Below, piece by piece: positions 1-64,000 of a stretch of 64,000 bases of DNA. This DNA comes from Calditrichaceae bacterium. GTDB taxonomy: Bacteria > Calditrichota > Calditrichia > Calditrichales > JBFXGD01. Positions within the stretch are counted from its first letter, which is position 1; every line of letters starts with the position of its first letter. The DNA is taken from contig JBFXLE010000011.1 of the NCBI GenBank assembly GCA_050173015.1, positions 33,232-97,231 of the forward strand, given 5' to 3'. A model generated the notes under the pieces. It was not told the DNA's origin, did no database searches, and saw nothing but the letters and a program-made list of their open reading frames with translations. The position numbers were made by a program, and so were the translations under genes.

Positions 1-764
1 ATCGATCGTACATTGATACTATTTTGAAATTCCGTGGCACCGGGAGACAGGTGCTTGATTCGGGCGATACCGTTCTGAGTAAAGACTCGGTTGACGCGGC
101 ATTGACGGCGGCGGGATCTGCGGTTATGGCGGTGGATTTGATATTCGACAGTAAAAAATATGAAAAAGTGTTTTGCGCGGTCCGACCGCCGGGACACCAT
201 GCGGAGCGCGATCAGGCGAAGGGATTTTGCATATTTAATAATGTCGCCATTGCCGCGAAGTATGCGCAAAAATTAGAGTTTGTCAAAAATATATTGATCA
301 TTGACTGGGATGTTCATCATGGGAATGGTACTCAGAATTCATTCTATGAGGATAATACCGTTTTTTATTTTAGCATGCATCAGCACCCGCATTTCCCCGG
401 AACAGGTCATGCTTTTGAAATCGGAGAGAGAGAGGGAAAAGGATTTAATTTAAATATTCCTCTGCCCGGAGGACAAAATGATGATGAATATCTGAAAATT
501 TTCGAAAATGGACTCAAGGAGGTCGAAAACAGATTCCGGCCTGAATTGATTTTAATTTCTGCCGGATTTGATGGGCACTATTCTGATCCACTGGCAGGAA
601 TGAAGTTAACTGCTGAAGGATTCTATAAATTAACCGAGCTGACGGCGCGTTTTGCGCGGAAATATTGTAATAGCCGTATAATTTCATTTCTGGAAGGCGG
701 TTATAATTCCGAAGGTCTTGGGCAAAGTGTGTTTCGTCATCTTCAATGTTTATTGAAACATTGA
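1..764 (+). CDS. Histone-deacetylase-family amidohydrolase (AcuC / acetylpolyamine amidohydrolase-like), 5' end cut by window edge
   Basis: Frame is open from nt 3 to the TGA at 762-764. Motifs RPPGHHA, DWDVHHGNGTQ and FPGTG are typical of Zn-dependent HDAC-fold deacetylases. Confidence 0.85.
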   Translation, partial: RSYIDTILKFRGTGRQVLDSGDTVLSKDSVDAALTAAGSAVMAVDLIFDSKKYEKVFCAVRPPGHHAERDQAKGFCIFNNVAIAAKYAQKLEFVKNILIIDWDVHHGNGTQNSFYEDNTVFYFSMHQHPHFPGTGHAFEIGEREGKGFNLNIPLPGGQNDDEYLKIFENGLKEVENRFRPELILISAGFDGHYSDPLAGMKLTAEGFYKLTELTARFARKYCNSRIISFLEGGYNSEGLGQSVFRHLQCLLKH

Positions 765-813
765 TCATAATTGATTAATTTTAAATATCCGGAAACATTG
801 GCGGAGTGAGGCA

Positions 814-1587
814 ATGAACAAAGGCAAATTTGAAAAAATGTATTCGGTTTCAAAATCTTTTGTTTGTATTCTGATGGTATTGTTCGCCGCTTTGCTGATA
901 TGTTCATGTAAGCAGGATAATGTTATGGAAAAGTCCGCGGATGAATTTACCGAATTGCGGGAAACCATGATACGCCGACAGATTGCCGCGAGGGGGATAA
1001 AAGATTCGCTTGTACTAAGAGCGATGTCCACTGTTCCGCGTCATCTGTTTGTGCCGGCTGACAAAATGGCCCAGGCTTATAAAGATGAGCCCCTCCCGAT
1101 CGGTGAGGATCAGACAATAAGCCAGCCCTATGTTGTGGCTTTCATGACAGAACAATTAAGGGTAAAGCCGGGAGACCGGGTGCTGGAAATTGGAACGGGC
1201 TCAGGATATCAGGCCGCAATTCTTGGTCAGATTGTCGACTCTGTGTTTACAATCGAAATTATTGACGTCCTGACAAAAAAGGCCGGGATTGTTCTAAAAG
1301 ATCTGAAATACAATAATGTGGTTGTGAAAACAGGGGATGGTTATCTTGGCTGGCCTGAAAAGGCTCCTTTTGATGCGATCATCGTGACCGCGGCGCCGCC
1401 GACAATTCCTCCTCTGCTGATCGAACAATTAAAAGTCGGCGGAAAAATGGTGCTCCCGGTGGGTGAGTACGTGCAGGAACTGGTAGTGGTAAGCAAGAAC
1501 GACAGCGGGTTATCCATGGAGAATGTTTTGCCGGTTCGTTTTGTCCCCATGACCGGAAAAATTCAGGAATTGAAGGGCAAAAAATAA
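814..1587 (+). CDS. pcm: Protein-L-isoaspartate O-methyltransferase with N-terminal signal/lipoprotein-like leader
   Basis: GGAGTGAGG lies upstream of the ATG. Motifs ISQPYVVA, LEIGTGSGYQAA and DAIIVTAA are present; the hydrophobic leader ends in LLICSC. Confidence 0.9.
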   Translation: MNKGKFEKMYSVSKSFVCILMVLFAALLICSCKQDNVMEKSADEFTELRETMIRRQIAARGIKDSLVLRAMSTVPRHLFVPADKMAQAYKDEPLPIGEDQTISQPYVVAFMTEQLRVKPGDRVLEIGTGSGYQAAILGQIVDSVFTIEIIDVLTKKAGIVLKDLKYNNVVVKTGDGYLGWPEKAPFDAIIVTAAPPTIPPLLIEQLKVGGKMVLPVGEYVQELVVVSKNDSGLSMENVLPVRFVPMTGKIQELKGKK

Positions 1588-1679
1588 TTTGGACCCGAAA
1601 TTACATAAATAACAGCGGGAGTTCGTAGTTTGCAATCTCTGCCGGTTGTAAATACATATACTTACAGGACGGAAAAGAG

Positions 1680-2810
1680 TTGAGTATTAAAGAATTAATC
1701 ATTCAGTCTGAAAAAATAATTTCCGGCAGAATGCGGCTTGACTGGTTCAGTCGATTTTACGGCGTACCGGTTTATAAACAATATCGTGATAAAATATCCG
1801 AAGAAGAAGTGCGCCTGATCCAGGATGAATTGCTCAATGACGGCATCTTCTCGGAAGCGGAAATGTCCGCAAAAAAATATTATCTCCGATTGTTGCAGGG
1901 CCGCAGGATAGAGCGGAAAAATAAATATTTTTTACATATCTTCCTTTTTTTGCTGACAATCATTACTACTTCCATGACGGGCGCTCTGCTGCGCGGGAAG
2001 GATCCGTTTGTATCCTGGGAAAATTTCTCTTACGGTTTTGCTTATTCATTCGCGCTGTTGGCAATATTATTTGCTCATGAGATGGGGCACTACCTGTATT
2101 CACGCTATTATAAGGTCGATGTGACGCTCCCGTATTTTATTCCGTTTTTTATTCCCGGTTTTCACCCGGGGACACTTGGCGCGTTTATAAAAATGCGTTC
2201 ACCCATACCGGATAAAAAAGCGCTTTTTGATATTGGAATCGCAGGACCGCTGGCCGGATTTATATTAAGTGTAATCTTCCTGATAGCGGGCTTTTCGATG
2301 CTTCCGGATGAAGCCGGGATATATAATTATATCGCTCAGATCCATCCGCTCGATTCGCCGGACGGGGTCGCTCTGACGCTTGGGAATACGCTTTTGTATG
2401 ATTTTATCGGATCATTTTTTGGAGGTCAGCGTCTTCCCATGAGTGAAATGTATCATTTCCCTTTTATATTCGCCGGTTGGTTTGGGCTTTTGGTTACGGC
2501 GATTAATCTGATGCCGATCGGACAGTTAGACGGCGGTCATATCACATTTGCGATGTTTGGGCATCGGGCGCGGTTTGTAGCCATGGGGGCTTTTGTCTTG
2601 CTGATTCTGCTAAACGTATATTTGATATCAAATTATAATTCATATATCTGGGTGCTTTGGTCCGTTCTGATTCTTGTTTTTGTCCGATTCAAACATCCGC
2701 CGACGCTCAATGACAGGGCCGGGTTGGGAAGTGCCCGGATTGTTCTCGGGTGGATATCTTATGTTATATTTATCGCGTGCTTTTCGCCAATGCCGATCTA
2801 TTTGTCTTGA
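1680..2810 (+). CDS. Peptidase M50 (site-2 protease family) integral membrane metalloprotease
   Basis: HEMGHY zinc motif, a later NLMPIGQLDGGH motif, and many hydrophobic segments. TTG start. Confidence 0.75.
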   Translation: MSIKELIIQSEKIISGRMRLDWFSRFYGVPVYKQYRDKISEEEVRLIQDELLNDGIFSEAEMSAKKYYLRLLQGRRIERKNKYFLHIFLFLLTIITTSMTGALLRGKDPFVSWENFSYGFAYSFALLAILFAHEMGHYLYSRYYKVDVTLPYFIPFFIPGFHPGTLGAFIKMRSPIPDKKALFDIGIAGPLAGFILSVIFLIAGFSMLPDEAGIYNYIAQIHPLDSPDGVALTLGNTLLYDFIGSFFGGQRLPMSEMYHFPFIFAGWFGLLVTAINLMPIGQLDGGHITFAMFGHRARFVAMGAFVLLILLNVYLISNYNSYIWVLWSVLILVFVRFKHPPTLNDRAGLGSARIVLGWISYVIFIACFSPMPIYLS

Positions 2811-2956
2811 TCGAAGACTTGTGAAAAAGATAAACGAAGAGATGGTGGAAATAGTTTTATGTTTATCAAACAAGCCGGCTATCCGCCGGGCTTAACCCAG
2901 AATTTTATAACAGAATTACAGTTTTATATGAAAAGTTCCGGTATTGAAAGGAAAAG

Positions 2957-3547
2957 ATGTTTTTTACGATTTTAATGATATTGATCAGCATTTTTGTTGT
3001 TTGGGGAGTGTTGGTTTGGCTGCGCAAAACATCCTGGGACGCGGTTCACCGAAATTTGCTGGATCTTGAGGATAATTATGAAGGCCGCGTAATTCGCAGA
3101 GGATTTGCTTCCAGACCTATTTTCCACGGGAAATATAATAACTTCGGTTTAACGGTTAATTTTAGTACGGCAAAATCTACCGACGGCCGACTGACGTATA
3201 TTGATATCAGTTATGAAAAAAGCGGTTCGCTTTCCTTGTCGATTTCGGACAGAAAATGGCTGGAATCACAAGAGGCGGGGGAATTACAGGATTATAAATC
3301 AATTATAACCGATTCCGGCGCCGAGCTGATCGTCCGGCCTGTTTCGGTGGAAGCTGTACAACGCTTGCTGAATAAAAAATCATTTCTGGATTTATTGAAC
3401 AATTTTGACAATCTGGCATATATTTTTATCGGAAAAAGCGGCGTAATATCTGAATTTATTACGCGGGAAGTGATCAAAGAGACGGAATTTTTAAAAATGA
3501 ATGAAAGAATAATTTTAATCGATAAACTTATTAAGGCGGTCGGGTAA
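2957..3547 (+). CDS. Hypothetical membrane-anchored protein
   Basis: 196-aa ORF with one N-terminal TM helix (FFTILMILISIFVVWGVLVWL). Its stop overlaps the era start. No recognisable family motif. Confidence 0.5.
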   Translation: MFFTILMILISIFVVWGVLVWLRKTSWDAVHRNLLDLEDNYEGRVIRRGFASRPIFHGKYNNFGLTVNFSTAKSTDGRLTYIDISYEKSGSLSLSISDRKWLESQEAGELQDYKSIITDSGAELIVRPVSVEAVQRLLNKKSFLDLLNNFDNLAYIFIGKSGVISEFITREVIKETEFLKMNERIILIDKLIKAVG

Positions 3548-4440
3548 TGGAAACAATTTCGTCGGAATTCAAAGCCGGTTACGTGACAATAATCGGTTTG
3601 CCGAATGCGGGAAAATCAACATTGATGAATTCCCTGCTTGATATCAAATTGTCAATTATATCATCAAAGCCGCAAACTACCCGAAGGAGAGTTCTGGGGA
3701 TCCTAAACAAAAAAGAACTTCAGGCGATTTTTATTGATACACCGGGGATTCTGGAACCAAAATACAATTTACAAAAACGCATGATGCAAAATGTGGGCAG
3801 CGCCCTTGATGACGCGGACATGATACTGATGATTGTTGACGCGAAACAAAAAACGCATCCTGTGAGACTTGATATTAACGCCTTGAACCCAAAACAAAAA
3901 CCGGTAGTTTTGGTTCTGAATAAAGTGGACATTATACCTAAAGCCGATTTGCTTCCAATTATTGAAAAATACAGCACACATTATCCTTTCAAATCGATTA
4001 TTCCCATATCCGCCCTAAAGAAAGACGGATTGGCGGAACTTGAGAAGGAAATGGCTGCTCTGCTGCCGCTCAGTCCGCCATATTACCCGCCGGATACATT
4101 AACGGATCGTCCGGAGCGTTTTTTTGTGGCTGAAATTATCAGAGAGAAAATATTTGAAAAATTCTGGCAGGAAATCCCATATTCGACTGAAGTGGAAATT
4201 GAGACTTTTACTGAAAGAGAAAACAGTAAGGATTATATTTCAGCAGTGATTTATGTGGAAAGAAAATCTCAGAAGGGTATTCTGATCGGCAGTAAAGGAG
4301 AGGCGCTCAAGTCTATCGGTTCTGAAGCTCGTAAGGAAATCGAAACTTTTTTAGATCGGGGAATTTTTCTTGATTTAAGAGTTAAAGTGAATGAAGACTG
4401 GCGAAAAGATGACAAGAAATTAAATCGGCTCGGATACTGA
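3547..4440 (+). CDS. era: GTPase Era
   Basis: G1 GLPNAGKST, G3 DTPG, G4 NKVD. The C-terminal KH-domain pattern is SQKGILIGSKGEALKSIG. Confidence 0.95.
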   Translation: METISSEFKAGYVTIIGLPNAGKSTLMNSLLDIKLSIISSKPQTTRRRVLGILNKKELQAIFIDTPGILEPKYNLQKRMMQNVGSALDDADMILMIVDAKQKTHPVRLDINALNPKQKPVVLVLNKVDIIPKADLLPIIEKYSTHYPFKSIIPISALKKDGLAELEKEMAALLPLSPPYYPPDTLTDRPERFFVAEIIREKIFEKFWQEIPYSTEVEIETFTERENSKDYISAVIYVERKSQKGILIGSKGEALKSIGSEARKEIETFLDRGIFLDLRVKVNEDWRKDDKKLNRLGY

Positions 4441-4454
4441 TCAATTAAAATTTA

Positions 4455-5204
4455 ATGTTTAACTCATCCGGCAGCAAACGAGAAAGTATAAAGACGACTA
4501 TGCGCAAGAAACTCTTACTCTTTGATATAGACGGCACACTGCTTTTAGGACGCGGTATTCCTAAAAAAGTATTTTTGGAGGTGGTGCGTCATCGTTTTCC
4601 TGATTATCAAAATGGAGAAACACTGAGGTTTTCCGGGATGACAGATCCAAAAATTGTGCATGATCTGCTGATGGCGAATGGATTTAAAGAAAAGGTTACG
4701 CCTGAACTGGAAACAGAGATACTGGATGAGTTTGTCAGGGTTCTGGAAGAAAGAATTACACCCGAAAATCCCCCGCTTGTCCTCCCGGGTGTCGTGGAGC
4801 TGCTTGATCGCTGTACCAGGGAGGAGAACATTTTTCTTGGTTTGGTTACCGGCAACATTATGCAGGGGGCAAGAATTAAGTTAACGGCGGCAGGTTTATA
4901 TCATTATTTTGCGGTCGGCGCGTTTGGGAGCGACCACATTGACAGAGCGTTTTTGCCGCCACTTGCCATATCCCGGTCAGAAAAATATTTTGGACAGACT
5001 TTTGCCCCTGAGGATGTCTGGATAATTGGAGACAGCATCCATGATGTAACATGCGCGAAAGCAAATAAATTGAAATGTCTGGCGGTATACACGGGATTTA
5101 CGTCAAAGGATGAATTACTCGATGAGAATCCGGAATACTTACTTGAAAATTTTCTGGATACGAATAATGTAATGTCTATTTTTGAAGATAAACTAAAAAA
5201 ATGA
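4455..5204 (+). CDS. HAD-superfamily hydrolase (phosphoglycolate-phosphatase-like)
   Basis: Motif I is LLLFDIDGTLL; later motifs are LVTGN and IIGDSIHD. The start is uncertain (alternative ATG at 4500). Confidence 0.8.
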   Translation: MFNSSGSKRESIKTTMRKKLLLFDIDGTLLLGRGIPKKVFLEVVRHRFPDYQNGETLRFSGMTDPKIVHDLLMANGFKEKVTPELETEILDEFVRVLEERITPENPPLVLPGVVELLDRCTREENIFLGLVTGNIMQGARIKLTAAGLYHYFAVGAFGSDHIDRAFLPPLAISRSEKYFGQTFAPEDVWIIGDSIHDVTCAKANKLKCLAVYTGFTSKDELLDENPEYLLENFLDTNNVMSIFEDKLKK

Positions 5205-5281
5205 TTTGCTATTAAATGAATGCCAAATATATCAAATAACAAGTAAGCTTACGATAAAACCGGATTCACAGGAGCGGGGCA

Positions 5282-5725
5282 ATGAACGGACATTCTTATC
5301 TCTTTACGGAAGGAAAATGGAAAGCGACCGGCATATATACCGATGGCGATGGAATATCCTATAATGCAACGGGAGAAGTAATTGTTAAACACAGTACCGG
5401 GTTGTGGATGAGCGACGGAATTATGAATGTGAAGGGATTGAACGACGCCGAATTTCAAAATAATTACAAAATAATTCCGTTTACAGAAGGCAAGGATTTC
5501 ACTACATGGAAATCGATCAATCCGGTTTTCGGATTACTGACCGGTCGTTTTGTGGTGATCGCGGATTCAATTCTTTCTGTTTACGGCTCAGAAAACGGAA
5601 TAATCAGTGGTTCGGAAAGCCTGCTTCAAATTAATAATCGTCTGTACAGAAATTGGGGCTTTGTGTTCAAAGGTACCGATAAATTATCATCCTGGGCAAT
5701 GGATTTAGAAAAACAAGATCTGTGA
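5282..5725 (+). CDS. Hypothetical protein
   Basis: 147-aa ORF with coding-like composition and no recognisable motif. Confidence 0.45.
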   Translation: MNGHSYLFTEGKWKATGIYTDGDGISYNATGEVIVKHSTGLWMSDGIMNVKGLNDAEFQNNYKIIPFTEGKDFTTWKSINPVFGLLTGRFVVIADSILSVYGSENGIISGSESLLQINNRLYRNWGFVFKGTDKLSSWAMDLEKQDL

Positions 5726-5951
5726 GATAAAGACTTAATATAGAAAGGCAAAACAATTTAATTAAACTGGGATTTATTCCGAAGCCCAAACTTGTTAGCT
5801 CAAGTTAGTTTTGATCACAAAAACACAAAAGGCATTTTGATTACGCTTCAAAATTATTTATATTTTTATCTTTTGTGTAAAAAAATAGTTGAATTTAGGT
5901 GATCATAATTGAAATAAAAATATATACATTTGACAAAACAGAGGAGAATTC

Positions 5952-7238
5952 ATGCTCAAAAATCATCCTAAAGGGTTGATGACCCTGTTTTTTACAGAGA
6001 TGTGGGAACGGTTCGGATTTTATACCATGCTTGCTGTTTTTGTGCTTTACATGGATGAGTCCTTCGGCTGGACGGATTCGCAGAAGGGTGATGTTTACGG
6101 GATATTCCTGGCCTTTGTGTATTTTACTCCGATTGCAGGTGGATGGATTGCAGACCGTCTTTTGGGTTACAGAAAAACCATCATGTTGGGCGCTGTGATT
6201 CTGGGTATCGGATACGCCATGCTTGCCTATTCCGGTCTGGAAAAACTGTGGCTTTTTTATAGCGCGCTCACGGTCATGGTTATAGGTAACGGATTATTCA
6301 AAGCGAATATATCGGTTTTGGTTGGCAATTTATATGAACCCGGCAGTCAATTTAAAGATGTCGGTTACAATATTTTCTATATGGGAATTAATCTCGGGGC
6401 TTTCATCGCTCCGCTTGCCGCCACTTGGTTGCATGATTATTTCGGTACTTATAACGCTGCTTTTGGGGCTGCGGCTGTCGGAATGGTTATGTCGTTGCTT
6501 GTATTCGAAGTATTTAAAAAGAATTATATCCATGCTGATAACAAAAATGTCGCGGGCGCTGCAAACCAGAAATTGCAGGAAGGCGAACAATTGAGCCCGG
6601 AAGTAGAAAAAGAGCGAATATTTGCACTGGTCACGGTATTTGCCATTGTTGTTTTCTTTTGGATGTCATTTCATCAGAACGGTTTCGCGTTAACTCTGTT
6701 TGCTCAACGTTCAACAGTAAAACTTGATTGGCTGAAACCTGAAACCTATGCTACATTTAACCCGTTATTTATACTTATTCTCACTCCGGTAGTGGTTGCA
6801 TTTTTTAATTGGTTGAAGAAAAAAGGAAAAGAACCCTCAACACCGGCAAAAATGGGATTTGGTATGATGATATCCGGAGCGGCCATGCTGGTAATGGTCA
6901 TTGCCTCTCTGATGGGTGGAAACGCGGATGCAAACGATATGTCACCAAACTGGCTGATCTCAACATATTTTGTGATCACTTTCGGTGAATTGTTTTTGAG
7001 TCCGATGGGTCTTTCATTTGTGTCAAAGGTAGCGCCGGCGCGTATGCGCGGGTTAATGATGGGTGGCTGGTTTGCCGCCACCGCCATCGGTAATTATCTA
7101 TCGGGTTTTATCGGCAAATTTTATAACACCTTAACCCATGATCAGTTCTACGGAATATTGGTTGTCCTGCTGCTTCTTTCAGCTTTAATGATCAGGATCA
7201 GACTGAATAAATTAAAACATGCTGTCAGGGGTACCTGA
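5952..7238 (+). CDS. POT/PTR2-family proton-dependent oligopeptide transporter (MFS)
   Basis: GAGGAG lies upstream of the ATG. It has the N-terminal FFTEMWERFGFYTM signature and GGWIADRLLGYRKTI. Polytopic membrane protein. Confidence 0.85.
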   Translation: MLKNHPKGLMTLFFTEMWERFGFYTMLAVFVLYMDESFGWTDSQKGDVYGIFLAFVYFTPIAGGWIADRLLGYRKTIMLGAVILGIGYAMLAYSGLEKLWLFYSALTVMVIGNGLFKANISVLVGNLYEPGSQFKDVGYNIFYMGINLGAFIAPLAATWLHDYFGTYNAAFGAAAVGMVMSLLVFEVFKKNYIHADNKNVAGAANQKLQEGEQLSPEVEKERIFALVTVFAIVVFFWMSFHQNGFALTLFAQRSTVKLDWLKPETYATFNPLFILILTPVVVAFFNWLKKKGKEPSTPAKMGFGMMISGAAMLVMVIASLMGGNADANDMSPNWLISTYFVITFGELFLSPMGLSFVSKVAPARMRGLMMGGWFAATAIGNYLSGFIGKFYNTLTHDQFYGILVVLLLLSALMIRIRLNKLKHAVRGT

Positions 7239-7257
7239 TCACATAGTTTTTTATAAA

Positions 7258-7292
7258 AGAGGTATTCGAATGTTCGGATACCTCTTTTTTTT
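7258..7292 (+). terminator. Rho-independent terminator of the POT transporter gene
   Basis: 12-bp stem agaggtattcga / tcggatacctct (one G:T wobble), loop atgt, followed by a run of eight T. Confidence 0.75.
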
Positions 7293-7414
7293 GTCTTTCT
7301 AATTACATTGAATTAAACAGATTATGGCATTATCTTATCAAAACGATGTAATACTCTTTTTCTTTTGAATGATGTTGGATAGTAGAAAAATGAATCGATA
7401 TAAGAGGTCTCCGA

Positions 7415-9250
7415 GTGGGGTATAAAAGCACAGCGGAATGTGTGAATGATCTGGAAAAACATGGTCATCTTATAAAAATAAAAGAAGAAACAGATCCATA
7501 TCTGGAGATGGCGGAAATTCAGAGAAGGGTTTATGAAGCGGACGGGCCCGCAATATATTTTGAGCGGGTAAAAGGGAGTCCTTTTCCTGCCGTGTCAAAT
7601 CTGTTTGGATCCTTAGCCAGAGCAAAATTTATCTTTAGGGATACTCTTGATGCTGTAGAGAAATTAGTCGCTCTTAAAGGTGATCCCTCCCTGGCGGTAA
7701 GAAATCCATCAAAATGGAGCGCCATTTCAAAAACTTTGTATCATTCATGGCCGAAAAGAGTCTTCGGGGGCCCGGTACTTTCCCAACAAACAACGATCGA
7801 TCAATTGCCGCAGATCCAATCCTGGCCCGGGGATGGGGGTGCGTTTATCACCCTTCCTCAGGTGTACACTGAGCATCCCGAATTTCCGGGTATTATGAAA
7901 TCTAACCTTGGAATGTATCGAATTCAGCTTGCCGGTAACCGTTATGAATTGAATCATGAAGTGGGGCTGCATTATCAGATCCACCGGGGAATTGGAACCC
8001 ACCATGCCGCCGCGTTACGTAGAGGTGAGCCTCTTAAAGTCAGTGTCTTTGTCGGAGGCCCGCCCGCTAATACTTTCGCGGCGGTGATGCCTTTACCCGA
8101 AGGACTGCCGGAGGTTGCTTTCTCGGGCGCTCTGAACGGCAGACGTTTCAGGTATTTACGCAGAAAAGGATATACAATCGCGGCAGAAGCCGATTTTTGC
8201 ATAACCGGTACGGTAACGCCGGGCGATCTGCTTCCCGAAGGGCCCTTTGGAGATCATCTTGGATATTACAGCATGAAACATGATTTCCCGGTGCTTAAGA
8301 TCGATAAAGTGTATCACAGAAGGGATGCGGTCTGGCCTTTTACGGTAGTCGGCAGGCCACCACAGGAGGATACGGTTTTTGGACAGCTTGTTCATGATAT
8401 CACCGGACCGGTAATTCCTGAAACCATTGCCGGGTTAAAGGCTGTCCACGCGGTTGACGCCGCCGGAGTCCATCCGCTATTGCTGGCCATCGGCAGCGAG
8501 CGTTATGTGCCCTATGAAAATGACCGTCAACCCCGCGAAATTCTGACAATCGCTAACGCCATCCTTGGATTTGGACAATTGTCACTGGCGAAATATTTGT
8601 TTATTACCGCGCGGGAAGATAATCCCGGGTTGAATATCCACGAGATTGATGAATATCTAATGCATGTCTTTGAGCGGGTGGATTGGAAACGTGATCTTCA
8701 TTTTCAGACAAATACCACCATTGATACTCTGGATTATTCCGGCACCGGATTAAATGAAGGGTCCAAGGTAATTATCGCGGCAGCAGGAAGAAAGCGCCGG
8801 ACTCTTTTACAGAAATTACCGCTAAATTTGAAGCTCCCCGATGACTTTAACGATCCAAAGTTAGTCATGCCGGGGGTTATAACCATAAAAGGTCCAAAAT
8901 TTGAAGAAACAAAATTCGGATATCAGGCTATGGAACAACTTAACGCATGGCTGGATACCCACAAGGGCGTGGGCGGAATCGCGATGATCGTGGTGGTCGA
9001 TGACAGTAAATTTGTTTCTCAGAACCTGAAAAATTTCTTATGGGTGACATTTACAAGATCAAATCCGTCCCATGATATTTACGGAGTCGACAGCTTTTCT
9101 TCTCATAAACATTGGGGATGCGGCGGGCCGTTGATTATTGATGCCAGAATCAAGCCGCATCACGCGCCTCCGCTTGTCGAGAATCCGGAAATCACTAAAA
9201 GAGTGGATGCTCTCGGCGCCAGGGGCGGTAGTTTGCACGGAATAATTTAG
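7415..9250 (+). CDS. UbiD-family (prenylated-FMN-dependent) decarboxylase, long menaquinone-biosynthesis-type form
   Basis: GTG start 7 nt after AAGAGG, 611 aa. The N-terminus YKSTAECVNDLEKHGHLIKIKEE and overall UbiD-like layout are recalled from the family. Confidence 0.8.
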   Translation: MGYKSTAECVNDLEKHGHLIKIKEETDPYLEMAEIQRRVYEADGPAIYFERVKGSPFPAVSNLFGSLARAKFIFRDTLDAVEKLVALKGDPSLAVRNPSKWSAISKTLYHSWPKRVFGGPVLSQQTTIDQLPQIQSWPGDGGAFITLPQVYTEHPEFPGIMKSNLGMYRIQLAGNRYELNHEVGLHYQIHRGIGTHHAAALRRGEPLKVSVFVGGPPANTFAAVMPLPEGLPEVAFSGALNGRRFRYLRRKGYTIAAEADFCITGTVTPGDLLPEGPFGDHLGYYSMKHDFPVLKIDKVYHRRDAVWPFTVVGRPPQEDTVFGQLVHDITGPVIPETIAGLKAVHAVDAAGVHPLLLAIGSERYVPYENDRQPREILTIANAILGFGQLSLAKYLFITAREDNPGLNIHEIDEYLMHVFERVDWKRDLHFQTNTTIDTLDYSGTGLNEGSKVIIAAAGRKRRTLLQKLPLNLKLPDDFNDPKLVMPGVITIKGPKFEETKFGYQAMEQLNAWLDTHKGVGGIAMIVVVDDSKFVSQNLKNFLWVTFTRSNPSHDIYGVDSFSSHKHWGCGGPLIIDARIKPHHAPPLVENPEITKRVDALGARGGSLHGII

Positions 9251-9295
9251 CGCCAATTTGAAAAATTAAATTCTCTATCCAAAAAGGAGCGGGAA

Positions 9296-10654
9296 ATGAG
9301 CAGAAAAATAGTAGTCATCGGCGGTGTTGCCGCGGGTATGTCCGCTGCAAGCAGAGCCAGAAGAAATGATCCTGATGCATCGATCATTGTCTTTCAGAAA
9401 GAAAACGCGGTTTCTTACGGATCCTGCGGTTTACCCTATTATATTGCTGACGATATCAAAGAAGCTGAAACTCTGATTGCCATTTCAGCAGATGAATTCA
9501 GGCAGAAACGAAATATTGAAGTCCGTTTAAATCACGAGGGAATATCCTTTAATCCCAGGGAGAAGACGGTCGAAATACGAGATCTCGGGACAGGGATGAT
9601 TCATGACTATCCTTATGATAAATTAATTATTGCCACCGGCGCGCGGGCGGCGTTACCTCCCATTCCCGGCAAAGAATTAAAAAATGTTTTTGTGGTCAGA
9701 AATCTGACCGACGGACAGAACATAAAATCACACATCGAGAATGATCGTCCGGCAACTGCGGTAGTTGTGGGCGGCGGCTATATCGGTCTGGAAATGGCCG
9801 AAGCTCTCTCAAGGCAGGGGCTTCGTGTTTCGGTTGTCGAGGCGCAGGAACGGGTTATGCTGAACATAGACCCTGAATTATCTGAAAAAATTGAATCAGA
9901 AATGGAAGAAAAAGGGTGCAAAGTATATACTTCAAACGGTGTTCAGGCCATTCTCGGCTCCGATCGTGTAAATAGTGTGCGTTTAATGAACGGGGATGAG
10001 ATTGCCGCTGACATGGTGATTTTATCGGTTGGAGTAAAGCCAAATGTTGAATTTGCAATTACCGGAGGCGTACGTACAGGAAAAACCGGCGCCATAGAGG
10101 TCAATCAGAAAATGGAAACAAATGTCCAGAGCGTATATGCCGCGGGTGATTGCGCGGAAGTAAAAAATCTGGTTACGAATAAAATGGATTATATCCCATT
10201 GGGGACAACAGCCAATAAACAGGGGCGGGTTGCGGGTGATAACGCCAGCGGCCGGTTTGCCAGATTTTCGGGTGTGGCAGGTACAGCGGTGGTGAAAATT
10301 TTTGATCTGGAGGTGGCGCGGACGGGAATCACAACCACACAAGCTCTAAATTTAAAGATGAATCCACGTTCCGTGATGATAACCGGTAAATCAAGGGCGG
10401 GATATTATCCCGGTAAAGAAGATATTACCCTGAAATTAATATTCCGTGGAGATAACGGCCGGTTACTCGGCGCTCACATGATGGGTAAAGAAGGGGTAGC
10501 AAAACGGATTGATGTTTTCGCGACAGCTTTACAGCAAAAAATGACAGTGATGGAAATCTCAGAACTGGATTTGAGCTATGCTCCGCCGTATGCTCCGGTA
10601 TGGGATCCGATACTGATCGCCGCAAATCAGGCAGCTAAGTCATTCGAAAAATAG
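9296..10654 (+). CDS. FAD-dependent pyridine nucleotide-disulfide oxidoreductase (CoA-disulfide reductase / NADH oxidase family)
   Basis: AAGGAG RBS. Motifs: VVIGGVAAGMSAA (FAD), the single redox Cys motif SYGSCGLPYY, VVVGGGYIGLE (NAD) and AAGDC. Confidence 0.8.
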   Translation: MSRKIVVIGGVAAGMSAASRARRNDPDASIIVFQKENAVSYGSCGLPYYIADDIKEAETLIAISADEFRQKRNIEVRLNHEGISFNPREKTVEIRDLGTGMIHDYPYDKLIIATGARAALPPIPGKELKNVFVVRNLTDGQNIKSHIENDRPATAVVVGGGYIGLEMAEALSRQGLRVSVVEAQERVMLNIDPELSEKIESEMEEKGCKVYTSNGVQAILGSDRVNSVRLMNGDEIAADMVILSVGVKPNVEFAITGGVRTGKTGAIEVNQKMETNVQSVYAAGDCAEVKNLVTNKMDYIPLGTTANKQGRVAGDNASGRFARFSGVAGTAVVKIFDLEVARTGITTTQALNLKMNPRSVMITGKSRAGYYPGKEDITLKLIFRGDNGRLLGAHMMGKEGVAKRIDVFATALQQKMTVMEISELDLSYAPPYAPVWDPILIAANQAAKSFEK

Positions 10655-10661
10655 ACCGGTC

Positions 10662-11195
10662 TCATCGCTCAATATAATTTTTTAGCGAGGATAGATTCAA
10701 ATTTATCAGCTCATTGAATGCGGGCCGGACAATTATAAAGTCCATTAGTTTTGACAGTACGGGAGGCGCCATATAAGTGATTTCCCAAATGGCTTCCGTG
10801 CTTCCGTCCGGTAGTGCTTCCAGTACAATGGACTGCCGGATATTATGAATTAACGATTTCCTTACCGTATCGATCTGAGTAAAAGTGATCCGGTCAGATG
10901 ACTCGTAAATTTCTATCCGTTCTTTAATTTTCAGCTCTCTTCCGATGATTGAATAATCTACAACACGCAGGGATTTATTAAGTGAGACTTCGGGATAAAA
11001 TTCTATCTGCCGTATAGATTTATACCAATTCGAATATTCATTTGGTCCGGTAACCGCTGCCCAGACAACCGTTTCGGGCGCCTCAATTGTAATCGATTTC
11101 CTTATACTGGTTTCGGGATTTAATATGATCCCGGTTACTAAAATGATAGAAAATAGTACGATAAGAATTGCTGAAACCACAGCTGAAGTTTTCAT
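10662..11195 (-). CDS. Membrane-anchored SRPBCC (START/Bet v1-like) fold protein
   Basis: I prefer the internal ATG at 11195 (MKTSAVVSAILIV...). It overlaps the upstream TGA in an ATGA junction. One TM helix, then the ITIEAPETVVWAAV... pattern of SRPBCC proteins. The longer ORF-track start (11300) would overlap the upstream T9SS tail. Confidence 0.6.
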   Translation of the reverse strand: MKTSAVVSAILIVLFSIILVTGIILNPETSIRKSITIEAPETVVWAAVTGPNEYSNWYKSIRQIEFYPEVSLNKSLRVVDYSIIGRELKIKERIEIYESSDRITFTQIDTVRKSLIHNIRQSIVLEALPDGSTEAIWEITYMAPPVLSKLMDFIIVRPAFNELINLNLSSLKNYIER

Positions 11196-11971
11196 CTGAT
11201 TAAGAGCATCTTTTTGGTATGGATTTGTTTTTGTCCCGTCAGACGGTAATAATATAATCCTGACGCGGCCGGGATACCGTTTTCGGACTGTCCGTCCCAT
11301 AGAACGGTGTGTCTGCCCGTATTGTATATTCCGTCTGCCAGGCTACGAACTAATCTACCCCGGCTGTCAAAAATTTGCAAACTAATTTTTTGAGGACGGT
11401 CCAGTGAGAATCTGATGGTGGTTTCGGGATTAAAGGGATTGGGAAAATTGTGATTCAGCACAAAACTGATCGGATTTTCGGGACCGGAATCAACTGATGT
11501 TGCCAAAAGTCCGTCGATGGAAGCCCTGATATCGGAGATGTTTACGCCAAATCTTAAATATCTGATAATTCCTTCCTGATCGACCACTACACTGTAATCA
11601 TTAGCAACCTTATATGCAGCGCCGGTTTGTTGTCCGTTAAGCAGCAGAGGGTATTGAATCCCTGTACTGTTTTTAAAACTTTGGAGCTGTGAAGAGTTTC
11701 CGTTATAGTAATCAATTCCAACCGCCTGAAAAACGGTTTCACTATAATTATCCGCGATTTGGGTTTGCGTACTGCCGCCGGCAGCGAGACAAGACGGTCA
11801 ATTGTATCCGACAAAAAATAGATAGATTACTTTGCCTTTATAATCACTGAGTTTAAATGTGCCTCCGTCCAGCCGGTTTAAAGTAAAATCGGGCGCCGGA
11901 TCGCCTACCCCGGCAGTCAGTCCCGCTGAAAGGAGAAGTACCAATATTAACGGGAGAAACTTCGATTGCAT
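11192..11971 (-). CDS. Candidate selenoprotein: secreted thioredoxin-fold (TlpA/redoxin-like) protein with UxxC motif and T9SS C-terminal sorting domain
   Basis: The ATG at 11971 follows GAGGA. The product starts with signal peptide MQSKFLPLILVLLLSAGLTAG, then DPAPDFTL...YKGKVIYLFFVGYN. An in-frame TGA follows at 11800-11798 (codon 58), then PSCLAAGG...GIQYPLLLNG...VVVDQEGIIRY. The tail is NHNFPNPFNPETTIRF...LYYYRL...MLLIR. There is one continuous frame of 260 codons. The ORF track shows only the C-terminal 131 aa plus an out-of-frame ORF. Confidence 0.6.
11768..11786 (-). promoter_or_regulatory. SECIS-like stem-loop downstream of the in-frame UGA
   Basis: mRNA sense is CG-CUGCC-GGC-GGCAG-UA-CG. 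Five GC-rich pairs close a GGC loop and extend by two pairs across a UA bulge. The stem begins 12-13 nt after the UGA. Confidence 0.4.
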
Positions 11972-11990
11972 TATATATCCTCATTGTATG

Positions 11991-13505
11991 TTAAAATAGA
12001 CTATTTAAGCGAAATTCTAATCCTTCAAACGGCTGCACCTGATAACATATTCCGCCGGTACACGCATTACCCCCGCGCCGTTTCCCATAGAATAAGGCGG
12101 TAGAATGATTCTGATTAATCTGATAATTCAGGCTGAATCCAAGCCATGATTTGTAAATATCATTTTGAAGCGGATTTAGGGTGTTGTTTTCTACCGGATC
12201 ATTTGTCAGTTCAAACGCCAGACCACCCGCCAGATTCGGAGCGCGAGTGAACGACAAGCCAAGGTATCCGTTTTTTGTGGTGTGATTTTGCTCCTGATTA
12301 AATCGGTAGTTTCTGTCAAATTTTTGCGCCTGAATATCAACGGCAAGGCTCCAGATGCTGAGAAAATCATGCTCCAGGGTGATTCCCGCTGTCATCCGCT
12401 CATAAACATCGATGATCGGATCCTCTGACCAGTTAATAAAAGGTCTGATCAGAAAGTAGTCATTCAGGTAATAATTGATGTCAGCATGATATTCCTGAAA
12501 TGTGCGCTTAAAGCTGCCGAATTCATTAGTGGCTCTGGCGTGGTTTAGCGTTAATGTATTAAGTCCGTTGAGATTTATCAGGCTTTCGAGCTGAAAACCG
12601 CGTTCATCCTGCGGCTCGACCGAATGGGTGCTCCTGTTCAATAAAATGAAGGAATGCTCCCGGACAAGCTGCGGTGGATCATTAAAATTGAGAGTAAACT
12701 CATGATAATCCTTATATTCGGCTATTATGCTTATACGGTTATAACTAAAACTTACCGATGAATAGAAAGCATGCCGGCTTTCTGTGCCCAATCTAAAAGG
12801 ATCATTCGCGTCATCCAAATCCTGGACATATTCCACGTAGTATTGACTTCCGGAGATACCGTTGCCACTCAGGTTGAACCCTCCGAATTCGGTGATCTCA
12901 TTCTGGTAATCCTGACGGAGATACAACAGGCCGGGGGTCATTAAATTCCCTAAAGAAAAATTGATTTCACCTGCCTGAAGCAGGTTTGGGCGTCGCAAAT
13001 CACGGTCATTTGTCGGCGGGCGTGTTAAGTCAAGAGGTTTTCCGTATAATACTTTCGCCTGAAAAAAATCTCCGGTATATCCCGCCGAAACTCCTTCTAT
13101 ATCCTTGAAGAAACCGTAATGTTGTCTTGTACCAATGTCTTCAAAAGTAACACCCGGTATCTCATAAGTGCGCAGCAGGAGACCGCGTCCGAGAATGTCA
13201 AAAAAGTTTCCAAGCCTGATCTGAAAATGGTTGTTTTGGAATTTTATATATTTTTGAGAGATTTGATTATACCGGTGGTCATCATTGGTGACCTCGAACG
13301 ATTCAGTACGCAGACCGGCACTGAAATTATTATACCGATAATCCAGATTCATCTGATTGTATAAATTGTAATGCGCGGGCTGGCCACTGTCCGGGATGTT
13401 TCCCAGTTGATATTCAAGACGGTTGGATACGGAGATTTGGCCTGATGTGATTGCGCCGGTGAATAGAATCAGAACTAAAGGAAGCAAATAATACTTATTT
13501 TTCAA
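11991..13505 (-). CDS. Predicted outer-membrane beta-barrel protein (unknown function)
   Basis: Signal peptide MKNKYYLLPLVLILFTGAITSG, alternating aromatic/polar beta-strand pattern throughout, and a C-terminal ...EFRLNSLF ending in Phe. It overlaps the upstream TlpA stop. Confidence 0.6.
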   Translation of the reverse strand: MKNKYYLLPLVLILFTGAITSGQISVSNRLEYQLGNIPDSGQPAHYNLYNQMNLDYRYNNFSAGLRTESFEVTNDDHRYNQISQKYIKFQNNHFQIRLGNFFDILGRGLLLRTYEIPGVTFEDIGTRQHYGFFKDIEGVSAGYTGDFFQAKVLYGKPLDLTRPPTNDRDLRRPNLLQAGEINFSLGNLMTPGLLYLRQDYQNEITEFGGFNLSGNGISGSQYYVEYVQDLDDANDPFRLGTESRHAFYSSVSFSYNRISIIAEYKDYHEFTLNFNDPPQLVREHSFILLNRSTHSVEPQDERGFQLESLINLNGLNTLTLNHARATNEFGSFKRTFQEYHADINYYLNDYFLIRPFINWSEDPIIDVYERMTAGITLEHDFLSIWSLAVDIQAQKFDRNYRFNQEQNHTTKNGYLGLSFTRAPNLAGGLAFELTNDPVENNTLNPLQNDIYKSWLGFSLNYQINQNHSTALFYGKRRGGNACTGGICYQVQPFEGLEFRLNSLF

Positions 13506-14001
13506 CTTTACTCTCCGGCGAATTTAATATTTTTAGGATTTCCTCTTCAATGATATTTTCATCTCCGGAACGGTAGCCCTTGTGGATATAAATGATTTCA
13601 CGATCACTGTTGATAATCAGCAGGGTTGGTATGTTGATGATGCCCAGTTCGGAGGCAAAGGAGCTGTTAGGGTCAAGAAGAATGGGATAACTTATTTTAT
13701 AAGTCTTTGCGAAGGGTTTAATTTTGGCGGAATTACGCGGGCTGTCCACATTGATTCCGATAAACGCAACGCCGCTATTTTTAAATTGTTCGGAAAGTTT
13801 GTTCAATTTTGGAAGCGCTTTCGCACAAGGTTTGCACCAGGTGGCCCAAAAATCAATAACAGTTACATTCCCGCCTTTCAGTTCAGAAAAATTTGTCCAT
13901 TTATTGTCGATATTTTTTAATTTAAAATCAGGGATAGTTCTTCCGGCCAAGACGGTTTGCAACAGAATAAGAGTGAAATATATCATAAATCTGGAACGCA
14001 T
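13495..14001 (-). CDS. TlpA-family thiol:disulfide oxidoreductase (periplasmic thioredoxin fold)
   Basis: Signal peptide, then IPDFKL...VTVIDFWATWCKPCAKALP (WCxxC), then YPILLD and IPTLLIIN. Confidence 0.85.
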   Translation of the reverse strand: MRSRFMIYFTLILLQTVLAGRTIPDFKLKNIDNKWTNFSELKGGNVTVIDFWATWCKPCAKALPKLNKLSEQFKNSGVAFIGINVDSPRNSAKIKPFAKTYKISYPILLDPNSSFASELGIINIPTLLIINSDREIIYIHKGYRSGDENIIEEEILKILNSPESKVEK

Positions 14002-14147
14002 ATTTGTTACCTCGTTCTATTTTATATATATTATTTACTAAAGAGTCTAAGAAAGACTAACGCAGGTTTTTCCCAAAACATTCTAATAACTTGAATTGTT
14101 CACGCTTATCATACTAATTTGATGAATCAAAGATATTTAACTTCAGA

Positions 14148-14528
14148 TTGTTCATGAAAAAAAAACTAATCGAACTAAACGAAGGATTAGATAATCAGCA
14201 TGTCAACCTGCTCTGTCTTGAAGTAGGAAGAGATATTCAGGTAATACTCAGCGGTGGTGCGTCCCATATCGGCGCGATCGGATTGGGTGTGTGTTATGAC
14301 AGTGATAAGGCAAACTCATCGGTAATTGCCGTTCACGGTCACAAAGAGGACGATCTTGTAAAAAAAGCGGCATACAGGTTAAGCAAGGCATTAAGAAGAA
14401 ACGTAGCTGTTTCGGCCGGCATTCATTATGATGATTTAACCGGTAATGATATCTCTGCAATTCTCGCCAATGCGGATCTATTGATTGACCGGTTAATAGA
14501 ATTGCTCGAAAAAGACTCTAATCGTTAG
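14148..14528 (+). CDS. Hypothetical protein (weak recollection of LpdD-like small partner proteins of UbiD decarboxylases; unverified)
   Basis: 126-aa ORF with motifs GGASHIGAIGLG, HGHKEDD and AGIHYDD. Start uncertain (TTG 14148 or ATG 14154). Confidence 0.45.
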   Translation: MFMKKKLIELNEGLDNQHVNLLCLEVGRDIQVILSGGASHIGAIGLGVCYDSDKANSSVIAVHGHKEDDLVKKAAYRLSKALRRNVAVSAGIHYDDLTGNDISAILANADLLIDRLIELLEKDSNR

Positions 14529-14611
14529 AAAAAATGAAACAAGATGCGTTTTTTTAAGTAAGAGGCTACCACAAGCGCTAAGTCCGCTATAATATAAAAT
14601 TAGGAGTAGTC

Positions 14612-14746
14612 ATGTCTGAAAAACAAACCAACAAAACATCGAAATCAAACAAAAAGAAGAACAGTCAGGTTGATGGAATCTGGATACTTGTTCTTTTTGC
14701 ATTTCTTTTGATGGGTATCATCGCCATCGGTCTTTTTATTGAATAA
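14612..14746 (+). CDS. Small (44 aa) tail-anchored membrane protein, not in ORF track
   Basis: AGGAG lies 7 nt upstream of the ATG. Product is MSEKQTNKTSKSNKKKNSQVDGIWILVLFAFLLMGIIAIGLFIE: a Lys-rich N-terminus plus one TM helix. Confidence 0.45.
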   Translation: MSEKQTNKTSKSNKKKNSQVDGIWILVLFAFLLMGIIAIGLFIE

Positions 14747-14855
14747 AATAGCGCCGGAATATGTTCTAAAATGATCATGGACAGAATTCGTAAAATCACG
14801 CGTCGGATATTCAAATTATCATAGCGGGAATCCGCAAACTACCGGAAATATAGAT

Positions 14856-16820
14856 ATGGAAATACCGTTTCTTGTTGATATAGTTATAATTCTTGGATTA
14901 TCAGTTCCCGTATCCTTTGTTTGCAGTAAGCTGAAAATACCCACTATTGTTGGATTTTTAATCACGGGAGTCCTCGCCGGACCGGCAGGGCTTTCGCTTG
15001 TGAGCGCGATGCATCAAGTGGAAGTTATGGCGGAGATAGGTGTTATTCTCCTGTTATTTTCCATCGGTCTTGAATTTTCGTTTAAACATCTCTTTGAGTT
15101 AAGACGCACGGTTTTGGTTGGTGGCGCGATACAAGTCGGTTTAACAATTTTGCTGACAGCGATGATCGCGCAATTATTTGAATTCAGCTGGGAAAAATCA
15201 ATTTTTTTCGGATTTCTGGTTGCCTTGAGCAGTACAGCGATTGTATTAAATCAGCTGCAGGCTTCTTCGGCGATTGACGCGCCTCATGGCCGGACATCTT
15301 TGAGCATACTCATTTTTCAGGATATCGTGATTGTTCCGATGATGATATTGACACCTCTCTTATCCGGCAATAGTCAGCTTAATATTAGCTATGTTGCATT
15401 GCTTCTTGGTAAAGCCACCTTGCTGGTCGTGTTTGTTTTTGTGGGAACCCGCTGGCTGATCCCGAAAATATTTTTTCAGATTGCAAAAACTCAGCTTCGC
15501 GAACTCTTTTTATTAAGCATTGTATTTCTTGCTTTTGCCATTGCATGGCTGACTTCAATGATTGGACTGTCATTGGCACTGGGAGCTTTTTTAGCCGGTC
15601 TGATGATTTCAGAATCAGAATACAGTCATAATGCTATTTCACATATATTGCCGTTTCGTGATATATTTCTGAGTTTCTTCTTTGTATCCGTAGGAATGCT
15701 GCTCGATATCAGGACGATTCTCAATCATTATGAAATTATAATATTTGTCCTTTTTGCCCTTATCATGTTAAAAATATTTACATCGGGAGCGGCCGCCTTA
15801 ATTTTGGGCTATCCCTTGCGAACGGCTGTCTTTGTGGCCCTGGCGCTTGCCCAGATTGGCGAATTTTCGTTTGTACTGGCAAAAGAAGGCTACAGTCAGG
15901 CATTGATGACCGGGGAATTTTATCAGATATTCTTATCGGTTACGATACTGACCATGATATTCACGCCGTTTCTCATTTCAATAGGTGAATATTCAGACAG
16001 AATCGCGAATTTCCTACCCCTTCCTTCCGGAATTAAAAACAGAAGATTTTCAGAATATAACGCGACGAAAACAATTGAGAAACATCTCATAATCGCCGGA
16101 TTCGGATTAAGCGGAAGAAATCTGGCTCATACAGCCCGGTCGGCGCAAATTCCATATATCATACTCGAAATGAATCCTGAAACGGTAAGAACGGAAAGAT
16201 TTAAAGGTGAGCCGATATATTTTGGGGATGCCTGCCAGATATCTGTTCTGAAGCAGGCGGGAATACATTCCGCCAGGGTAATAGTTGTCGCGGTGTCAGA
16301 TATTGCTGCCCTAAGAAGAATTGTATTCCTGGCGAAGCTCGAAAATCCTGAAATTTACGTCATCGCGAGAACCCGTTTTGTCAAGGAGATCGAACCGCTC
16401 CGGGAGCTTGGAGCCGATGAAATTGTGGCTGAAGAATTCGAATCATCCATTGAAATTTTTACACGCGTTCTAAAACGATTTTTGATTTCGGATGAACTGA
16501 TAGACGCGCTTAATTCTGAAGTTCGAGCTGACGGGTATAGCCAACTAAGAAAACCGGATTGGTCAGTTCACGCTCTGGATGATTTAAAACTGCCCGATGT
16601 CCGGGTGAGTCGGATGACGGTGACCGCGGTTTCCGGGCTTGCGGATAAAACTCTCTCAGAGATCGGGCTTCGCAAAAAATACGGTGTAACCCTGCTGGCT
16701 ATCATTCGGGCGAAAAATGTGATTTCCAATCCTTCATCCGAAGAGCGAATTGTTGCAAATGATCAACTTATTGTGCTTGGCCACCCGGATCAGATAAGTG
16801 TATTGTTGACAAAGATCTGA
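14856..16820 (+). CDS. CPA2-family monovalent cation:proton antiporter (Kef-type) with C-terminal RCK/TrkA-N and TrkA-C domains
   Basis: About 12 TM segments in the N-terminal 380 aa, then a Rossmann motif IIAGFGLSGRN, then a TrkA-C-like segment LSEIGLRKKYGVTLLAI. Confidence 0.85.
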   Translation: MEIPFLVDIVIILGLSVPVSFVCSKLKIPTIVGFLITGVLAGPAGLSLVSAMHQVEVMAEIGVILLLFSIGLEFSFKHLFELRRTVLVGGAIQVGLTILLTAMIAQLFEFSWEKSIFFGFLVALSSTAIVLNQLQASSAIDAPHGRTSLSILIFQDIVIVPMMILTPLLSGNSQLNISYVALLLGKATLLVVFVFVGTRWLIPKIFFQIAKTQLRELFLLSIVFLAFAIAWLTSMIGLSLALGAFLAGLMISESEYSHNAISHILPFRDIFLSFFFVSVGMLLDIRTILNHYEIIIFVLFALIMLKIFTSGAAALILGYPLRTAVFVALALAQIGEFSFVLAKEGYSQALMTGEFYQIFLSVTILTMIFTPFLISIGEYSDRIANFLPLPSGIKNRRFSEYNATKTIEKHLIIAGFGLSGRNLAHTARSAQIPYIILEMNPETVRTERFKGEPIYFGDACQISVLKQAGIHSARVIVVAVSDIAALRRIVFLAKLENPEIYVIARTRFVKEIEPLRELGADEIVAEEFESSIEIFTRVLKRFLISDELIDALNSEVRADGYSQLRKPDWSVHALDDLKLPDVRVSRMTVTAVSGLADKTLSEIGLRKKYGVTLLAIIRAKNVISNPSSEERIVANDQLIVLGHPDQISVLLTKI

Positions 16821-17079
16821 TGTTGTATCAAATTCTCCCGCCATTTTTAATAAGCCCTAGTCCACTTTCAAACGCATGACAATTTTTTGTACCTGGCCGG
16901 TGATACGTTTAAATTGAACCCTATTTTCTTTGTAATGCGGTTAAAATGGCTGATGGGATAGATTGAAAACAGAAAAAATGGCTTTAAAATCGGTGTTGAG
17001 TCCTTGTATTTATAACTGTTTAGGTTTATATTTTTAGATTAAGTTATGGAATCGATTATCTTTTGACGGGAGGTTTTTC

Positions 17080-18432
17080 TTGTCCACGCTTATGGTTTCG
17101 ATATCGGGCGTACGAGGAGAGATAGGAAGTACCCTTACACCTGAAATTATACAGAAATATACCCTTGCGTACGGAACATATTTAAACGGCGGTACAGTTA
17201 TTGTCGGCCGTGATTCAAGAGTATCGGGACCCTTCGTCCTGTCAATCGTGAAGGGCTGTCTTATGGCAACAGGATGCAAAGTGATTGATATAGGGATTGT
17301 ACCGACGCCAACTGTGCAGATGTCCATTGAGCATTACAAAGCGGATGGCGGCATCGCCATCACCGCCAGTCACAATCCGGTTCAATGGAACGGATTGAAA
17401 TTTATGGATTCAAACGGCCGGTTTTTAAGCCCGGAGAAAGCCGGACAGGTTTATGAAATGGCCGATAAGGGTGAATTCAGTCTAAAGGAATGGCAGTATC
17501 TTGGTGATGAAGTAAGTGATGAACGGGCAAATGAACGGCATATCGAAGCAGTGCTTAATCTTCCGTATATTGATTTGCAGAAACTGCGTGAACGCGGATT
17601 CCGGGTTGTGGTAGATACGGTAAACGGCGCGGGCGGACTCATCATCCCTCAGCTGCTGCGCAAAATGGGTTGTGAAGTAATCGCCATAAATGATGAAGCA
17701 ACGGGGCAGTTTTCTCACACCCCTGAACCGCTGCCTGAGAATCTTACCCAGTTGAGCCGGGCGGTAAAAGAAGCGGGAGCGGATCTCGGTTTTGCCGTCG
17801 ATCCGGATGTGGATCGTTGCGCCATAGTGGACGAGAACGGTAATCCGATCGGGGAAGAATATACTCTGGCGTTGGCTGTAAAATTAATACTTTCAAAAAA
17901 AATGGGCCGTGTTGTGGTAAATATGTCCACATCGATGGCCTCGGAAGATATCGCGAAATATTACAATTGCATGTTCCTCCGCAGCAAAGTCGGGGAGATT
18001 AATGTTGCTGAAATGATGGCAGAGTATGACGCGATTATCGGCGGAGAAGGAAACGGAGGGGTCATCCTGCCGGAACTTCATCTTGGGCGTGACGCGCCTC
18101 TGGCGGTGGTTTTGACCCTGCAGCATCTGCTTGAATTTGGAGGGACTTTATCGGAACTGCATCAATCACTGCCGCAATATACCATCGTGAAAATGAAAGT
18201 GGATATTGAAGGTATGAATCCCGAAACGGTTCTTGAGAAGTTAGCTAAAAAATATGCCAGTGAAGATATCAATTTACTGGACGGAGTCAAAATTGATTTT
18301 GACAAAAGTTGGGTGCACCTTCGCAAGTCCAATACCGAGCCAATCGTGCGGGTGATGGCGGAGGCACCGACGGATGATGACGCAAAGGCACTGGCAAATC
18401 GATTTATGGATGAAATTAAACAATTAATGTGA
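17080..18432 (+). CDS. glmM: Phosphohexomutase-family enzyme, Bacteroidota-type phosphoglucosamine mutase (a phosphopentomutase role cannot be excluded)
   Basis: TTG start 6 nt after GGGAGG. Motifs: VSISGVRGEIG, the active-site loop TASHNP, and the metal loop DPDVDR. Confidence 0.8.
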   Translation: MSTLMVSISGVRGEIGSTLTPEIIQKYTLAYGTYLNGGTVIVGRDSRVSGPFVLSIVKGCLMATGCKVIDIGIVPTPTVQMSIEHYKADGGIAITASHNPVQWNGLKFMDSNGRFLSPEKAGQVYEMADKGEFSLKEWQYLGDEVSDERANERHIEAVLNLPYIDLQKLRERGFRVVVDTVNGAGGLIIPQLLRKMGCEVIAINDEATGQFSHTPEPLPENLTQLSRAVKEAGADLGFAVDPDVDRCAIVDENGNPIGEEYTLALAVKLILSKKMGRVVVNMSTSMASEDIAKYYNCMFLRSKVGEINVAEMMAEYDAIIGGEGNGGVILPELHLGRDAPLAVVLTLQHLLEFGGTLSELHQSLPQYTIVKMKVDIEGMNPETVLEKLAKKYASEDINLLDGVKIDFDKSWVHLRKSNTEPIVRVMAEAPTDDDAKALANRFMDEIKQLM

Positions 18433-18444
18433 TATTGGGAATTT

Positions 18445-18720
18445 ATGATTATCTGCAGAGTGCTCGGTGATATCGTATCTACCGTAAAAAACAGCCACTT
18501 CGAAGGTAAAAAACTGATGATTGTCCAGCCTTTGGATTTGTCTGATCAGGCGGAAGGCAAAGCCTTCATAGCGCTGGATACCGTTCAGGCGGGCATGGGT
18601 GATAAGGTGCTTGTAATGAGAGAGGGCGGCTCGGCGAGGATCATTTTTAACGATAATGAAATTCCCGTACAGGCGGTAATTGTGGGTGTGGTGGACAATG
18701 TGGATATCGTTGAATCCTGA
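18445..18720 (+). CDS. Bacterial microcompartment vertex protein (BMC-P, EutN/CcmL family)
   Basis: 91 aa. The pattern MIICRVLGDIVSTVK...KLMIVQPLD...ALDTVQAGMGDKVLVMREGGSAR...VIVGVVDNV aligns along its length with the remembered EutN pattern. Confidence 0.85.
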   Translation: MIICRVLGDIVSTVKNSHFEGKKLMIVQPLDLSDQAEGKAFIALDTVQAGMGDKVLVMREGGSARIIFNDNEIPVQAVIVGVVDNVDIVES

Positions 18721-18798
18721 TCCGGGTGAATAATTTGTGTGTGAAGAGAATTTAATATATAATAAAATTAATGGAATCATTTAAAATCAGGCTGAATT

Positions 18799-19656
18799 AT
18801 GTCAAGTATAACATCTGAAATCATCGAAAGTATTATATCTCAGGTCATTAGCGAATCGAATCTGGAGAGTTGCAGCAATTGCGAAGAATGTCCAAAAAGC
18901 TGCAAGCCATTCACTTATGAAGGAGCGAATGATCTGGTTTCATTTGGAGCGAGCCGTGTAGGTACCGTGGCGCCAAGTTGTCCTCCCAAATATGAGATGG
19001 CCAAATGGATTGATCACACGTTTCTAAAGCCCGACTCCACTAGGGACGACATCGAAAAAATTTGTGACGAAGCGCTTGAAAATAATTTTGCTTCTGTATG
19101 TATCAATCCTTTTTGGGTATCGCTGGCAAGCAGAAAACTCCGGAATTCAAAGGTTAAGGTATGCACGGTGGTCGGTTTTCCTCTTGGGGCGACTTTTCCC
19201 GAAATTAAAGCGGCGGAAACTCAGGCGGCGGTGGATCGCGGAGCCGAAGAGATTGATATGGTGATTAATGTCGGCGCCCTGAAATCTGGTGATTATGACA
19301 CGGTTGAACGTGATATCCGCGCGGTTGTAAGAGCAGCGGGACGGCGTGTTGTAAAAGTGATCATCGAAGCCTGTCTTCTTACCGACGAAGAAAAAGTGAC
19401 CGCCTGCGTGATATCCCAAAGAGCTGGAGCAAACTTTGTTAAAACTTCGACCGGATTCAGTAGCGGCGGCGCGACCGTTAAGGATGTAGCGTTGATGCGT
19501 CAGGTGGTCGGTCCGCGGATGGGTGTTAAGGCAAGCGGTGGTGTTCGTACCTACGATGAGGCCTGCAAAATGGTTGAAGCCGGAGCCACAAGGATCGGCG
19601 CTAGCGCGAGTGTGGCAATCGTAAGCAATGGTCAGGCGAAATCTACAGATTACTGA
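18799..19656 (+). CDS. deoC: Deoxyribose-phosphate aldolase with 66-aa N-terminal extension
   Basis: The core begins at [15 protein letters not shown]. Motifs: [17 protein letters not shown], the Schiff-base region FVKTSTGF, and VKASGGVR. Residues 1-66 are extra. Confidence 0.9.
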
Positions 19657-19763
19657 TCAATCCTCAAGGCGTGATTTATTAAGTTACTCCGGCATATGAC
19701 CGGGCCGGGAATCCTATTCATCAATCAGACGACGAATATTTATAAAGGAAAGAATTATAGACT

Positions 19764-21080
19764 ATGACGGCATACGAGATTATCAGCAGGAAACGGGACG
19801 GGGGAGAATTGACAGATCAGGAAATCACTTATATGATCGACGGTTATACACGGGGCTCCATTCCCGATTATCAGGTTGCTGCCTGGCTCATGGCTATTTT
19901 CTTTCAGGGAATGAATACAAGGGAAACGCTGGCTATAACAAATACGATGCTTCATTCCGGTGAATCAGCCGATTTAAGTCAGGTACCGGGTATTAAGGTT
20001 GACAAGCACAGCACCGGCGGAGTGGGTGATAAGGTCTCCATCATTCTTGCTCCAATAGTAGCGGCGGCAGGCGTGCCGGTACCGATGATATCGGGTAGAG
20101 GGCTTGGGCACACCGGAGGTACTTTGGATAAACTCCAAAGCATCCCGGGTTTCCGTGTGGATTATTCCATTGATGAGTACCGTAAAAAGATTAAAAAAAC
20201 CGGAGTGTGTCTGATCGGTCAGACAGCCTCTCTTGCCCCGGCAGATAAAAAGATTTATGCTTTGCGTGACGTGACCGCGACCATTCAGTCCATTCCGCTG
20301 ATTTCGGCAAGTATTATGAGCAAAAAACTGGCCGAAGGGATTGACGCGCTGGTACTGGATGTGAAAACCGGAAACGGCGCATTTATGCAGTCGTATGAGA
20401 AGTCGGTTGAACTGGCGAAAAGCCTGATCGCCATAGGTGAGAAAGCGGGTAAACCGACGGTTGCTTATATCACTAACATGGACGAACCATTGGGTAAAAC
20501 GGTCGGCAACTGGCTGGAGATGGTAGAGTGCTTTGAATGTATGCAGGGCGATGGTCCTGATGATCTGATGGAAGTGACTCACTATCTTAGCGGAACAATG
20601 ATTTATTTGGGTAAAAAAGCCGATTCCATTGAAGATGGCATAAAAATCTCACAGGAAATGATCAAATCCGGAAAAGCGTGGGAAAAGTTTCTGGAAATTG
20701 TTGAAGAACAAAATGGTGATGTATCTTTTGTGAAAAAACCGGAGCAATATCCGGCCGCAAGTTTTCAGACCGATGTTCTTGCCGGGAGTGACGGATTTAT
20801 TTCGGGGATCAACGCGTTGGAAGTAGGACTGACGGCAATCTCCCTGGGAGCGGGAAGAGAAAAATCAGAAGATGTTATCGATCCTAAAGCAGGGATTATA
20901 CTGCATAAAAAAACGGGTGACAAGGTCATAAAAGGTGACAAATTAATGACGGTTTATACTGATAAAGAGCATGTGATTCAATCAGCTGTTGAGCGGCTTT
21001 CAGAGTCGGTATCCTATTCCGATACACCGGTTTCGAGGGAAAAGATGATACTTGATTATCTTGATAAAAAAGACTTATAA
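19764..21080 (+). CDS. pdp: Pyrimidine-nucleoside (thymidine) phosphorylase
   Basis: Motifs VDKHSTGGVGDK, GRGLGHTGGTLDKL and SIMSKK. 438 aa. Confidence 0.9.
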   Translation: MTAYEIISRKRDGGELTDQEITYMIDGYTRGSIPDYQVAAWLMAIFFQGMNTRETLAITNTMLHSGESADLSQVPGIKVDKHSTGGVGDKVSIILAPIVAAAGVPVPMISGRGLGHTGGTLDKLQSIPGFRVDYSIDEYRKKIKKTGVCLIGQTASLAPADKKIYALRDVTATIQSIPLISASIMSKKLAEGIDALVLDVKTGNGAFMQSYEKSVELAKSLIAIGEKAGKPTVAYITNMDEPLGKTVGNWLEMVECFECMQGDGPDDLMEVTHYLSGTMIYLGKKADSIEDGIKISQEMIKSGKAWEKFLEIVEEQNGDVSFVKKPEQYPAASFQTDVLAGSDGFISGINALEVGLTAISLGAGREKSEDVIDPKAGIILHKKTGDKVIKGDKLMTVYTDKEHVIQSAVERLSESVSYSDTPVSREKMILDYLDKKDL

Positions 21081-21087
21081 TAGAAAC

Positions 21088-21879
21088 ATGAAAAATATTA
21101 CAAAACGTCAGCAAAAGAAGATCAAGTATTATTTAAAGGAGAAACAGGACCGCAAAGAGAAAAAAGATATCATCCACGGAAAAGACCTGCCGAAATATCT
21201 TGAAAAAAGGATACCTTATATCCGGCATCTGGCGCCAAATTTAGATAGAATTCTGATCGTTTCATCATTTGTGTCCCCTCCGTTTAAACCCGGCCTGATA
21301 GACCGCTTTCTTGTGCTTGCCGAGTTGGAAGAAGTAGAACCGATAATTTGTCTGAACAAGACTGATTTGCTTGAAGACAGGACGGAAATGGATTCTTTTG
21401 TCAGTTTGTACACAAAGATAGGCTATTCGACGATCGCGACATCCGCTGTGACCGGTGAGGGAATTGAAGAACTTCACGGCATGATGAAAGGGCATCGTTC
21501 GGCGTTTGCGGGGCATTCTGGTGTCGGGAAAAGCAGTCTGTTGAATAAAATCTCTCCGGACCTTCAAATCGAAACCGGAGAAGTCAGCGGCCTGACCAAT
21601 AAGGGGCGTCATACAACCACCAGCCTAAAAATTTATAAACTTGATACAGACACTGATGTGATCGATCTTCCCGGGATTAAGCTGATTGATTTTATTGATA
21701 TTCACAGGGACGAAGCCCGCTTTTATTTCCGTGAATTCCGCGAATTGGATCAATACTGTAAATTTCGGGATTGTCTTCATCTGACTGAATTCAAATGCGC
21801 TGTTAAACAAGCGGTAAAAGATGGAGAAATTTCCACAATTCGGTACGATTCCTATGTGAATTTTGTCGATTCATTGTAA
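21088..21879 (+). CDS. rsgA: Ribosome small-subunit-dependent GTPase A (circularly permuted GTPase), apparently lacking the N-terminal OB fold
   Basis: The G-motif order is G4 LNKTDL, then G1 GHSGVGKSSLLN, G2 GRHTTT, G3 DLPG. The C-terminal Zn knuckle is CKFRDCLHLTEFKC. I chose the ATG at 21088 to avoid overlapping pdp. Confidence 0.8.
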   Translation: MKNITKRQQKKIKYYLKEKQDRKEKKDIIHGKDLPKYLEKRIPYIRHLAPNLDRILIVSSFVSPPFKPGLIDRFLVLAELEEVEPIICLNKTDLLEDRTEMDSFVSLYTKIGYSTIATSAVTGEGIEELHGMMKGHRSAFAGHSGVGKSSLLNKISPDLQIETGEVSGLTNKGRHTTTSLKIYKLDTDTDVIDLPGIKLIDFIDIHRDEARFYFREFRELDQYCKFRDCLHLTEFKCAVKQAVKDGEISTIRYDSYVNFVDSL

Positions 21880-21944
21880 TATATACCATGTATTTATAGA
21901 AGCGACAGTTTTAACTCGATTTTCCATTAACACGAGAATTACAA

Positions 21945-22625
21945 ATGGCGTATAAATATATCCTCTTCGATTTAGACGGTACATTGTTTGACTACGATAT
22001 GGCGGAAGCCAAAGCCCTGAAAGCGGCGTTTGTAAAATTTGGACTCGCATATAATTCGTCCTGTCTTCAAATTTACAGAAGACTGAACTCCGATCTTTGG
22101 CGTCAGTATGAAGCGGGTAATGTCACCCAGGATGCGCTTAAAGTGAAAAGGTTCGAACTTTTAGGGGCAGAAATGGGTATCCCCATTGACCCGGCAGGTT
22201 TCAGTGAGATTTATTTGAATTATCTTGCTCAGGGGACGGATTTGATTGATGGTTCTGAAAATGTATTAAAATATCTTTCTGCCAAATATCAGCTTTTTCT
22301 AATCACCAACGGTTTGAAAAATGTACAGAGACCGAGAATAGCGAATTCCTCGATTGGTCATTATTTTAACGATGTGATCATTTCCGAAGAAGTCGGTTAC
22401 GCTAAACCTGATAGACAAATTTTCGATATTACCTTTAAAATTATGAACTACCCGGGCCGGAAAGATGTTCTGCTGGTGGGCGACAGTCTGACCTCTGATA
22501 TGGCCGGAGGGTCAAATTACGGCATCGATACCTGCTGGTTTAATCCTTCCGGTAACGAAAACAATTCAGGGAATTCGGTTAGTTTTGAAATCAGAAAACT
22601 GGATGAATTGATTTCATTGCTTTAA
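21945..22625 (+). CDS. HAD-superfamily hydrolase, YjjG-like nucleotidase subfamily
   Basis: Motifs YILFDLDGTLFDY, ITNG and VGDSLTSDMAGG. Confidence 0.8.
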   Translation: MAYKYILFDLDGTLFDYDMAEAKALKAAFVKFGLAYNSSCLQIYRRLNSDLWRQYEAGNVTQDALKVKRFELLGAEMGIPIDPAGFSEIYLNYLAQGTDLIDGSENVLKYLSAKYQLFLITNGLKNVQRPRIANSSIGHYFNDVIISEEVGYAKPDRQIFDITFKIMNYPGRKDVLLVGDSLTSDMAGGSNYGIDTCWFNPSGNENNSGNSVSFEIRKLDELISLL

Positions 22626-22659
22626 AATCATCGTTTAACCGCTGTAACAGTGACACATT

Positions 22660-22701
22660 AGATCTTAAAATAAAAACGGCAATCTGAATGGATTGCCGTT
22701 T
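22660..22701 (-). terminator. Rho-independent terminator (serves the minus-strand T9SS gene; hairpin shared with the convergent plus gene)
   Basis: 11-bp stem aaacggcaatc / gattgccgttt (22674-22701) with loop tgaatg. On the minus strand it is followed by ttttatttt. Confidence 0.6.
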
Positions 22702-22723
22702 GACATTTATATCAGGTCTCTAA

Positions 22724-25177
22724 TTACTTTATCAGCATCATTTTTCTAATCGAACTTTCGCGGTTATCAACGGACAGTTTATAAAAATAAAGCCCGCTTG
22801 ATAAATTTGAACCGTCAAATTTTACCTGATAGGTTCCGGTGGCCTGATTTCTATCGACCAGGCGCGCCACAGTTTGACCAAGGATATTATAAACAAGCAC
22901 ACTTACATGGCCGGGTTTGGAGATAGAATATTTGATGGTCGTTTCCGGATTAAACGGATTCGGATAATTTTGATTTAATTTGAAATCCGCTATAATAAAG
23001 CCGTCATCATGAACCGCAGTGGGAATTCCAAATTCACTGGCGCCGATATCAATCCGGTTGCCGTAGATCCTGTCCACGCCATTTATCGCGTACTGATACA
23101 AATTTAAACCGGTTGTATCCGGGGTACCGGCATCGATGCACGCGGAACCCTCCGAAAGGTTGTATAGAAGGGAATCGGCGAATTCCGGGGCGACGTCCAG
23201 ACAATTGGAATAAATCCCGCTGTACTCAATTCCGGCTCCGTCACCGCTGAAACCGGAGGAATCACCCTCGATGTCACAGTAATAAAAATCAGGATCACAG
23301 GTAGTTTCCAACCGGATCTGTGTGCTTTCATTGCCATAAATAATGTTATTGTACAACTCATTTACAGAAGTTGCCCGGAAACTAATTCCTCCGGATTGAT
23401 TTTCTACTATCGTATTGTTAATAAAACGAGAATTGGACTGATAGCTGTATATACCATAACTGGAATTATTGAAGATCAAATTGCTGACAAAATCCGCCTG
23501 ATTGGAGTATCCGGTATAAACGCCGGATGATGAATTATTGAATATTTTATTGTTATAGATCCAGGGTTGAGAATCGCTCCCGCCAATCAACATACCGTAA
23601 CCATAATTATCATGAATACCGCAGTTTTCGATCACAGGCGAACTATTATCAATATAAACGGCCGCATTGATCCCGTGATTAAAACGAATATCTGAATGAC
23701 GAATAAGCAATTTTGAAAATCCTGTGATGTAAAATGCCCCACCATCTTTGTTGATATTGTTGGGATCCCCGTAAGGATTTCCGTATTCTATAACGCAGTA
23801 GGAAAAAACCGATGTGTCGTTGGCCGCAGGAGTTTGATTAAATAAAATCCGGTTCCAGCCTTCTTGCTGATCCGCGGCGGTGAACTTAATAGAATCACTC
23901 TCCGCGCCTTCCGCGATAAGAGTCCCCTGCACATCGATATAGAAAAATCCCTGGAATATTATTTCGACACCGGGTTCGATAGTCAGTGTGGTCCCGTCTT
24001 TAATAATGATATTTCCATCGATCAGATAGGGTGAATTTTCTTTCCCCCACACCCCCGCAACGGTATCAGTTTTGACATAATATTCGTACGCGCCGATATC
24101 GATCAATCCATTGCTAAATCGTTGTTTACCGGATAGATCAAGAACAGGTAAGGAAGCGTCATAAATATCGTTATATCCCTTGTCCCGGCAGGGAGAAAGC
24201 TTCTGAAGGGCATAGGGGGCATCTCCGGTATTCATAAAGAGAGGATCACTATCAAGGCAATTGCTATAGATTCCCGTAAATTCTGCGCCTGCGCCGTCTC
24301 CGTTAAAATATTCTTTTCCGCCCATGATATTGCAATTGTAAAAATTAGGATCACAGGTTGTTTCCAACTGAATTTGTGTCCCGGTATTAGCATAAATAGT
24401 ATTATTGTACAAATTATTTACCGAATTCGCGCGGAAAAAAATTCCTCCGTTTTGATTTTCTACTATCGTATTGTTAATAAAACGAGAATTGGACTGATAG
24501 CTGTATATACCATAATTGAAATTATTGAATATAAGATTATTGACAAAATCCGCCTGATTGGAGTATCCGGTATAAACGCCGGATGATGAATTGTTGAATA
24601 TTTTATTATTAAAAATCCCGGGTTGAGAACCGCTCCCGCCAATCAACATACCGTAACCATAATTATCATGAATACCGCAGTTTTCGATTACAGGCGAAGC
24701 GTTATCAATATAAACGGCCGCATTGGTGCCATGATTCTGACGAATATCGGAATGACGAATGCTCAGTTTTGAAAAGCCAGTGATGTAAAAAGCGCCGCCG
24801 TCCTGACTGTTTGAATAAGGTTTACCGTATTCAATAATACAGTAATCGAACAAGGAACTGTCATTCGTAGCGGGCGTCCCGGAGAAAAGAATCCGGTTCC
24901 ACCCCTCCGTTATGTTGGATGCCGTAAACTTGATCGAGTCACCGGCGGTGCCCACTGCCTGAACGGAACCCTTGACATCAATCATGTAAAATCCTTCTGC
25001 AATAACGGTTGTACCGGGATTGACCCGCAGATGAACACCGTCTTCAATTAAAATGTCACCTTTTACAAAAACCGTGTCCGCATCCCACGCTGAATCGGTT
25101 GAAATCGTTCCGGAAACATCGATAGATGAGGCCAGAGTAAAAGATGTCAGACATAATACCAGTAAAATTTTGTACAT
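22724..25177 (-). CDS. Secreted protein with two tandem right-handed parallel beta-helix modules and a T9SS C-terminal sorting domain
   Basis: Signal peptide MYKILLVLCLTSFTLASS. Repeated NN(T/L)I(F/V)xN beta-helix rungs. C-terminal LNQNYPNPFNPETTIKYSI...GLYFYKL...MMLIK. Confidence 0.8.
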   Translation of the reverse strand: MYKILLVLCLTSFTLASSIDVSGTISTDSAWDADTVFVKGDILIEDGVHLRVNPGTTVIAEGFYMIDVKGSVQAVGTAGDSIKFTASNITEGWNRILFSGTPATNDSSLFDYCIIEYGKPYSNSQDGGAFYITGFSKLSIRHSDIRQNHGTNAAVYIDNASPVIENCGIHDNYGYGMLIGGSGSQPGIFNNKIFNNSSSGVYTGYSNQADFVNNLIFNNFNYGIYSYQSNSRFINNTIVENQNGGIFFRANSVNNLYNNTIYANTGTQIQLETTCDPNFYNCNIMGGKEYFNGDGAGAEFTGIYSNCLDSDPLFMNTGDAPYALQKLSPCRDKGYNDIYDASLPVLDLSGKQRFSNGLIDIGAYEYYVKTDTVAGVWGKENSPYLIDGNIIIKDGTTLTIEPGVEIIFQGFFYIDVQGTLIAEGAESDSIKFTAADQQEGWNRILFNQTPAANDTSVFSYCVIEYGNPYGDPNNINKDGGAFYITGFSKLLIRHSDIRFNHGINAAVYIDNSSPVIENCGIHDNYGYGMLIGGSDSQPWIYNNKIFNNSSSGVYTGYSNQADFVSNLIFNNSSYGIYSYQSNSRFINNTIVENQSGGISFRATSVNELYNNIIYGNESTQIRLETTCDPDFYYCDIEGDSSGFSGDGAGIEYSGIYSNCLDVAPEFADSLLYNLSEGSACIDAGTPDTTGLNLYQYAINGVDRIYGNRIDIGASEFGIPTAVHDDGFIIADFKLNQNYPNPFNPETTIKYSISKPGHVSVLVYNILGQTVARLVDRNQATGTYQVKFDGSNLSSGLYFYKLSVDNRESSIRKMMLIK
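23012..25121. repeat. Intragenic tandem duplication (two ~1056-bp / 352-aa copies) inside the beta-helix gene
   Basis: The string ttctactatcgtattgttaataaaacgagaattggactgatagctgtatataccataa occurs at 23402 and 24458 (offset 1056). Flanking several hundred nt are identical at most positions. Confidence 0.85.
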
Positions 25178-25604
25178 GCACTTCTCCTCGTGATTAAATA
25201 GTTCTGCCTTATTTATTTGTATGAATCTATATTAACGATACAACCTTGGTGTCTGGCGTTGATATTGCGCACGATTTCAATTCGGGTACTGATTTAATTA
25301 AATCGGGTTAGGGTCATAAACTTTTTTTTAAACTCGACTTTTAATGAATGAATCTTTAAAAAAAAAACATATTAGTGAAAAAATGATCAATTGATGAGAA
25401 AAAATAGGATTGTGAAGTTTCGAAAGATGGATTGAAGGAGTGTCGATGATTGAAGAATTCGATCCGGCCATACTGGTTGGGTAAATTTTCTGCTTTGTAT
25501 TTAAGATGTGTAATAGTATATTTCTCAATAGCCTGCTATTTTTTCAATATGCTTATACTCAAAAGATAAAATAAATGAACAGCGCTTTTTAGTGAGGATA
25601 AAAA

Positions 25605-26060
25605 ATGAACTGTAATTTTAAGAAATTGCTTACAGGGAAAGCATTGCTGATTAGTCTGACGATATTCATTTTAATAGTTTCCTGTGACAATGATTCTGCG
25701 GGGCCATGTGCGCATATCTATGAAGAGCCAATTCTCAGTGTGATTTCCGCTAGTGCTGTCGATACTCAGCAGGGAATTGACAGGATTGAGCTTAAATCAA
25801 TAAAAATTGACGGCATAGACGCTGAACTCAATATTCTATTGGACCAGTCATCAAATATTAATCGGCTGGACAGTACGCTGATCTGCAATATTCCCTGTGC
25901 CTTCGGCACTCAAACGGGGGAATACAGTTTTATGGTCTCCGCGGAAGGCTACAGGGATTCCCTCTATACACTGGATGTGCAATATAAGTACTCTGAGGGG
26001 GGCTGTCCATCCCGGTCATGGGGGAGTCAGGAGATGATGATAGAGTTAGCGCTTCAATAA
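25605..26060 (+). CDS. Hypothetical lipoprotein
   Basis: GAGGA RBS. The signal peptide ends in the lipobox-like LIVSCDN. 151 aa, no family motif. Confidence 0.5.
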   Translation: MNCNFKKLLTGKALLISLTIFILIVSCDNDSAGPCAHIYEEPILSVISASAVDTQQGIDRIELKSIKIDGIDAELNILLDQSSNINRLDSTLICNIPCAFGTQTGEYSFMVSAEGYRDSLYTLDVQYKYSEGGCPSRSWGSQEMMIELALQ

Positions 26061-26106
26061 AAGGACATTGATATAATGAGATAAAATAAAATTCCATAAA
26101 CATATT

Positions 26107-26335
26107 ATGATGGGTAAAATTCAATGTTAGCAAGGATGGTTTATTTGCGGGCGCGGCGCTTGGTCCTGGAATTGGCGGGCTTGTGGGATACATTATGGAT
26201 TCAGATAGTGAGGACCCTTCTCCCATAGAAGTGCTCGTTGTGTTTCACTCTTTTGCGGGGGGTCTTTTAGGAGGGCTCATTGGTACTCCCATAGGTATTA
26301 TCATCGGTAAACGAGACATCTATTATTTCAAATAG
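26107..26335 (+). pseudogene. Possible small glycine-zipper membrane protein interrupted by a 1-nt frameshift in an A4 run (or a shorter ORF starting at ATG 26195)
   Basis: The ATGATG at 26107 reads MMGKIQC*. Skipping one A of 26116-26119 gives MMGKFNVSKDGLFAGAALGPGIGGLVGYIMDSDSEDPSPIEVLVVFHSFAGGLLGGLIGTPIGIIIGKRDIYYFK*. No SD is seen. Confidence 0.25.
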
Positions 26336-26541
26336 CAAAATCAACTGAAAACTCTGATTACAATAAACGATGAATCATGAACTCCTTAAATCAGATGAAG
26401 ATGGTTCAGATAAATTAAAAATGGGGAATTCACCGGAATTATAATAAAAGTCATGAAAAAAACATGACCCTTATCAGCAAGATATTATCCCGGTTTCTTC
26501 TCTCCTAAAAGACAGTGTGCAAGGCAGACCCGCCTCCCCGA

Positions 26542-27012
26542 TTATATCTCCGGTCCGAAAGATCCGGTCTGGATTTTGTACTTCTTCTCGATGTTTTTGT
26601 GATGATTAACCTCTTCTTCGGCCAGATTTTTAAAGAGGGTAATCAATTCTGTGTCTTTTGCCGCCTTGGATGCAGCAACAAAGATCTGGTTCGCCCTGTA
26701 TTCGCGTTTAAGCGCTAAATTTAGTATTTCTTCTATCGTCCAGTCCTCCTTGAAAGGCTCGTCCTGAACATCATGAGAAGATTTTCCACTTTGAAAAATG
26801 GTGTCATCCTTAACGACCACATCCAGATCGTACAAACCGGTTTCCTTTATATTATAAAGCATTTTTTCGTGCTCTTCTTCTTCCTTAACCAATTCTTTCA
26901 GAAATTTTTGGCTTTCGGGATCTTTAATGACTTTTAATCCTTTTCTGTAAAGATCCTGTGAATTGATCTCCTGCTGGATGGCTACATCGAGTAAATCTCT
27001 TAAGGTTTTCAT
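26542..27012 (-). CDS. Ferritin-like / rubrerythrin-family diiron protein
   Basis: Two EExH-type helices (KEEEEHEKML and AEEEVNHHKNIE) in a 156-aa four-helix-bundle-sized protein. Confidence 0.65.
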   Translation of the reverse strand: MKTLRDLLDVAIQQEINSQDLYRKGLKVIKDPESQKFLKELVKEEEEHEKMLYNIKETGLYDLDVVVKDDTIFQSGKSSHDVQDEPFKEDWTIEEILNLALKREYRANQIFVAASKAAKDTELITLFKNLAEEEVNHHKNIEKKYKIQTGSFGPEI

Positions 27013-27033
27013 GACTTTTACCCCGTAATTTGA

Positions 27034-28062
27034 TTATTTTAAATTTTCCAGTGATTGAAATATTCGCTCATGAATCGAATCCACAAGCGGGGATGAATCG
27101 AGCGCGACTTGTCGAATGCCCAGATATTCGGTTAACGGTTTGAGAAGTTGAAAAATTTCCGGTTTGACAGATTGAATTTCTTCAGGAATCCGCGTTCTTT
27201 TTTCAATCAGTTCCAGTATTTGTTTTGGTAAAATAGAAAAGTACTCGTCATCTTTAAATGTAAATGAATCAATAAGCATCGAATTATGAGCATTCGCCAG
27301 GATGAAGATTTTTGTAAAGTAAGGCCGCTCGTCATCATCTTTAACAGGAATCGGTGAAAAAAAGTAGTCAAGAATCCATTTCTCATCGGTATGGTGAACA
27401 GAGTGTTTGAAGAGTGATAATCGGTCGAAATCGAGTTTAATTTCTGGAACCGGTAATTCGTCGGATTGGGGCACAGAAATCCAGCGGTCGATCCAATTCA
27501 GGTTGGTTTCATTTTTTACAGGCACTTTTACAAAATATTCATCTTCAAACGCAGAGAGAATCGCATCCACGCCGTTTATATGATGAATAGCTATTTTTGC
27601 CGCCTGTGTGAGGCAAACAGTTATAAATTGCGCCTGTGATTCATTTTCCAGATACCAGGGATAATATCCCGGTAGATAATTTCTGAACAACGGCCACGCG
27701 TTTCTGCCCCTGAACTTTAACCCGAGTGAATTTATAATTTCTTTATCCGGGGCGGTGATCAGTTGGCTGTTTTCAAAAGAGGTCATAAGACATTTCTGGG
27801 AATAATAGAGGTCCCTAAAATATGAACCCCGGTTTTGTGAGAGATCTAAAAAACTTTTTAATCCTTCGACTCCCGGATATACGGCAAGCGCGAAATGTTC
27901 ACCTTTATTGCCAAGGATTGAGCAAAATCCAATCTGATGATCCAGGGGATTCTGAACACCAAAGATATGTTTTTCCGTAAACCACTTCCAGGGCGCGAGT
28001 TTTTTAAATTCCACAGCCGCCTGATATAATTTTTTCCAGATAATCAAATTAATACCGGGCAT
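27034..28062 (-). CDS. Conserved hypothetical protein
   Basis: 342-aa ORF with good coding character and no motif I can name. Confidence 0.5.
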   Translation of the reverse strand: MPGINLIIWKKLYQAAVEFKKLAPWKWFTEKHIFGVQNPLDHQIGFCSILGNKGEHFALAVYPGVEGLKSFLDLSQNRGSYFRDLYYSQKCLMTSFENSQLITAPDKEIINSLGLKFRGRNAWPLFRNYLPGYYPWYLENESQAQFITVCLTQAAKIAIHHINGVDAILSAFEDEYFVKVPVKNETNLNWIDRWISVPQSDELPVPEIKLDFDRLSLFKHSVHHTDEKWILDYFFSPIPVKDDDERPYFTKIFILANAHNSMLIDSFTFKDDEYFSILPKQILELIEKRTRIPEEIQSVKPEIFQLLKPLTEYLGIRQVALDSSPLVDSIHERIFQSLENLK

Positions 28063-28191
28063 AATACGATCCTTTAAATTACCATAACAAATATATTTAA
28101 TAATGAAATAAAGAGCAATTGCCGTTTTAATTGCGTAAAATAAAAAAAATACCTATAATTCTGGTTTGAATAAACAAAAACGGAAGATGAT

Positions 28192-28740
28192 ATGAAAATA
28201 TTAATCGGAGTAACTTCATCCATTGCCGCTTACAGAATTCCAAACCTTATTTCATCGTTAAAAAAGGAAGACCATGAGATCAAGGTGATAGTAAGCGAAC
28301 ACGCAAAAGCCTTTGTGGCGCCGCAGGCGATTGCCGTTATGAGTCAGAATCCATGTTTCACGGACCATGATGAGTGGAATAACACCAATCGTGTACTGCA
28401 TATTGAACTGGCGAAATGGTGTGATGTTTTTCTGATAGCGCCCCTCTCAGCAAACACTCTGGCAAAAATATCAAATGGTCTGTGTGATAATTTGCTGACT
28501 TCCGCGGTTAGGGCGTTGGGCGATAAAAAACTGGTCATCGCTCCGGCGATGAATACAAGAATGTGGGAAAACGGGTTCACAAAAATTCATATCGATCTGC
28601 TCGGGCGGATTTACAATTTGGATATCATCGAACCGGTAAGCAAACGACTTGCCGACGGTGACGAGGGCATTGGCGGACTCGCGGAAGATGAAACAATCAT
28701 TCAGGCGATTCGTTTATTGAGTAATTCAGCTAAACAGTAA
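28192..28740 (+). CDS. Stand-alone HFCD flavoprotein (homo-oligomeric flavin-containing Cys decarboxylase family), phosphopantothenoylcysteine-decarboxylase (CoaC)-like
   Basis: Motifs ILIGVTSSIAAYR, HIELAKWCDVFLIAPLSANTLAKISNGLCDNLL and PAMNTRMWEN parallel the Dfp N-terminal domain. No CoaB domain follows. Confidence 0.75.
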   Translation: MKILIGVTSSIAAYRIPNLISSLKKEDHEIKVIVSEHAKAFVAPQAIAVMSQNPCFTDHDEWNNTNRVLHIELAKWCDVFLIAPLSANTLAKISNGLCDNLLTSAVRALGDKKLVIAPAMNTRMWENGFTKIHIDLLGRIYNLDIIEPVSKRLADGDEGIGGLAEDETIIQAIRLLSNSAKQ

Positions 28741-28837
28741 ATTTTGCAAATCAATTGCATTTTGAGACTTCGAAATATTTGATTCTAAAATCGACTTTTA
28801 TGGTCTAAAAGAAATCAGGAAATCAGAAAGGGTACAG

Positions 28838-30391
28838 ATGAGACCGGTTTGTTTAATTGTTAGAGACGGTTGGGGGTATAATGAAAATCCCAAAGGCAAT
28901 GCGGTGATGGCCGCTCATACTCCCAACATTGATTCATATAAAAAGAATTATCCCTGGATGTTGATTAAAACATCCGGCGAAGCGGTAGGGTTACCGGAAG
29001 GTTTTCAGGGTTCCAGTGAAGTCGGACATCTTAATATGGGCGCCGGGAGGATAGTTGTTCAGGAGCTAAAAAGAATCGACGAGGGATTTAGAGACGGTTC
29101 GATTTTCAGAACCGAAAAATGGACGGCGCTGATCGGGCAGTGGAAAGAGAATAAATCACAACTTCATTTAATGGGACTGCTGCAGGATGAAGGAGTCCAT
29201 GCCCATATGGATCATCTATTTAAGATTATCCGGCAGGCCCGTAGTGAGTACGCGGAAGGGAAAATCGTTATACATCCTTTTCTCGATGGCAGGGATACCC
29301 CGCCAAGAAGCACGCTCGAGTATATCGCCAAACTGAAATTGGTAATGCAGGAGGCGGGAGGCTGCAAAATCGGTACCGTGATGGGACGATACTACAGTAT
29401 GGACCGTTCCAGGGACTGGAAACTGACGGATAAAGCCTATAACTGTATTGTCAATCTCGATGGCCGCGGGACGGAGACGGCTGAAGACGCGGTGAGAGCC
29501 TCTTATGAAAATGATAAAACTCCGGATAATGTGGATATGTTTGATGAGTATATCCCACCTTATGTTGTCGCCGGATATGAAGGCGTGAAGGACGGAGATT
29601 GTGTTTTTCATACAAATTACCGTCAGGACCGCGCCATACAGCTTACCATGGCTTTCGTTGATGAGCGTTATCCCGGGAAACTGCAAAAAAAGGTCCGTGT
29701 CCGTTATCTTGGATTTACCCGTTATTATGATGAGTTTAAGGAATATCTCATGGGAGCGATGGGATCCGGCGGGGCCATGAATAAACTTCTTGGGGAAGTG
29801 ATTTCAGAAGCTGGTCTTAAACAGCTGCGCTTGTCCGAGACACAAAAATTTCGACATGTCACAAGCTTCTTTAACGGTAAGTTGACAACACCTTATCCGG
29901 ATGAAGACCAGGTTGAGATTAAAAGCGATATTGATCCCGCGGCATTTGCAAGTCACCCGCAGATGGAAGCGGCTGCTATTACCGATGAGCTATTAAAAAG
30001 AGTTGAAAATAATCCATATGGTTTCATTCTGATCAATTATCCGAACGGCGATATGGTTGGCCATACAGGCGATTTTAACGCTGCAAAAAAAGCTGTTGAA
30101 ATAGTAGATGAAAATATCGGTAAAGTAGTGAAAAGACTTCTGCAACTGGACGCCCATATTCTTATCACAGCCGATCACGGCAATTCGGAGCAGATGTTGG
30201 ATTATGAAACCGGCATGATAAAAACAAGTCACACCACTTTTCCGGTGGAATTGATCTATATTGCCAAAGACGCGAATGTGTGGAAGCTCAAGGATGACGG
30301 AAAACTCGCGGATATAGCGCCAACTATTTTGACGTTGCTTGGTCTACCGATCCCAAAAGAAATGACAGCAGACGTGTTGATAAAAAAATAG
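28838..30391 (+). CDS. gpmI: 2,3-bisphosphoglycerate-independent phosphoglycerate mutase
   Basis: 517 aa. Motifs RDGWG, SSEVGHLNMGAGR, YPNGDMVGHTG and ITADHGN. Confidence 0.95.
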   Translation: MRPVCLIVRDGWGYNENPKGNAVMAAHTPNIDSYKKNYPWMLIKTSGEAVGLPEGFQGSSEVGHLNMGAGRIVVQELKRIDEGFRDGSIFRTEKWTALIGQWKENKSQLHLMGLLQDEGVHAHMDHLFKIIRQARSEYAEGKIVIHPFLDGRDTPPRSTLEYIAKLKLVMQEAGGCKIGTVMGRYYSMDRSRDWKLTDKAYNCIVNLDGRGTETAEDAVRASYENDKTPDNVDMFDEYIPPYVVAGYEGVKDGDCVFHTNYRQDRAIQLTMAFVDERYPGKLQKKVRVRYLGFTRYYDEFKEYLMGAMGSGGAMNKLLGEVISEAGLKQLRLSETQKFRHVTSFFNGKLTTPYPDEDQVEIKSDIDPAAFASHPQMEAAAITDELLKRVENNPYGFILINYPNGDMVGHTGDFNAAKKAVEIVDENIGKVVKRLLQLDAHILITADHGNSEQMLDYETGMIKTSHTTFPVELIYIAKDANVWKLKDDGKLADIAPTILTLLGLPIPKEMTADVLIKK

Positions 30392-30646
30392 CCCGGTCGA
30401 TGGTTTGGGAAAAATTGTCCACTGATTTCACGGATTACACAGATTACTTAGAAAAAAAATATATCAATTTAATTCTAATCCGTGAAAATTAGTGAAATCC
30501 GTGGACCATCTTGAAAGGCCATCGAAAAAGAAACAAGCCCGCGAATTACACGAATTACCACTAAAATGAAAAAAAGTAATTATTAATTGGTGAAAATTAG
30601 TGAAATTAGTGGGCCATCTTAAAAAACCGCAAGAGAAGAAGAATTG

Positions 30647-30728
30647 TCCACAGATTGCACAGATTATTTAGAAAAATAACTATATAAATTTAATTCTAAT
30701 CCGTGAAAATCGGTGAAATCCGTGGACC
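30647..30728. repeat. Representative module A (imperfect 82-nt hairpin; 90-91 nt in copies carrying the extra 9-mer)
   Basis: The sequence is gtccacagattgcacagatta - A/T-rich loop tttagaaaaataactatataaatttaattc - taatccgtgaaaatcggtgaaatccgtggac. The outer 6 bp gtccac/gtggac are perfectly complementary. Confidence 0.85.
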
Positions 30729-30758
30729 ATCTTGAAAGGCCATCGAAAAAGAAACAAG

Positions 30759-30836
30759 CCCGCGAATTACACGAATTACCACTAAAATGAAAAAAAGTAA
30801 TTATTAATTGGTGAAAATTAGTGAAATTAGTGGGCC
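30759..30836. repeat. Representative module B (imperfect 78-nt hairpin, diverged homologue of module A)
   Basis: The sequence is gcccgcgaattacacgaattaccac - loop taaaatgaaaaaaagtaattatt - aattggtgaaaattagtgaaattagtgggc. It has the same arm/loop/arm layout, and the following linker starts with the same c/tatctt. Confidence 0.85.
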
Positions 30837-32109
30837 ATCTTAAAAAACCGCAAGAGAAGAAGAATTGTCCACAGATTGCACAGATTATTTAGAAAAATAA
30901 CTATATAAATTTAATTCTAATCCGTGAAAATCGGTGAAATCCGTGGACCATCTTGAAAGGCCATCGAAAAAGAAACAAGCCCGCGAATTACACGAATTAC
31001 CACTAAAATGAAAAAAAGTAATTATTAATTGGTGAAAATTAGTGAAATTAGTGGGCTATCTTAAAAAGCCGCAAGAGAAGAAGATTGTCCACAGATTGCA
31101 CGGATTACACAGATTATTTAGAAAAATAACTATATAAATTTAATTCTAATCCGTGAAAATCGGTGAAATTCGTGGACCATCTTGAAGGGCCATCTAAAAA
31201 GAAACAAGCCCGCGAATTACACGAATTACCACTAAAATGAAAAAAAGTAATTATTAATTGGTGAAAATTAGTGAAATTAGTGGGCTATCTTAAAAAGCCG
31301 CAAGAGAAGAAGATTGTCCACAGATTGCACGGATTACACAGATTATTTAGAAAAATAACTATATAAATTTAATTCTAATCCGTGAAAATCGGTGAAATTC
31401 GTGGACCATCTTGAAGGGCCATCTAAAAAGAAACAAGCCCGCGAATTACACGAATTACCACTAAAATGAAAAAAAGTAATTATTAATTGGTGAAAATTAG
31501 TGAAATTAGTGGGCTATCTTAAAAAGCCGCAAGAGAAGAAGAAATGTCCACAGATTGCACGGATTACACAGATTATTTAGAAAAATAACTATATAAATTT
31601 AATTCTAATCCGTGAAAATCGGTGAAATCCGTGGACCATCTTGAAAGGCCATCGAAAAAGAAACAAGCCCGCGAATTACACGAATTACCACTAAAATGAA
31701 AAAAAGTAATTATTAATTGGTGAAAATTAGTGAAATTAGTGGGCTATCTTAAAAAGCCGCAAGAGAAGAAGATTGTCCACAGATTGCACGGATTACACAG
31801 ATTATTTAGAAAAATAACTATATAAATTTAATTCTAATCCGTGAAAATCAGTGAAATTCGTGGACCATCTTGAAAGGCCATCGAAAAAGAAACAAGCCCG
31901 CGAATTACGCGAATTACCACTAAAATGAAAAAAAGTAATTATTAATTGGTGAAAATTAGTGAAATTAGTGGGCTATCTTAAAAAGCCGCAAGAGAAAAAG
32001 AATTGTCCTCAGATTGCACGGATTACACAGATTGTTTAGAAAAAAAATATATATAAAATTAATTCTAATCCGTGAAAATCAGTGAAATTCGTGGACGATC
32101 TTTGCTTTT

Positions 32110-33576
32110 CTATGGCAATTTTGCCAGTTCGATGATCAGATTTTTATGCATCTGATTCAAATTGGCAAGGGATCCGCTGTAATTATTAGCAATAATGGAA
32201 AAGGCAATCAACCGCCCCGTCCTGCTTTGCACATAACCGGACAGACTGCGCACCCGGGCGAGTGTGCCTGATTTTAATCTGGCATTATTTGCGAGAATGG
32301 TGTTGGATCCGAATGAACTAAATGAAGCCGGGTCGGCAGGATCTCCCGCAATGCCGAGTGAGTTGTAAAAATAGTCGAAGTATGGATGAGAAGTCATATT
32401 TACAAGCAATTGGGTTATGGATTCGGTCGTAATACTGTTTTCCCTGGAAAGACCGGAGCCGTCATACAGATGCATGCCGTCCGTTGATATTTTGTTGTTT
32501 TCACAAAAATTATAAAGAGAATGGATACCTTGTTTGATTGATGAGTTTCCGGTTTTTTCAAGAGCGATCAGGCGCAGGAGCTGCTCGGCGTAGAGATTCA
32601 TACTGCGTTTATTTGTGTAATATACGATTTCCTTTATGGGTGATGACATCGTTTTGTGTATTAATTTTGCAGAATTATAGCTTATGGTCTGATTCTGTTT
32701 TTTCGGAATTCCGCTTATGGCTATACCCATCTTTTTAAGTTGATCGGAAAAATATTGGGCAGTGAACAAAGCGGGGTCAGGGATCGAACCCTTAATGGCG
32801 AACTCACTCACACCCGCGGGAACGGTTCCCCGCAGAGTTGCCGTATATTGCCCGGGAGCGCAATATATATAACCGCGATCACCGGAGCCTCTGCGTCCGG
32901 TTAACATATGATTGTCGAAGCTGAGTCCGGGAATAACCGGTTCTGTTCTAAGTGTGTTGGCGGGTTGACCGTTGAATTTGCCCGGTTTGAAATAAAGAAA
33001 ATAAAGATTGTCATGGATTGATAAAGCATTGGTGCCTGCGCCGTAGTAATTTCCAATATCACCCCAGGTCCAGTTATCGGGTACGGCGTTACCGCTAAAA
33101 AGCAAATCATCAGCGATAATCGCGCCGCGGATTTCCCTGATGCCCTTTTTCCCGACAGCAACAGCCCACTCAGCCATCAGATTATTTAGCGAAGCGGAAC
33201 TGTCTATTCTGTCCGAGCCGAGTGCCGGATCTCCTCCGCCTTTAATGTAGATATTTCCGGTTAGAATACCATCAGGTCCTATATTTCCGTCATAATAGAG
33301 GTGTGTTTCGATTCGATGATCAGGGCCGAGCAGATCCAGAGCGGCCGCGGTGGTTAGTAATTTTAGGCCCGAAGCTGGGGCCAGACTGGCGTTGCCGTTA
33401 AAATCGATAATAACTTCAGAATTATCCGTGTATTGAGCATAAATACTCCATTGCGCATGACGGAGGCTGTAATAATTCTGATAAGAGTCAATCAGTTTTT
33501 GGAGCTGGTTTTGCGCAAAGAGCAGTGCGGGTATTATCAATATTAATATCAAAGTCGTTATTATTCTATTTCGCAT
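32110..33576 (-). CDS. dacB: D-alanyl-D-alanine carboxypeptidase/endopeptidase, PBP4 (peptidase S13) family
   Basis: Signal peptide, SxxK in APASGLKLLTTAAAL, and the typical PBP4 length and pattern (GGGDPAL, DGSGLSR, KSGTL). Confidence 0.85.
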   Translation of the reverse strand: MRNRIITTLILILIIPALLFAQNQLQKLIDSYQNYYSLRHAQWSIYAQYTDNSEVIIDFNGNASLAPASGLKLLTTAAALDLLGPDHRIETHLYYDGNIGPDGILTGNIYIKGGGDPALGSDRIDSSASLNNLMAEWAVAVGKKGIREIRGAIIADDLLFSGNAVPDNWTWGDIGNYYGAGTNALSIHDNLYFLYFKPGKFNGQPANTLRTEPVIPGLSFDNHMLTGRRGSGDRGYIYCAPGQYTATLRGTVPAGVSEFAIKGSIPDPALFTAQYFSDQLKKMGIAISGIPKKQNQTISYNSAKLIHKTMSSPIKEIVYYTNKRSMNLYAEQLLRLIALEKTGNSSIKQGIHSLYNFCENNKISTDGMHLYDGSGLSRENSITTESITQLLVNMTSHPYFDYFYNSLGIAGDPADPASFSSFGSNTILANNARLKSGTLARVRSLSGYVQSRTGRLIAFSIIANNYSGSLANLNQMHKNLIIELAKLP

Positions 33577-33642
33577 AATCGGGTTCCGGAATTTATAATT
33601 GAAAAAAGGTTCAGATCTGAATTTTAATCGCGCTGATTTGAT

Positions 33643-34785
33643 CTAATCCATAAAAATAAATTTTATATTCCTCTTTTCCAGCTCTTCCATAAATGTCATT
33701 GTCGGAACGGAAATCTCCTGTTTAAGTACTCCATGATCTTTGATTTGACCTGATAAGAGCATCTGAAGAACGATGGCAGCCGGAAAAGCGGTGGTGCGCA
33801 TCATAGCAGACAAGCCTGAAGACGGATCACCGTATTCAATCGCCTGATATTGGATGATTTTATTGCTGCCCGCTTTTTGTCCCTTTGCGGTAACCCGGAT
33901 GAGTACAACATCATCATCCTCATGGGTGAGAGCTGCTCCCAGCAACTTTTCAAAAATATCCCGCGTTTTGTACTTCCGTCCATCCAGGTCCAGTTCGGCT
34001 GTCCCGGTAAATCCGAGATCAATCATTGCCTTCATAATGTGGGCATGTCCGGGATAGCGGATGGTCTTGTAGTCAAGACGCTTGATTTTTCCCTCATATG
34101 TCTGAGGCAGCGTTGACGTTCCGCCCGATGTATAGAAAGCTTCGAGCAGACCGAAAGGTTTTGGGAATTCAAGTTCTTCAACATCGGTCATGCTCGGGAC
34201 TGTCCTGATTTCCCCGTCTTCGATAATCACCGCCGGTTCGATATATTCATTGATAAGGCCGTGGACAGAAAATACAAGCATATAATTCAATGGTGGTTTG
34301 GGATTAACCGGGAGGCCTCCGACGCGGATTTTTACAGAATCTATTCTCGCGAGTTCGCTGATCGCATGGGCAGTAACAATAGACACCATCCCAGGGGCAA
34401 GACCGCAGTCCGGTACAATGCCGATCCCTTTGGCTTTAGCCTTATCATGCAGGCCGAACTGTTTTTCGACGACAGAATTATTGCCGCCCAGATCGACAAA
34501 ATGAGTCGCGGTATCGACGGCTAACTGCGAAAGTCCGAAATTGAAATCATATGGCACGGCGCTCACGGCACCGTCTGCCTGTTCGAAGAGCGGGCGAAGG
34601 ATCGCATAATCATCCGCGCCTGCCAGCGTTGTTCGAATCCGGCTGTCTTTGTATTTTTTTTCAATAATATCCAAGGCGTCTTTGGATTGATCCACTATCC
34701 ATATATCGGTAATATTACGATTATTTAAAAAATCAAAGACAAGGCCGCGCGCCATTTTTCCGGCCCCAAGAACAATAACTTTCAT
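33643..34785 (-). CDS. Saccharopine-dehydrogenase-family NAD(P)-dependent oxidoreductase
   Basis: N-terminal Rossmann motif MKVIVLGAGKMARG. The CGLAPGM segment is typical of the family. Confidence 0.75.
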   Translation of the reverse strand: MKVIVLGAGKMARGLVFDFLNNRNITDIWIVDQSKDALDIIEKKYKDSRIRTTLAGADDYAILRPLFEQADGAVSAVPYDFNFGLSQLAVDTATHFVDLGGNNSVVEKQFGLHDKAKAKGIGIVPDCGLAPGMVSIVTAHAISELARIDSVKIRVGGLPVNPKPPLNYMLVFSVHGLINEYIEPAVIIEDGEIRTVPSMTDVEELEFPKPFGLLEAFYTSGGTSTLPQTYEGKIKRLDYKTIRYPGHAHIMKAMIDLGFTGTAELDLDGRKYKTRDIFEKLLGAALTHEDDDVVLIRVTAKGQKAGSNKIIQYQAIEYGDPSSGLSAMMRTTAFPAAIVLQMLLSGQIKDHGVLKQEISVPTMTFMEELEKRNIKFIFMD

Positions 34786-34902
34786 TTAAAATCTCCATTT
34801 TTTTAACTTTTACTCATAAGCTAAGAACTGAAATTAAGAAAATAAATACTTGATGAAAATTTAGCTTTCCGTATCCCGGTTACCCATTGAACATTTTTTT
34901 TA

Positions 34903-35478
34903 TTACGTCCACTTCTGAACGGCCTCCGGTGGTACATAAGAAGAAAAATAATCAAAAATTTCTTCTACGGATTCACTGACAAAATAAAGATCGCGATAGG
35001 CGTTTTTGGAAAAATTCAGATTGTAGAATCTATCAAACTGATCAAGCAAGCAGTCATAAAAATTACGGGTATTGAGAATCGCGACCGGTTTATTATGCAG
35101 TCCAAGCTGTTTTGCGGTAATAATTTCCATCAGCTCTTCGAGGGTGCCGAATCCTCCCGGGAGGGCGATAAACGCATCCGAAAGTTCCTCCATTTTTGCC
35201 TTTCTGGAACGCATATCTTTTGTAATGTAAAATTGACTGGCGTTTGTATATTGAACACCTTTATTGACGAGGACCTCCGGCATTACACCAATAACATTTT
35301 TGTTTCCGTCCAAAATGACATCGGCCAGGTGACGCATCAAACCGACATTGGCTCCGCCGAATACGAGTTCCTTATCATGTTTTACAAACGCCTTCCCCAG
35401 CTCCACAGCGGAAATGATGAATTGCGAATCGATTGTATTGCTTGAAGACGCGAAAACGGCGATGCGGTTGAGAACCAT
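34903..35478 (-). CDS. LOG-family (TIGR00730) nucleotide 5'-monophosphate nucleosidase
   Basis: Motifs VFGGANVGLMR and PGGFGTLEEL. I prefer the start at ATG 35478 (MVLNRIAVFASS) over the longer ORF-track start. Confidence 0.85.
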   Translation of the reverse strand: MVLNRIAVFASSSNTIDSQFIISAVELGKAFVKHDKELVFGGANVGLMRHLADVILDGNKNVIGVMPEVLVNKGVQYTNASQFYITKDMRSRKAKMEELSDAFIALPGGFGTLEELMEIITAKQLGLHNKPVAILNTRNFYDCLLDQFDRFYNLNFSKNAYRDLYFVSESVEEIFDYFSSYVPPEAVQKWT

Positions 35479-35716
35479 GGACTTCCCTTTCTGTGAGATT
35501 GGATGTCCGGTAAATTTAAGATGTTTTGACCTGACCGACAACCCTAAATAAGTTACCCGATCAATCCATCCTCTGTCAAATTGGATGAAGGCGCGCAATA
35601 TTGGCGTATATATCTGACAGAACGACCGACGATTGATGTTGTGAAATTGTATTTATAATTTTCTCATTTTATATAAATATAGAAAAAATAATATGATATG
35701 AGAATAAAAAAGGTTT

Positions 35717-35731
35717 TGGCACGATGATTGT
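35717..35731 (+). promoter_or_regulatory. Sigma-54-like -24/-12 element upstream of hsp20
   Basis: TGGCACG-atga-TTGT against the consensus TGGCACG-N4-TTGC. Spacing is correct, but the conserved -12 GC is GT. It lies about 50 nt before the ATG. Confidence 0.3.
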
Positions 35732-35781
35732 TTTATTTGTAAGCAAAGATCATGTAACAATAAAAAATAGGAGGATTTAAA

Positions 35782-36225
35782 ATGACTATAGTAAGATGGG
35801 CCCCAAAAAGAGGGATGATGAATTTGAAAGATGATATGGATCGCATGTTTGAAGATTTCTTTGGATCTGATGTAAGTCCGGTTGAAAATTACAACAGCGT
35901 TACGCCGATTGTAAATGTTGAGGAAACCGAAAATGACTTTATGGTTTCCGCTGAACTGCCCGGGATGACAAAGGATGATATTAAAATTACTTTTCAGAAT
36001 AACAGCCTGACCATCAGCGGTGAAAAGAAATCAGAAAAGGATTTCAAAGATGCCAATTATCATCGCTACGAGCGTCGTTACGGTAAATTTTGCCGTTCGA
36101 TATCCATACCCAGTTCGATCGTCGCGGACAAAATTGAAGCAGATTACAAAAATGGTGTTCTAATGGTTAATTTACCGAAAGCGGAAGAAGTTAAACCAAA
36201 GTTAATCGACATCAAAGTGAAGTAA
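35782..36225 (+). CDS. Hsp20/alpha-crystallin small heat-shock protein
   Basis: AGGAGG RBS. Alpha-crystallin domain motifs: AELPGMTKDDIKI, the GKF..S..LP pattern, and YKNGVLMVNLPK. Confidence 0.9.
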   Translation: MTIVRWAPKRGMMNLKDDMDRMFEDFFGSDVSPVENYNSVTPIVNVEETENDFMVSAELPGMTKDDIKITFQNNSLTISGEKKSEKDFKDANYHRYERRYGKFCRSISIPSSIVADKIEADYKNGVLMVNLPKAEEVKPKLIDIKVK

Positions 36226-36240
36226 GAGTCACGCATCCGG

Positions 36241-36267
36241 AAAAGCAGGCTTCGGCCTGCTTTTTTT
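36241..36267 (+). terminator. Rho-independent terminator of hsp20
   Basis: The hairpin aaaagcaggc-ttcg-gcctgctttt is followed by a T7 run. Confidence 0.85.
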
Positions 36268-36372
36268 ATTTTAGCGGGATCAAATAAATGATGCTCAAAG
36301 TTTAGAGATATAATTCATGTGATGCGGATGGTGTCACAGGCGATCAGGATATTGAACTAAGGATAATTGAAT

Positions 36373-37683
36373 ATGTCACATCATGTCGTCATTATCGGCG
36401 GAGGATTTGCAGGTTTATATGCCGCGAGATCTCTCGGCAAAGCCGGGGTAAAAGTAACACTGGTCGACAGAAGAAATTTTCATTTGTTTCAGCCGTTGTT
36501 ATATCAGGTAGCGACAGGAGGTTTGTCACCGGGTGATATTGCATCGCCATTGAGAGGAGTTCTTAACCGCCATAAAAATGTTGAGGTTTTGATTGGTGAT
36601 ATGAAGGGTCTTGATGCTAAGACCAGAACTGTCATACTTGAAAACGGGTTTATAAGTTACGATACACTCATTCTGGCCACCGGGGTGAAACATCATTATT
36701 TCGGGCGGGATGATTGGGCCGAAACTGCCCCGGGACTCAAAACGGTTGAGGACGCGATAGATATAAGACACCGCGTCATGTTTGCGTTCGAAGCGGCTGA
36801 ATTGGAAACAAATCCGGTAGCGCGGAAGCAATGGCTAACATTTGTCATTGTAGGCGGGGGGCCTACAGGTGTTGAACTTGCCGGCAGCCTGGGGGAATTG
36901 GCTCATTTTACATTAAAAAATGATTTCAGACGGATTAATCCCGAGGAGGCGAAGATTGTGTTGCTGGAAGGGACAGATCGTTTGCTGCCCACGTTTCCGG
37001 AACAATTATCAGCCACCGCCGAGAGGGCGTTAACAAAACTGGGTGTCACGGTACAAACCCGAACGCTTCTGACAGAATTAAACGGGACTCAGCTCTCGCT
37101 TAAAAGCGAAAACGGTGATGAAAAAATCGATGCAAAAACAGTATTGTGGGCGGCCGGTGTAAAAGCGTCATCCATCGGTCAAATTGTATCCGATTCAACC
37201 GGAGTTGCACTTGATAAAGCAGGAAGAGTAAATGTTGAGCCTGATTTAACGGTTCCGAATCACCCGGAAATCCTAATCGCGGGAGATCTGGCGAATCTGG
37301 ATGACGGTAAGGGAAAAAGTCTGCCGGGAGTAGCGCCCGTGGCGATTCAGCAGGGACGGTATGTGGCCGATATAATTAAGAATCGCCTAAAAGGAATAGA
37401 ATCAAAGCCGTTTCGGTATCGTGACAAAGGAAGCCTCGCGGTAATCGGGCGAAATTGCGCGGTCGCGTATTTTGGTAGATTTAAATTTTCAGGATTTTCC
37501 GCATGGATATTATGGGTATTTGTGCATATCGGCTATTTGATTGAATTTGATAATAAGATTATTGTTATGTTCGAATGGGCCTGGAATTATCTCACACGAA
37601 ACAGGGGCGCGAGATTGATTACAGGCGCTGAAGTTCAAGATCAAAATATAAAGAAGGAAAAAGAAAAGGAGTTAATCGCTTAA
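36373..37683 (+). CDS. ndh: Type II NADH:quinone oxidoreductase (NDH-2)
   Basis: Motifs VVIIGGGFAGL, a second dinucleotide motif VIVGGGPTGVELAG, and AGD. The ATG at 36373 has better AGGA spacing than the TTG at 36367. Confidence 0.85.
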   Translation: MSHHVVIIGGGFAGLYAARSLGKAGVKVTLVDRRNFHLFQPLLYQVATGGLSPGDIASPLRGVLNRHKNVEVLIGDMKGLDAKTRTVILENGFISYDTLILATGVKHHYFGRDDWAETAPGLKTVEDAIDIRHRVMFAFEAAELETNPVARKQWLTFVIVGGGPTGVELAGSLGELAHFTLKNDFRRINPEEAKIVLLEGTDRLLPTFPEQLSATAERALTKLGVTVQTRTLLTELNGTQLSLKSENGDEKIDAKTVLWAAGVKASSIGQIVSDSTGVALDKAGRVNVEPDLTVPNHPEILIAGDLANLDDGKGKSLPGVAPVAIQQGRYVADIIKNRLKGIESKPFRYRDKGSLAVIGRNCAVAYFGRFKFSGFSAWILWVFVHIGYLIEFDNKIIVMFEWAWNYLTRNRGARLITGAEVQDQNIKKEKEKELIA

Positions 37684-37713
37684 AAATTTTCAGGCGATCA
37701 ACTCCTGATTTTG

Positions 37714-40362
37714 TTATATATTTAGCCAATAACTGACTTTAATCATCAAAATGTTATCAGAATCGGCGTCAGCGAGCCGGCTCAGAGAACGCGAGAAACG
37801 AAATTCCCCAATGTCTTCAAAGTCGGACCTGTTTTGTGTCCAGACCAGATAAAATGTTGATCCGGGCATATATTCCCAACGAAGCACGGCATTTCCGCGC
37901 AGAGATTTAAAGTTAAAATCCGGCTGGTTCCAGGATATTTCTCTGGCGAGCCCGCTCCCGTCAGGATCAACTGTGTATGAGTCCCCGTTATAATTAAGGC
38001 CAGATTCTCCCTTTTCGTATTCAATAAAATCATAGCTCTTCGAACGGGTCAGCTCTTTAAAATGATGATAATCACCGGAGGAAATTAATGGCTGCGCGTA
38101 AATCTGTAAGCTTAATTTGGGTGTGAATGTCCAGTTCACACGAACGCTGGCGGAGGCGGTGAGCTGGTCCATCTCAGCAAATACGTATCGCCGGCCAAAG
38201 GTATGTGACGCATAAATATCATCAAATGAATCAACCCATTGCGCGTCAACGTGATTCCATTCAATTTCGGGGGATACCGTCACGCTCAAGTTCGCGGCGG
38301 GTTTCCATTCGGTTTCCAGTTCCACGCCACGGTTCCATGAACCTGATTCACTTATGTACCCGTACGTTCCGAAACCGAATACCCAATCTTTTCTCTCATC
38401 AGAATTGGCAAAAGCGTTTACTTCATATCCGGGACGATTGATGGTCAAAGGTCCGCCTCTCGTTCTGCGGTTACTGATAGATTCAGGATTATAGGCGGAA
38501 GAAATCTCCATTTCATAGTAGTTTGGAAACTGCAGGTAAACATTTGACCAAATCCCGCTCCAAATCGTATTCCCGTCAAAATCTTTAGACCCGAATAGCG
38601 CGCCGAGTACTTTCGCGTACCTGGTGTAGCGGCCGGGTTTTACCCATTTATATCCGCCGCCGATATGAGCATTGATGATATTGGTTCTCCACATGTAGCC
38701 CATATCGTTTACATCAAATTCGGGATCTACAAATCCTATGGCGGAATTAAAAATGATATTGCCTTTCTGTTTATTCAGCAGCACTCTGCCGGAAAAGCCA
38801 GTCATCGAAGTCGCGCTGCTGTCCACGCTCAGATGCTTGGAGTCAGGCATTTGAAAATAGTGCAGCGGATTAGTCTGAAGGTCGGTAATTCGCGCTTCGC
38901 TCCCATGAACATTGCTCATGCCTCCCCAGGCGGTAATGACCCATACTTTATCCTGATCCAGGAATGTCCAGCCATCAAGGCCGAAAGTGAAGGCATCACT
39001 GTTCATTTCATCTTCGAGATAATTTTCTTTAAAATATCGGTGTGTCAGAGTTGAAATAAATCCCAATCCCTGTTTGCCTTTATTAAATTCTTTCTGGGCC
39101 CTCATGATTCCGTAATATGTCAATGGTTCCACTTCATAAGAAGAGCGATGACCGGAGCTGTCAAGATCCGCATATTCACGAGCGGTGATGGCGTGAATGG
39201 TCCCAATGTTCCAGTTATTACCAATTTTCCCTGTGATCTTTGCGGCACTGATAATGGTGGTGCCGTCGGGTACATCGGCAAAATCATGATCCGGCAAATC
39301 AGCCCGGGGAGCGCGGCCTATTCTCCGGCTGTAAAAGAAATTGGGGTTGCCCCAGTTAAATCCCCAGTTGCTGTTGGATCCACCGTATCCAAAATCAAAA
39401 ATGGATGATCCTTCAATAAAAAACGGTCGTTTTTCGCTAAAAAAAGTTTCCACATCGCTTAAGTTTACCACTGCGGGATCCACTTCCACTTGTCCAAAAT
39501 CAGGGTTAACAGTGAGATCAAGGGTAACATTGCTGCTCAGACCAACTTTTACGTCGCCGCCAACCGCGGGGGAATATGTGGATCCGTCATTGAAAGGATC
39601 GCCCACCTCAGGATGAGTAAATGCCGCTTTATTTCTAAAATAAGGCAATATTTCTAAATTCCTCGGCGGTTCTATATTTTCAATACCGACTAGATCATAA
39701 AACCGGGAAACAAATCCGCTTCCGTTTTTTGGCGTAAATACTAAAAAGTCTTCCTCGTTTTTTCGGGCGATGTCTCTTCTAAAATTTACACCCCACACAT
39801 AATGATCTTTTTTCTTAAAACGGAGCTGTGAAAAAGGAACTTTGAATTCGGCGACCCAACAGTCCTGTTCAATGCGGGCTTTGCCTTCCCATACACCGTC
39901 CCACGAATCGTCATCCCAGTCGTCGTTATAACAGACACCGTCGTACAATGTCCCGGCGGCATTGACCGCAAAGTAAAATCCGCTTCGTCTGTCATAGTAT
40001 GGATCAATATAAAAACCGAAAACATCGGAAGTCATCCAGTCATCCCGTCTGCCCAGCCTGGCGATGATTGAATCGGGATTTGAATCAAACATACGCGCGG
40101 CAACATAGATCGCCTCGTCATCATAGGTCATGTAAACAATGGTTTTTTCCGTGGGGGGCGAGCCTTCGTTGGGATTTTTTTGAATAAATTCAGAAATGCC
40201 GGTGGAATTCTGCCATGCAGATTCATTAAGAAATCCGTCAATCTTTATGCCGGAATCGGAACGATTAATCTGAATTTTATTATTTTCTGTTTCATTGGTA
40301 ATTGATGCAAATGTGGATCCGGATACCAGGACAATCAAGAGAATAGTCGTATAAAATTTCAT
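37714..40362 (-). CDS. Large secreted/outer-membrane protein with N-terminal CBM9-like domain (DUF5916-like family)
   Basis: Signal peptide, then the KIDGFLNESAWQN...IYVAARMFD pattern of CBM9-like domains, then a long beta-rich C-terminal region. 882 aa. Confidence 0.6.
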   Translation of the reverse strand: MKFYTTILLIVLVSGSTFASITNETENNKIQINRSDSGIKIDGFLNESAWQNSTGISEFIQKNPNEGSPPTEKTIVYMTYDDEAIYVAARMFDSNPDSIIARLGRRDDWMTSDVFGFYIDPYYDRRSGFYFAVNAAGTLYDGVCYNDDWDDDSWDGVWEGKARIEQDCWVAEFKVPFSQLRFKKKDHYVWGVNFRRDIARKNEEDFLVFTPKNGSGFVSRFYDLVGIENIEPPRNLEILPYFRNKAAFTHPEVGDPFNDGSTYSPAVGGDVKVGLSSNVTLDLTVNPDFGQVEVDPAVVNLSDVETFFSEKRPFFIEGSSIFDFGYGGSNSNWGFNWGNPNFFYSRRIGRAPRADLPDHDFADVPDGTTIISAAKITGKIGNNWNIGTIHAITAREYADLDSSGHRSSYEVEPLTYYGIMRAQKEFNKGKQGLGFISTLTHRYFKENYLEDEMNSDAFTFGLDGWTFLDQDKVWVITAWGGMSNVHGSEARITDLQTNPLHYFQMPDSKHLSVDSSATSMTGFSGRVLLNKQKGNIIFNSAIGFVDPEFDVNDMGYMWRTNIINAHIGGGYKWVKPGRYTRYAKVLGALFGSKDFDGNTIWSGIWSNVYLQFPNYYEMEISSAYNPESISNRRTRGGPLTINRPGYEVNAFANSDERKDWVFGFGTYGYISESGSWNRGVELETEWKPAANLSVTVSPEIEWNHVDAQWVDSFDDIYASHTFGRRYVFAEMDQLTASASVRVNWTFTPKLSLQIYAQPLISSGDYHHFKELTRSKSYDFIEYEKGESGLNYNGDSYTVDPDGSGLAREISWNQPDFNFKSLRGNAVLRWEYMPGSTFYLVWTQNRSDFEDIGEFRFSRSLSRLADADSDNILMIKVSYWLNI

Positions 40363-40497
40363 ATATTCCCACCTTTAAATTTTTTACTTTTTTATTACAG
40401 ACGTCGGTTGTTGCGAAAAGTTTGCATTCGGGGTATATTTTTTTAAAAATTAGTCAGAATTGATTTGTTTCCTAATTTTAGTTTAAAAAAGAGTTTC

Positions 40498-41247
40498 ATG
40501 ACAAGCATAATAAAAACGCGTGGGATTGTTCTTAGCTCCATACGATGGCATGAATCAAGTAAGATAGTTACGCTGTACACCGAGAAACTCGGTAAAATAA
40601 AAGTAATAGCCCGCGGCGCGTTAAAAGATAAAAGCTCATTCAGAGGGGATTTAGAGGCATTAAACGAACTTGATGTAATAATCTCGGTTAAACAGGCGCG
40701 TTCGCTGCAGATACTGACTGAGACCGAGTTAGAGGAGACTTTTAATGCTGTTAAGGCGGACTGGAATCGTCTGCCGATTGCTTTGGCGATATTGGAGTTA
40801 ATAAACGAGGTATTCGATGAAGGGCACGCGGATCAAATTTTTTACAATTTTACAGTTTCGGTACTTCGGCAGACGGGAGAATTAAAAACTCCATTCACCG
40901 CGTTCTGGTACTTTCTGCTTAAGTTGTCATCTTTCCTGGGGTTTAAGCCGAATTTAAATAACTGTCAGACATGCGGCGCTGACCGGTTTGATTCGGATGT
41001 GTTCTTTTCAGTTGAGCAGGGGGCCGTATATTGTGATAATTGCGCAAGAGGCGCGGGTCTTTCAATAAAGATCAACCCTAATAATTTCGATTTTTTACGA
41101 AAATTGCAGGACTATCATCATCGACAACTCAAAAAATTTGAAGAGCAATCTAAATCGTCATATGATTTCACAAATATACTTATTGATTACCTGAACCACC
41201 ATATTGACCGCAAAATAGTATTGAACTCGTTGAGCATGTTTTCATGA
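40498..41247 (+). CDS. recO: DNA repair protein RecO
   Basis: The N-terminal OB region is TRGIVLSSIRWHESSKIVTLYT. The Zn motif is CQTCG...YCDNC. ATG 40498 preferred. Confidence 0.85.
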   Translation: MTSIIKTRGIVLSSIRWHESSKIVTLYTEKLGKIKVIARGALKDKSSFRGDLEALNELDVIISVKQARSLQILTETELEETFNAVKADWNRLPIALAILELINEVFDEGHADQIFYNFTVSVLRQTGELKTPFTAFWYFLLKLSSFLGFKPNLNNCQTCGADRFDSDVFFSVEQGAVYCDNCARGAGLSIKINPNNFDFLRKLQDYHHRQLKKFEEQSKSSYDFTNILIDYLNHHIDRKIVLNSLSMFS

Positions 41248-41390
41248 TATAAAAATCCGGTTTTTTAAGATTCGGGATAACAGATAAATCTTGATTCTAT
41301 AACGATTTCCGTAACTAAATTTATTATGAAATTTGTGTTTAATATTTTATATTGTTGTTCTGTTTAAACAAAAAACATAGGAGGCGATGA

Positions 41391-42701
41391 GTGGCCACTC
41401 AACCTGATAATAAAATAATGGAAAAGATTGTATCTCTTGCCAAACGCAGGGGATTCATATTTCAGAGCAGTGAAATTTATGGTGGAATCAATTCTTGTTA
41501 TGATTACGGCCCGCTTGGCATTGAAATGAAGAAAAATATAAAAGAGTTATGGTGGAAAAGCATGGTTTATGAGCGGGATGATATTGAGGGCATAGATGCA
41601 AGTATTCTGATGCACCCGAAAGTGTGGGAAGCATCCGGCCATGTGGAAGGATTTACTGATCCCCTGATCGACTGTAAAATCTGTAAATCACGTTTTCGCG
41701 AAGATCAGATAGATACTTCAAAGCCATGTCCGGTATGCGGTAACCGGGAATCATTCACAGAATCCCGTCAGTTTAACCTTATGTTCAAGACATTTATGGG
41801 ACCATTGGAAGATTCCGCAAATGTCATTTTTCTGCGTCCCGAAACAGCGCAGGGTATTTATGTTAATTTCCACAATGTCCGTGAAGCCGCTCGGCAAAAA
41901 CTGCCGTTCGGGATTGCTCAAATTGGAAAAGCATTCAGGAATGAAATCACACCCGGTAACTTTACTTTCAGAACCCGTGAATTTGAACAAATGGAGATGC
42001 AGTTTTTTGTATATCCCGGGGAAGATGACAAGTGGTTTGAATATTGGAAAGAAAAAAGGATGGGATGGTATGAAAGGCTCGGTTTACCGTCCAAAAAACT
42101 AAGGTTCCATCCCCATGGTGATAATGAGCTGGCGCATTACGCGAAAAGCGCGGCTGATATTGAATATGAATTCCCGTTCGGATGGCAGGAAATCGAGGGT
42201 GTCCATAATCGGACAGATTTCGATCTTGGCCGGCATAAAGAATATTCAGGTAAAGATTTAAGATATTATGACGATCAATTAAAGGAAAAGTTTATTCCTT
42301 ATGTAATTGAGACGTCGATTGGTTGCGATCGTACATTGCTGACTTGTTTAATCGATGCCTATACTGAAGAAGAGGAGCGGGTGGTTCTGAAATTAGCTCC
42401 GTCAATCGCACCAATAAAAGTGGCTGTGTTTCCCTTAGTGAACAGGGACGGGATGCCTGAGATCGCGAAGAATATATGTAGCGAGTTAAGGGGAGATTAC
42501 AGGGTGTTTTATGACAGCAGCGGCTCCATCGGACGGAGATACCGCAGACAGGATGAAGCAGGTACGCCGTTTTGTCTGACCGTAGATACCGAGACTCTTG
42601 AAAATAAAACAGTTACGGTGCGGTACAGGGACAGCATGGAACAAAAGAGAGTTGATATAAATAATCTGAAGTCATTTTTGGCTACAGAATTAAAGTTTTA
42701 A
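41391..42701 (+). CDS. glyQS: Glycine--tRNA ligase (homodimeric class II type)
   Basis: GTG start 6 nt after AGGAGG. Motifs RRGFIFQSSEIYGG, LRPETAQG, FRNEITP and GCDR. Confidence 0.95.
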   Translation: MATQPDNKIMEKIVSLAKRRGFIFQSSEIYGGINSCYDYGPLGIEMKKNIKELWWKSMVYERDDIEGIDASILMHPKVWEASGHVEGFTDPLIDCKICKSRFREDQIDTSKPCPVCGNRESFTESRQFNLMFKTFMGPLEDSANVIFLRPETAQGIYVNFHNVREAARQKLPFGIAQIGKAFRNEITPGNFTFRTREFEQMEMQFFVYPGEDDKWFEYWKEKRMGWYERLGLPSKKLRFHPHGDNELAHYAKSAADIEYEFPFGWQEIEGVHNRTDFDLGRHKEYSGKDLRYYDDQLKEKFIPYVIETSIGCDRTLLTCLIDAYTEEEERVVLKLAPSIAPIKVAVFPLVNRDGMPEIAKNICSELRGDYRVFYDSSGSIGRRYRRQDEAGTPFCLTVDTETLENKTVTVRYRDSMEQKRVDINNLKSFLATELKF

Positions 42702-42707
42702 AATAAT

Positions 42708-42745
42708 GCCATACAGGTTCACGGCTGAACCTGTATGGCCTGTTT
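42708..42745 (+). terminator. Terminator hairpin after glyQS
   Basis: Perfect 14-bp stem gccatacaggttca / tgaacctgtatggc with loop cggc. The T tract that follows (ctgttt) is weak. Confidence 0.6.
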
Positions 42746-42767
42746 AATAGAATGAAAAGAGTACTTA

Positions 42768-43856
42768 ATGGGCAAAGGATTCCTAAAGTCTTTAGGGAAG
42801 CTGATAGTCATTGAAATTTTGTATCTGTTGTTCTTTGGGATAATATTTTCTGTTATTCCACACCGGACGGTGGAAGTAATTACGTTTTTAAACTTCAATT
42901 TGTACTTTCTTATTTTTATAGTCATATGGTTATCGCTTCCGTTCACGGTGGCAAATAAACCATTGGTGAAATTGTTTCTTTTGCAATTCCTTTTATATGC
43001 GTTCGGACCGTTATTTCTGGTTTTTGTCGGTGATGAGGCCGGTTTCCTTTCAGACAATATGGCGAACATCCTGTACATTTATCAGTATATTTTTCTAAAC
43101 GGGTTCAATCTGCTGGTTACCATGTTTATATTTATCTATGCTGTTTTGCCGGGTAAGGAATCCAAAATAATTTTACGCAGAGCTGTTATTTTAAGCATGA
43201 TCATTACGACCGGAATATATTTCAATATCATTTTCTCCGGACAGTCGTTAGGATATGAAAATTATTATGATTATTATCAGAAGTTTTTTACAAATAATTA
43301 CTATATCAATATTTTGAATTTTTCCTTTTTATTTATTGTCTGGGTTTATTACCAACAGGGAAGATTCATATTTTCTGATTATCTGACGTCGATACTTTCT
43401 CTCTTTACTCTGGTCATTATTTTAGAGATTTTCCATTCGTTTAATTTAACGAGCGGCAGTCATTATTTTACATATGGCCAATATTTTAACGTCATTTTAA
43501 ATTCAGGCCTATTGATGCTTTGGTTAATAAGATTAAGATATTTGATGACGCCCGATGCAAAAGAGAATGAAAGATATGTAATAAATTATGAATTGCTTCA
43601 CGGTTATGTTGAGAAGCCGCGAAGAGGATATCTTACAAATCTGGCTCTCAAAATAGGGAGAAGAAACCTGTTCATTAGCGCCTTGGTCCTCGTGTTGATT
43701 CTGGTCATACCGGTAATCGCGTTGGACAAACAAAACAGTTTTGTAAGGTTAAATATTTTGATACTGACGATATCATTACTTGTTCTGATCATTTTCGGTT
43801 TTTTATACTTGCAGAGTCGATGGTTTAAGTCCATAGGTTTTCTGTTTAAAAAATAG
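42768..43856 (+). CDS. Polytopic membrane protein (possible sensor module for the downstream kinase)
   Basis: 362 aa and about 10 hydrophobic segments. It ends 11 nt before the histidine-kinase gene. Confidence 0.6.
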   Translation: MGKGFLKSLGKLIVIEILYLLFFGIIFSVIPHRTVEVITFLNFNLYFLIFIVIWLSLPFTVANKPLVKLFLLQFLLYAFGPLFLVFVGDEAGFLSDNMANILYIYQYIFLNGFNLLVTMFIFIYAVLPGKESKIILRRAVILSMIITTGIYFNIIFSGQSLGYENYYDYYQKFFTNNYYINILNFSFLFIVWVYYQQGRFIFSDYLTSILSLFTLVIILEIFHSFNLTSGSHYFTYGQYFNVILNSGLLMLWLIRLRYLMTPDAKENERYVINYELLHGYVEKPRRGYLTNLALKIGRRNLFISALVLVLILVIPVIALDKQNSFVRLNILILTISLLVLIIFGFLYLQSRWFKSIGFLFKK

Positions 43857-43867
43857 GTCCCTGGGTA

Positions 43868-45394
43868 ATGTTTCTTAGGAAAAAAAGTCAGCCCCACAAT
43901 ACGAGGCTCACCACTTTGGTTGATGAACTCCAGGATGGATTTTGTACAATTCGTCTTAACGGGGATTTTATTTACATGAACAGAGCCGCCAGAGACCTTT
44001 TTGTTTTTAATGAAGATCCGTATGACTATAATTTTTTTCGCGACTGCATCCGCAATGAAATCATTATCAACAAAATGAAGATAAATTTTGTTGAAAAAGA
44101 TTACCTGAAAGATATTGAAATAGATCTGTACAATACAAAGAACCAAAAATTCCCAACGATACTGACCTTAAATCTTATTCGTGATCTAAGAGGCAATACC
44201 ATTGGGATGGCGGCTTTGATTAAGGATATGACAGCTTTTAAGACCATGCAAACCCAGCTTCTGCAGGCGCAAAAAATGGAAAGTATTGGTCTCCTCGCCA
44301 GCGGTATTGCTCATGAGTTCAATAATATTTTATCCGGAATCATGCCGAATGCGGAGCTGATTAAGATGACAACGGATAAGGACAGCCAAAATCACGCGCG
44401 CGCAGAATCCATTGAAAAGTCAGCGCAGAGAGCCGCAAACATTGTAAAACAACTATTGAGTTTTGCCAGAAGCGATAAGTTTGACGATGATGTTTCACTG
44501 GATTTAAAACAGGCGGTGACAGAAACCCTTGAAATAATGGGAAAATTGTTCAGCAAAAACATCACAATCGAGAATAAACTGCCGATGGATTTGTACCCGG
44601 TTAAAGCCGATCCTACACGGGTTCAGCAAATTGTGATGAATCTTGCTATTAATGCAAAAGACGCGATTAAGGATGTAAGTGGTTTTATCACTTTCAACGC
44701 GGAAAATATTATTATTAAAGAAAATTACACTGAGAATATAAAGCTGTCCAGTGGAAAATATGTCAAATTGATTGTTTCGGATACGGGAGGCGGAATTCCT
44801 ACTCATGTAATAGATAAAATTTTTGATCCGTTTTTTACGACAAAGAGTCCGGGAAAAGGTACAGGTTTGGGTTTGTCAACCGTATATGGAATAGTTAAAA
44901 ATATTAATGGTGAAATTAAGGTGTTTAGTGAATTGAATAAAGGTACACGATTTGAGATTTACCTGCCGGCAAGCGAGAAAGCGGCAGTTAAAGATGATAC
45001 AAGTATTGAAATGACAGTTTTGGATGACATAAAGACGGTTCTGGTAGTCGATGATGAAGATATGATCAGAGAAATGACAAAAGATATGCTGAATTATTTT
45101 GGCTATGAAGTTCTTATAGCAAAAAATGGTATGGAAGCATTAAATGTTTTTGATGATCATAAAGAAAAAATTGATATAGTTTTACTCGATCTGATCATGC
45201 CGAAAATGAACGGAGTTGCATGTTTTGAAAAAATTCGCGAGTTAAAAAATGATGTACCGGTGATCATCACCTCTGGTGTAGGAGAGGCCGACAAAAAAGA
45301 TGATTTAATGAGAATGGGGGTGACGGCTTATCTGGAAAAACCGTATACGATTAAAGTTCTCGCGGATAAATTTAAGGAAATTTTTAAAGCATAA
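43868..45394 (+). CDS. Hybrid sensor histidine kinase / response regulator (PAS-HisKA-HATPase-REC), no TM segment
   Basis: H-box SGIAHEFNNIL, N/G boxes NLAINAKDA, DTGGGI and GTGLGLS, and the receiver VLVVDDEDMIRE...DLIMPKMNG. Confidence 0.9.
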   Translation: MFLRKKSQPHNTRLTTLVDELQDGFCTIRLNGDFIYMNRAARDLFVFNEDPYDYNFFRDCIRNEIIINKMKINFVEKDYLKDIEIDLYNTKNQKFPTILTLNLIRDLRGNTIGMAALIKDMTAFKTMQTQLLQAQKMESIGLLASGIAHEFNNILSGIMPNAELIKMTTDKDSQNHARAESIEKSAQRAANIVKQLLSFARSDKFDDDVSLDLKQAVTETLEIMGKLFSKNITIENKLPMDLYPVKADPTRVQQIVMNLAINAKDAIKDVSGFITFNAENIIIKENYTENIKLSSGKYVKLIVSDTGGGIPTHVIDKIFDPFFTTKSPGKGTGLGLSTVYGIVKNINGEIKVFSELNKGTRFEIYLPASEKAAVKDDTSIEMTVLDDIKTVLVVDDEDMIREMTKDMLNYFGYEVLIAKNGMEALNVFDDHKEKIDIVLLDLIMPKMNGVACFEKIRELKNDVPVIITSGVGEADKKDDLMRMGVTAYLEKPYTIKVLADKFKEIFKA

Positions 45395-45400
45395 AAAACA

Positions 45401-45424
45401 GGTATAAGGCGAAAGCCCTATACC
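45401..45424. terminator. Bidirectional terminator hairpin between convergent genes
   Basis: The hairpin ggtataaggc-gaaa-gccctatacc has a GNRA loop and one mismatch. It is flanked by T-runs on both strands (tcgtttt on plus; tgttttttat on minus). Confidence 0.55.
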
Positions 45425-45443
45425 CGTCGTTTTAGTATTGCTC

Positions 45444-46571
45444 TCAGGAATAAAATTCCGAAATACTGTCCATCACATAGTCTTTTTGCGCATCCGTCAA
45501 CTCAGGATATATGGGAATCGCCAATGAAGACCCAGCGATTTTTTCCGCGACCGGGAATTCGCCATTTTTATATCCAAGGTAATTAAAACACTCCTGTTCA
45601 TGGAAGCAAACCGGATAATATATTTCACAACCGATATTCTTACTTTGAAGAAATTTCAGTAATTCATCACGATTTTCGACCAGTATAATATACTGATTGA
45701 AAATATGTCTGTATCCTTCAACTCTCACAGGTATTTTTACCTTACTCTGCAAATTGCGCTTTTTTATTCCGGCATCATAATAATCGGCATTTTTCTGTCT
45801 TCCGGCAGTCCATCCGTCTAGATATTTAAGTTTTACATCCAGAACGACGGCCTGGAGCGAATCCAGCCTGAAGTTGCCACCTATCATCTTGTGGTAATAT
45901 TTAGGGTGGGCGCCATGATTTCTTAAATAAGCCAGTTTATTAAACAGGTTTTCATCGTCGGTCGTCACAAGGCCGCCGTCACCGAAACCACCGAGGTTCT
46001 TACTGGGGAAGAACGAGAAACATCCGATGTGACCAATTGAACCGGCTCTTCTTCCGTCTTTGTATTCAGAACCGATTGCCTGAGCTGCATCTTCGATGAC
46101 ATACAGACTGTTTTTCTTTGCGATATCCATTATTGGATCCATGTCCGCAAGCTGACCATAAAGATGAACAGGAATAATGGCTTTCGTTTTCTTTGTTATG
46201 GCGGCTTCAATTTTTGATGGATCAATATTATAACTTTCCGGATCAACATCCACAAATACCGGAACAGCATTCATTCGTGATATGCATCCGGCAGTTGCAA
46301 AAAATGAATAAGTTGTGGTGATAACTTCATCTCCGGGCTGCAGGTCGATTGCCATTAAAGCGATTAATAGCGCGTCTGTCCCGGATGAAACACCAAGCGC
46401 GTATTTTGATTGACAATAAGAAGCTACATTATCTTCAAAGGCTTTTACTTTAGGCCCCAATATGAAGTACTGCGATTCGATGACATCCTTTACCACCGGC
46501 TCAATTTCATCACGGATAGCACTGTATTGCGCTTTCAGATCCAGTAACGGAACATTTGTGACTTTTTCCAA
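45444..46571 (-). CDS. DegT/DnrJ/EryC1/StrS-family PLP-dependent sugar aminotransferase
   Basis: The family pattern runs throughout (YFILGPKV, SGTDAL, FSFFPSKNLG with the PLP lysine). Confidence 0.9.
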   Translation of the reverse strand: MEKVTNVPLLDLKAQYSAIRDEIEPVVKDVIESQYFILGPKVKAFEDNVASYCQSKYALGVSSGTDALLIALMAIDLQPGDEVITTTYSFFATAGCISRMNAVPVFVDVDPESYNIDPSKIEAAITKKTKAIIPVHLYGQLADMDPIMDIAKKNSLYVIEDAAQAIGSEYKDGRRAGSIGHIGCFSFFPSKNLGGFGDGGLVTTDDENLFNKLAYLRNHGAHPKYYHKMIGGNFRLDSLQAVVLDVKLKYLDGWTAGRQKNADYYDAGIKKRNLQSKVKIPVRVEGYRHIFNQYIILVENRDELLKFLQSKNIGCEIYYPVCFHEQECFNYLGYKNGEFPVAEKIAGSSLAIPIYPELTDAQKDYVMDSISEFYS

Positions 46572-46669
46572 AATTTATTCTCCTGATTTAATTCTTAAGT
46601 ATAATATTTTATCATCTTAAAATAAGTTTAAATTTACATACAAATTATTGTAATTAAAACGCTTTCTTC

Positions 46670-48154
46670 TTAAAAGTATTTTTTTATTCCGGGGATTAGT
46701 CTCAAAAACTGCACTGAAATGGATTTTATGCGATCCAATTCGATTTGTTCGTAAAAATTGAGTAATAACAGGGTGAACGGGAATAATACGAGTAATGAAA
46801 GTTTGAAACTATAATTGATAAGTTCCGACATTGGAGAATATAAAAAAGTAAAAAAATAGAAGATGACTCCCAGGGAAAGAACCTTCAATAATTTCAAATT
46901 TTCAAATGGTATTTTGTAAAGTTTAATCGAAAAATAATATGAACAAACATAGAGTATAATGTATGAAATCAGCGTGGCATATGCCGCGCCCATCATACGG
47001 TATTTTGGAATAAGGTATAAATTGATTCCCACATTTGCGATAAAAGCGATAAGATAAATTAAAGCATAATAGCCGGTTTTTCTCTTCAGAATAATACTAA
47101 TAGACGCAACGGAACTCGCGCCACTGAAAATGTAAGCCAGAATTATTATCGGCACAACCGTGGCCGCGGGCCAATAACTCGAGTCGTTTGCAAAAAATTT
47201 GATAAGATCTTGACTAAAAAATGCTAATCCCAGCCCTGCCCAGGTCAGGATAAAAATAAAATATGTCATGATCTTGCTATAATAACGCAGATCTCCCTGT
47301 TTTCCGTATTTTTTAAACGCGAGAGGCATGATGCCAAGCATAAAGGATTGAATTAAGAAAACATTCAAAATTCCGGCGATTTTATACCCTAAGTTATAAA
47401 GGCCGACTTCCTCATAATTCACAAGAAGCTTTAGCAGATATCGATCACCCATACTCAGGAGCATTGATGCAAGTGATGAAAAAATTAATGGTAAACCGAA
47501 ATAAAACGATTCTTTCCAGATAGACAGATCTATTTTAAACTTCATGTTTGAGATAGATGGAAACAGGAGGATCAGCGTCAGTAAAATTTCTCCAATCAGA
47601 TAGGCATAAAGGATTCCGCTGATGCCGATTTTCAGATATGCCACAAAATATATATTTAAAGCTAATATTACTGTTAATTGCGTGATATTTGATGCCGCGT
47701 AGATAACCGATTTTTCTCTGGCCCGCAGATCATTTAATAAGAGGTTGTTCATGACTCTGAAAAAGATGATGCCTGAAGAAATTTGAAAGTAAAGTTTAAA
47801 TAAAGATGGCGTCTCAAAAAACGACGATAATGGGCCTGATAAAGAAAAGAACATCATCGTTACTGAAAATGTGGACAAACCCAGCATCATAAAAATAGAG
47901 AAAAATACTATTTTTCTTTTATTCTCAAAACCCTCTCTGTGGTAATAGCTCAAAAGAGATGTACTTTGGCCAAAAATTAATACCTGGGACGCGATTAAGA
48001 ATGTAATCTCTAATACACCCAGAATTCCATATTCGGTAACCGAGATGTGCGCGGTGTATAAGGGAAGGAGTACAATACCGATCAATTTTGTCGCGAATGA
48101 TCCAATACTATAAATTGCGGTATGCTTTAATGTCTCTTTTATGTTCTTAATCAT
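46670..48154 (-). CDS. Wzx-like polysaccharide/oligosaccharide flippase (MOP superfamily)
   Basis: 494 aa with about 12-14 TM helices. Located in a glycosyltransferase cluster. Confidence 0.75.
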   Translation of the reverse strand: MIKNIKETLKHTAIYSIGSFATKLIGIVLLPLYTAHISVTEYGILGVLEITFLIASQVLIFGQSTSLLSYYHREGFENKRKIVFFSIFMMLGLSTFSVTMMFFSLSGPLSSFFETPSLFKLYFQISSGIIFFRVMNNLLLNDLRAREKSVIYAASNITQLTVILALNIYFVAYLKIGISGILYAYLIGEILLTLILLFPSISNMKFKIDLSIWKESFYFGLPLIFSSLASMLLSMGDRYLLKLLVNYEEVGLYNLGYKIAGILNVFLIQSFMLGIMPLAFKKYGKQGDLRYYSKIMTYFIFILTWAGLGLAFFSQDLIKFFANDSSYWPAATVVPIIILAYIFSGASSVASISIILKRKTGYYALIYLIAFIANVGINLYLIPKYRMMGAAYATLISYIILYVCSYYFSIKLYKIPFENLKLLKVLSLGVIFYFFTFLYSPMSELINYSFKLSLLVLFPFTLLLLNFYEQIELDRIKSISVQFLRLIPGIKKYF

Positions 48155-48233
48155 GCCTTGTTCGTTTTACCCGTCATTGTGGTTCTTTAACTAATTTGTT
48201 AAGCTTACTATGTAATCAGAATGATGATTCTTT

Positions 48234-49016
48234 TTATATCATGGATTTCCTTCTCAGTAGCACAAACAACTGATATGGTTTCTTTGGAGATAATAATATA
48301 TTTAATAAATCACATATAAAAGCAACAGCATGGATTTTTGGAGTTATTAAAAATTTTTTGTTGCAGTTCGGACAAAGCGTGCCTGCTTGTGTAGTCTTGA
48401 TCCATCTTTTGGGGATCCATGATTCTGGCGGTGCAATGGCATGTTTAATCACGGCCAATAATCCATTGTACCGCCTTATTTTTGTGCCAAATTCAAAAGA
48501 CTTGATCACATCAAAATCACTAAATAATTCTTTAATAATTTTCAGATTTAATTTACGCATATGATAAGATCGATTAAATATAAATGCGCATTGAGGACAT
48601 TTAATATAATTTTTTTCAACATTTTCATTGTTTGGAAATGTCAGATATATATATTTCCTGCTCAATCTTTTGATTTCAGATATAGTGGATTCAAAAACTT
48701 CATCAGGCAAATGTTCCAGAACTTCACTGGAAAAAACCAAATCGAACTTATTCGTAGCCGCGCCTATCTTGTCCGATGACGCTCTCAGCCGTTTAGTTGT
48801 TACAAAATTTAAGGCGTTTCTGCTTCTGTCAACCGCGATGACATTAAATTTATTACCTAGTTGGTTCGTGATTGTACCATCACCACAACCAATGTCAATA
48901 AGATTTTGAACATCATGGGGGATGGTCAGTAAAATTTGTTTGATTTTATCTTTTAAATGATTATCAAGATTAGCTGCTGTCCAATCAAATGATTCGTAAT
49001 AACTTTTATTATCCAT
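48234..49016 (-). CDS. Class I SAM-dependent methyltransferase with Cys-pair (zinc-ribbon-like) insertions
   Basis: Motif I is LIDIGCGDGT; the acidic loop is VIAVDRS. CPQC and CPNC pairs lie in the C-terminal half. Confidence 0.8.
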   Translation of the reverse strand: MDNKSYYESFDWTAANLDNHLKDKIKQILLTIPHDVQNLIDIGCGDGTITNQLGNKFNVIAVDRSRNALNFVTTKRLRASSDKIGAATNKFDLVFSSEVLEHLPDEVFESTISEIKRLSRKYIYLTFPNNENVEKNYIKCPQCAFIFNRSYHMRKLNLKIIKELFSDFDVIKSFEFGTKIRRYNGLLAVIKHAIAPPESWIPKRWIKTTQAGTLCPNCNKKFLITPKIHAVAFICDLLNILLSPKKPYQLFVLLRRKSMI

Positions 49017-49050
49017 AAATTATAAATCTCAAATATCTTTATTAAAAAAC

Positions 49051-50250
49051 TTAACCTTTAGACTTTACGTCTTGGTAGACTTTAATTAAGTTTTTTTCTA
49101 TTTTTTCCCACCGATACTCTGACTTAATAGCATCAAAGGAGTTTTTTCCCATTTGCACCGCTATATCAGGGTTTTGATACAGGTGATAGATTTTATCTGC
49201 CAGATCAACCTCATTGGAAGGCTCGTGAATCAATCCACATCCTAATTCTTCTATCAGATTGGCCTGGGCCTCACAATTACTCACGATTATGGGTTTTGAG
49301 AAGGCCATATATTGAAAAAGTTTGTTGGCGTATGTAGTCTCATGATGTCTGTTTTTTAATAATGGTGAAATGCATACATTACTTGCTTTTATATAAGAAG
49401 GGAATAATTTCATATCCTTCCACCCTACTAAGTCAATCTGTTTTTCTAAATGTAAATCAGCGGTCAAAGTTTTTAAATAGTTGTCATCACGGCTATTTCC
49501 AACAATGACTAATTTGATATTTTTTATTTTGTGTTTCAAAAGGTTTATAGATTTTATTGCCGATTCTAATCCCCTTCTTACGCCCGTAGAACCTAAATAT
49601 AATATGACAAAGTTATATTCGTACTTTTTGGTGATATCCGAATAGACCGGATAACTTAAAAACTTATTTAGTCGTACAGAATTAGGTACAACATATATGT
49701 CATTTTTCCGTTTTTTGCTCTTCTTAAGAATGTCCTTTTTTGCCTCGGCTGTAACAACAATAATTTTATCTACGCGTTCAATAAAAAAAAACTGTTTTTC
49801 CACCCATTTATCAAGGTTAATCAATATATTTCCGGGAAAACTCCTGACGTGAGAATATAATTTCATAATCTCTGGACGATTTTCGTGTAAATCCAATATG
49901 ATGGGGATGGTATCATTTTTCCATAATTTTAAAATAGGCTCAATTGCTACCATATCGTGAACGTGAATTACATCGATTGAAACCGTTTTAAAAAACTGTT
50001 GAAGTTTTTTTCTTAATAATTGGTGATAAAATGGTACGGTGTAGGCAAGAGGTGATAACTTCTCATGGAGTAACTTACTGAATTTATAGCGATAGACGTT
50101 TATATTGTTTATCAATTCAAATGAAGCTTTATTATCAAAATCAAGACAGAACAAGTGCACTTCATGCCCGGCATTTATCAGTGATATGGCCTCGTTCTCA
50201 ACCCGGTTATCAGGCGGGAATTCCTGATCGAGGATCATAGCAATTTTCAA
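49051..50250 (-). CDS. Glycosyltransferase family 4 (GT-B fold)
   Basis: The TTG at 50250 lies 5 nt after AGAGGAG and gives (M)KIAMILDQEFPP. The C-terminal E-x7-E-like region is present. The ORF-track start (50298) is probably too long. Confidence 0.8.
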   Translation of the reverse strand: MKIAMILDQEFPPDNRVENEAISLINAGHEVHLFCLDFDNKASFELINNINVYRYKFSKLLHEKLSPLAYTVPFYHQLLRKKLQQFFKTVSIDVIHVHDMVAIEPILKLWKNDTIPIILDLHENRPEIMKLYSHVRSFPGNILINLDKWVEKQFFFIERVDKIIVVTAEAKKDILKKSKKRKNDIYVVPNSVRLNKFLSYPVYSDITKKYEYNFVILYLGSTGVRRGLESAIKSINLLKHKIKNIKLVIVGNSRDDNYLKTLTADLHLEKQIDLVGWKDMKLFPSYIKASNVCISPLLKNRHHETTYANKLFQYMAFSKPIIVSNCEAQANLIEELGCGLIHEPSNEVDLADKIYHLYQNPDIAVQMGKNSFDAIKSEYRWEKIEKNLIKVYQDVKSKG

Positions 50251-50310
50251 AATTTCTCCTCTTAACAAAAAATTTTCATTATTTTTAAATGAAAACAACT
50301 TTTCTGAAAA

Positions 50311-52245
50311 CTAAAGGTAATAAGTTTCCAGATCAAAAGCCTTGTCTTTAAATTTATCAGACTGAATAAACATCTTTTCCCAGATCGCGATTCCAAGGAC
50401 AATCCATAGGTAATTATAATGCCATCTGAGTCTTGGATGAGGGGGATAATCCATTATGCGCCGCAAATACGCATAATTAAAAATACCCTGTTCATCTATA
50501 AATTCTTTTGTCAAAATCTTCTCGGCGATCAGCTTTAAATCCTTCTTAAACTGAAGATAAGGATTGACCGTAAATCCCCATTTCTTCTTTTGGAGAATCT
50601 CATCCGGAAGGCGGGAGCGCATTGCTTCCCTGAACAGGTGTTTTGTGACATTTCTCCGGATTTTCATTTCTCCGGGGACCGTGTACATAAACTCAACCAG
50701 ATCCTTGTCAAGAAACGGCACACGCAATTCAACTGAATGGGCCATTGACATTCTGTCATCAACCAGTAGATAATCATTCACCATTTTTGAATGAAATTCA
50801 GCGTAGGCGACCCGGTCAATGGGTGATAGATTCCCATTCGGCGCGAACAATTGGTCAAAATATTGATGAACTGGTTTTAATTTTGTCGATAAGAAATCAG
50901 GTTGATAAATTTCATGATAGAAGCCCGAATCATATTCCCACACGTTCCGGATAATTAAATAAAACTTTTGCAAATTACCCGTGGACAACAACATTTGGAG
51001 CCCGCGCCTATATTCATCAAAACGCAGGGTTCCTGATTTGTTCTGAAGCATGAAGAGTAATTGACTGAATGGCTCAAGAAAGGTTTTTTGAAAACCGGGT
51101 GAAAGTTTTTTTAATAATGCTCCTGCCGAATTGATATATTTATAGATATCGTATCCGATAAACAGCTCATCTCCCCCAAGCCCTCCGAGAATGACTTTAT
51201 ATTCCGGTGAAACAAATCGCGACATATTAAATCCCTGCAGGAGATTTATTTTCGGTTCCTCCGCGTGCCAGATTACCTCAGGAAATTGTCTGAGAGGATC
51301 AAAGGCCAGTGAGGTTGTATAATGATTCGTATCAAAATGTTTTGCAATTTTTTCAGCGTCCGGGAACTCATCTGTGTCTTCATTAAACCCAAGGGTAAAT
51401 GTATTGATTTCAGGGACATTAAGCTCATGCATCATGGCCACAATGGCAGATGAATCCATGCCGCCGGAGAGATAGACACCTATGGGAACATCACTTAACA
51501 GCTGTTTGCGAATGGCCTCCCTGAGATGAGAATGAATACTCTCAATTACATCCCTTTCGGAAAGTCCGTAATCCGGATTCATCGGCAGAGTATAATATGG
51601 TTTAATACTTATCTTATTATTTTCATAAATTAAGAAGTGGGCGGGAGGAACACGGAAAATGTCCTTGAATAGCGTCTCATCTCCCTGTGTATATCTTAAA
51701 TTTATCTGGCTGTGAAGCGCGTCATAATTAATACCGCGTTTGACATCCGGATGAAGAAGGATTGATTTCTGTTCTGATGAGAAAATAAATTTATTGTCTT
51801 TGCGCCAATAATGAAGAGGTTTAACACCAAAATGATCTCTGACCAGAATTAATCTTTTTTTCTTCACATCATAAAGCGCAAATGCAAAAATACCGTTTAG
51901 ATCCTTTATAAAATCCAACCCGTATTCTTCATAACAGTGAACCAGCGTTTCAGTGTCGCTCGTGGTTAAAAATTTATGTCCTTTTTCTATGAGCCGGTCT
52001 TTGATTGATTGAAAATTATAGATTTCTCCGTTAAATACAATGACAACTGATTTATCTTCATTAAATATCGGCTGGTCACCGGTATTCAGATCGATAATTG
52101 ATAAGCGCCGGTGTCCGAGTGTGACAGCTCCATTATTGTAATAGCCGGAATTGTCGGGACCGCGATGCGCCATCATATCGCACATATCGGTTATCAGCTG
52201 CCTGTTATCTTTACCGTTCTCAATGATTCCGCAGATTCCGCACAT
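50311..52245 (-). CDS. asnB: Asparagine synthase (glutamine-hydrolysing) family amidotransferase
   Basis: N-terminal MCGICG (Cys2 nucleophile) and the PP-loop SGGMDSS. Confidence 0.9.
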   Translation of the reverse strand: MCGICGIIENGKDNRQLITDMCDMMAHRGPDNSGYYNNGAVTLGHRRLSIIDLNTGDQPIFNEDKSVVIVFNGEIYNFQSIKDRLIEKGHKFLTTSDTETLVHCYEEYGLDFIKDLNGIFAFALYDVKKKRLILVRDHFGVKPLHYWRKDNKFIFSSEQKSILLHPDVKRGINYDALHSQINLRYTQGDETLFKDIFRVPPAHFLIYENNKISIKPYYTLPMNPDYGLSERDVIESIHSHLREAIRKQLLSDVPIGVYLSGGMDSSAIVAMMHELNVPEINTFTLGFNEDTDEFPDAEKIAKHFDTNHYTTSLAFDPLRQFPEVIWHAEEPKINLLQGFNMSRFVSPEYKVILGGLGGDELFIGYDIYKYINSAGALLKKLSPGFQKTFLEPFSQLLFMLQNKSGTLRFDEYRRGLQMLLSTGNLQKFYLIIRNVWEYDSGFYHEIYQPDFLSTKLKPVHQYFDQLFAPNGNLSPIDRVAYAEFHSKMVNDYLLVDDRMSMAHSVELRVPFLDKDLVEFMYTVPGEMKIRRNVTKHLFREAMRSRLPDEILQKKKWGFTVNPYLQFKKDLKLIAEKILTKEFIDEQGIFNYAYLRRIMDYPPHPRLRWHYNYLWIVLGIAIWEKMFIQSDKFKDKAFDLETYYL

Positions 52246-52248
52246 GGG

Positions 52249-53253
52249 TTAAATCCGGTTTAGTTTTTTTAAAGCTTTAAATTTTACGGGATACATTCTT
52301 GCAATATTATAAATACGATCATATTTTTCAATTTTAAATTGAAATTGACTTAAAAAATCATTTTCCGAGAGTCTGGATAGTATTTTTAGTTGAGTATTTA
52401 TTAAACGAAGATATCCAATGGTACATGGATCGGTCTCGGGATAATGATCCATCCTGCAAAGATTAAATCTCAGCCAATATTTCATGTCAAATTCGGGCAG
52501 CCAGTGGGTTAAGCTCTCTATCCCGGCGTTGAAAAGGTTTTTCGCTAACAAATGTGATTCGGCGTCACTTGATTCGGGCACAGCTCTTACAAAATCATAC
52601 AGGCCGAAAAGGGAAAAGAGATGTCCGTCCAGCACCATGGTCGGTTCGTCGGCAACATACTCCTCATAAAATGGAAAACCATTTCTTAGATTCGCCGATA
52701 CACCGCCGTCGCGAATATCGACAGTGAAGGGAATCAGGGCTTTTTTACAAACGTCGAAATATTCTTTTCGACCGGTCATTTGCCAGGCCCGGAGCAGGAT
52801 CGATAAACCGCGGCTCTGGGCGAAGGCCGATTTCCAGGGGCGGGATATTTTGTATTCAGGTTTTGGGATATCCGTCAGCCAGTAACTTCCCAGTTTAGAA
52901 TCATCTACGCGGTTCTCATAAAACCAGTCTGCTAGTCTCAGGAAATATTGTTTTTTATCGATGCTATTTGATTTTTTAAACGAGGCAAACACAGCCAAAC
53001 CGTACTGGCCTATTGAAATCGGATAATAATGGAGCCGGGGCTCCTCAACATCAATATAAGATGAGTTCAAAGGAATTCCGTTATCATCAAATGTCGAAAT
53101 AAGCCGGTTCAGGCGGGCCGGATCTTCATCAAATATTAAATAATATTCTCCCAAATCCTCCGAGTGTAATTTTTCTGAAATGGCAAAGGAATTCCGGTTG
53201 GTGATATCGGTCTTTAGTTTTTTAATCATGAACAGGATTTTTTTTATATTCAA
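52249..53253 (-). CDS. D-glucuronyl C5-epimerase C-terminal-domain family protein
   Basis: PWKSAFAQSRGLSILLRAWQMTG...GGV...FPFYEEY...MVLDGHLFSLFGLYD matches the remembered C5-epimerase domain pattern (PWySamAQGqalSvLvRAy ... WyEEY ... vLNG..ysL.GLyD). Confidence 0.6.
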   Translation of the reverse strand: MNIKKILFMIKKLKTDITNRNSFAISEKLHSEDLGEYYLIFDEDPARLNRLISTFDDNGIPLNSSYIDVEEPRLHYYPISIGQYGLAVFASFKKSNSIDKKQYFLRLADWFYENRVDDSKLGSYWLTDIPKPEYKISRPWKSAFAQSRGLSILLRAWQMTGRKEYFDVCKKALIPFTVDIRDGGVSANLRNGFPFYEEYVADEPTMVLDGHLFSLFGLYDFVRAVPESSDAESHLLAKNLFNAGIESLTHWLPEFDMKYWLRFNLCRMDHYPETDPCTIGYLRLINTQLKILSRLSENDFLSQFQFKIEKYDRIYNIARMYPVKFKALKKLNRI

Positions 53254-54536
53254 TGAGAATCTCCCGCAAGAATCTCAGCTAATTTCTTTGACAATTCTTT
53301 TCTGGAGTACTTGCTTGTCTCTGTCTTGTCTGCTTTATTCCACCGGTCGTTTTTCCAGTTTTGGAAATATGATAACAGCGTATCATTAAGCGATTGATTA
53401 TGTGCGTACATTTTCCCGCTTCCGGTCTGTTCCAGAATCATCGCTGCGTCACCATCAACGGGCCCTATTCCCAGAATATAATTTCCGGAGGCCATATACT
53501 CAAAAATTTTGCCTGTTACGATTCCCCTGTTCTCCGGAATATCCGGAATAACGAGTAACAGTAGGTCCGAATCGATCATCTGAACGAGCATCTTATCATG
53601 AGAAATATAAGGATTGAAATTAATATATGATTCTAAATTATATTCCTTGACGGTCATCTCGATTGTTTTATGGACACTGCCGAAGAATGTAATTTCCATC
53701 TTGTTAAGAATAGCCGGATCAAAGCTTGTAAGTGATTTAAAAAAAGCGTGAATATTCTGGTCCTTTCCCAAATGGCCAAAATATTTTATTCTGAACTTAC
53801 GGCTTTGTTTTTTCTCCACATTACCAAAATCATCCGGATCGTATCCATTGGAAATTAAATGATAGTTATTATTTGCTTTATGGCTGAAAAGGCTGATTAA
53901 AGATGGACTGATTGTTACAATTTCGTCAGCCGCGCCGAGAGTTTCTTTCTCCATTTTAAGGTCACGGTTCCGGGCATAGTTTGTGCGTGTAAGATCACTT
54001 TGCCAGAACGCGTCCACCCACGGATCTCTGTAATCGGCGATCCACCTTAGTCCTGATTTTTTGGCCAGGCGCCGTGCGATTAGCTGAACGGAGTGCGGCG
54101 GAGAGGATGACAAAATGACATCAATGTTTTCATTCTCTATAATTTTCATCCCGGTTCTTACGGCAAATGGAATCCAGCCTATTTTGGCATCCGGGATAAA
54201 TACATTAGAGCGAATCCAGCGGGAGATTCGTTCCTTAATATTTTCATCGTGTTTTTTGTTCAATACAAACGTTGGAAGTTTCTCGTTTTTTTTCCTTCCG
54301 GTAAATCTTTTGTAAAGCGTAACCGGTTCCAGACTGCTGGTTTTATATACCTTACAACCTTCCGGAATGTCTTTGAGCAGGCTCTCATCAATAGCAGGAT
54401 ATTCACCGCTCTCTACCGTCAGTATCACCGGTTGCCAGCCGAACTCCGGAAGATATTTCGCGAATTTTAATACCCGCTGAACCCCGGGTCCGCCTGCCGG
54501 CGGCCAGTAATAGGTAATGATCAGGACTTTTTTCAT
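53250..54536 (-). CDS. Glycosyltransferase (GT-B, group-1-like)
   Basis: The N-terminus MKKVLIITYYWPPAGGPGVQRV is typical of GT4-like enzymes. 4-nt overlap with the downstream gene. Confidence 0.7.
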   Translation of the reverse strand: MKKVLIITYYWPPAGGPGVQRVLKFAKYLPEFGWQPVILTVESGEYPAIDESLLKDIPEGCKVYKTSSLEPVTLYKRFTGRKKNEKLPTFVLNKKHDENIKERISRWIRSNVFIPDAKIGWIPFAVRTGMKIIENENIDVILSSSPPHSVQLIARRLAKKSGLRWIADYRDPWVDAFWQSDLTRTNYARNRDLKMEKETLGAADEIVTISPSLISLFSHKANNNYHLISNGYDPDDFGNVEKKQSRKFRIKYFGHLGKDQNIHAFFKSLTSFDPAILNKMEITFFGSVHKTIEMTVKEYNLESYINFNPYISHDKMLVQMIDSDLLLLVIPDIPENRGIVTGKIFEYMASGNYILGIGPVDGDAAMILEQTGSGKMYAHNQSLNDTLLSYFQNWKNDRWNKADKTETSKYSRKELSKKLAEILAGDSH

Positions 54537-54546
54537 TTTTTTTATA

Positions 54547-57033
54547 TTATTTCTTTCCTGATTTACTTTTGTATTGGAACGCCAGAGACAAAAGAATCGT
54601 CAGATATAAGATTCCAACAGAAAAGGAAGCCATTTTGACATACCGGTGATACGAATCGGGTTCGAACCGCAAATCAACGCTGTGATTTCCTTTTTCTACG
54701 ATGATTGACTGAATGGCATGATCCGTTTTATAAATCTGTTTTACCGGCTGGTCATCAATCAATACTTTCCAGCCCGGAGGGTAATACAATTCGGAAATCA
54801 CTAATAGAGAAGTTTTGTCGGTGAATACATCAAGCCGGACATGGTTGGGATTAAACTCGGTTACCCTGCTGAAACTGCTGTCAGGCATCGAGATATCCGT
54901 AGATATGCTTTCTTCAAGTAACGCGGTAACCGCGGGATCAAAATCCGGACTGTTCAAACGCTGCAGACGCGTGTATTCATCATCAACGACTTCCGCTGAT
55001 TCAACAAAAAAAGCCCTTGGCAGCCTGGAATTATAAATATATGTAAATAATTTATTTGTATCATCTTTGTTTACCAGGGTCAGTTCCGGATGTGACAGCA
55101 TCCCTTCCAAAATAACATATTTGACATTCAGGATTTTTAATATATTCCAGTTCAGGGGAAAATCGGGTTCCCAGCCTTTGTAAAGATTGTTTTCGATTAT
55201 TTCTTCGATAGTGTACATCTTGATGGGACTGTATCCACCGATAGTCTGGTGATAATAGGCCCACCGGTTGTCGCCAAATTGTTTGCCAACCGGAAGAATC
55301 CGGGCAATTTCTTTGTCATTATTCAGAAACCTGTCGGTCGCGGTTTCCGCAAAATAAGTTCTTTCAATTTTATCAATATCCATATAATCTTTATGAACCC
55401 GCTCCTGGATATTGAGTAAATCCAGAGCCATAAGGATCGTGAACAAAATGCCGAGAACAGGAAACGAAATTTTACTTTTCAAATAACCAATGATCAGACC
55501 CGCGCCGAATAATAAGAGAATCATATATCTAATCAGATCCTGTGTAAAAAATTCCTTTCTGATGGATGTTATCATGGCCAGGATTTGCGGTTCGTATGTC
55601 TCACCGGGTTTAACAAAACTCATCATCTGACCGGCGAGCCACATTACGATGCCGAGACCAAAAAATCCGCCAAGAATCAACAATAAATTTTTATGTTTTT
55701 TTAGATTATCACCAGTAATATCTATTTCGGATAAATACTTTAATCCAAAGGCGGCGAGAAAACTCATTATGAACATAGTTACTGTAACACTCATCATCGG
55801 GGCGCGAAATTTATTAAAAAACGGGACATCATAGTAGAAGATACTGTAAAAGGACTGGAAATGCCGCCCGAAAGAAAGCAGCACAAGAAACAGAGCAAAA
55901 AATGAAAGACTCACAATCATCCGGTTTTTCCTGTAGGCGAATAATCCAAGGAAAGCGAGCAAAATGCTTAGTACCCCCATATACTCGTAACTCTGGGTGA
56001 ACGGCATAGAACCCCAATAGCCCGGGACCGTTCGATTACGTAATTGCGGTACGGCGTTGCCTGTATATTGCTCACCCGACATACCACCATAAAATCTCGG
56101 TACAATCCAGGTGAGAATTTCAGAAGGTTGGGTTGACCACTGTGTGGCATATTCCAGGGTGACGCCATCTGAATTTGATTTTTTTGTTGTTTCATTGAGC
56201 GAAATCGTTGTTTTCCCGCGTTTTGAATATGGAAGATATTCTCTGGCCAAAAACAACGGCTGCGCGGACATGGTAATGCTCAGTACGATTGCGGCGGTCA
56301 ATAGACCGGCAGATTTCAGGAAAAGAGTATATTTCTTTTCCATTATATCCTTTATAAAGGGATAGATGCCAATCGCAAAAACCATAAGGCCGGTATAAAA
56401 TACAATCTGATAGTGTTGTGTGCGTATCTGAGTACCAAACGCGAGGGCAAACAAAGCAGCCGAAAGAAAATTTCTTTTATCCAGAAAATGCAGAAAAGTT
56501 AAGGTCACCCAGGGAAGTAACATGAGCGCTCTGAACTTTGTGAAATGGCCTTCGAGATAAAGCGATTTATAATGCGGCATGAGAATAAAAATTAATGTGG
56601 CGGCAAGACTGATCAGGGGGGACATTTTCAGATACCTGAAAAGCAGATATGACCCCAGCGCCGCGAATAAGTAATATATAAATACGGTGTTAAAAATTCT
56701 GCTGAGTATGTTCAGGAGATTGTCAACCGAAAACGCGACAGGATTGGAACGGTGATACGTCGGCATTCCTGAAAAAATAAAAGGATTCCATAATGCCTTC
56801 TCGCCGGTTTTTTCGGCAAATTCGGTTAATTGATGGGTTTGACCAACGGAAGCGATGACATCCACGCCCTGAGGACTCAGACCGTCTATCACAAGCGGTT
56901 TTAACATAAATATCAGAAAAATAGTGATCAGAACAGTAAATAAAATGTCCTGGTTCCGGTCAGACAATTTAAATCTTTTGTTTGCCTTTTTAGCGAGAGG
57001 TGGCTGTTTTTGTTTTTTTCTTCCCTTAGCCAT
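54547..57033 (-). CDS. YfhO-like large polytopic membrane protein (putative GT-C-type extracytoplasmic glycosyltransferase)
   Basis: AAGGAG RBS. 828 aa, with more than 12 TM helices, a soluble domain of about 250 aa, and a final TM. Assignment rests on architecture and context. Confidence 0.5.
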   Translation of the reverse strand: MAKGRKKQKQPPLAKKANKRFKLSDRNQDILFTVLITIFLIFMLKPLVIDGLSPQGVDVIASVGQTHQLTEFAEKTGEKALWNPFIFSGMPTYHRSNPVAFSVDNLLNILSRIFNTVFIYYLFAALGSYLLFRYLKMSPLISLAATLIFILMPHYKSLYLEGHFTKFRALMLLPWVTLTFLHFLDKRNFLSAALFALAFGTQIRTQHYQIVFYTGLMVFAIGIYPFIKDIMEKKYTLFLKSAGLLTAAIVLSITMSAQPLFLAREYLPYSKRGKTTISLNETTKKSNSDGVTLEYATQWSTQPSEILTWIVPRFYGGMSGEQYTGNAVPQLRNRTVPGYWGSMPFTQSYEYMGVLSILLAFLGLFAYRKNRMIVSLSFFALFLVLLSFGRHFQSFYSIFYYDVPFFNKFRAPMMSVTVTMFIMSFLAAFGLKYLSEIDITGDNLKKHKNLLLILGGFFGLGIVMWLAGQMMSFVKPGETYEPQILAMITSIRKEFFTQDLIRYMILLLFGAGLIIGYLKSKISFPVLGILFTILMALDLLNIQERVHKDYMDIDKIERTYFAETATDRFLNNDKEIARILPVGKQFGDNRWAYYHQTIGGYSPIKMYTIEEIIENNLYKGWEPDFPLNWNILKILNVKYVILEGMLSHPELTLVNKDDTNKLFTYIYNSRLPRAFFVESAEVVDDEYTRLQRLNSPDFDPAVTALLEESISTDISMPDSSFSRVTEFNPNHVRLDVFTDKTSLLVISELYYPPGWKVLIDDQPVKQIYKTDHAIQSIIVEKGNHSVDLRFEPDSYHRYVKMASFSVGILYLTILLSLAFQYKSKSGKK

Positions 57034-57102
57034 AAAATCTCCTTGTCTGGAATTTAATTTTGCCGGAGGTGATAATTTCTGATCTAAATTAACAAATGCA
57101 GG

Positions 57103-58146
57103 TCATTTGTAATAATTTTTTTTGAATCCGGTTTTTTCTTCTTTCCCGAACCAAACGCGGCGGATATAATTATAGATAAATCCAAGTCCATATCCGTAAA
57201 TCTGAGCCGGCATGACCAGCGGTAAAAGAAACACGGGAGCAAGCGAACGATATTTACGCGCCGCGTCGATCATCGAAAAAAGAAGAATGAGCGCGCCAGA
57301 AAAAACACCCGCCACTAAAAATAATCTTGAAATCAGCAAGAAGGGGGCGCTGATCAAAACCAAAGCCGATATAAAAGTGCCGGCGGCCGGTAAAGCGTGG
57401 AGCGGCTCCAGCATCGTTGCGTCTATTTTATATAAATTAATCCGGGCGACACCCCAATTGAAAACCTGTCTGTAAAAACGGCGGAGATTCGTGCGCCGTT
57501 TGTGGTACACGGGCGCGTCTTCGATGAAAACCACCTTCGCTCCGCTTTTGATGATCCGATGACTGAATTCGATATCCTGCCCATGTCTTAATGATCCAAA
57601 TCCGCCTATTTTGTCCCACAACAGAGGGCTGATCCCCATATTAAATGACCTGGGATAAAATTTCGCCAGTTTTTTACCCTTTCGCCCCCGAAGACCGCCT
57701 GTGGTGATAAACGAAGTCATAGAATAATCGATCGCTTTAAGCAATGCCGGGAAATCATCACGATAAGTGTCGGGTCCGCCAAAAGCATCAGCATTCTCGC
57801 TATTAACAATTTCAGCGATATTCTTAAGCCAGCTGTCCGGAACAGTCACATCAGAATCAATAAATATAAAGAAATCGCCTTTGGCGTTTTTAACAGCCAA
57901 ATTTCTCGCGGCTCCGGGGCCCTGATTTTTCTGGCTGACGTATTTAAGTGAATAAGCCGTGTTCCGCGTAAAGGAATCAACAATTTCCCGTGTGCGGTCG
58001 GTAGAACCGTCATCAGCAATAATTAATTCGAATTGATCCGGGGAAAAGTCAATATGCCTGAATGATTCGAGCAATTCAAAAATCTCATCAGCGCGATTAT
58101 ACGAAGGAATAAGAACAGAGAAAAATCGGTAAGGTGTATCAGCCAT
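57103..58146 (-). CDS. Glycosyltransferase family 2 with C-terminal TM helices
   Basis: Motifs FSVLIPSYNR, ADDGSTD and IDSD (DxD). Confidence 0.85.
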   Translation of the reverse strand: MADTPYRFFSVLIPSYNRADEIFELLESFRHIDFSPDQFELIIADDGSTDRTREIVDSFTRNTAYSLKYVSQKNQGPGAARNLAVKNAKGDFFIFIDSDVTVPDSWLKNIAEIVNSENADAFGGPDTYRDDFPALLKAIDYSMTSFITTGGLRGRKGKKLAKFYPRSFNMGISPLLWDKIGGFGSLRHGQDIEFSHRIIKSGAKVVFIEDAPVYHKRRTNLRRFYRQVFNWGVARINLYKIDATMLEPLHALPAAGTFISALVLISAPFLLISRLFLVAGVFSGALILLFSMIDAARKYRSLAPVFLLPLVMPAQIYGYGLGFIYNYIRRVWFGKEEKTGFKKNYYK

Positions 58147-58170
58147 GAAAGTGTTATCTCGGTTAGAAGG

Positions 58171-59094
58171 TTAGTTTATCTCCTGTTTGATAGAATAGTC
58201 GATGGAGTCGTCCCGCGTGCTGGTCAGCATCTCACCTATCAGCCCTAAAGAAAACGACTGGACACCCACAATCAACATCAAAACACCAAGGAACAAGAGC
58301 GGTCGCTGACCGATACTGTTTCCCTGAAACCAAAGAATGGTCAGATACAATGAGATTAATAAGCCGATGAACATTGAGACAAGTCCGAAAAAACCAAACA
58401 AATGCAGTGGTTTTTGCCGGAAACGGGTAATAAACATAACCGTAAGCAGATCAAAAAAACCGTTAAAAAACCGGCTGATTCCAAATTTGGTTTTTCCAAA
58501 TTTTCTGGCGTGATGGGTGACGATGATTTCTCCGACCCGGAATCCCTGCCAATGAGCGAGAACGGGTAAATACCGGTGAAGCTCACCATATACAGGAATC
58601 GATTTTATGACATCGTTACGGTACGCTTTCAGGCCGCAGTTAAAATCATGGATTTTTATCCCGGTAATTAGCCGTGTAGTTGCATTAAATAATTTTGACG
58701 GGATCGTTTTGGTGATCGGATCATGTCGCCTTTTTTTCCATCCGGAGACAAGATCAAGCCCGTTCTCAATTTTTTCAATAAGTTTTGGAATCTCGGCCGG
58801 ATCATCCTGAAGGTCCGCATCCATCGTGATCACAATTTCACCGTTGGCCCTTTTAAATCCTTCGGAGAGCGCGGCGCTTTTTCCGTAATTTTTCCGGAAC
58901 CGGATAATTCTGATTTCAGGATACCCTTTTTTTAATTTCATCAGCTCCTCAAATGAACCGTCGGAGCTGCCGTCATCAATAAATATAATCTCAAATTTTT
59001 TAGCCAGGCTATTGATCTGGGAGACAATTCCTTCAGTCAGCAATGCTAATGAATCTACTTCGTTATATAAGGGTATGACGATCGATAAATCCAT
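58171..59094 (-). CDS. GT2 polyprenol-phosphate glycosyltransferase (GtrB/CsbB/ArnC-like)
   Basis: Motifs LSIVIPLYNE, FIDDGSSDGS and MDADLQD, plus two C-terminal TM helices. This architecture is characteristic of the family. Confidence 0.8.
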   Translation of the reverse strand: MDLSIVIPLYNEVDSLALLTEGIVSQINSLAKKFEIIFIDDGSSDGSFEELMKLKKGYPEIRIIRFRKNYGKSAALSEGFKRANGEIVITMDADLQDDPAEIPKLIEKIENGLDLVSGWKKRRHDPITKTIPSKLFNATTRLITGIKIHDFNCGLKAYRNDVIKSIPVYGELHRYLPVLAHWQGFRVGEIIVTHHARKFGKTKFGISRFFNGFFDLLTVMFITRFRQKPLHLFGFFGLVSMFIGLLISLYLTILWFQGNSIGQRPLLFLGVLMLIVGVQSFSLGLIGEMLTSTRDDSIDYSIKQEIN

Positions 59095-59111
59095 ATAAAT
59101 TCCCGGTTTCC

Positions 59112-59888
59112 TTAGTTCTCAAGTGAAAGGTCTATCTGACTGGCATTATCAGATATTTTAATGTCAAACAGTTTATGATCAACAGGTTTGTTGATGTCAA
59201 GACTGGAAAAATAAATAGATATCCCCTGTTTTTCATCCGGTCTTACAAAGTTAATTGCCATTGGAAAATAAGTATTGTTTATTCTGTTGAATTTATCATA
59301 TTCTTTATAATATATAAGTTGTCCTTCCTGGAAAAACTCAACTCTCCTGATCAGATTGGTTTTGGCGTCGAACCAAATATGGTAAGTCGCTTCGCCATTG
59401 GCCGCCTCCAGATAGTAGGCATTGTCGCGAATTTCAAACAGTTTCTTTTCAAGAACGTCAAATTTATCCTGCGCGACAAATACAGACTGTAATTCAGTGA
59501 TCTCGAGCGGAAATTGTAAAAAATTACGCCCTTCAAAGTCAATTTTCGAACCGGTATAAAATTGGTTCATTACCTGATTATAAAAAACAAATCGATTTTT
59601 AGCCAGAAAAACTTTTCCTAGATTCATCCCGAACGGCCCGGTTACGGCGATCAGAAGCGAATCACTTCCGGTCTGCGCTATACGCGCGGAAAAATTACCC
59701 GAATACTGAGGAGAATCCAGAGTGATGCGTGTTTCTCCCGATAAAGAGGTAATTGAATTTTGCCAGGCGACATTGTTCTGCAGTAATTCTCTGTATGTAA
59801 TTTTATTAAGATCCGGTTTTATATTGGTTTGAACTGAGGAACATCCAACGGCGAATATGGTAACCGTTAATATTAAAAATTTATACAT
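59112..59888 (-). CDS. Lipoprotein, LolB-like / DUF4292-like
   Basis: Lipobox IFAVGCSS. 258 aa. It lies directly downstream of a TPR lipoprotein, as is common for this family in the FCB group. Confidence 0.55.
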   Translation of the reverse strand: MYKFLILTVTIFAVGCSSVQTNIKPDLNKITYRELLQNNVAWQNSITSLSGETRITLDSPQYSGNFSARIAQTGSDSLLIAVTGPFGMNLGKVFLAKNRFVFYNQVMNQFYTGSKIDFEGRNFLQFPLEITELQSVFVAQDKFDVLEKKLFEIRDNAYYLEAANGEATYHIWFDAKTNLIRRVEFFQEGQLIYYKEYDKFNRINNTYFPMAINFVRPDEKQGISIYFSSLDINKPVDHKLFDIKISDNASQIDLSLEN

Positions 59889-61573
59889 TATTTGTTTTTA
59901 TCCATTTTAGATTTAACGTTTTCGTTGTCAGGTTCAATCTCGAGCGCTTTTTCCCAAAGGATATTCGCGTCTATCAACTTTCCCATTTCATAGTAAATAT
60001 CTCCGAGATGATCCAGCACTATCGATGAAGTTTCCCTTATCTGAACGGATCTTTCGATATTTCTGGCCGCTTCTTCAAGATTACCCAGCTTAAAATAAAT
60101 CCATCCCACGGTATCCAGATAGGCGGGATTATCCGGTTGAGCTTCAATCGCTTTCTTAGCCATGGCAAGGGCTTCATCCATGCGGATATTTCGTTCGGAC
60201 AAGCTATAACCGTAATTATTGAGCAAAAGATGATTATCCGGAAATCGTTTCAATCCATCTTCATAAACACTGTCTGACTGAGCGTACATTTTTAGCGATT
60301 CATATACCACCGGCAGGGTCGACAACGCATTAAAATTCATCGGTTCAAGTTCAAGCGCTTTTCGCAAAGGAGGTATAGCTTCTCTGTATTTTTTTAATTC
60401 CTGAAGAGTGATTCCATAAAAAGTCCACAGTGAAGCGTCTTCCGGGAGTTCTTTAATGGCATCGGAATAGATTTGCGCGGCCTTATTCAGGCTGTCCATG
60501 TCGCTGTAAGTGAATCCCAGATAAAGCCAGCCGAAACGATTCTTTCTGTCTCCCTTAATGATTTTGCTGAAATATCCGATGGCCGCGGGGTAGTTTTTTT
60601 CATTCAGTTCAATGCGGCCGATAATATCATAGGCGCCCCAGGGTATCCCGGGACTATTGATAACCGGTAATAACAGTTTCTTCGCTTCGTCAAGATCTTC
60701 AAGATAAAATTTAGATTCGGCAATCATAATTCTGGATGAAAGATCTGTGGAGTCTCTTTTAAAAAGCGGCTGATAAAGATCAATGACTTTTTGCCATTCC
60801 TGTTCCCGCCGGTAAAGCATGGCAAGATGTTCTATCGCGTCGATAAAATCACTTTTATAAGTGACCGCTTTACTGTAATAATTTCTGGCCTTATCAAAAT
60901 CCTGCCGATTCTCTTCAATTCTACCGAGCATATACCAGATTCCTGCATCTGTTGAATCTGATTTTAAGATCTCATTATAATAATAAATCGCTTTATCGTG
61001 CTGCATGTTTCTCAAATATATGTTTGCGATCTGTTCAAGGATTTTTCTGTCACTGCCATACAAATCAATCAGTTGTTCGTAAAGTTCTGCCTTTGCTATC
61101 TCGTCCTGATTCTTTTCATAAAGAAAAAGCAAAAAATTACGGGCATCCTCGTTATATGGATCTAATTTGAGCAGTTTTTTATAAGTGGTGACGGCCTGGT
61201 CATCCTGTTTCAACCTGAAATAACATTCCGCTTTTAACTGAAGGGTTTCTTCGTTTAGAGAATCAAGCCTGGCTGCTTTCTCAAGATAGTAGAGGGCAGT
61301 ATCGTAATTACCGAGTTTCATTCGCGTATAGGCAAGGCTGTTGTGAATGGTCGCGGAGGTGGAATCATACAAGAGCGCCTGATCAAATTGAACAAATGCT
61401 TCATCAAAGCGTTCTTCCATCTGAAGAAACAAGCCCTGTAGATAGTGGTCGCGCGCCTTCAACGAGACTGTTTCCGTTTTAGCATCCGCGGGAACCAGCT
61501 TTCTGGATGAAGTACAGCCTATGACTGTTACTGATAGAATGACGGCTGTTGTTATGTAGATAATCTTTTTCAT
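59888..61573 (-). CDS. Tetratricopeptide-repeat lipoprotein
   Basis: Lipobox VIGCTS, then many 34-aa TPR-like repeats (A..Y...L..DP pattern). Confidence 0.8.
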   Translation of the reverse strand: MKKIIYITTAVILSVTVIGCTSSRKLVPADAKTETVSLKARDHYLQGLFLQMEERFDEAFVQFDQALLYDSTSATIHNSLAYTRMKLGNYDTALYYLEKAARLDSLNEETLQLKAECYFRLKQDDQAVTTYKKLLKLDPYNEDARNFLLFLYEKNQDEIAKAELYEQLIDLYGSDRKILEQIANIYLRNMQHDKAIYYYNEILKSDSTDAGIWYMLGRIEENRQDFDKARNYYSKAVTYKSDFIDAIEHLAMLYRREQEWQKVIDLYQPLFKRDSTDLSSRIMIAESKFYLEDLDEAKKLLLPVINSPGIPWGAYDIIGRIELNEKNYPAAIGYFSKIIKGDRKNRFGWLYLGFTYSDMDSLNKAAQIYSDAIKELPEDASLWTFYGITLQELKKYREAIPPLRKALELEPMNFNALSTLPVVYESLKMYAQSDSVYEDGLKRFPDNHLLLNNYGYSLSERNIRMDEALAMAKKAIEAQPDNPAYLDTVGWIYFKLGNLEEAARNIERSVQIRETSSIVLDHLGDIYYEMGKLIDANILWEKALEIEPDNENVKSKMDKNK

Positions 61574-61710
61574 AATAAGTCGCTAAATTTATGGGTTAAT
61601 AACTGAAATAACAAGATTTAATTGATCTCTTTACAGGGAATATACCTTGATTTGAAAAATTTAATTAATTAAGTTCAAAAATTATAACAACTCTTTGAAT
61701 AAATTTTTTA

Positions 61711-63918
61711 TTGAATAGATCGCCTGTTAAAGTAAATTTAAAATCAAAAAGTTCCTGTCTTATGAAGAGAAAAAAACGCGGTACACAAACAGTGACTAAA
61801 ATAATGAAAAATCAGAACCAATCTTCAATGATTGCCACAGCGAGGCAAAACAATGGTTCAAAAAAGAAAACGCTGATTCTGGCCGGAATTCTTGCCATGT
61901 TTATATTTGGTGGAATCGGCTATTTATACTATCTGAGCAAAGATTTGCCTTCTCTTACAAAACTTGAAAGAATTGATCCCGCCATAGCGAGTCAGGTCTA
62001 TTCATCTGATGGTGAAGTCATTCATTCATTCTTTACATATAACCGAACATATACACCCTTCGATAAAATTCCGGAGTCAGTGCTTGATGCATTGCTTTCA
62101 ACGGAAGACCGTGATTTTTATTCACACTGGGGAATAAATTTAACCGGCATTATGAGGGCGATTGCGGTTGATATTGCCCATATGGGATTTAAGCAGGGCG
62201 CGAGTACGATTACTATGCAGTTGGCAAGAAACCTGTATTTCGGACTTGAACAGACCTGGGCGCGAAAACTAAAAGAAGCGATGACGGCCATACAGATCGA
62301 ACGCTCATATTCCAAGAATGAAATCATCGAGATGTATCTGAATGTTAACTCATTCGGAAATAACGCTTTTGGTATTCAGGCCGCGGCGCGCAGATATTTT
62401 GACAAAAACGTTGAAGAGCTGAATGTTGAGGAGTCCGCTCTCTTGATTGGATTGCTGAAAGGACCGAGCCGGTATTCACCCATACGGCACCCGGAACGAG
62501 CTCTCCAGAGACGGAATGTTGTGTTGAGTACCATCATGGATAATGGAAATCTGACCCAGGCGGAATTTGATAGTCTGAAAGAAATTCCTTTGAACATGAC
62601 TCTAAATGATCCTCACGAAATGAAAGTTGCGCCTTATTTTACAGAGTATATCCGGCGTCAGTTAAATATGCTTCAGGATTCACTCAATGTTAATGTCTAT
62701 GAAGACGGTTTGCGTGTTTATACATCCCTTAATATCCGCATGCAGAAATTAATGGAAGAGGCGATAATTAAGCATATAGATGGCCTTCAGGAACGGGTAA
62801 GAAATCAATCCGCATTTGATGAAATGCGAAAGACGATGACCGACTCCGCCTTTAACGAATTGACAACCATGCAAATCGCTTTTACCGCCATTAATCCTCA
62901 TACCGGACAAATTCTGGCTATGGTAGGCGGCAGGGATTTTGAAAAATCAAAGTTTAATCGGGTTACTCAGGCAAAACGGCAGCCGGGTTCGGCCTTCAAA
63001 CCATTTTTATACACAGCTGCCATTGATAATGGTTATACCCCGGCGGACGAATACCTGAACCAGCCTACCGTTGAAATTAACCCCGACGGCACACGCTGGA
63101 CTCCCGAAAATTATGAAGGGACTGTCAGCGGTTTGATGACGATCAGGGAAGCGCTATATCGCTCCGTTAACCTGGTAGCCGTCCGTTTGATTGCGGATAT
63201 AACGCCGGCTCTGGTGGCACAGTACGCGCACCGAATGGGAATTACCACCGATATCAGGGCTTTTTCTTCCCTTGCGCTGGGAAGTTCAGATGTGATCCCA
63301 CTTGAGCTGATCTCGGCTTATGGTACGTTTGCCAATAACGGTGTTCATGTCACTCCGATTTCAATTCTCAAAATCGAAGACAAAAACGGAAATACTATTT
63401 ATCAGGCTAAAACCGAAAGAAAAGAAGTTCTCTCTCCGGAAACCGTATATATAATGAACGATATGATGCAGGATGTAATAAGGCGGGGTACAGGATATGG
63501 CGTCCGCAGGGATTACAATTTTTATGTTCCGGCCGGTGGAAAAACAGGAACCACCAATGACAATACCAATGCCTGGTTTGTCGGGTTTACACCGGATATC
63601 GTAGCCGGTGTATGGGTTGGACTTGATGATTTCAAGCTGACATTAGGGAAAAAAATGACCGGCGCGGTCGCGGCTTTGCCATTCTGGGGTGAATTTATGA
63701 AATCGGTATATGATTCGGTTCAATTTACACACGGAAGTTTTGCCGAAGCCCCGGGGGTTATCCGGCTTGAGATCTGCAATGAGAGTAAGCAACTGGCGGG
63801 TCCGTATTGTCCGGAACGTTATGAAGAATTATTTAATGCCAGCTATAAACCGAAAGAACAGTGTTCGATTCACACCGGTGATCAATCCGTTCGGGACGGA
63901 AGAAGAAAACGTTTTTAG
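61711..63918 (+). CDS. mrcA: Class A penicillin-binding protein (PBP1A: glycosyltransferase + transpeptidase)
   Basis: GT51 motifs EDRDFYSHWGI and RKLKE. Transpeptidase motifs SAFKPF (SxxK), SVN and KTGTT. The start is uncertain (TTG 61711; ATGs at 61762 and 61804). Confidence 0.9.
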   Translation: MNRSPVKVNLKSKSSCLMKRKKRGTQTVTKIMKNQNQSSMIATARQNNGSKKKTLILAGILAMFIFGGIGYLYYLSKDLPSLTKLERIDPAIASQVYSSDGEVIHSFFTYNRTYTPFDKIPESVLDALLSTEDRDFYSHWGINLTGIMRAIAVDIAHMGFKQGASTITMQLARNLYFGLEQTWARKLKEAMTAIQIERSYSKNEIIEMYLNVNSFGNNAFGIQAAARRYFDKNVEELNVEESALLIGLLKGPSRYSPIRHPERALQRRNVVLSTIMDNGNLTQAEFDSLKEIPLNMTLNDPHEMKVAPYFTEYIRRQLNMLQDSLNVNVYEDGLRVYTSLNIRMQKLMEEAIIKHIDGLQERVRNQSAFDEMRKTMTDSAFNELTTMQIAFTAINPHTGQILAMVGGRDFEKSKFNRVTQAKRQPGSAFKPFLYTAAIDNGYTPADEYLNQPTVEINPDGTRWTPENYEGTVSGLMTIREALYRSVNLVAVRLIADITPALVAQYAHRMGITTDIRAFSSLALGSSDVIPLELISAYGTFANNGVHVTPISILKIEDKNGNTIYQAKTERKEVLSPETVYIMNDMMQDVIRRGTGYGVRRDYNFYVPAGGKTGTTNDNTNAWFVGFTPDIVAGVWVGLDDFKLTLGKKMTGAVAALPFWGEFMKSVYDSVQFTHGSFAEAPGVIRLEICNESKQLAGPYCPERYEELFNASYKPKEQCSIHTGDQSVRDGRRKRF

Positions 63919-63922
63919 ATTG

Positions 63923-64000
63923 TTATTGCAGCCACGATTCAGGGTTGTAAGTAATCTGCTTACCATAAATCTCAAAATGCAGTTTCGTACCGGATAACGA
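63923..64000 (-). CDS. C-terminal fragment of an M23-family (LytM-type) peptidase, 5' part beyond window
   Basis: The minus strand reads ...SLSGTKLHFEIYGKQITYNPESWLQ* (stop at 63925-63923). The HxH-region ending LHFEI...NP..WL is typical of M23 peptidases. Too short to appear in the ORF track. Confidence 0.5.
   Translation of the reverse strand, partial: SLSGTKLHFEIYGKQITYNPESWLQ

What the first reader, a model, noticed from the sequence alone, without database searches (positions are those of the whole stretch)
30647..30836. Each hairpin arm is itself 2-3 tandem copies of a 9-10-nt motif (CACRGATTN / AATCNGTGA) in inverted sets around a ~30-nt A/T-rich core
The full-form module A left arm reads cacagattg-cacggatta-cacagatta. 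Its right arm reads aatccgtga-aaatcggtga-aatccgtgg. Module B reads cgcgaatta-cacgaatta-ccac, then aattggtga-aaattagtga-aattagtggg. The array therefore contains roughly 80 copies of one short motif, phased at about one DNA helical turn. They are arranged as inverted clusters flanking A/T-rich spacers. That layout fits two readings: a long imperfect RNA or cruciform hairpin, or iteron-like cooperative protein binding as in plasmid origins or centromeres. Arm mismatches do not settle the transcript strand. Some become G:U only in a plus-strand RNA: B position 5, and the C-to-T variant opposite G8 in copies A4, A5, A7 and A8. Others become G:U only in a minus-strand RNA, such as the A:C at A position 7.
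Basis: seen in the sequence. Interest (0 to 1): 0.65.

Follow-up and report, generated by a model that had tools for sequence, protein, structure and literature searches.

The report
Amplified hairpin repeats linked to GxxExxY nuclease
The 1.7-kb array is a tandem pile-up of gene-less copies of a widespread but undescribed family of intergenic hairpin repeats, whose arms are three turn-spaced copies of a 7-base motif and which, in Bacteroidota, enclose or flank small uncharacterised "GxxExxY" nuclease genes.

Summary
Window 30409-32112 holds 8 "A" and 7 "B" imperfect hairpins. Their arms are 2-3 direct copies of C[A/G]CNNATT spaced 9-10 nt, giving 80 sub-repeats, and 30 of the window's 31 multi-repeat arms lie in the array.

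The array fills the gap between the stop codons of two convergent housekeeping genes (iPGM, DacB) in a Calditrichaceae MAG. It matches no Rfam family, and no rep or par gene lies beside it, so it is not a plasmid origin or centromere.

The arm motif is not local. Exact arm patterns hit at least 120 bacterial loci in about 10 phyla and 55 phage loci; a permuted control hit none. Elements occur as single hairpins, solo arms and tandem arrays in intergenic DNA.

GxxExxY genes (PD-(D/E)XK, Cas4-like fold) were fetched without using the motif. At 10 of 12 such Bacteroidota loci, about 10 of them independent, a strict scan finds such arms within 300 nt, often with the gene inside the hairpin loop. 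The other two carry degenerate arms visible by eye.

Best reading: a REP/RAYT-like repeat-nuclease pairing, with the window array an ORF-less amplification. The sub-repeats are probably protein-recognition modules, but this is inferred. RNA or DNA action, and the link outside Bacteroidota, remain untested.

The parts
30409..32112 (.). Whole tandem array: 7.5 units of ~229 bp (units 2 and 3 are 221/220 bp), each unit = module A hairpin + spacer + module B hairpin + purine-rich spacer
   Evidence: TRF; unit split; 80 sub-repeats. The array fills the intergenic gap, starting 25 nt after the iPGM stop and ending 13 nt before the DacB stop.
30417..30506 (.). Module A1 hairpin (3+3 sub-repeats; variant CACTGATT/AATTAGTG)
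30537..30614 (.). Module B1 hairpin (CGC/CAC-GAATT left arm, AATTRGTG right arm)
30646..30727 (.). Module A2 hairpin, short form: left arm has 2 sub-repeats, right arm 3 (9-nt deletion). This is the A copy inside the finding's coordinates.
30758..30835 (.). Module B2 hairpin (inside the finding's coordinates)
30867..30948 (.). Module A3 hairpin, short form
30979..31056 (.). Module B3 hairpin
31087..31177 (.). Module A4 hairpin, full form (cacagattg-cacggatta-cacagatta ... aatccgtga-aaatcggtga-aattcgtgg)
31208..31285 (.). Module B4 hairpin
31316..31406 (.). Module A5 hairpin, full form
31437..31514 (.). Module B5 hairpin
31546..31636 (.). Module A6 hairpin, full form; used as the reference for folding
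31667..31744 (.). Module B6 hairpin
31775..31865 (.). Module A7 hairpin
31896..31973 (.). Module B7 hairpin (CACGAATT to CGCGAATT variant in the second sub-repeat)
32005..32096 (.). Module A8 hairpin, the last copy; it abuts the 3' end of the DacB gene
28838..30391 (+). Flanking gene: 2,3-bisphosphoglycerate-independent phosphoglycerate mutase (context, not part of the element)
   Evidence: Pfam iPGM_N/Metalloenzyme; NCBI name and Calditrichaceae MAG
32110..33576 (-). Flanking gene: D-Ala-D-Ala carboxypeptidase, Peptidase_S13 (context; convergent with iPGM)
   Evidence: Pfam

Best explanation
**What it is (shown).**
- The array is a local tandem amplification of two diverged, ORF-less copies (A and B) of a dispersed family of intergenic 'iterated-arm' palindromic repeats.
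- In this family each arm is 2-4, typically 3, direct copies of a 7-nt core C[A/G]C-N-R-A-T. Linkers are 2-3 nt, giving a 9-10-nt period.
- The outer ends read CCAC...GTGG or CCGC...GCGG.
- The loop ranges from 3 to more than 120 nt. In ORF-bearing members it holds a ~125-aa GxxExxY gene with an intact D...ExK nuclease motif and a Cas4-like fold.

**How it most likely works (inferred).**
- The pairing resembles REP/REPIN with RAYT: a small nuclease gene sits inside its own repeat, and many gene-less copies are scattered in intergenic DNA just after stop codons.
- Gene-less copies are easily amplified head-to-tail by slippage or unequal recombination.
- The turn-phased heptamers are the selected part. 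They most plausibly are recognition modules for an oligomeric protein, with the GxxExxY nuclease as the obvious candidate, acting on duplex or extruded-hairpin DNA.
- The hairpin-forming RNA would then be a by-product. The 64-kb window has no GxxExxY gene, so any such action here would be in trans.
For: **The family is real and widespread.**
My own estimate of chance is about 5-10 hits.
- The hits span Bacteroidota, Ignavibacteriota, Calditrichota, KSB1, Cloacimonadales, Verrucomicrobiota and relatives, Planctomycetota, Cyanobacteria, Chloroflexota, Acidobacteriota and Nitrospirota. The same pattern hit 11 viral contigs.
- A composition-matched control pattern gave 0 viral hits. ATCCGTGNNNATCCGTGNNNATCCGTGG gave 55 viral loci with 76 sites.
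- Window modules A and B align with hairpins from other phyla.

**Distribution is like a dispersed repeat.**
- The elements are intergenic, in all gene orientations, and nearer gene ends (137) than gene starts (99).
- Neighbouring genes show no Pfam enrichment.
- Tandem hairpin arrays also occur elsewhere: L016, L033, L050, L111, L204, L212 and L215.

**Sequence is conserved, not only pairing.**
- 9 of 16 pairs are invariant. The second N and the linkers are only about 50% Watson-Crick.
- About 40% of arm matches are solo arms.
- In orthologous Flavobacterium loci the arm next to the downstream gene is conserved while its partner decays.
- Linker asymmetry shows no relation to gene strand.

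**Link to GxxExxY.**
- In L016 the gene lies between four left arms and one right arm.
- In motif-unselected loci, Flavobacterium orthologues (L190-L199) show left arm - gene - right arm.
- Eight other Bacteroidota loci and one viral contig show CGC-flavour arms or hairpin arrays abutting the gene.
- With a strict regex, 10 of the 12 loci scanned (of the 14 tabulated in the report) have an arm within 300 nt. Background is 0.082 arms per kb.
- The gene is co-directional with the upstream host gene at every locus where this could be read. The left arm starts 6-12 nt after that gene's stop at the four loci where this was read (L198, L201, L203, L206).
- D67/E77/K79 are invariant. The AF2 model has pLDDT 92, with best fold hits Cas4 SSO0001 and lambda exonuclease.

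**The array is unstable.** A relative with 97%-identical DacB has the same array at the same site, its contig ends inside the array, and short-read contigs break there.
Against: - No GxxExxY gene lies in the 64-kb window or in any of the non-Bacteroidota loci examined. The link is therefore shown only for Bacteroidota and one viral contig, and the window is Calditrichota.
- Binding or cleavage of the arms by GxxExxY is pure inference. The association could instead mean that the gene prefers to insert in hairpin loops.
- Some signals favour real base-pairing. Complementarity at the variable positions exceeds within-genus shuffles (64/116 against 52.6 +/- 4.0). At the middle base of the CAC triplet, 18 of the 20 non-Watson-Crick pairs with the GTG of the other arm are G.T.
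- In phage contigs solo arms lean towards one orientation relative to genes (19 against 5 by crude gene calls). This would fit an RNA-level or polar DNA role.
- No target-site duplication or other footprint of transposition was seen.
Confidence: 0.5

Rival explanations
1. RNA-level element, like an rRNA intervening sequence. The ~28-30-bp interrupted stems act in transcripts as RNase III substrates or mRNA 3'-end stabilisers. They would insulate or excise whatever lies in the loop, including the GxxExxY ORF. The sub-repeats would then be only the way such stems grow.
For: - Both strands of the unit fold far better than shuffles (z -5.8 and -6.5).
- In the family alignment 98.4% of cells are paired, with covariation 0.278 against 0.125 in shuffles.
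- G.T accounts for 18 of the 20 non-Watson-Crick pairs at the middle base of the CAC triplet.
- Elements start right after stop codons, and GxxExxY is always co-directional with the upstream gene, so it is probably read through.
- The Coxiella 23S IVS has a 28-bp terminal stem around an ORF and is cut by RNase III (PMC4990558).
Against: - The heptamer sequence is conserved across phyla, although double-stranded RNA recognition needs no particular sequence.
- Linkers and the second N are paired only about half the time.
- About 40% of arm matches are solo arms that cannot fold.
- There is no strand preference. Linker asymmetry against gene strand gives 14 versus 19.
- Modules A and B prefer opposite strands.
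- Several copies lie downstream of canonical terminators (L033, L041, L100).
- No Rfam family matches.
Confidence: 0.2
2. Binding sites for a conserved host DNA-binding protein that is unrelated to GxxExxY. Candidates would be an architectural or topological factor such as gyrase at REP/BIME, or a response-regulator-type activator. Three head-to-tail sites per arm would lie on one face of the helix.
For: - The period is 9-10 bp with a conserved GTG/AAT core.
- Solo right arms are conserved next to gene starts in orthologous loci, upstream of a Bacteroidetes -7 box before alaS.
- 26 of 222 arm ends lie 10-30 nt from a start codon.
- Diverse phages with no shared protein carry the motif.
- The window array sits between convergent genes, where positive supercoils accumulate (inference).
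Against: - Neighbouring genes form no coherent regulon.
- No candidate protein has been identified.
- Orientation relative to the downstream gene differs between bacterial and phage solo arms.
- It does not explain why GxxExxY genes sit inside the loops.
Confidence: 0.15
3. Tandem small-RNA genes on the minus strand, as in the NsiR1 array of cyanobacteria. Each 229-bp unit would carry a promoter in module A and a terminator formed by hairpin B plus a U-rich tail.
For: - A promoter-like TTCACG-N17-TATAGT occurs in every module A on the minus strand.
- Hairpin B is followed by CUUGUUUCUU, giving 7 terminator-like sites against 1.7 +/- 1.2 in shuffles.
- Module A folds better on the minus strand.
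Against: - The promoter-like count is not above shuffles (9 against 6.9 +/- 2.6). All copies are one repeated instance.
- Module B, the proposed terminator, folds worse on the minus strand.
- Family members elsewhere lack these flanks; in Flavobacterium T runs precede and A runs follow the stem.
- The promoter type of Calditrichota is unknown.
Confidence: 0.07
4. Plasmid-type iteron origin or partition centromere, as the first reader proposed by analogy.
For: - Clusters of short direct repeats in inverted sets flank A/T-rich spacers.
Against: - No rep or par genes are nearby, and the context is chromosomal housekeeping genes.
- The motif is dispersed at many loci per genome and occurs in phages.
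- blastn of the unit finds nothing in plasmid or phage collections.
Confidence: 0.03

Closest known systems
REP/REPIN elements with their RAYT (TnpA-REP) genes in Proteobacteria
   Same: - Short imperfect palindromes are dispersed in many intergenic copies.
- They often lie after gene 3' ends and sometimes in clusters.
- A single-copy or few-copy nuclease-type gene is flanked by its own repeats.
   Different: - The partner gene here is a ~125-aa PD-(D/E)XK (GxxExxY, Cas4-like) protein, not a Y1 HUH transposase.
- The arms are built from three turn-phased heptamers instead of one GC-rich stem with a 5' GTAG.
- The core motif is shared across phyla, whereas REP sequences are lineage-specific.
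23S rRNA intervening sequences (IVS) of Coxiella, Leptospira and Salmonella
   Same: [quoted passage not shown]
- The stem encloses a small ORF of unknown function.
- The element is regarded as selfish (PMC4990558).
   Different: - IVSs sit in helix 25 or 45 of 23S rRNA and carry S23p four-helix-bundle ORFs.
- Here the elements are intergenic and the ORF is GxxExxY.
- No 23S_rRNA_IVP ORFs were found among 63 small ORFs next to arms.
- RNase III cleavage was not tested.
BOX elements of Streptococcus pneumoniae and Correia elements of Neisseria
   Same: - Modular intergenic hairpin repeats.
- They contain internally repeated or variable-number modules.
- They can sit in transcripts and near promoters.
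   Different: - Those families are restricted to a genus or species.
- They have no embedded nuclease gene.
- Correia elements have TA duplications and an IHF site, which are not seen here.
Stoperators and start-associated sequences of mycobacteriophages
   Same: - In phage contigs the triple repeat recurs 8-12 times per genome.
- It occurs in short intergenic gaps, mostly in one orientation relative to genes.
   Different: - Those sites are single 13-bp sequences specific to one phage cluster and its repressor.
- Here unrelated phages share the motif with bacterial chromosomes.
Plasmid iterons and type Ib/II centromeres (parC, parH, omega heptads)
   Same: - Arrays of 7-11-bp repeats in direct and inverted sets.
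- The repeats are phased near one helical turn.
   Different: - Those occur at one locus per replicon, next to rep or par genes.
- This motif is dispersed and the window has no such genes.

Membership tests
Iterated-arm palindromic repeat family (defined here) | Arms made of at least 2 direct C[A/G]CNRAT cores at a 9-10-nt period, outer ends CC[A/G]C...G[T/C]GG, in inverted pairs | tested here: met
   Window modules A and B match the arm patterns and align column by column with 25 hairpins from other genomes.
Iterated-arm palindromic repeat family (defined here) | Occurrence next to or around a GxxExxY (TIGR04256/PF13366) gene | tested here: not met
   No GxxExxY homologue is in the 64-kb window by tblastn or HMM. 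The window copies are ORF-less. The rest of the genome could not be searched.
REP/REPIN-RAYT | Cognate gene is an IS200/IS605-like Y1 (HUH) transposase flanked by the repeats | tested here: not met
   The flanked gene is PDDEXK_3/GxxExxY with a Cas4/lambda-exonuclease-like fold.
REP/REPIN-RAYT | Many dispersed intergenic palindromic copies per genome | tested here: inconclusive
   Several loci per genome even with an exact 19-base pattern, for example at least 6 in Flavobacterium sp. JAS. Whole-genome counts could not be made.
23S rRNA intervening sequence | Inserted in helix 25 or 45 of 23S rRNA and excised by RNase III | tested here: not met
   The location is between protein-coding genes. 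No rRNA match was found in the window. RNase III cleavage is not testable here.
Plasmid iteron origin or partition centromere | Adjacent rep or par genes; a single specialised locus per replicon | tested here: not met
   The neighbours are iPGM, DacB, flavoprotein, rubrerythrin and similar. The motif is dispersed in many genomes. No plasmid match was found.
MITE | Terminal inverted repeats plus direct target-site duplications, with a related full-length IS carrying a transposase | tested here: not met
   The flanks beyond CCAC/GTGG are complementary (TTTGCCAC...GTGGCAAA; GGAACCAC...GTGGTTCC), not direct repeats. No transposase lies between arms.
CRISPR array | Identical short repeats separated by unique spacers | tested here: not met
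   The whole 229-bp unit repeats at 96% identity; there are no unique spacers.
Any Rfam RNA family | Covariance-model score at or above the gathering threshold | tested here: not met
   There were 0 hits at the gathering threshold in the window. Only chance-level miRNA/snoRNA matches appeared at E up to 10 in the array. In 18 related loci the only hit was an unrelated Flavo-1.
Type III toxin-antitoxin (ToxI-like repeat array) | 34-46-nt tandem repeats immediately upstream of an endoribonuclease toxin gene | tested here: not met
   The period is 229 nt and the array lies between the 3' ends of two convergent housekeeping genes.

The most novel reading that the evidence does not exclude
A cross-phylum counterpart of REP/RAYT. 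The very large, uncharacterised GxxExxY family of minimal Cas4-like PD-(D/E)XK nucleases (31,704 clusters at 50% identity) would be the homing or mobilising enzyme of iterated-arm hairpin repeats. It would recognise three turn-phased heptamers per arm and spread by invading the loops of gene-less hairpins, which also ride on phages. This would assign a function to the protein family and explain a widespread class of intergenic repeats and assembly-breaking arrays.
Probability: 0.3. Interest if true: 0.8.

Novelty: new variant of a known kind. Interest (0 to 1): 0.64.

Why it matters
- **Scale of the repeat family.** If the link holds, a repeat family present in at least ten bacterial phyla and many phages gains a candidate cognate enzyme. 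It is absent from Rfam, and my searches of open literature did not find it.
- **Scale of the protein family.** A protein family with tens of thousands of sequence clusters and no known function gains a candidate substrate.
- **Practical consequences.**
  - These hairpins and their tandem arrays break short-read assemblies; contigs end in the array here.
  - They sit immediately after stop codons and next to start codons, where they could affect expression of housekeeping genes.
  - The three-heptamer arm is a simple, testable DNA or RNA recognition code.
- **The window array itself.** On its own it is probably a non-essential amplification.

Tried and rejected
- **Exact-seed inverted-repeat search.** It found nothing because the arms are interrupted every 3-5 bp. 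Folding and custom alignment were used instead.
- **Rfam.** Both thresholds on the window, and a scan of 18 related loci, gave no relevant family.
- **blastn of the unit.** No match against plasmid or phage collections.
- **Literature searches.** Searches with 10-17-nt motif words returned only primers or nothing. REP-related papers did not describe the motif. 'GxxExxY'/PDDEXK_3 appears only in passing, with function unknown.
- **Regulon or linked-gene idea.** 99 start-proximal neighbour proteins gave 134 different Pfam families with no enrichment.
- **Shared phage protein.** None was found among 717 ORFs of the viral loci.
- **Four-helix-bundle (S23p/Avd-like) ORFs in loops.** None among 63 small ORFs next to arms.
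- **Strand inference.** G.U versus A.C counts were weak (44 against 25 at free positions) and confounded by how matches were oriented. Linker asymmetry against gene strand showed no bias.
- **Motif resemblances considered from memory and rejected.** DnaA box, parS/NBS half-sites, MraZ, CtsR, OmpR/PhoB boxes, CsrA GGA sites, sigma-28/-54/ECF promoters, the Bacteroidetes -33/-7 promoter and 16S complementarity. Each fits only one 'flavour' of the variable bases or has the wrong spacing or distribution.
- **Viral-contig searches for GxxExxY.** The first alignment found none. A broader alignment found one.
- **Cross-phylum test of the GxxExxY link.** It could not be done.
Full report
**1. What is in the window**

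Between the stop codon of a 2,3-bisphosphoglycerate-independent phosphoglycerate mutase gene (28838-30391, +) and that of a convergent D-Ala-D-Ala carboxypeptidase gene (32110-33576, -) lies a 1.7-kb tandem array. Tandem Repeats Finder reports a 229-bp unit, 7.5 copies, 96% matches.

Each unit has two imperfect hairpins:
- Module A is 82-92 nt and occurs 8 times.
- Module B is 78 nt and occurs 7 times.
- The modules are separated by purine-rich spacers.
- A and B are diverged versions of one design: stem, A/T-rich loop, stem, then ATCTTnAAAnnCC and a purine run.

The organism is a Calditrichaceae MAG. The window also encodes a T9SS-sorted protein.

**2.

- Left arms are CACAGATTG-CACGGATTA-CACAGATTA (A) and CGCGAATTA-CACGAATTA-CCAC (B).
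- Right arms are AATCCGTGA-AAATCGGTGA-AATCCGTGG (A) and AATTGGTGA-AAATTAGTGA-AATTAGTGG (B).
- A strict count gives 35 + 45 = 80 sub-repeats. Spacing is 9 nt in left arms and 10 or 9 nt in right arms. Density is 47 per kb in the array against 0.85 per kb elsewhere.
- CACRGATT occurs 32 times, all in the array, against 4.2 expected. The two-repeat pattern occurs 35 times against 0.45 expected.
- One correction: the copy inside the stated coordinates (A2) is the short form lacking one 9-nt left-arm sub-repeat. The full form is in A4-A7.
- The stems are interrupted every 3-5 bp by 1x1 mismatches. The unit still folds far better than shuffles on either strand (z -5.8 and -6.5).
- Module A is more stable as minus-strand RNA and module B as plus-strand RNA.

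**3. The motif is not local**

My estimate of chance is 5-10 hits.
- The hits include Flavobacterium (several loci per genome), Capnocytophaga, Chryseobacterium and Prevotellaceae.
- They also include Ignavibacteriota, Calditrichota, KSB1, Cloacimonadales, Akkermansia and other Verrucomicrobiota, and Kiritimatiellia.
- Further hits are in Planctomycetota, Cyanobacteria, Chloroflexota, Acidobacteriota, Nitrospirota and one Gemmiger. There were no Proteobacteria or Actinobacteria.
- The same pattern hit 11 viral contigs, while a composition-matched control hit none.
- The 10/10-spaced form ATCCGTGNNNATCCGTGNNNATCCGTGG hit 55 viral loci with 76 sites. These are real tailed phages, some of them Mu-like, and they share no common protein.
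- No Rfam family covers the motif. I found no description of it in the searchable literature.

**4. Anatomy of the family**

- About 60% of exact arm matches have an inverted partner within 200 nt. The outer ends are always CCAC...GTGG, and the loop is 4-124 nt with a median near 32. The rest are solo arms.
- In a position-by-position pair table, GTG/CAC and AAT/ATT are almost always present and paired. The first variable base covaries (A:T or G:C, 94%).
- The second variable base of the inner repeats and the linker bases are Watson-Crick in only about 45-60% of cases, with many A.A and G.A oppositions.
- On a 27-sequence alignment, 98.4% of cells are paired and covariation is 0.278 against 0.125 in shuffles. 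However, 9 of 16 pairs never vary.
- Much of the apparent covariation follows lineage 'flavours': CACGAAT in Flavobacterium, CACGGAT in PVC, CACAGAT and CGCAGAT elsewhere. Within Flavobacterium, complementarity at the variable base still exceeds shuffles modestly (64/116 against 52.6 +/- 4.0).
- The arms are thus copies of a conserved sequence module, with only weak extra selection for pairing.

**5. Distribution**

- Elements are intergenic and occur in tandem, convergent and divergent gene contexts. They lie somewhat more often near gene ends than gene starts (137 against 99). Neighbouring genes show no functional enrichment.
- Many elements begin within a few bases of the upstream stop codon. 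Arm ends are often 10-30 nt from the next start codon.
- In orthologous Flavobacterium loci the arm next to the downstream gene is conserved while the partner arm and loop diverge.
- Linker asymmetry (A.A against T.T) shows no relation to the coding strand.
- Tandem arrays of hairpins like the one in the window occur in other lineages: L016, L033, L050, L111, L204, L212 and L215.
- A relative with 97%-identical DacB has the same array at the same site. Its contig ends inside the array, and short-read contigs of the iPGM gene also break there.

**6. The link to a nuclease gene**

In locus L016 (a Flavobacterium MAG), a 123-aa ORF lies between four tandem left arms and a right arm. It is Pfam PDDEXK_3 and NCBIfam TIGR04256 'GxxExxY protein'. 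A second case, L018 in Capnocytophaga, is embedded in ATCCGTG repeats.

I then fetched GxxExxY genes without using the DNA motif.

| Locus or group | Taxon and position | Arrangement |
|---|---|---|
| L016 | Flavobacterium MAG | Four left arms - gene - right arm |
| L018 | Capnocytophaga granulosa | Gene embedded in ATCCGTG repeats; arms degenerate |
| L190-L199 (orthologues of L016) | Flavobacterium, between miaB and a sigma-54 activator | Left arm gcCACGAATttCACGAATttCACGAAT - gene - right arm ATTCGTGaaATTCGTGaaATTCGTGgc |
| L200 | Chitinophagales | CGC-flavour hairpins downstream |
| L201/L202 | Cyclobacteriaceae, after valS | Left arm - gene - right arm |
| L203-L205 | Chryseobacterium, after msrA | Gene inside a tandem hairpin array |
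| L206 | Vicingaceae | Hairpin upstream, right arm downstream |
| L207-L209 | Flavobacterium ardleyense | Hairpins downstream |
| L210/L211 | Unnamed JGI metagenome contigs | Degenerate arms downstream, seen by eye |
| L213/L214 | After gpsA | Degenerate arms on both sides |
| L215 | Autumnicola, after nrdA | Tandem hairpin arrays on both sides |
| L212 | Viral contig | Gene in the loop of one hairpin of a tandem array |

- The CGC flavour reads ccCGCAGATnnCGCAGATnnnCGCAGA...ATCAGCGaaATCAGCGaaATCTGCGgg. The left arm of window module B (CCCGCGAATT) is this flavour.
- With a strict regex, 10 of the 12 loci scanned (those above except L213-L215) have an arm within 300 nt of the gene. The other two scanned (L018, L210) have degenerate arms visible by eye. 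Background in motif-selected loci away from the selecting match is 0.082 arms per kb, about 0.05 per 600 nt.
- The gene is co-directional with the upstream host gene at every locus where this could be read. The left arm starts 6-12 nt after that gene's stop at the four loci where this was read (L198, L201, L203, L206).
- The protein keeps an invariant D...ExK motif. It models confidently (pLDDT 92). Its closest solved folds are Cas4 SSO0001 and lambda exonuclease, and there is no solved close relative.
- The family is very large: 31,704 clusters at 50% identity. The PD-(D/E)XK survey lists it as of unknown function, with multiple transfers between divisions (PMC3424549).

**7. Interpretation**

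*Shown:*
- The window array belongs to this repeat family.
- The family is widespread.
- In Bacteroidota, members enclose or abut GxxExxY genes.
- Tandem amplification is a recurrent habit of the family.

*Inferred:*
- The relation is of the REP/RAYT kind: a nuclease gene nested in its own repeat, outnumbered by gene-less copies.
- The turn-phased heptamers are recognition modules for a protein, most economically the nuclease, acting on DNA.

*Evidence favouring sequence recognition over pure RNA pairing:*
- The heptamer sequence is conserved across phyla.
- Pairing at non-core positions is poor.
- Solo arms are conserved.
- There is no strand bias.
- Some copies lie downstream of canonical terminators.

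*Evidence keeping an RNA role alive:*
- The stems are about 28-30 bp, as in the RNase III-processed Coxiella IVS that also encloses an ORF (PMC4990558).
- Insertion is immediately after stop codons.
- The ORF is co-oriented with the upstream gene.
- Solo arms show an orientation bias in phages (19 against 5).

**8. What remains open**

- No GxxExxY gene is in the window or in the non-Bacteroidota loci I hold.
- A minus-strand reading of the array as tandem sRNA units cannot be excluded but is weakly supported. It rests on a promoter-like TTCACG-N17-TATAGT and on hairpin B with a U-rich tail.
- The plasmid-origin or centromere analogy is rejected.

**9. Verdict**

- The finding is real.
- The feature is best filed as a new variant of the known kind 'dispersed intergenic palindromic repeats with a cognate nuclease gene'.
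- The window shows an ORF-less, probably non-essential amplification.

Noticed in passing
L131 (IMGVR_UViG_3300009285_005437) 2533-10706: A phage contig carries 8 solo triple-repeat arms, all on one strand. Each lies between a stop codon and the Shine-Dalgarno/ATG of the next gene, for example CCACGGATtagCACGGATtaaCACGGATtAGGGAGGAacggatcATG. The layout resembles stoperators or start-associated sequences.
   Followed up: partly
L139, L128, L150, L178 (viral contigs): Several motif-rich viral contigs are Mu-like transposable phages: MuA transposase in L139, MuB in L128, Gam in L128/L150/L178. Others have gpA- or T4-type terminases. No protein family is shared by all motif-bearing phages.
   Followed up: partly
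L009 vs L055 (orthologous cyanobacterial loci): The variable base of the heptamer differs between the two species in all three sub-repeats at once: ATCCGTG/ATCTGTG against ATCAGTG x3. The sub-repeats of an arm therefore evolve in concert.
   Followed up: no
P0247-P0396 (representative search): Many GxxExxY representatives are 260-295 aa with two matched stretches. These are tandem-domain fusions or read-through of adjacent genes.
   Followed up: no
L033 2377-2444 (-): A Flavo-1 RNA (RF01705, 44.1 bits) lies about 190 nt from a cluster of three tandem hairpins of this family in Flavobacterium sp. MC2016-06.
   Followed up: no
L028, L076, L119 (Gemmiger sp.): This is the only Firmicutes genome among the hits. 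The arms sit beside long tandem 'tgatgcgcatcaacaccaccctt' repeats. In L076 they form the base of a palindrome with ~100-nt arms.
   Followed up: no
window 30458-31845 (- strand), once per module A: A promoter-like TTCACG-N17-TATAGT recurs in each module A. Hairpin B is followed by CUUGUUUCUU on the minus strand. These could define ~150-nt tandem transcripts, but the promoter count is not above shuffles.
   Followed up: partly
window 25775-25833: A separate 30-nt tandem repeat (1.9 copies, 79% matches) lies in an intergenic or small-ORF region. It appears unrelated to the array.
   Followed up: no
L132-L134, L189: All other public contigs carrying the flanking genes end at or inside the array. 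L132 shows strain-level differences in which unit type comes second. The array is an assembly breakpoint and is variable between strains.
   Followed up: partly
L050 2600-4400 (uncultured Bacteroidia): A dense mosaic of left arms repeated every 37 nt, full hairpins and a second palindromic repeat (tgtcccagccagccccgatttcggggaca) lies next to an AbiEii toxin gene.
   Followed up: no
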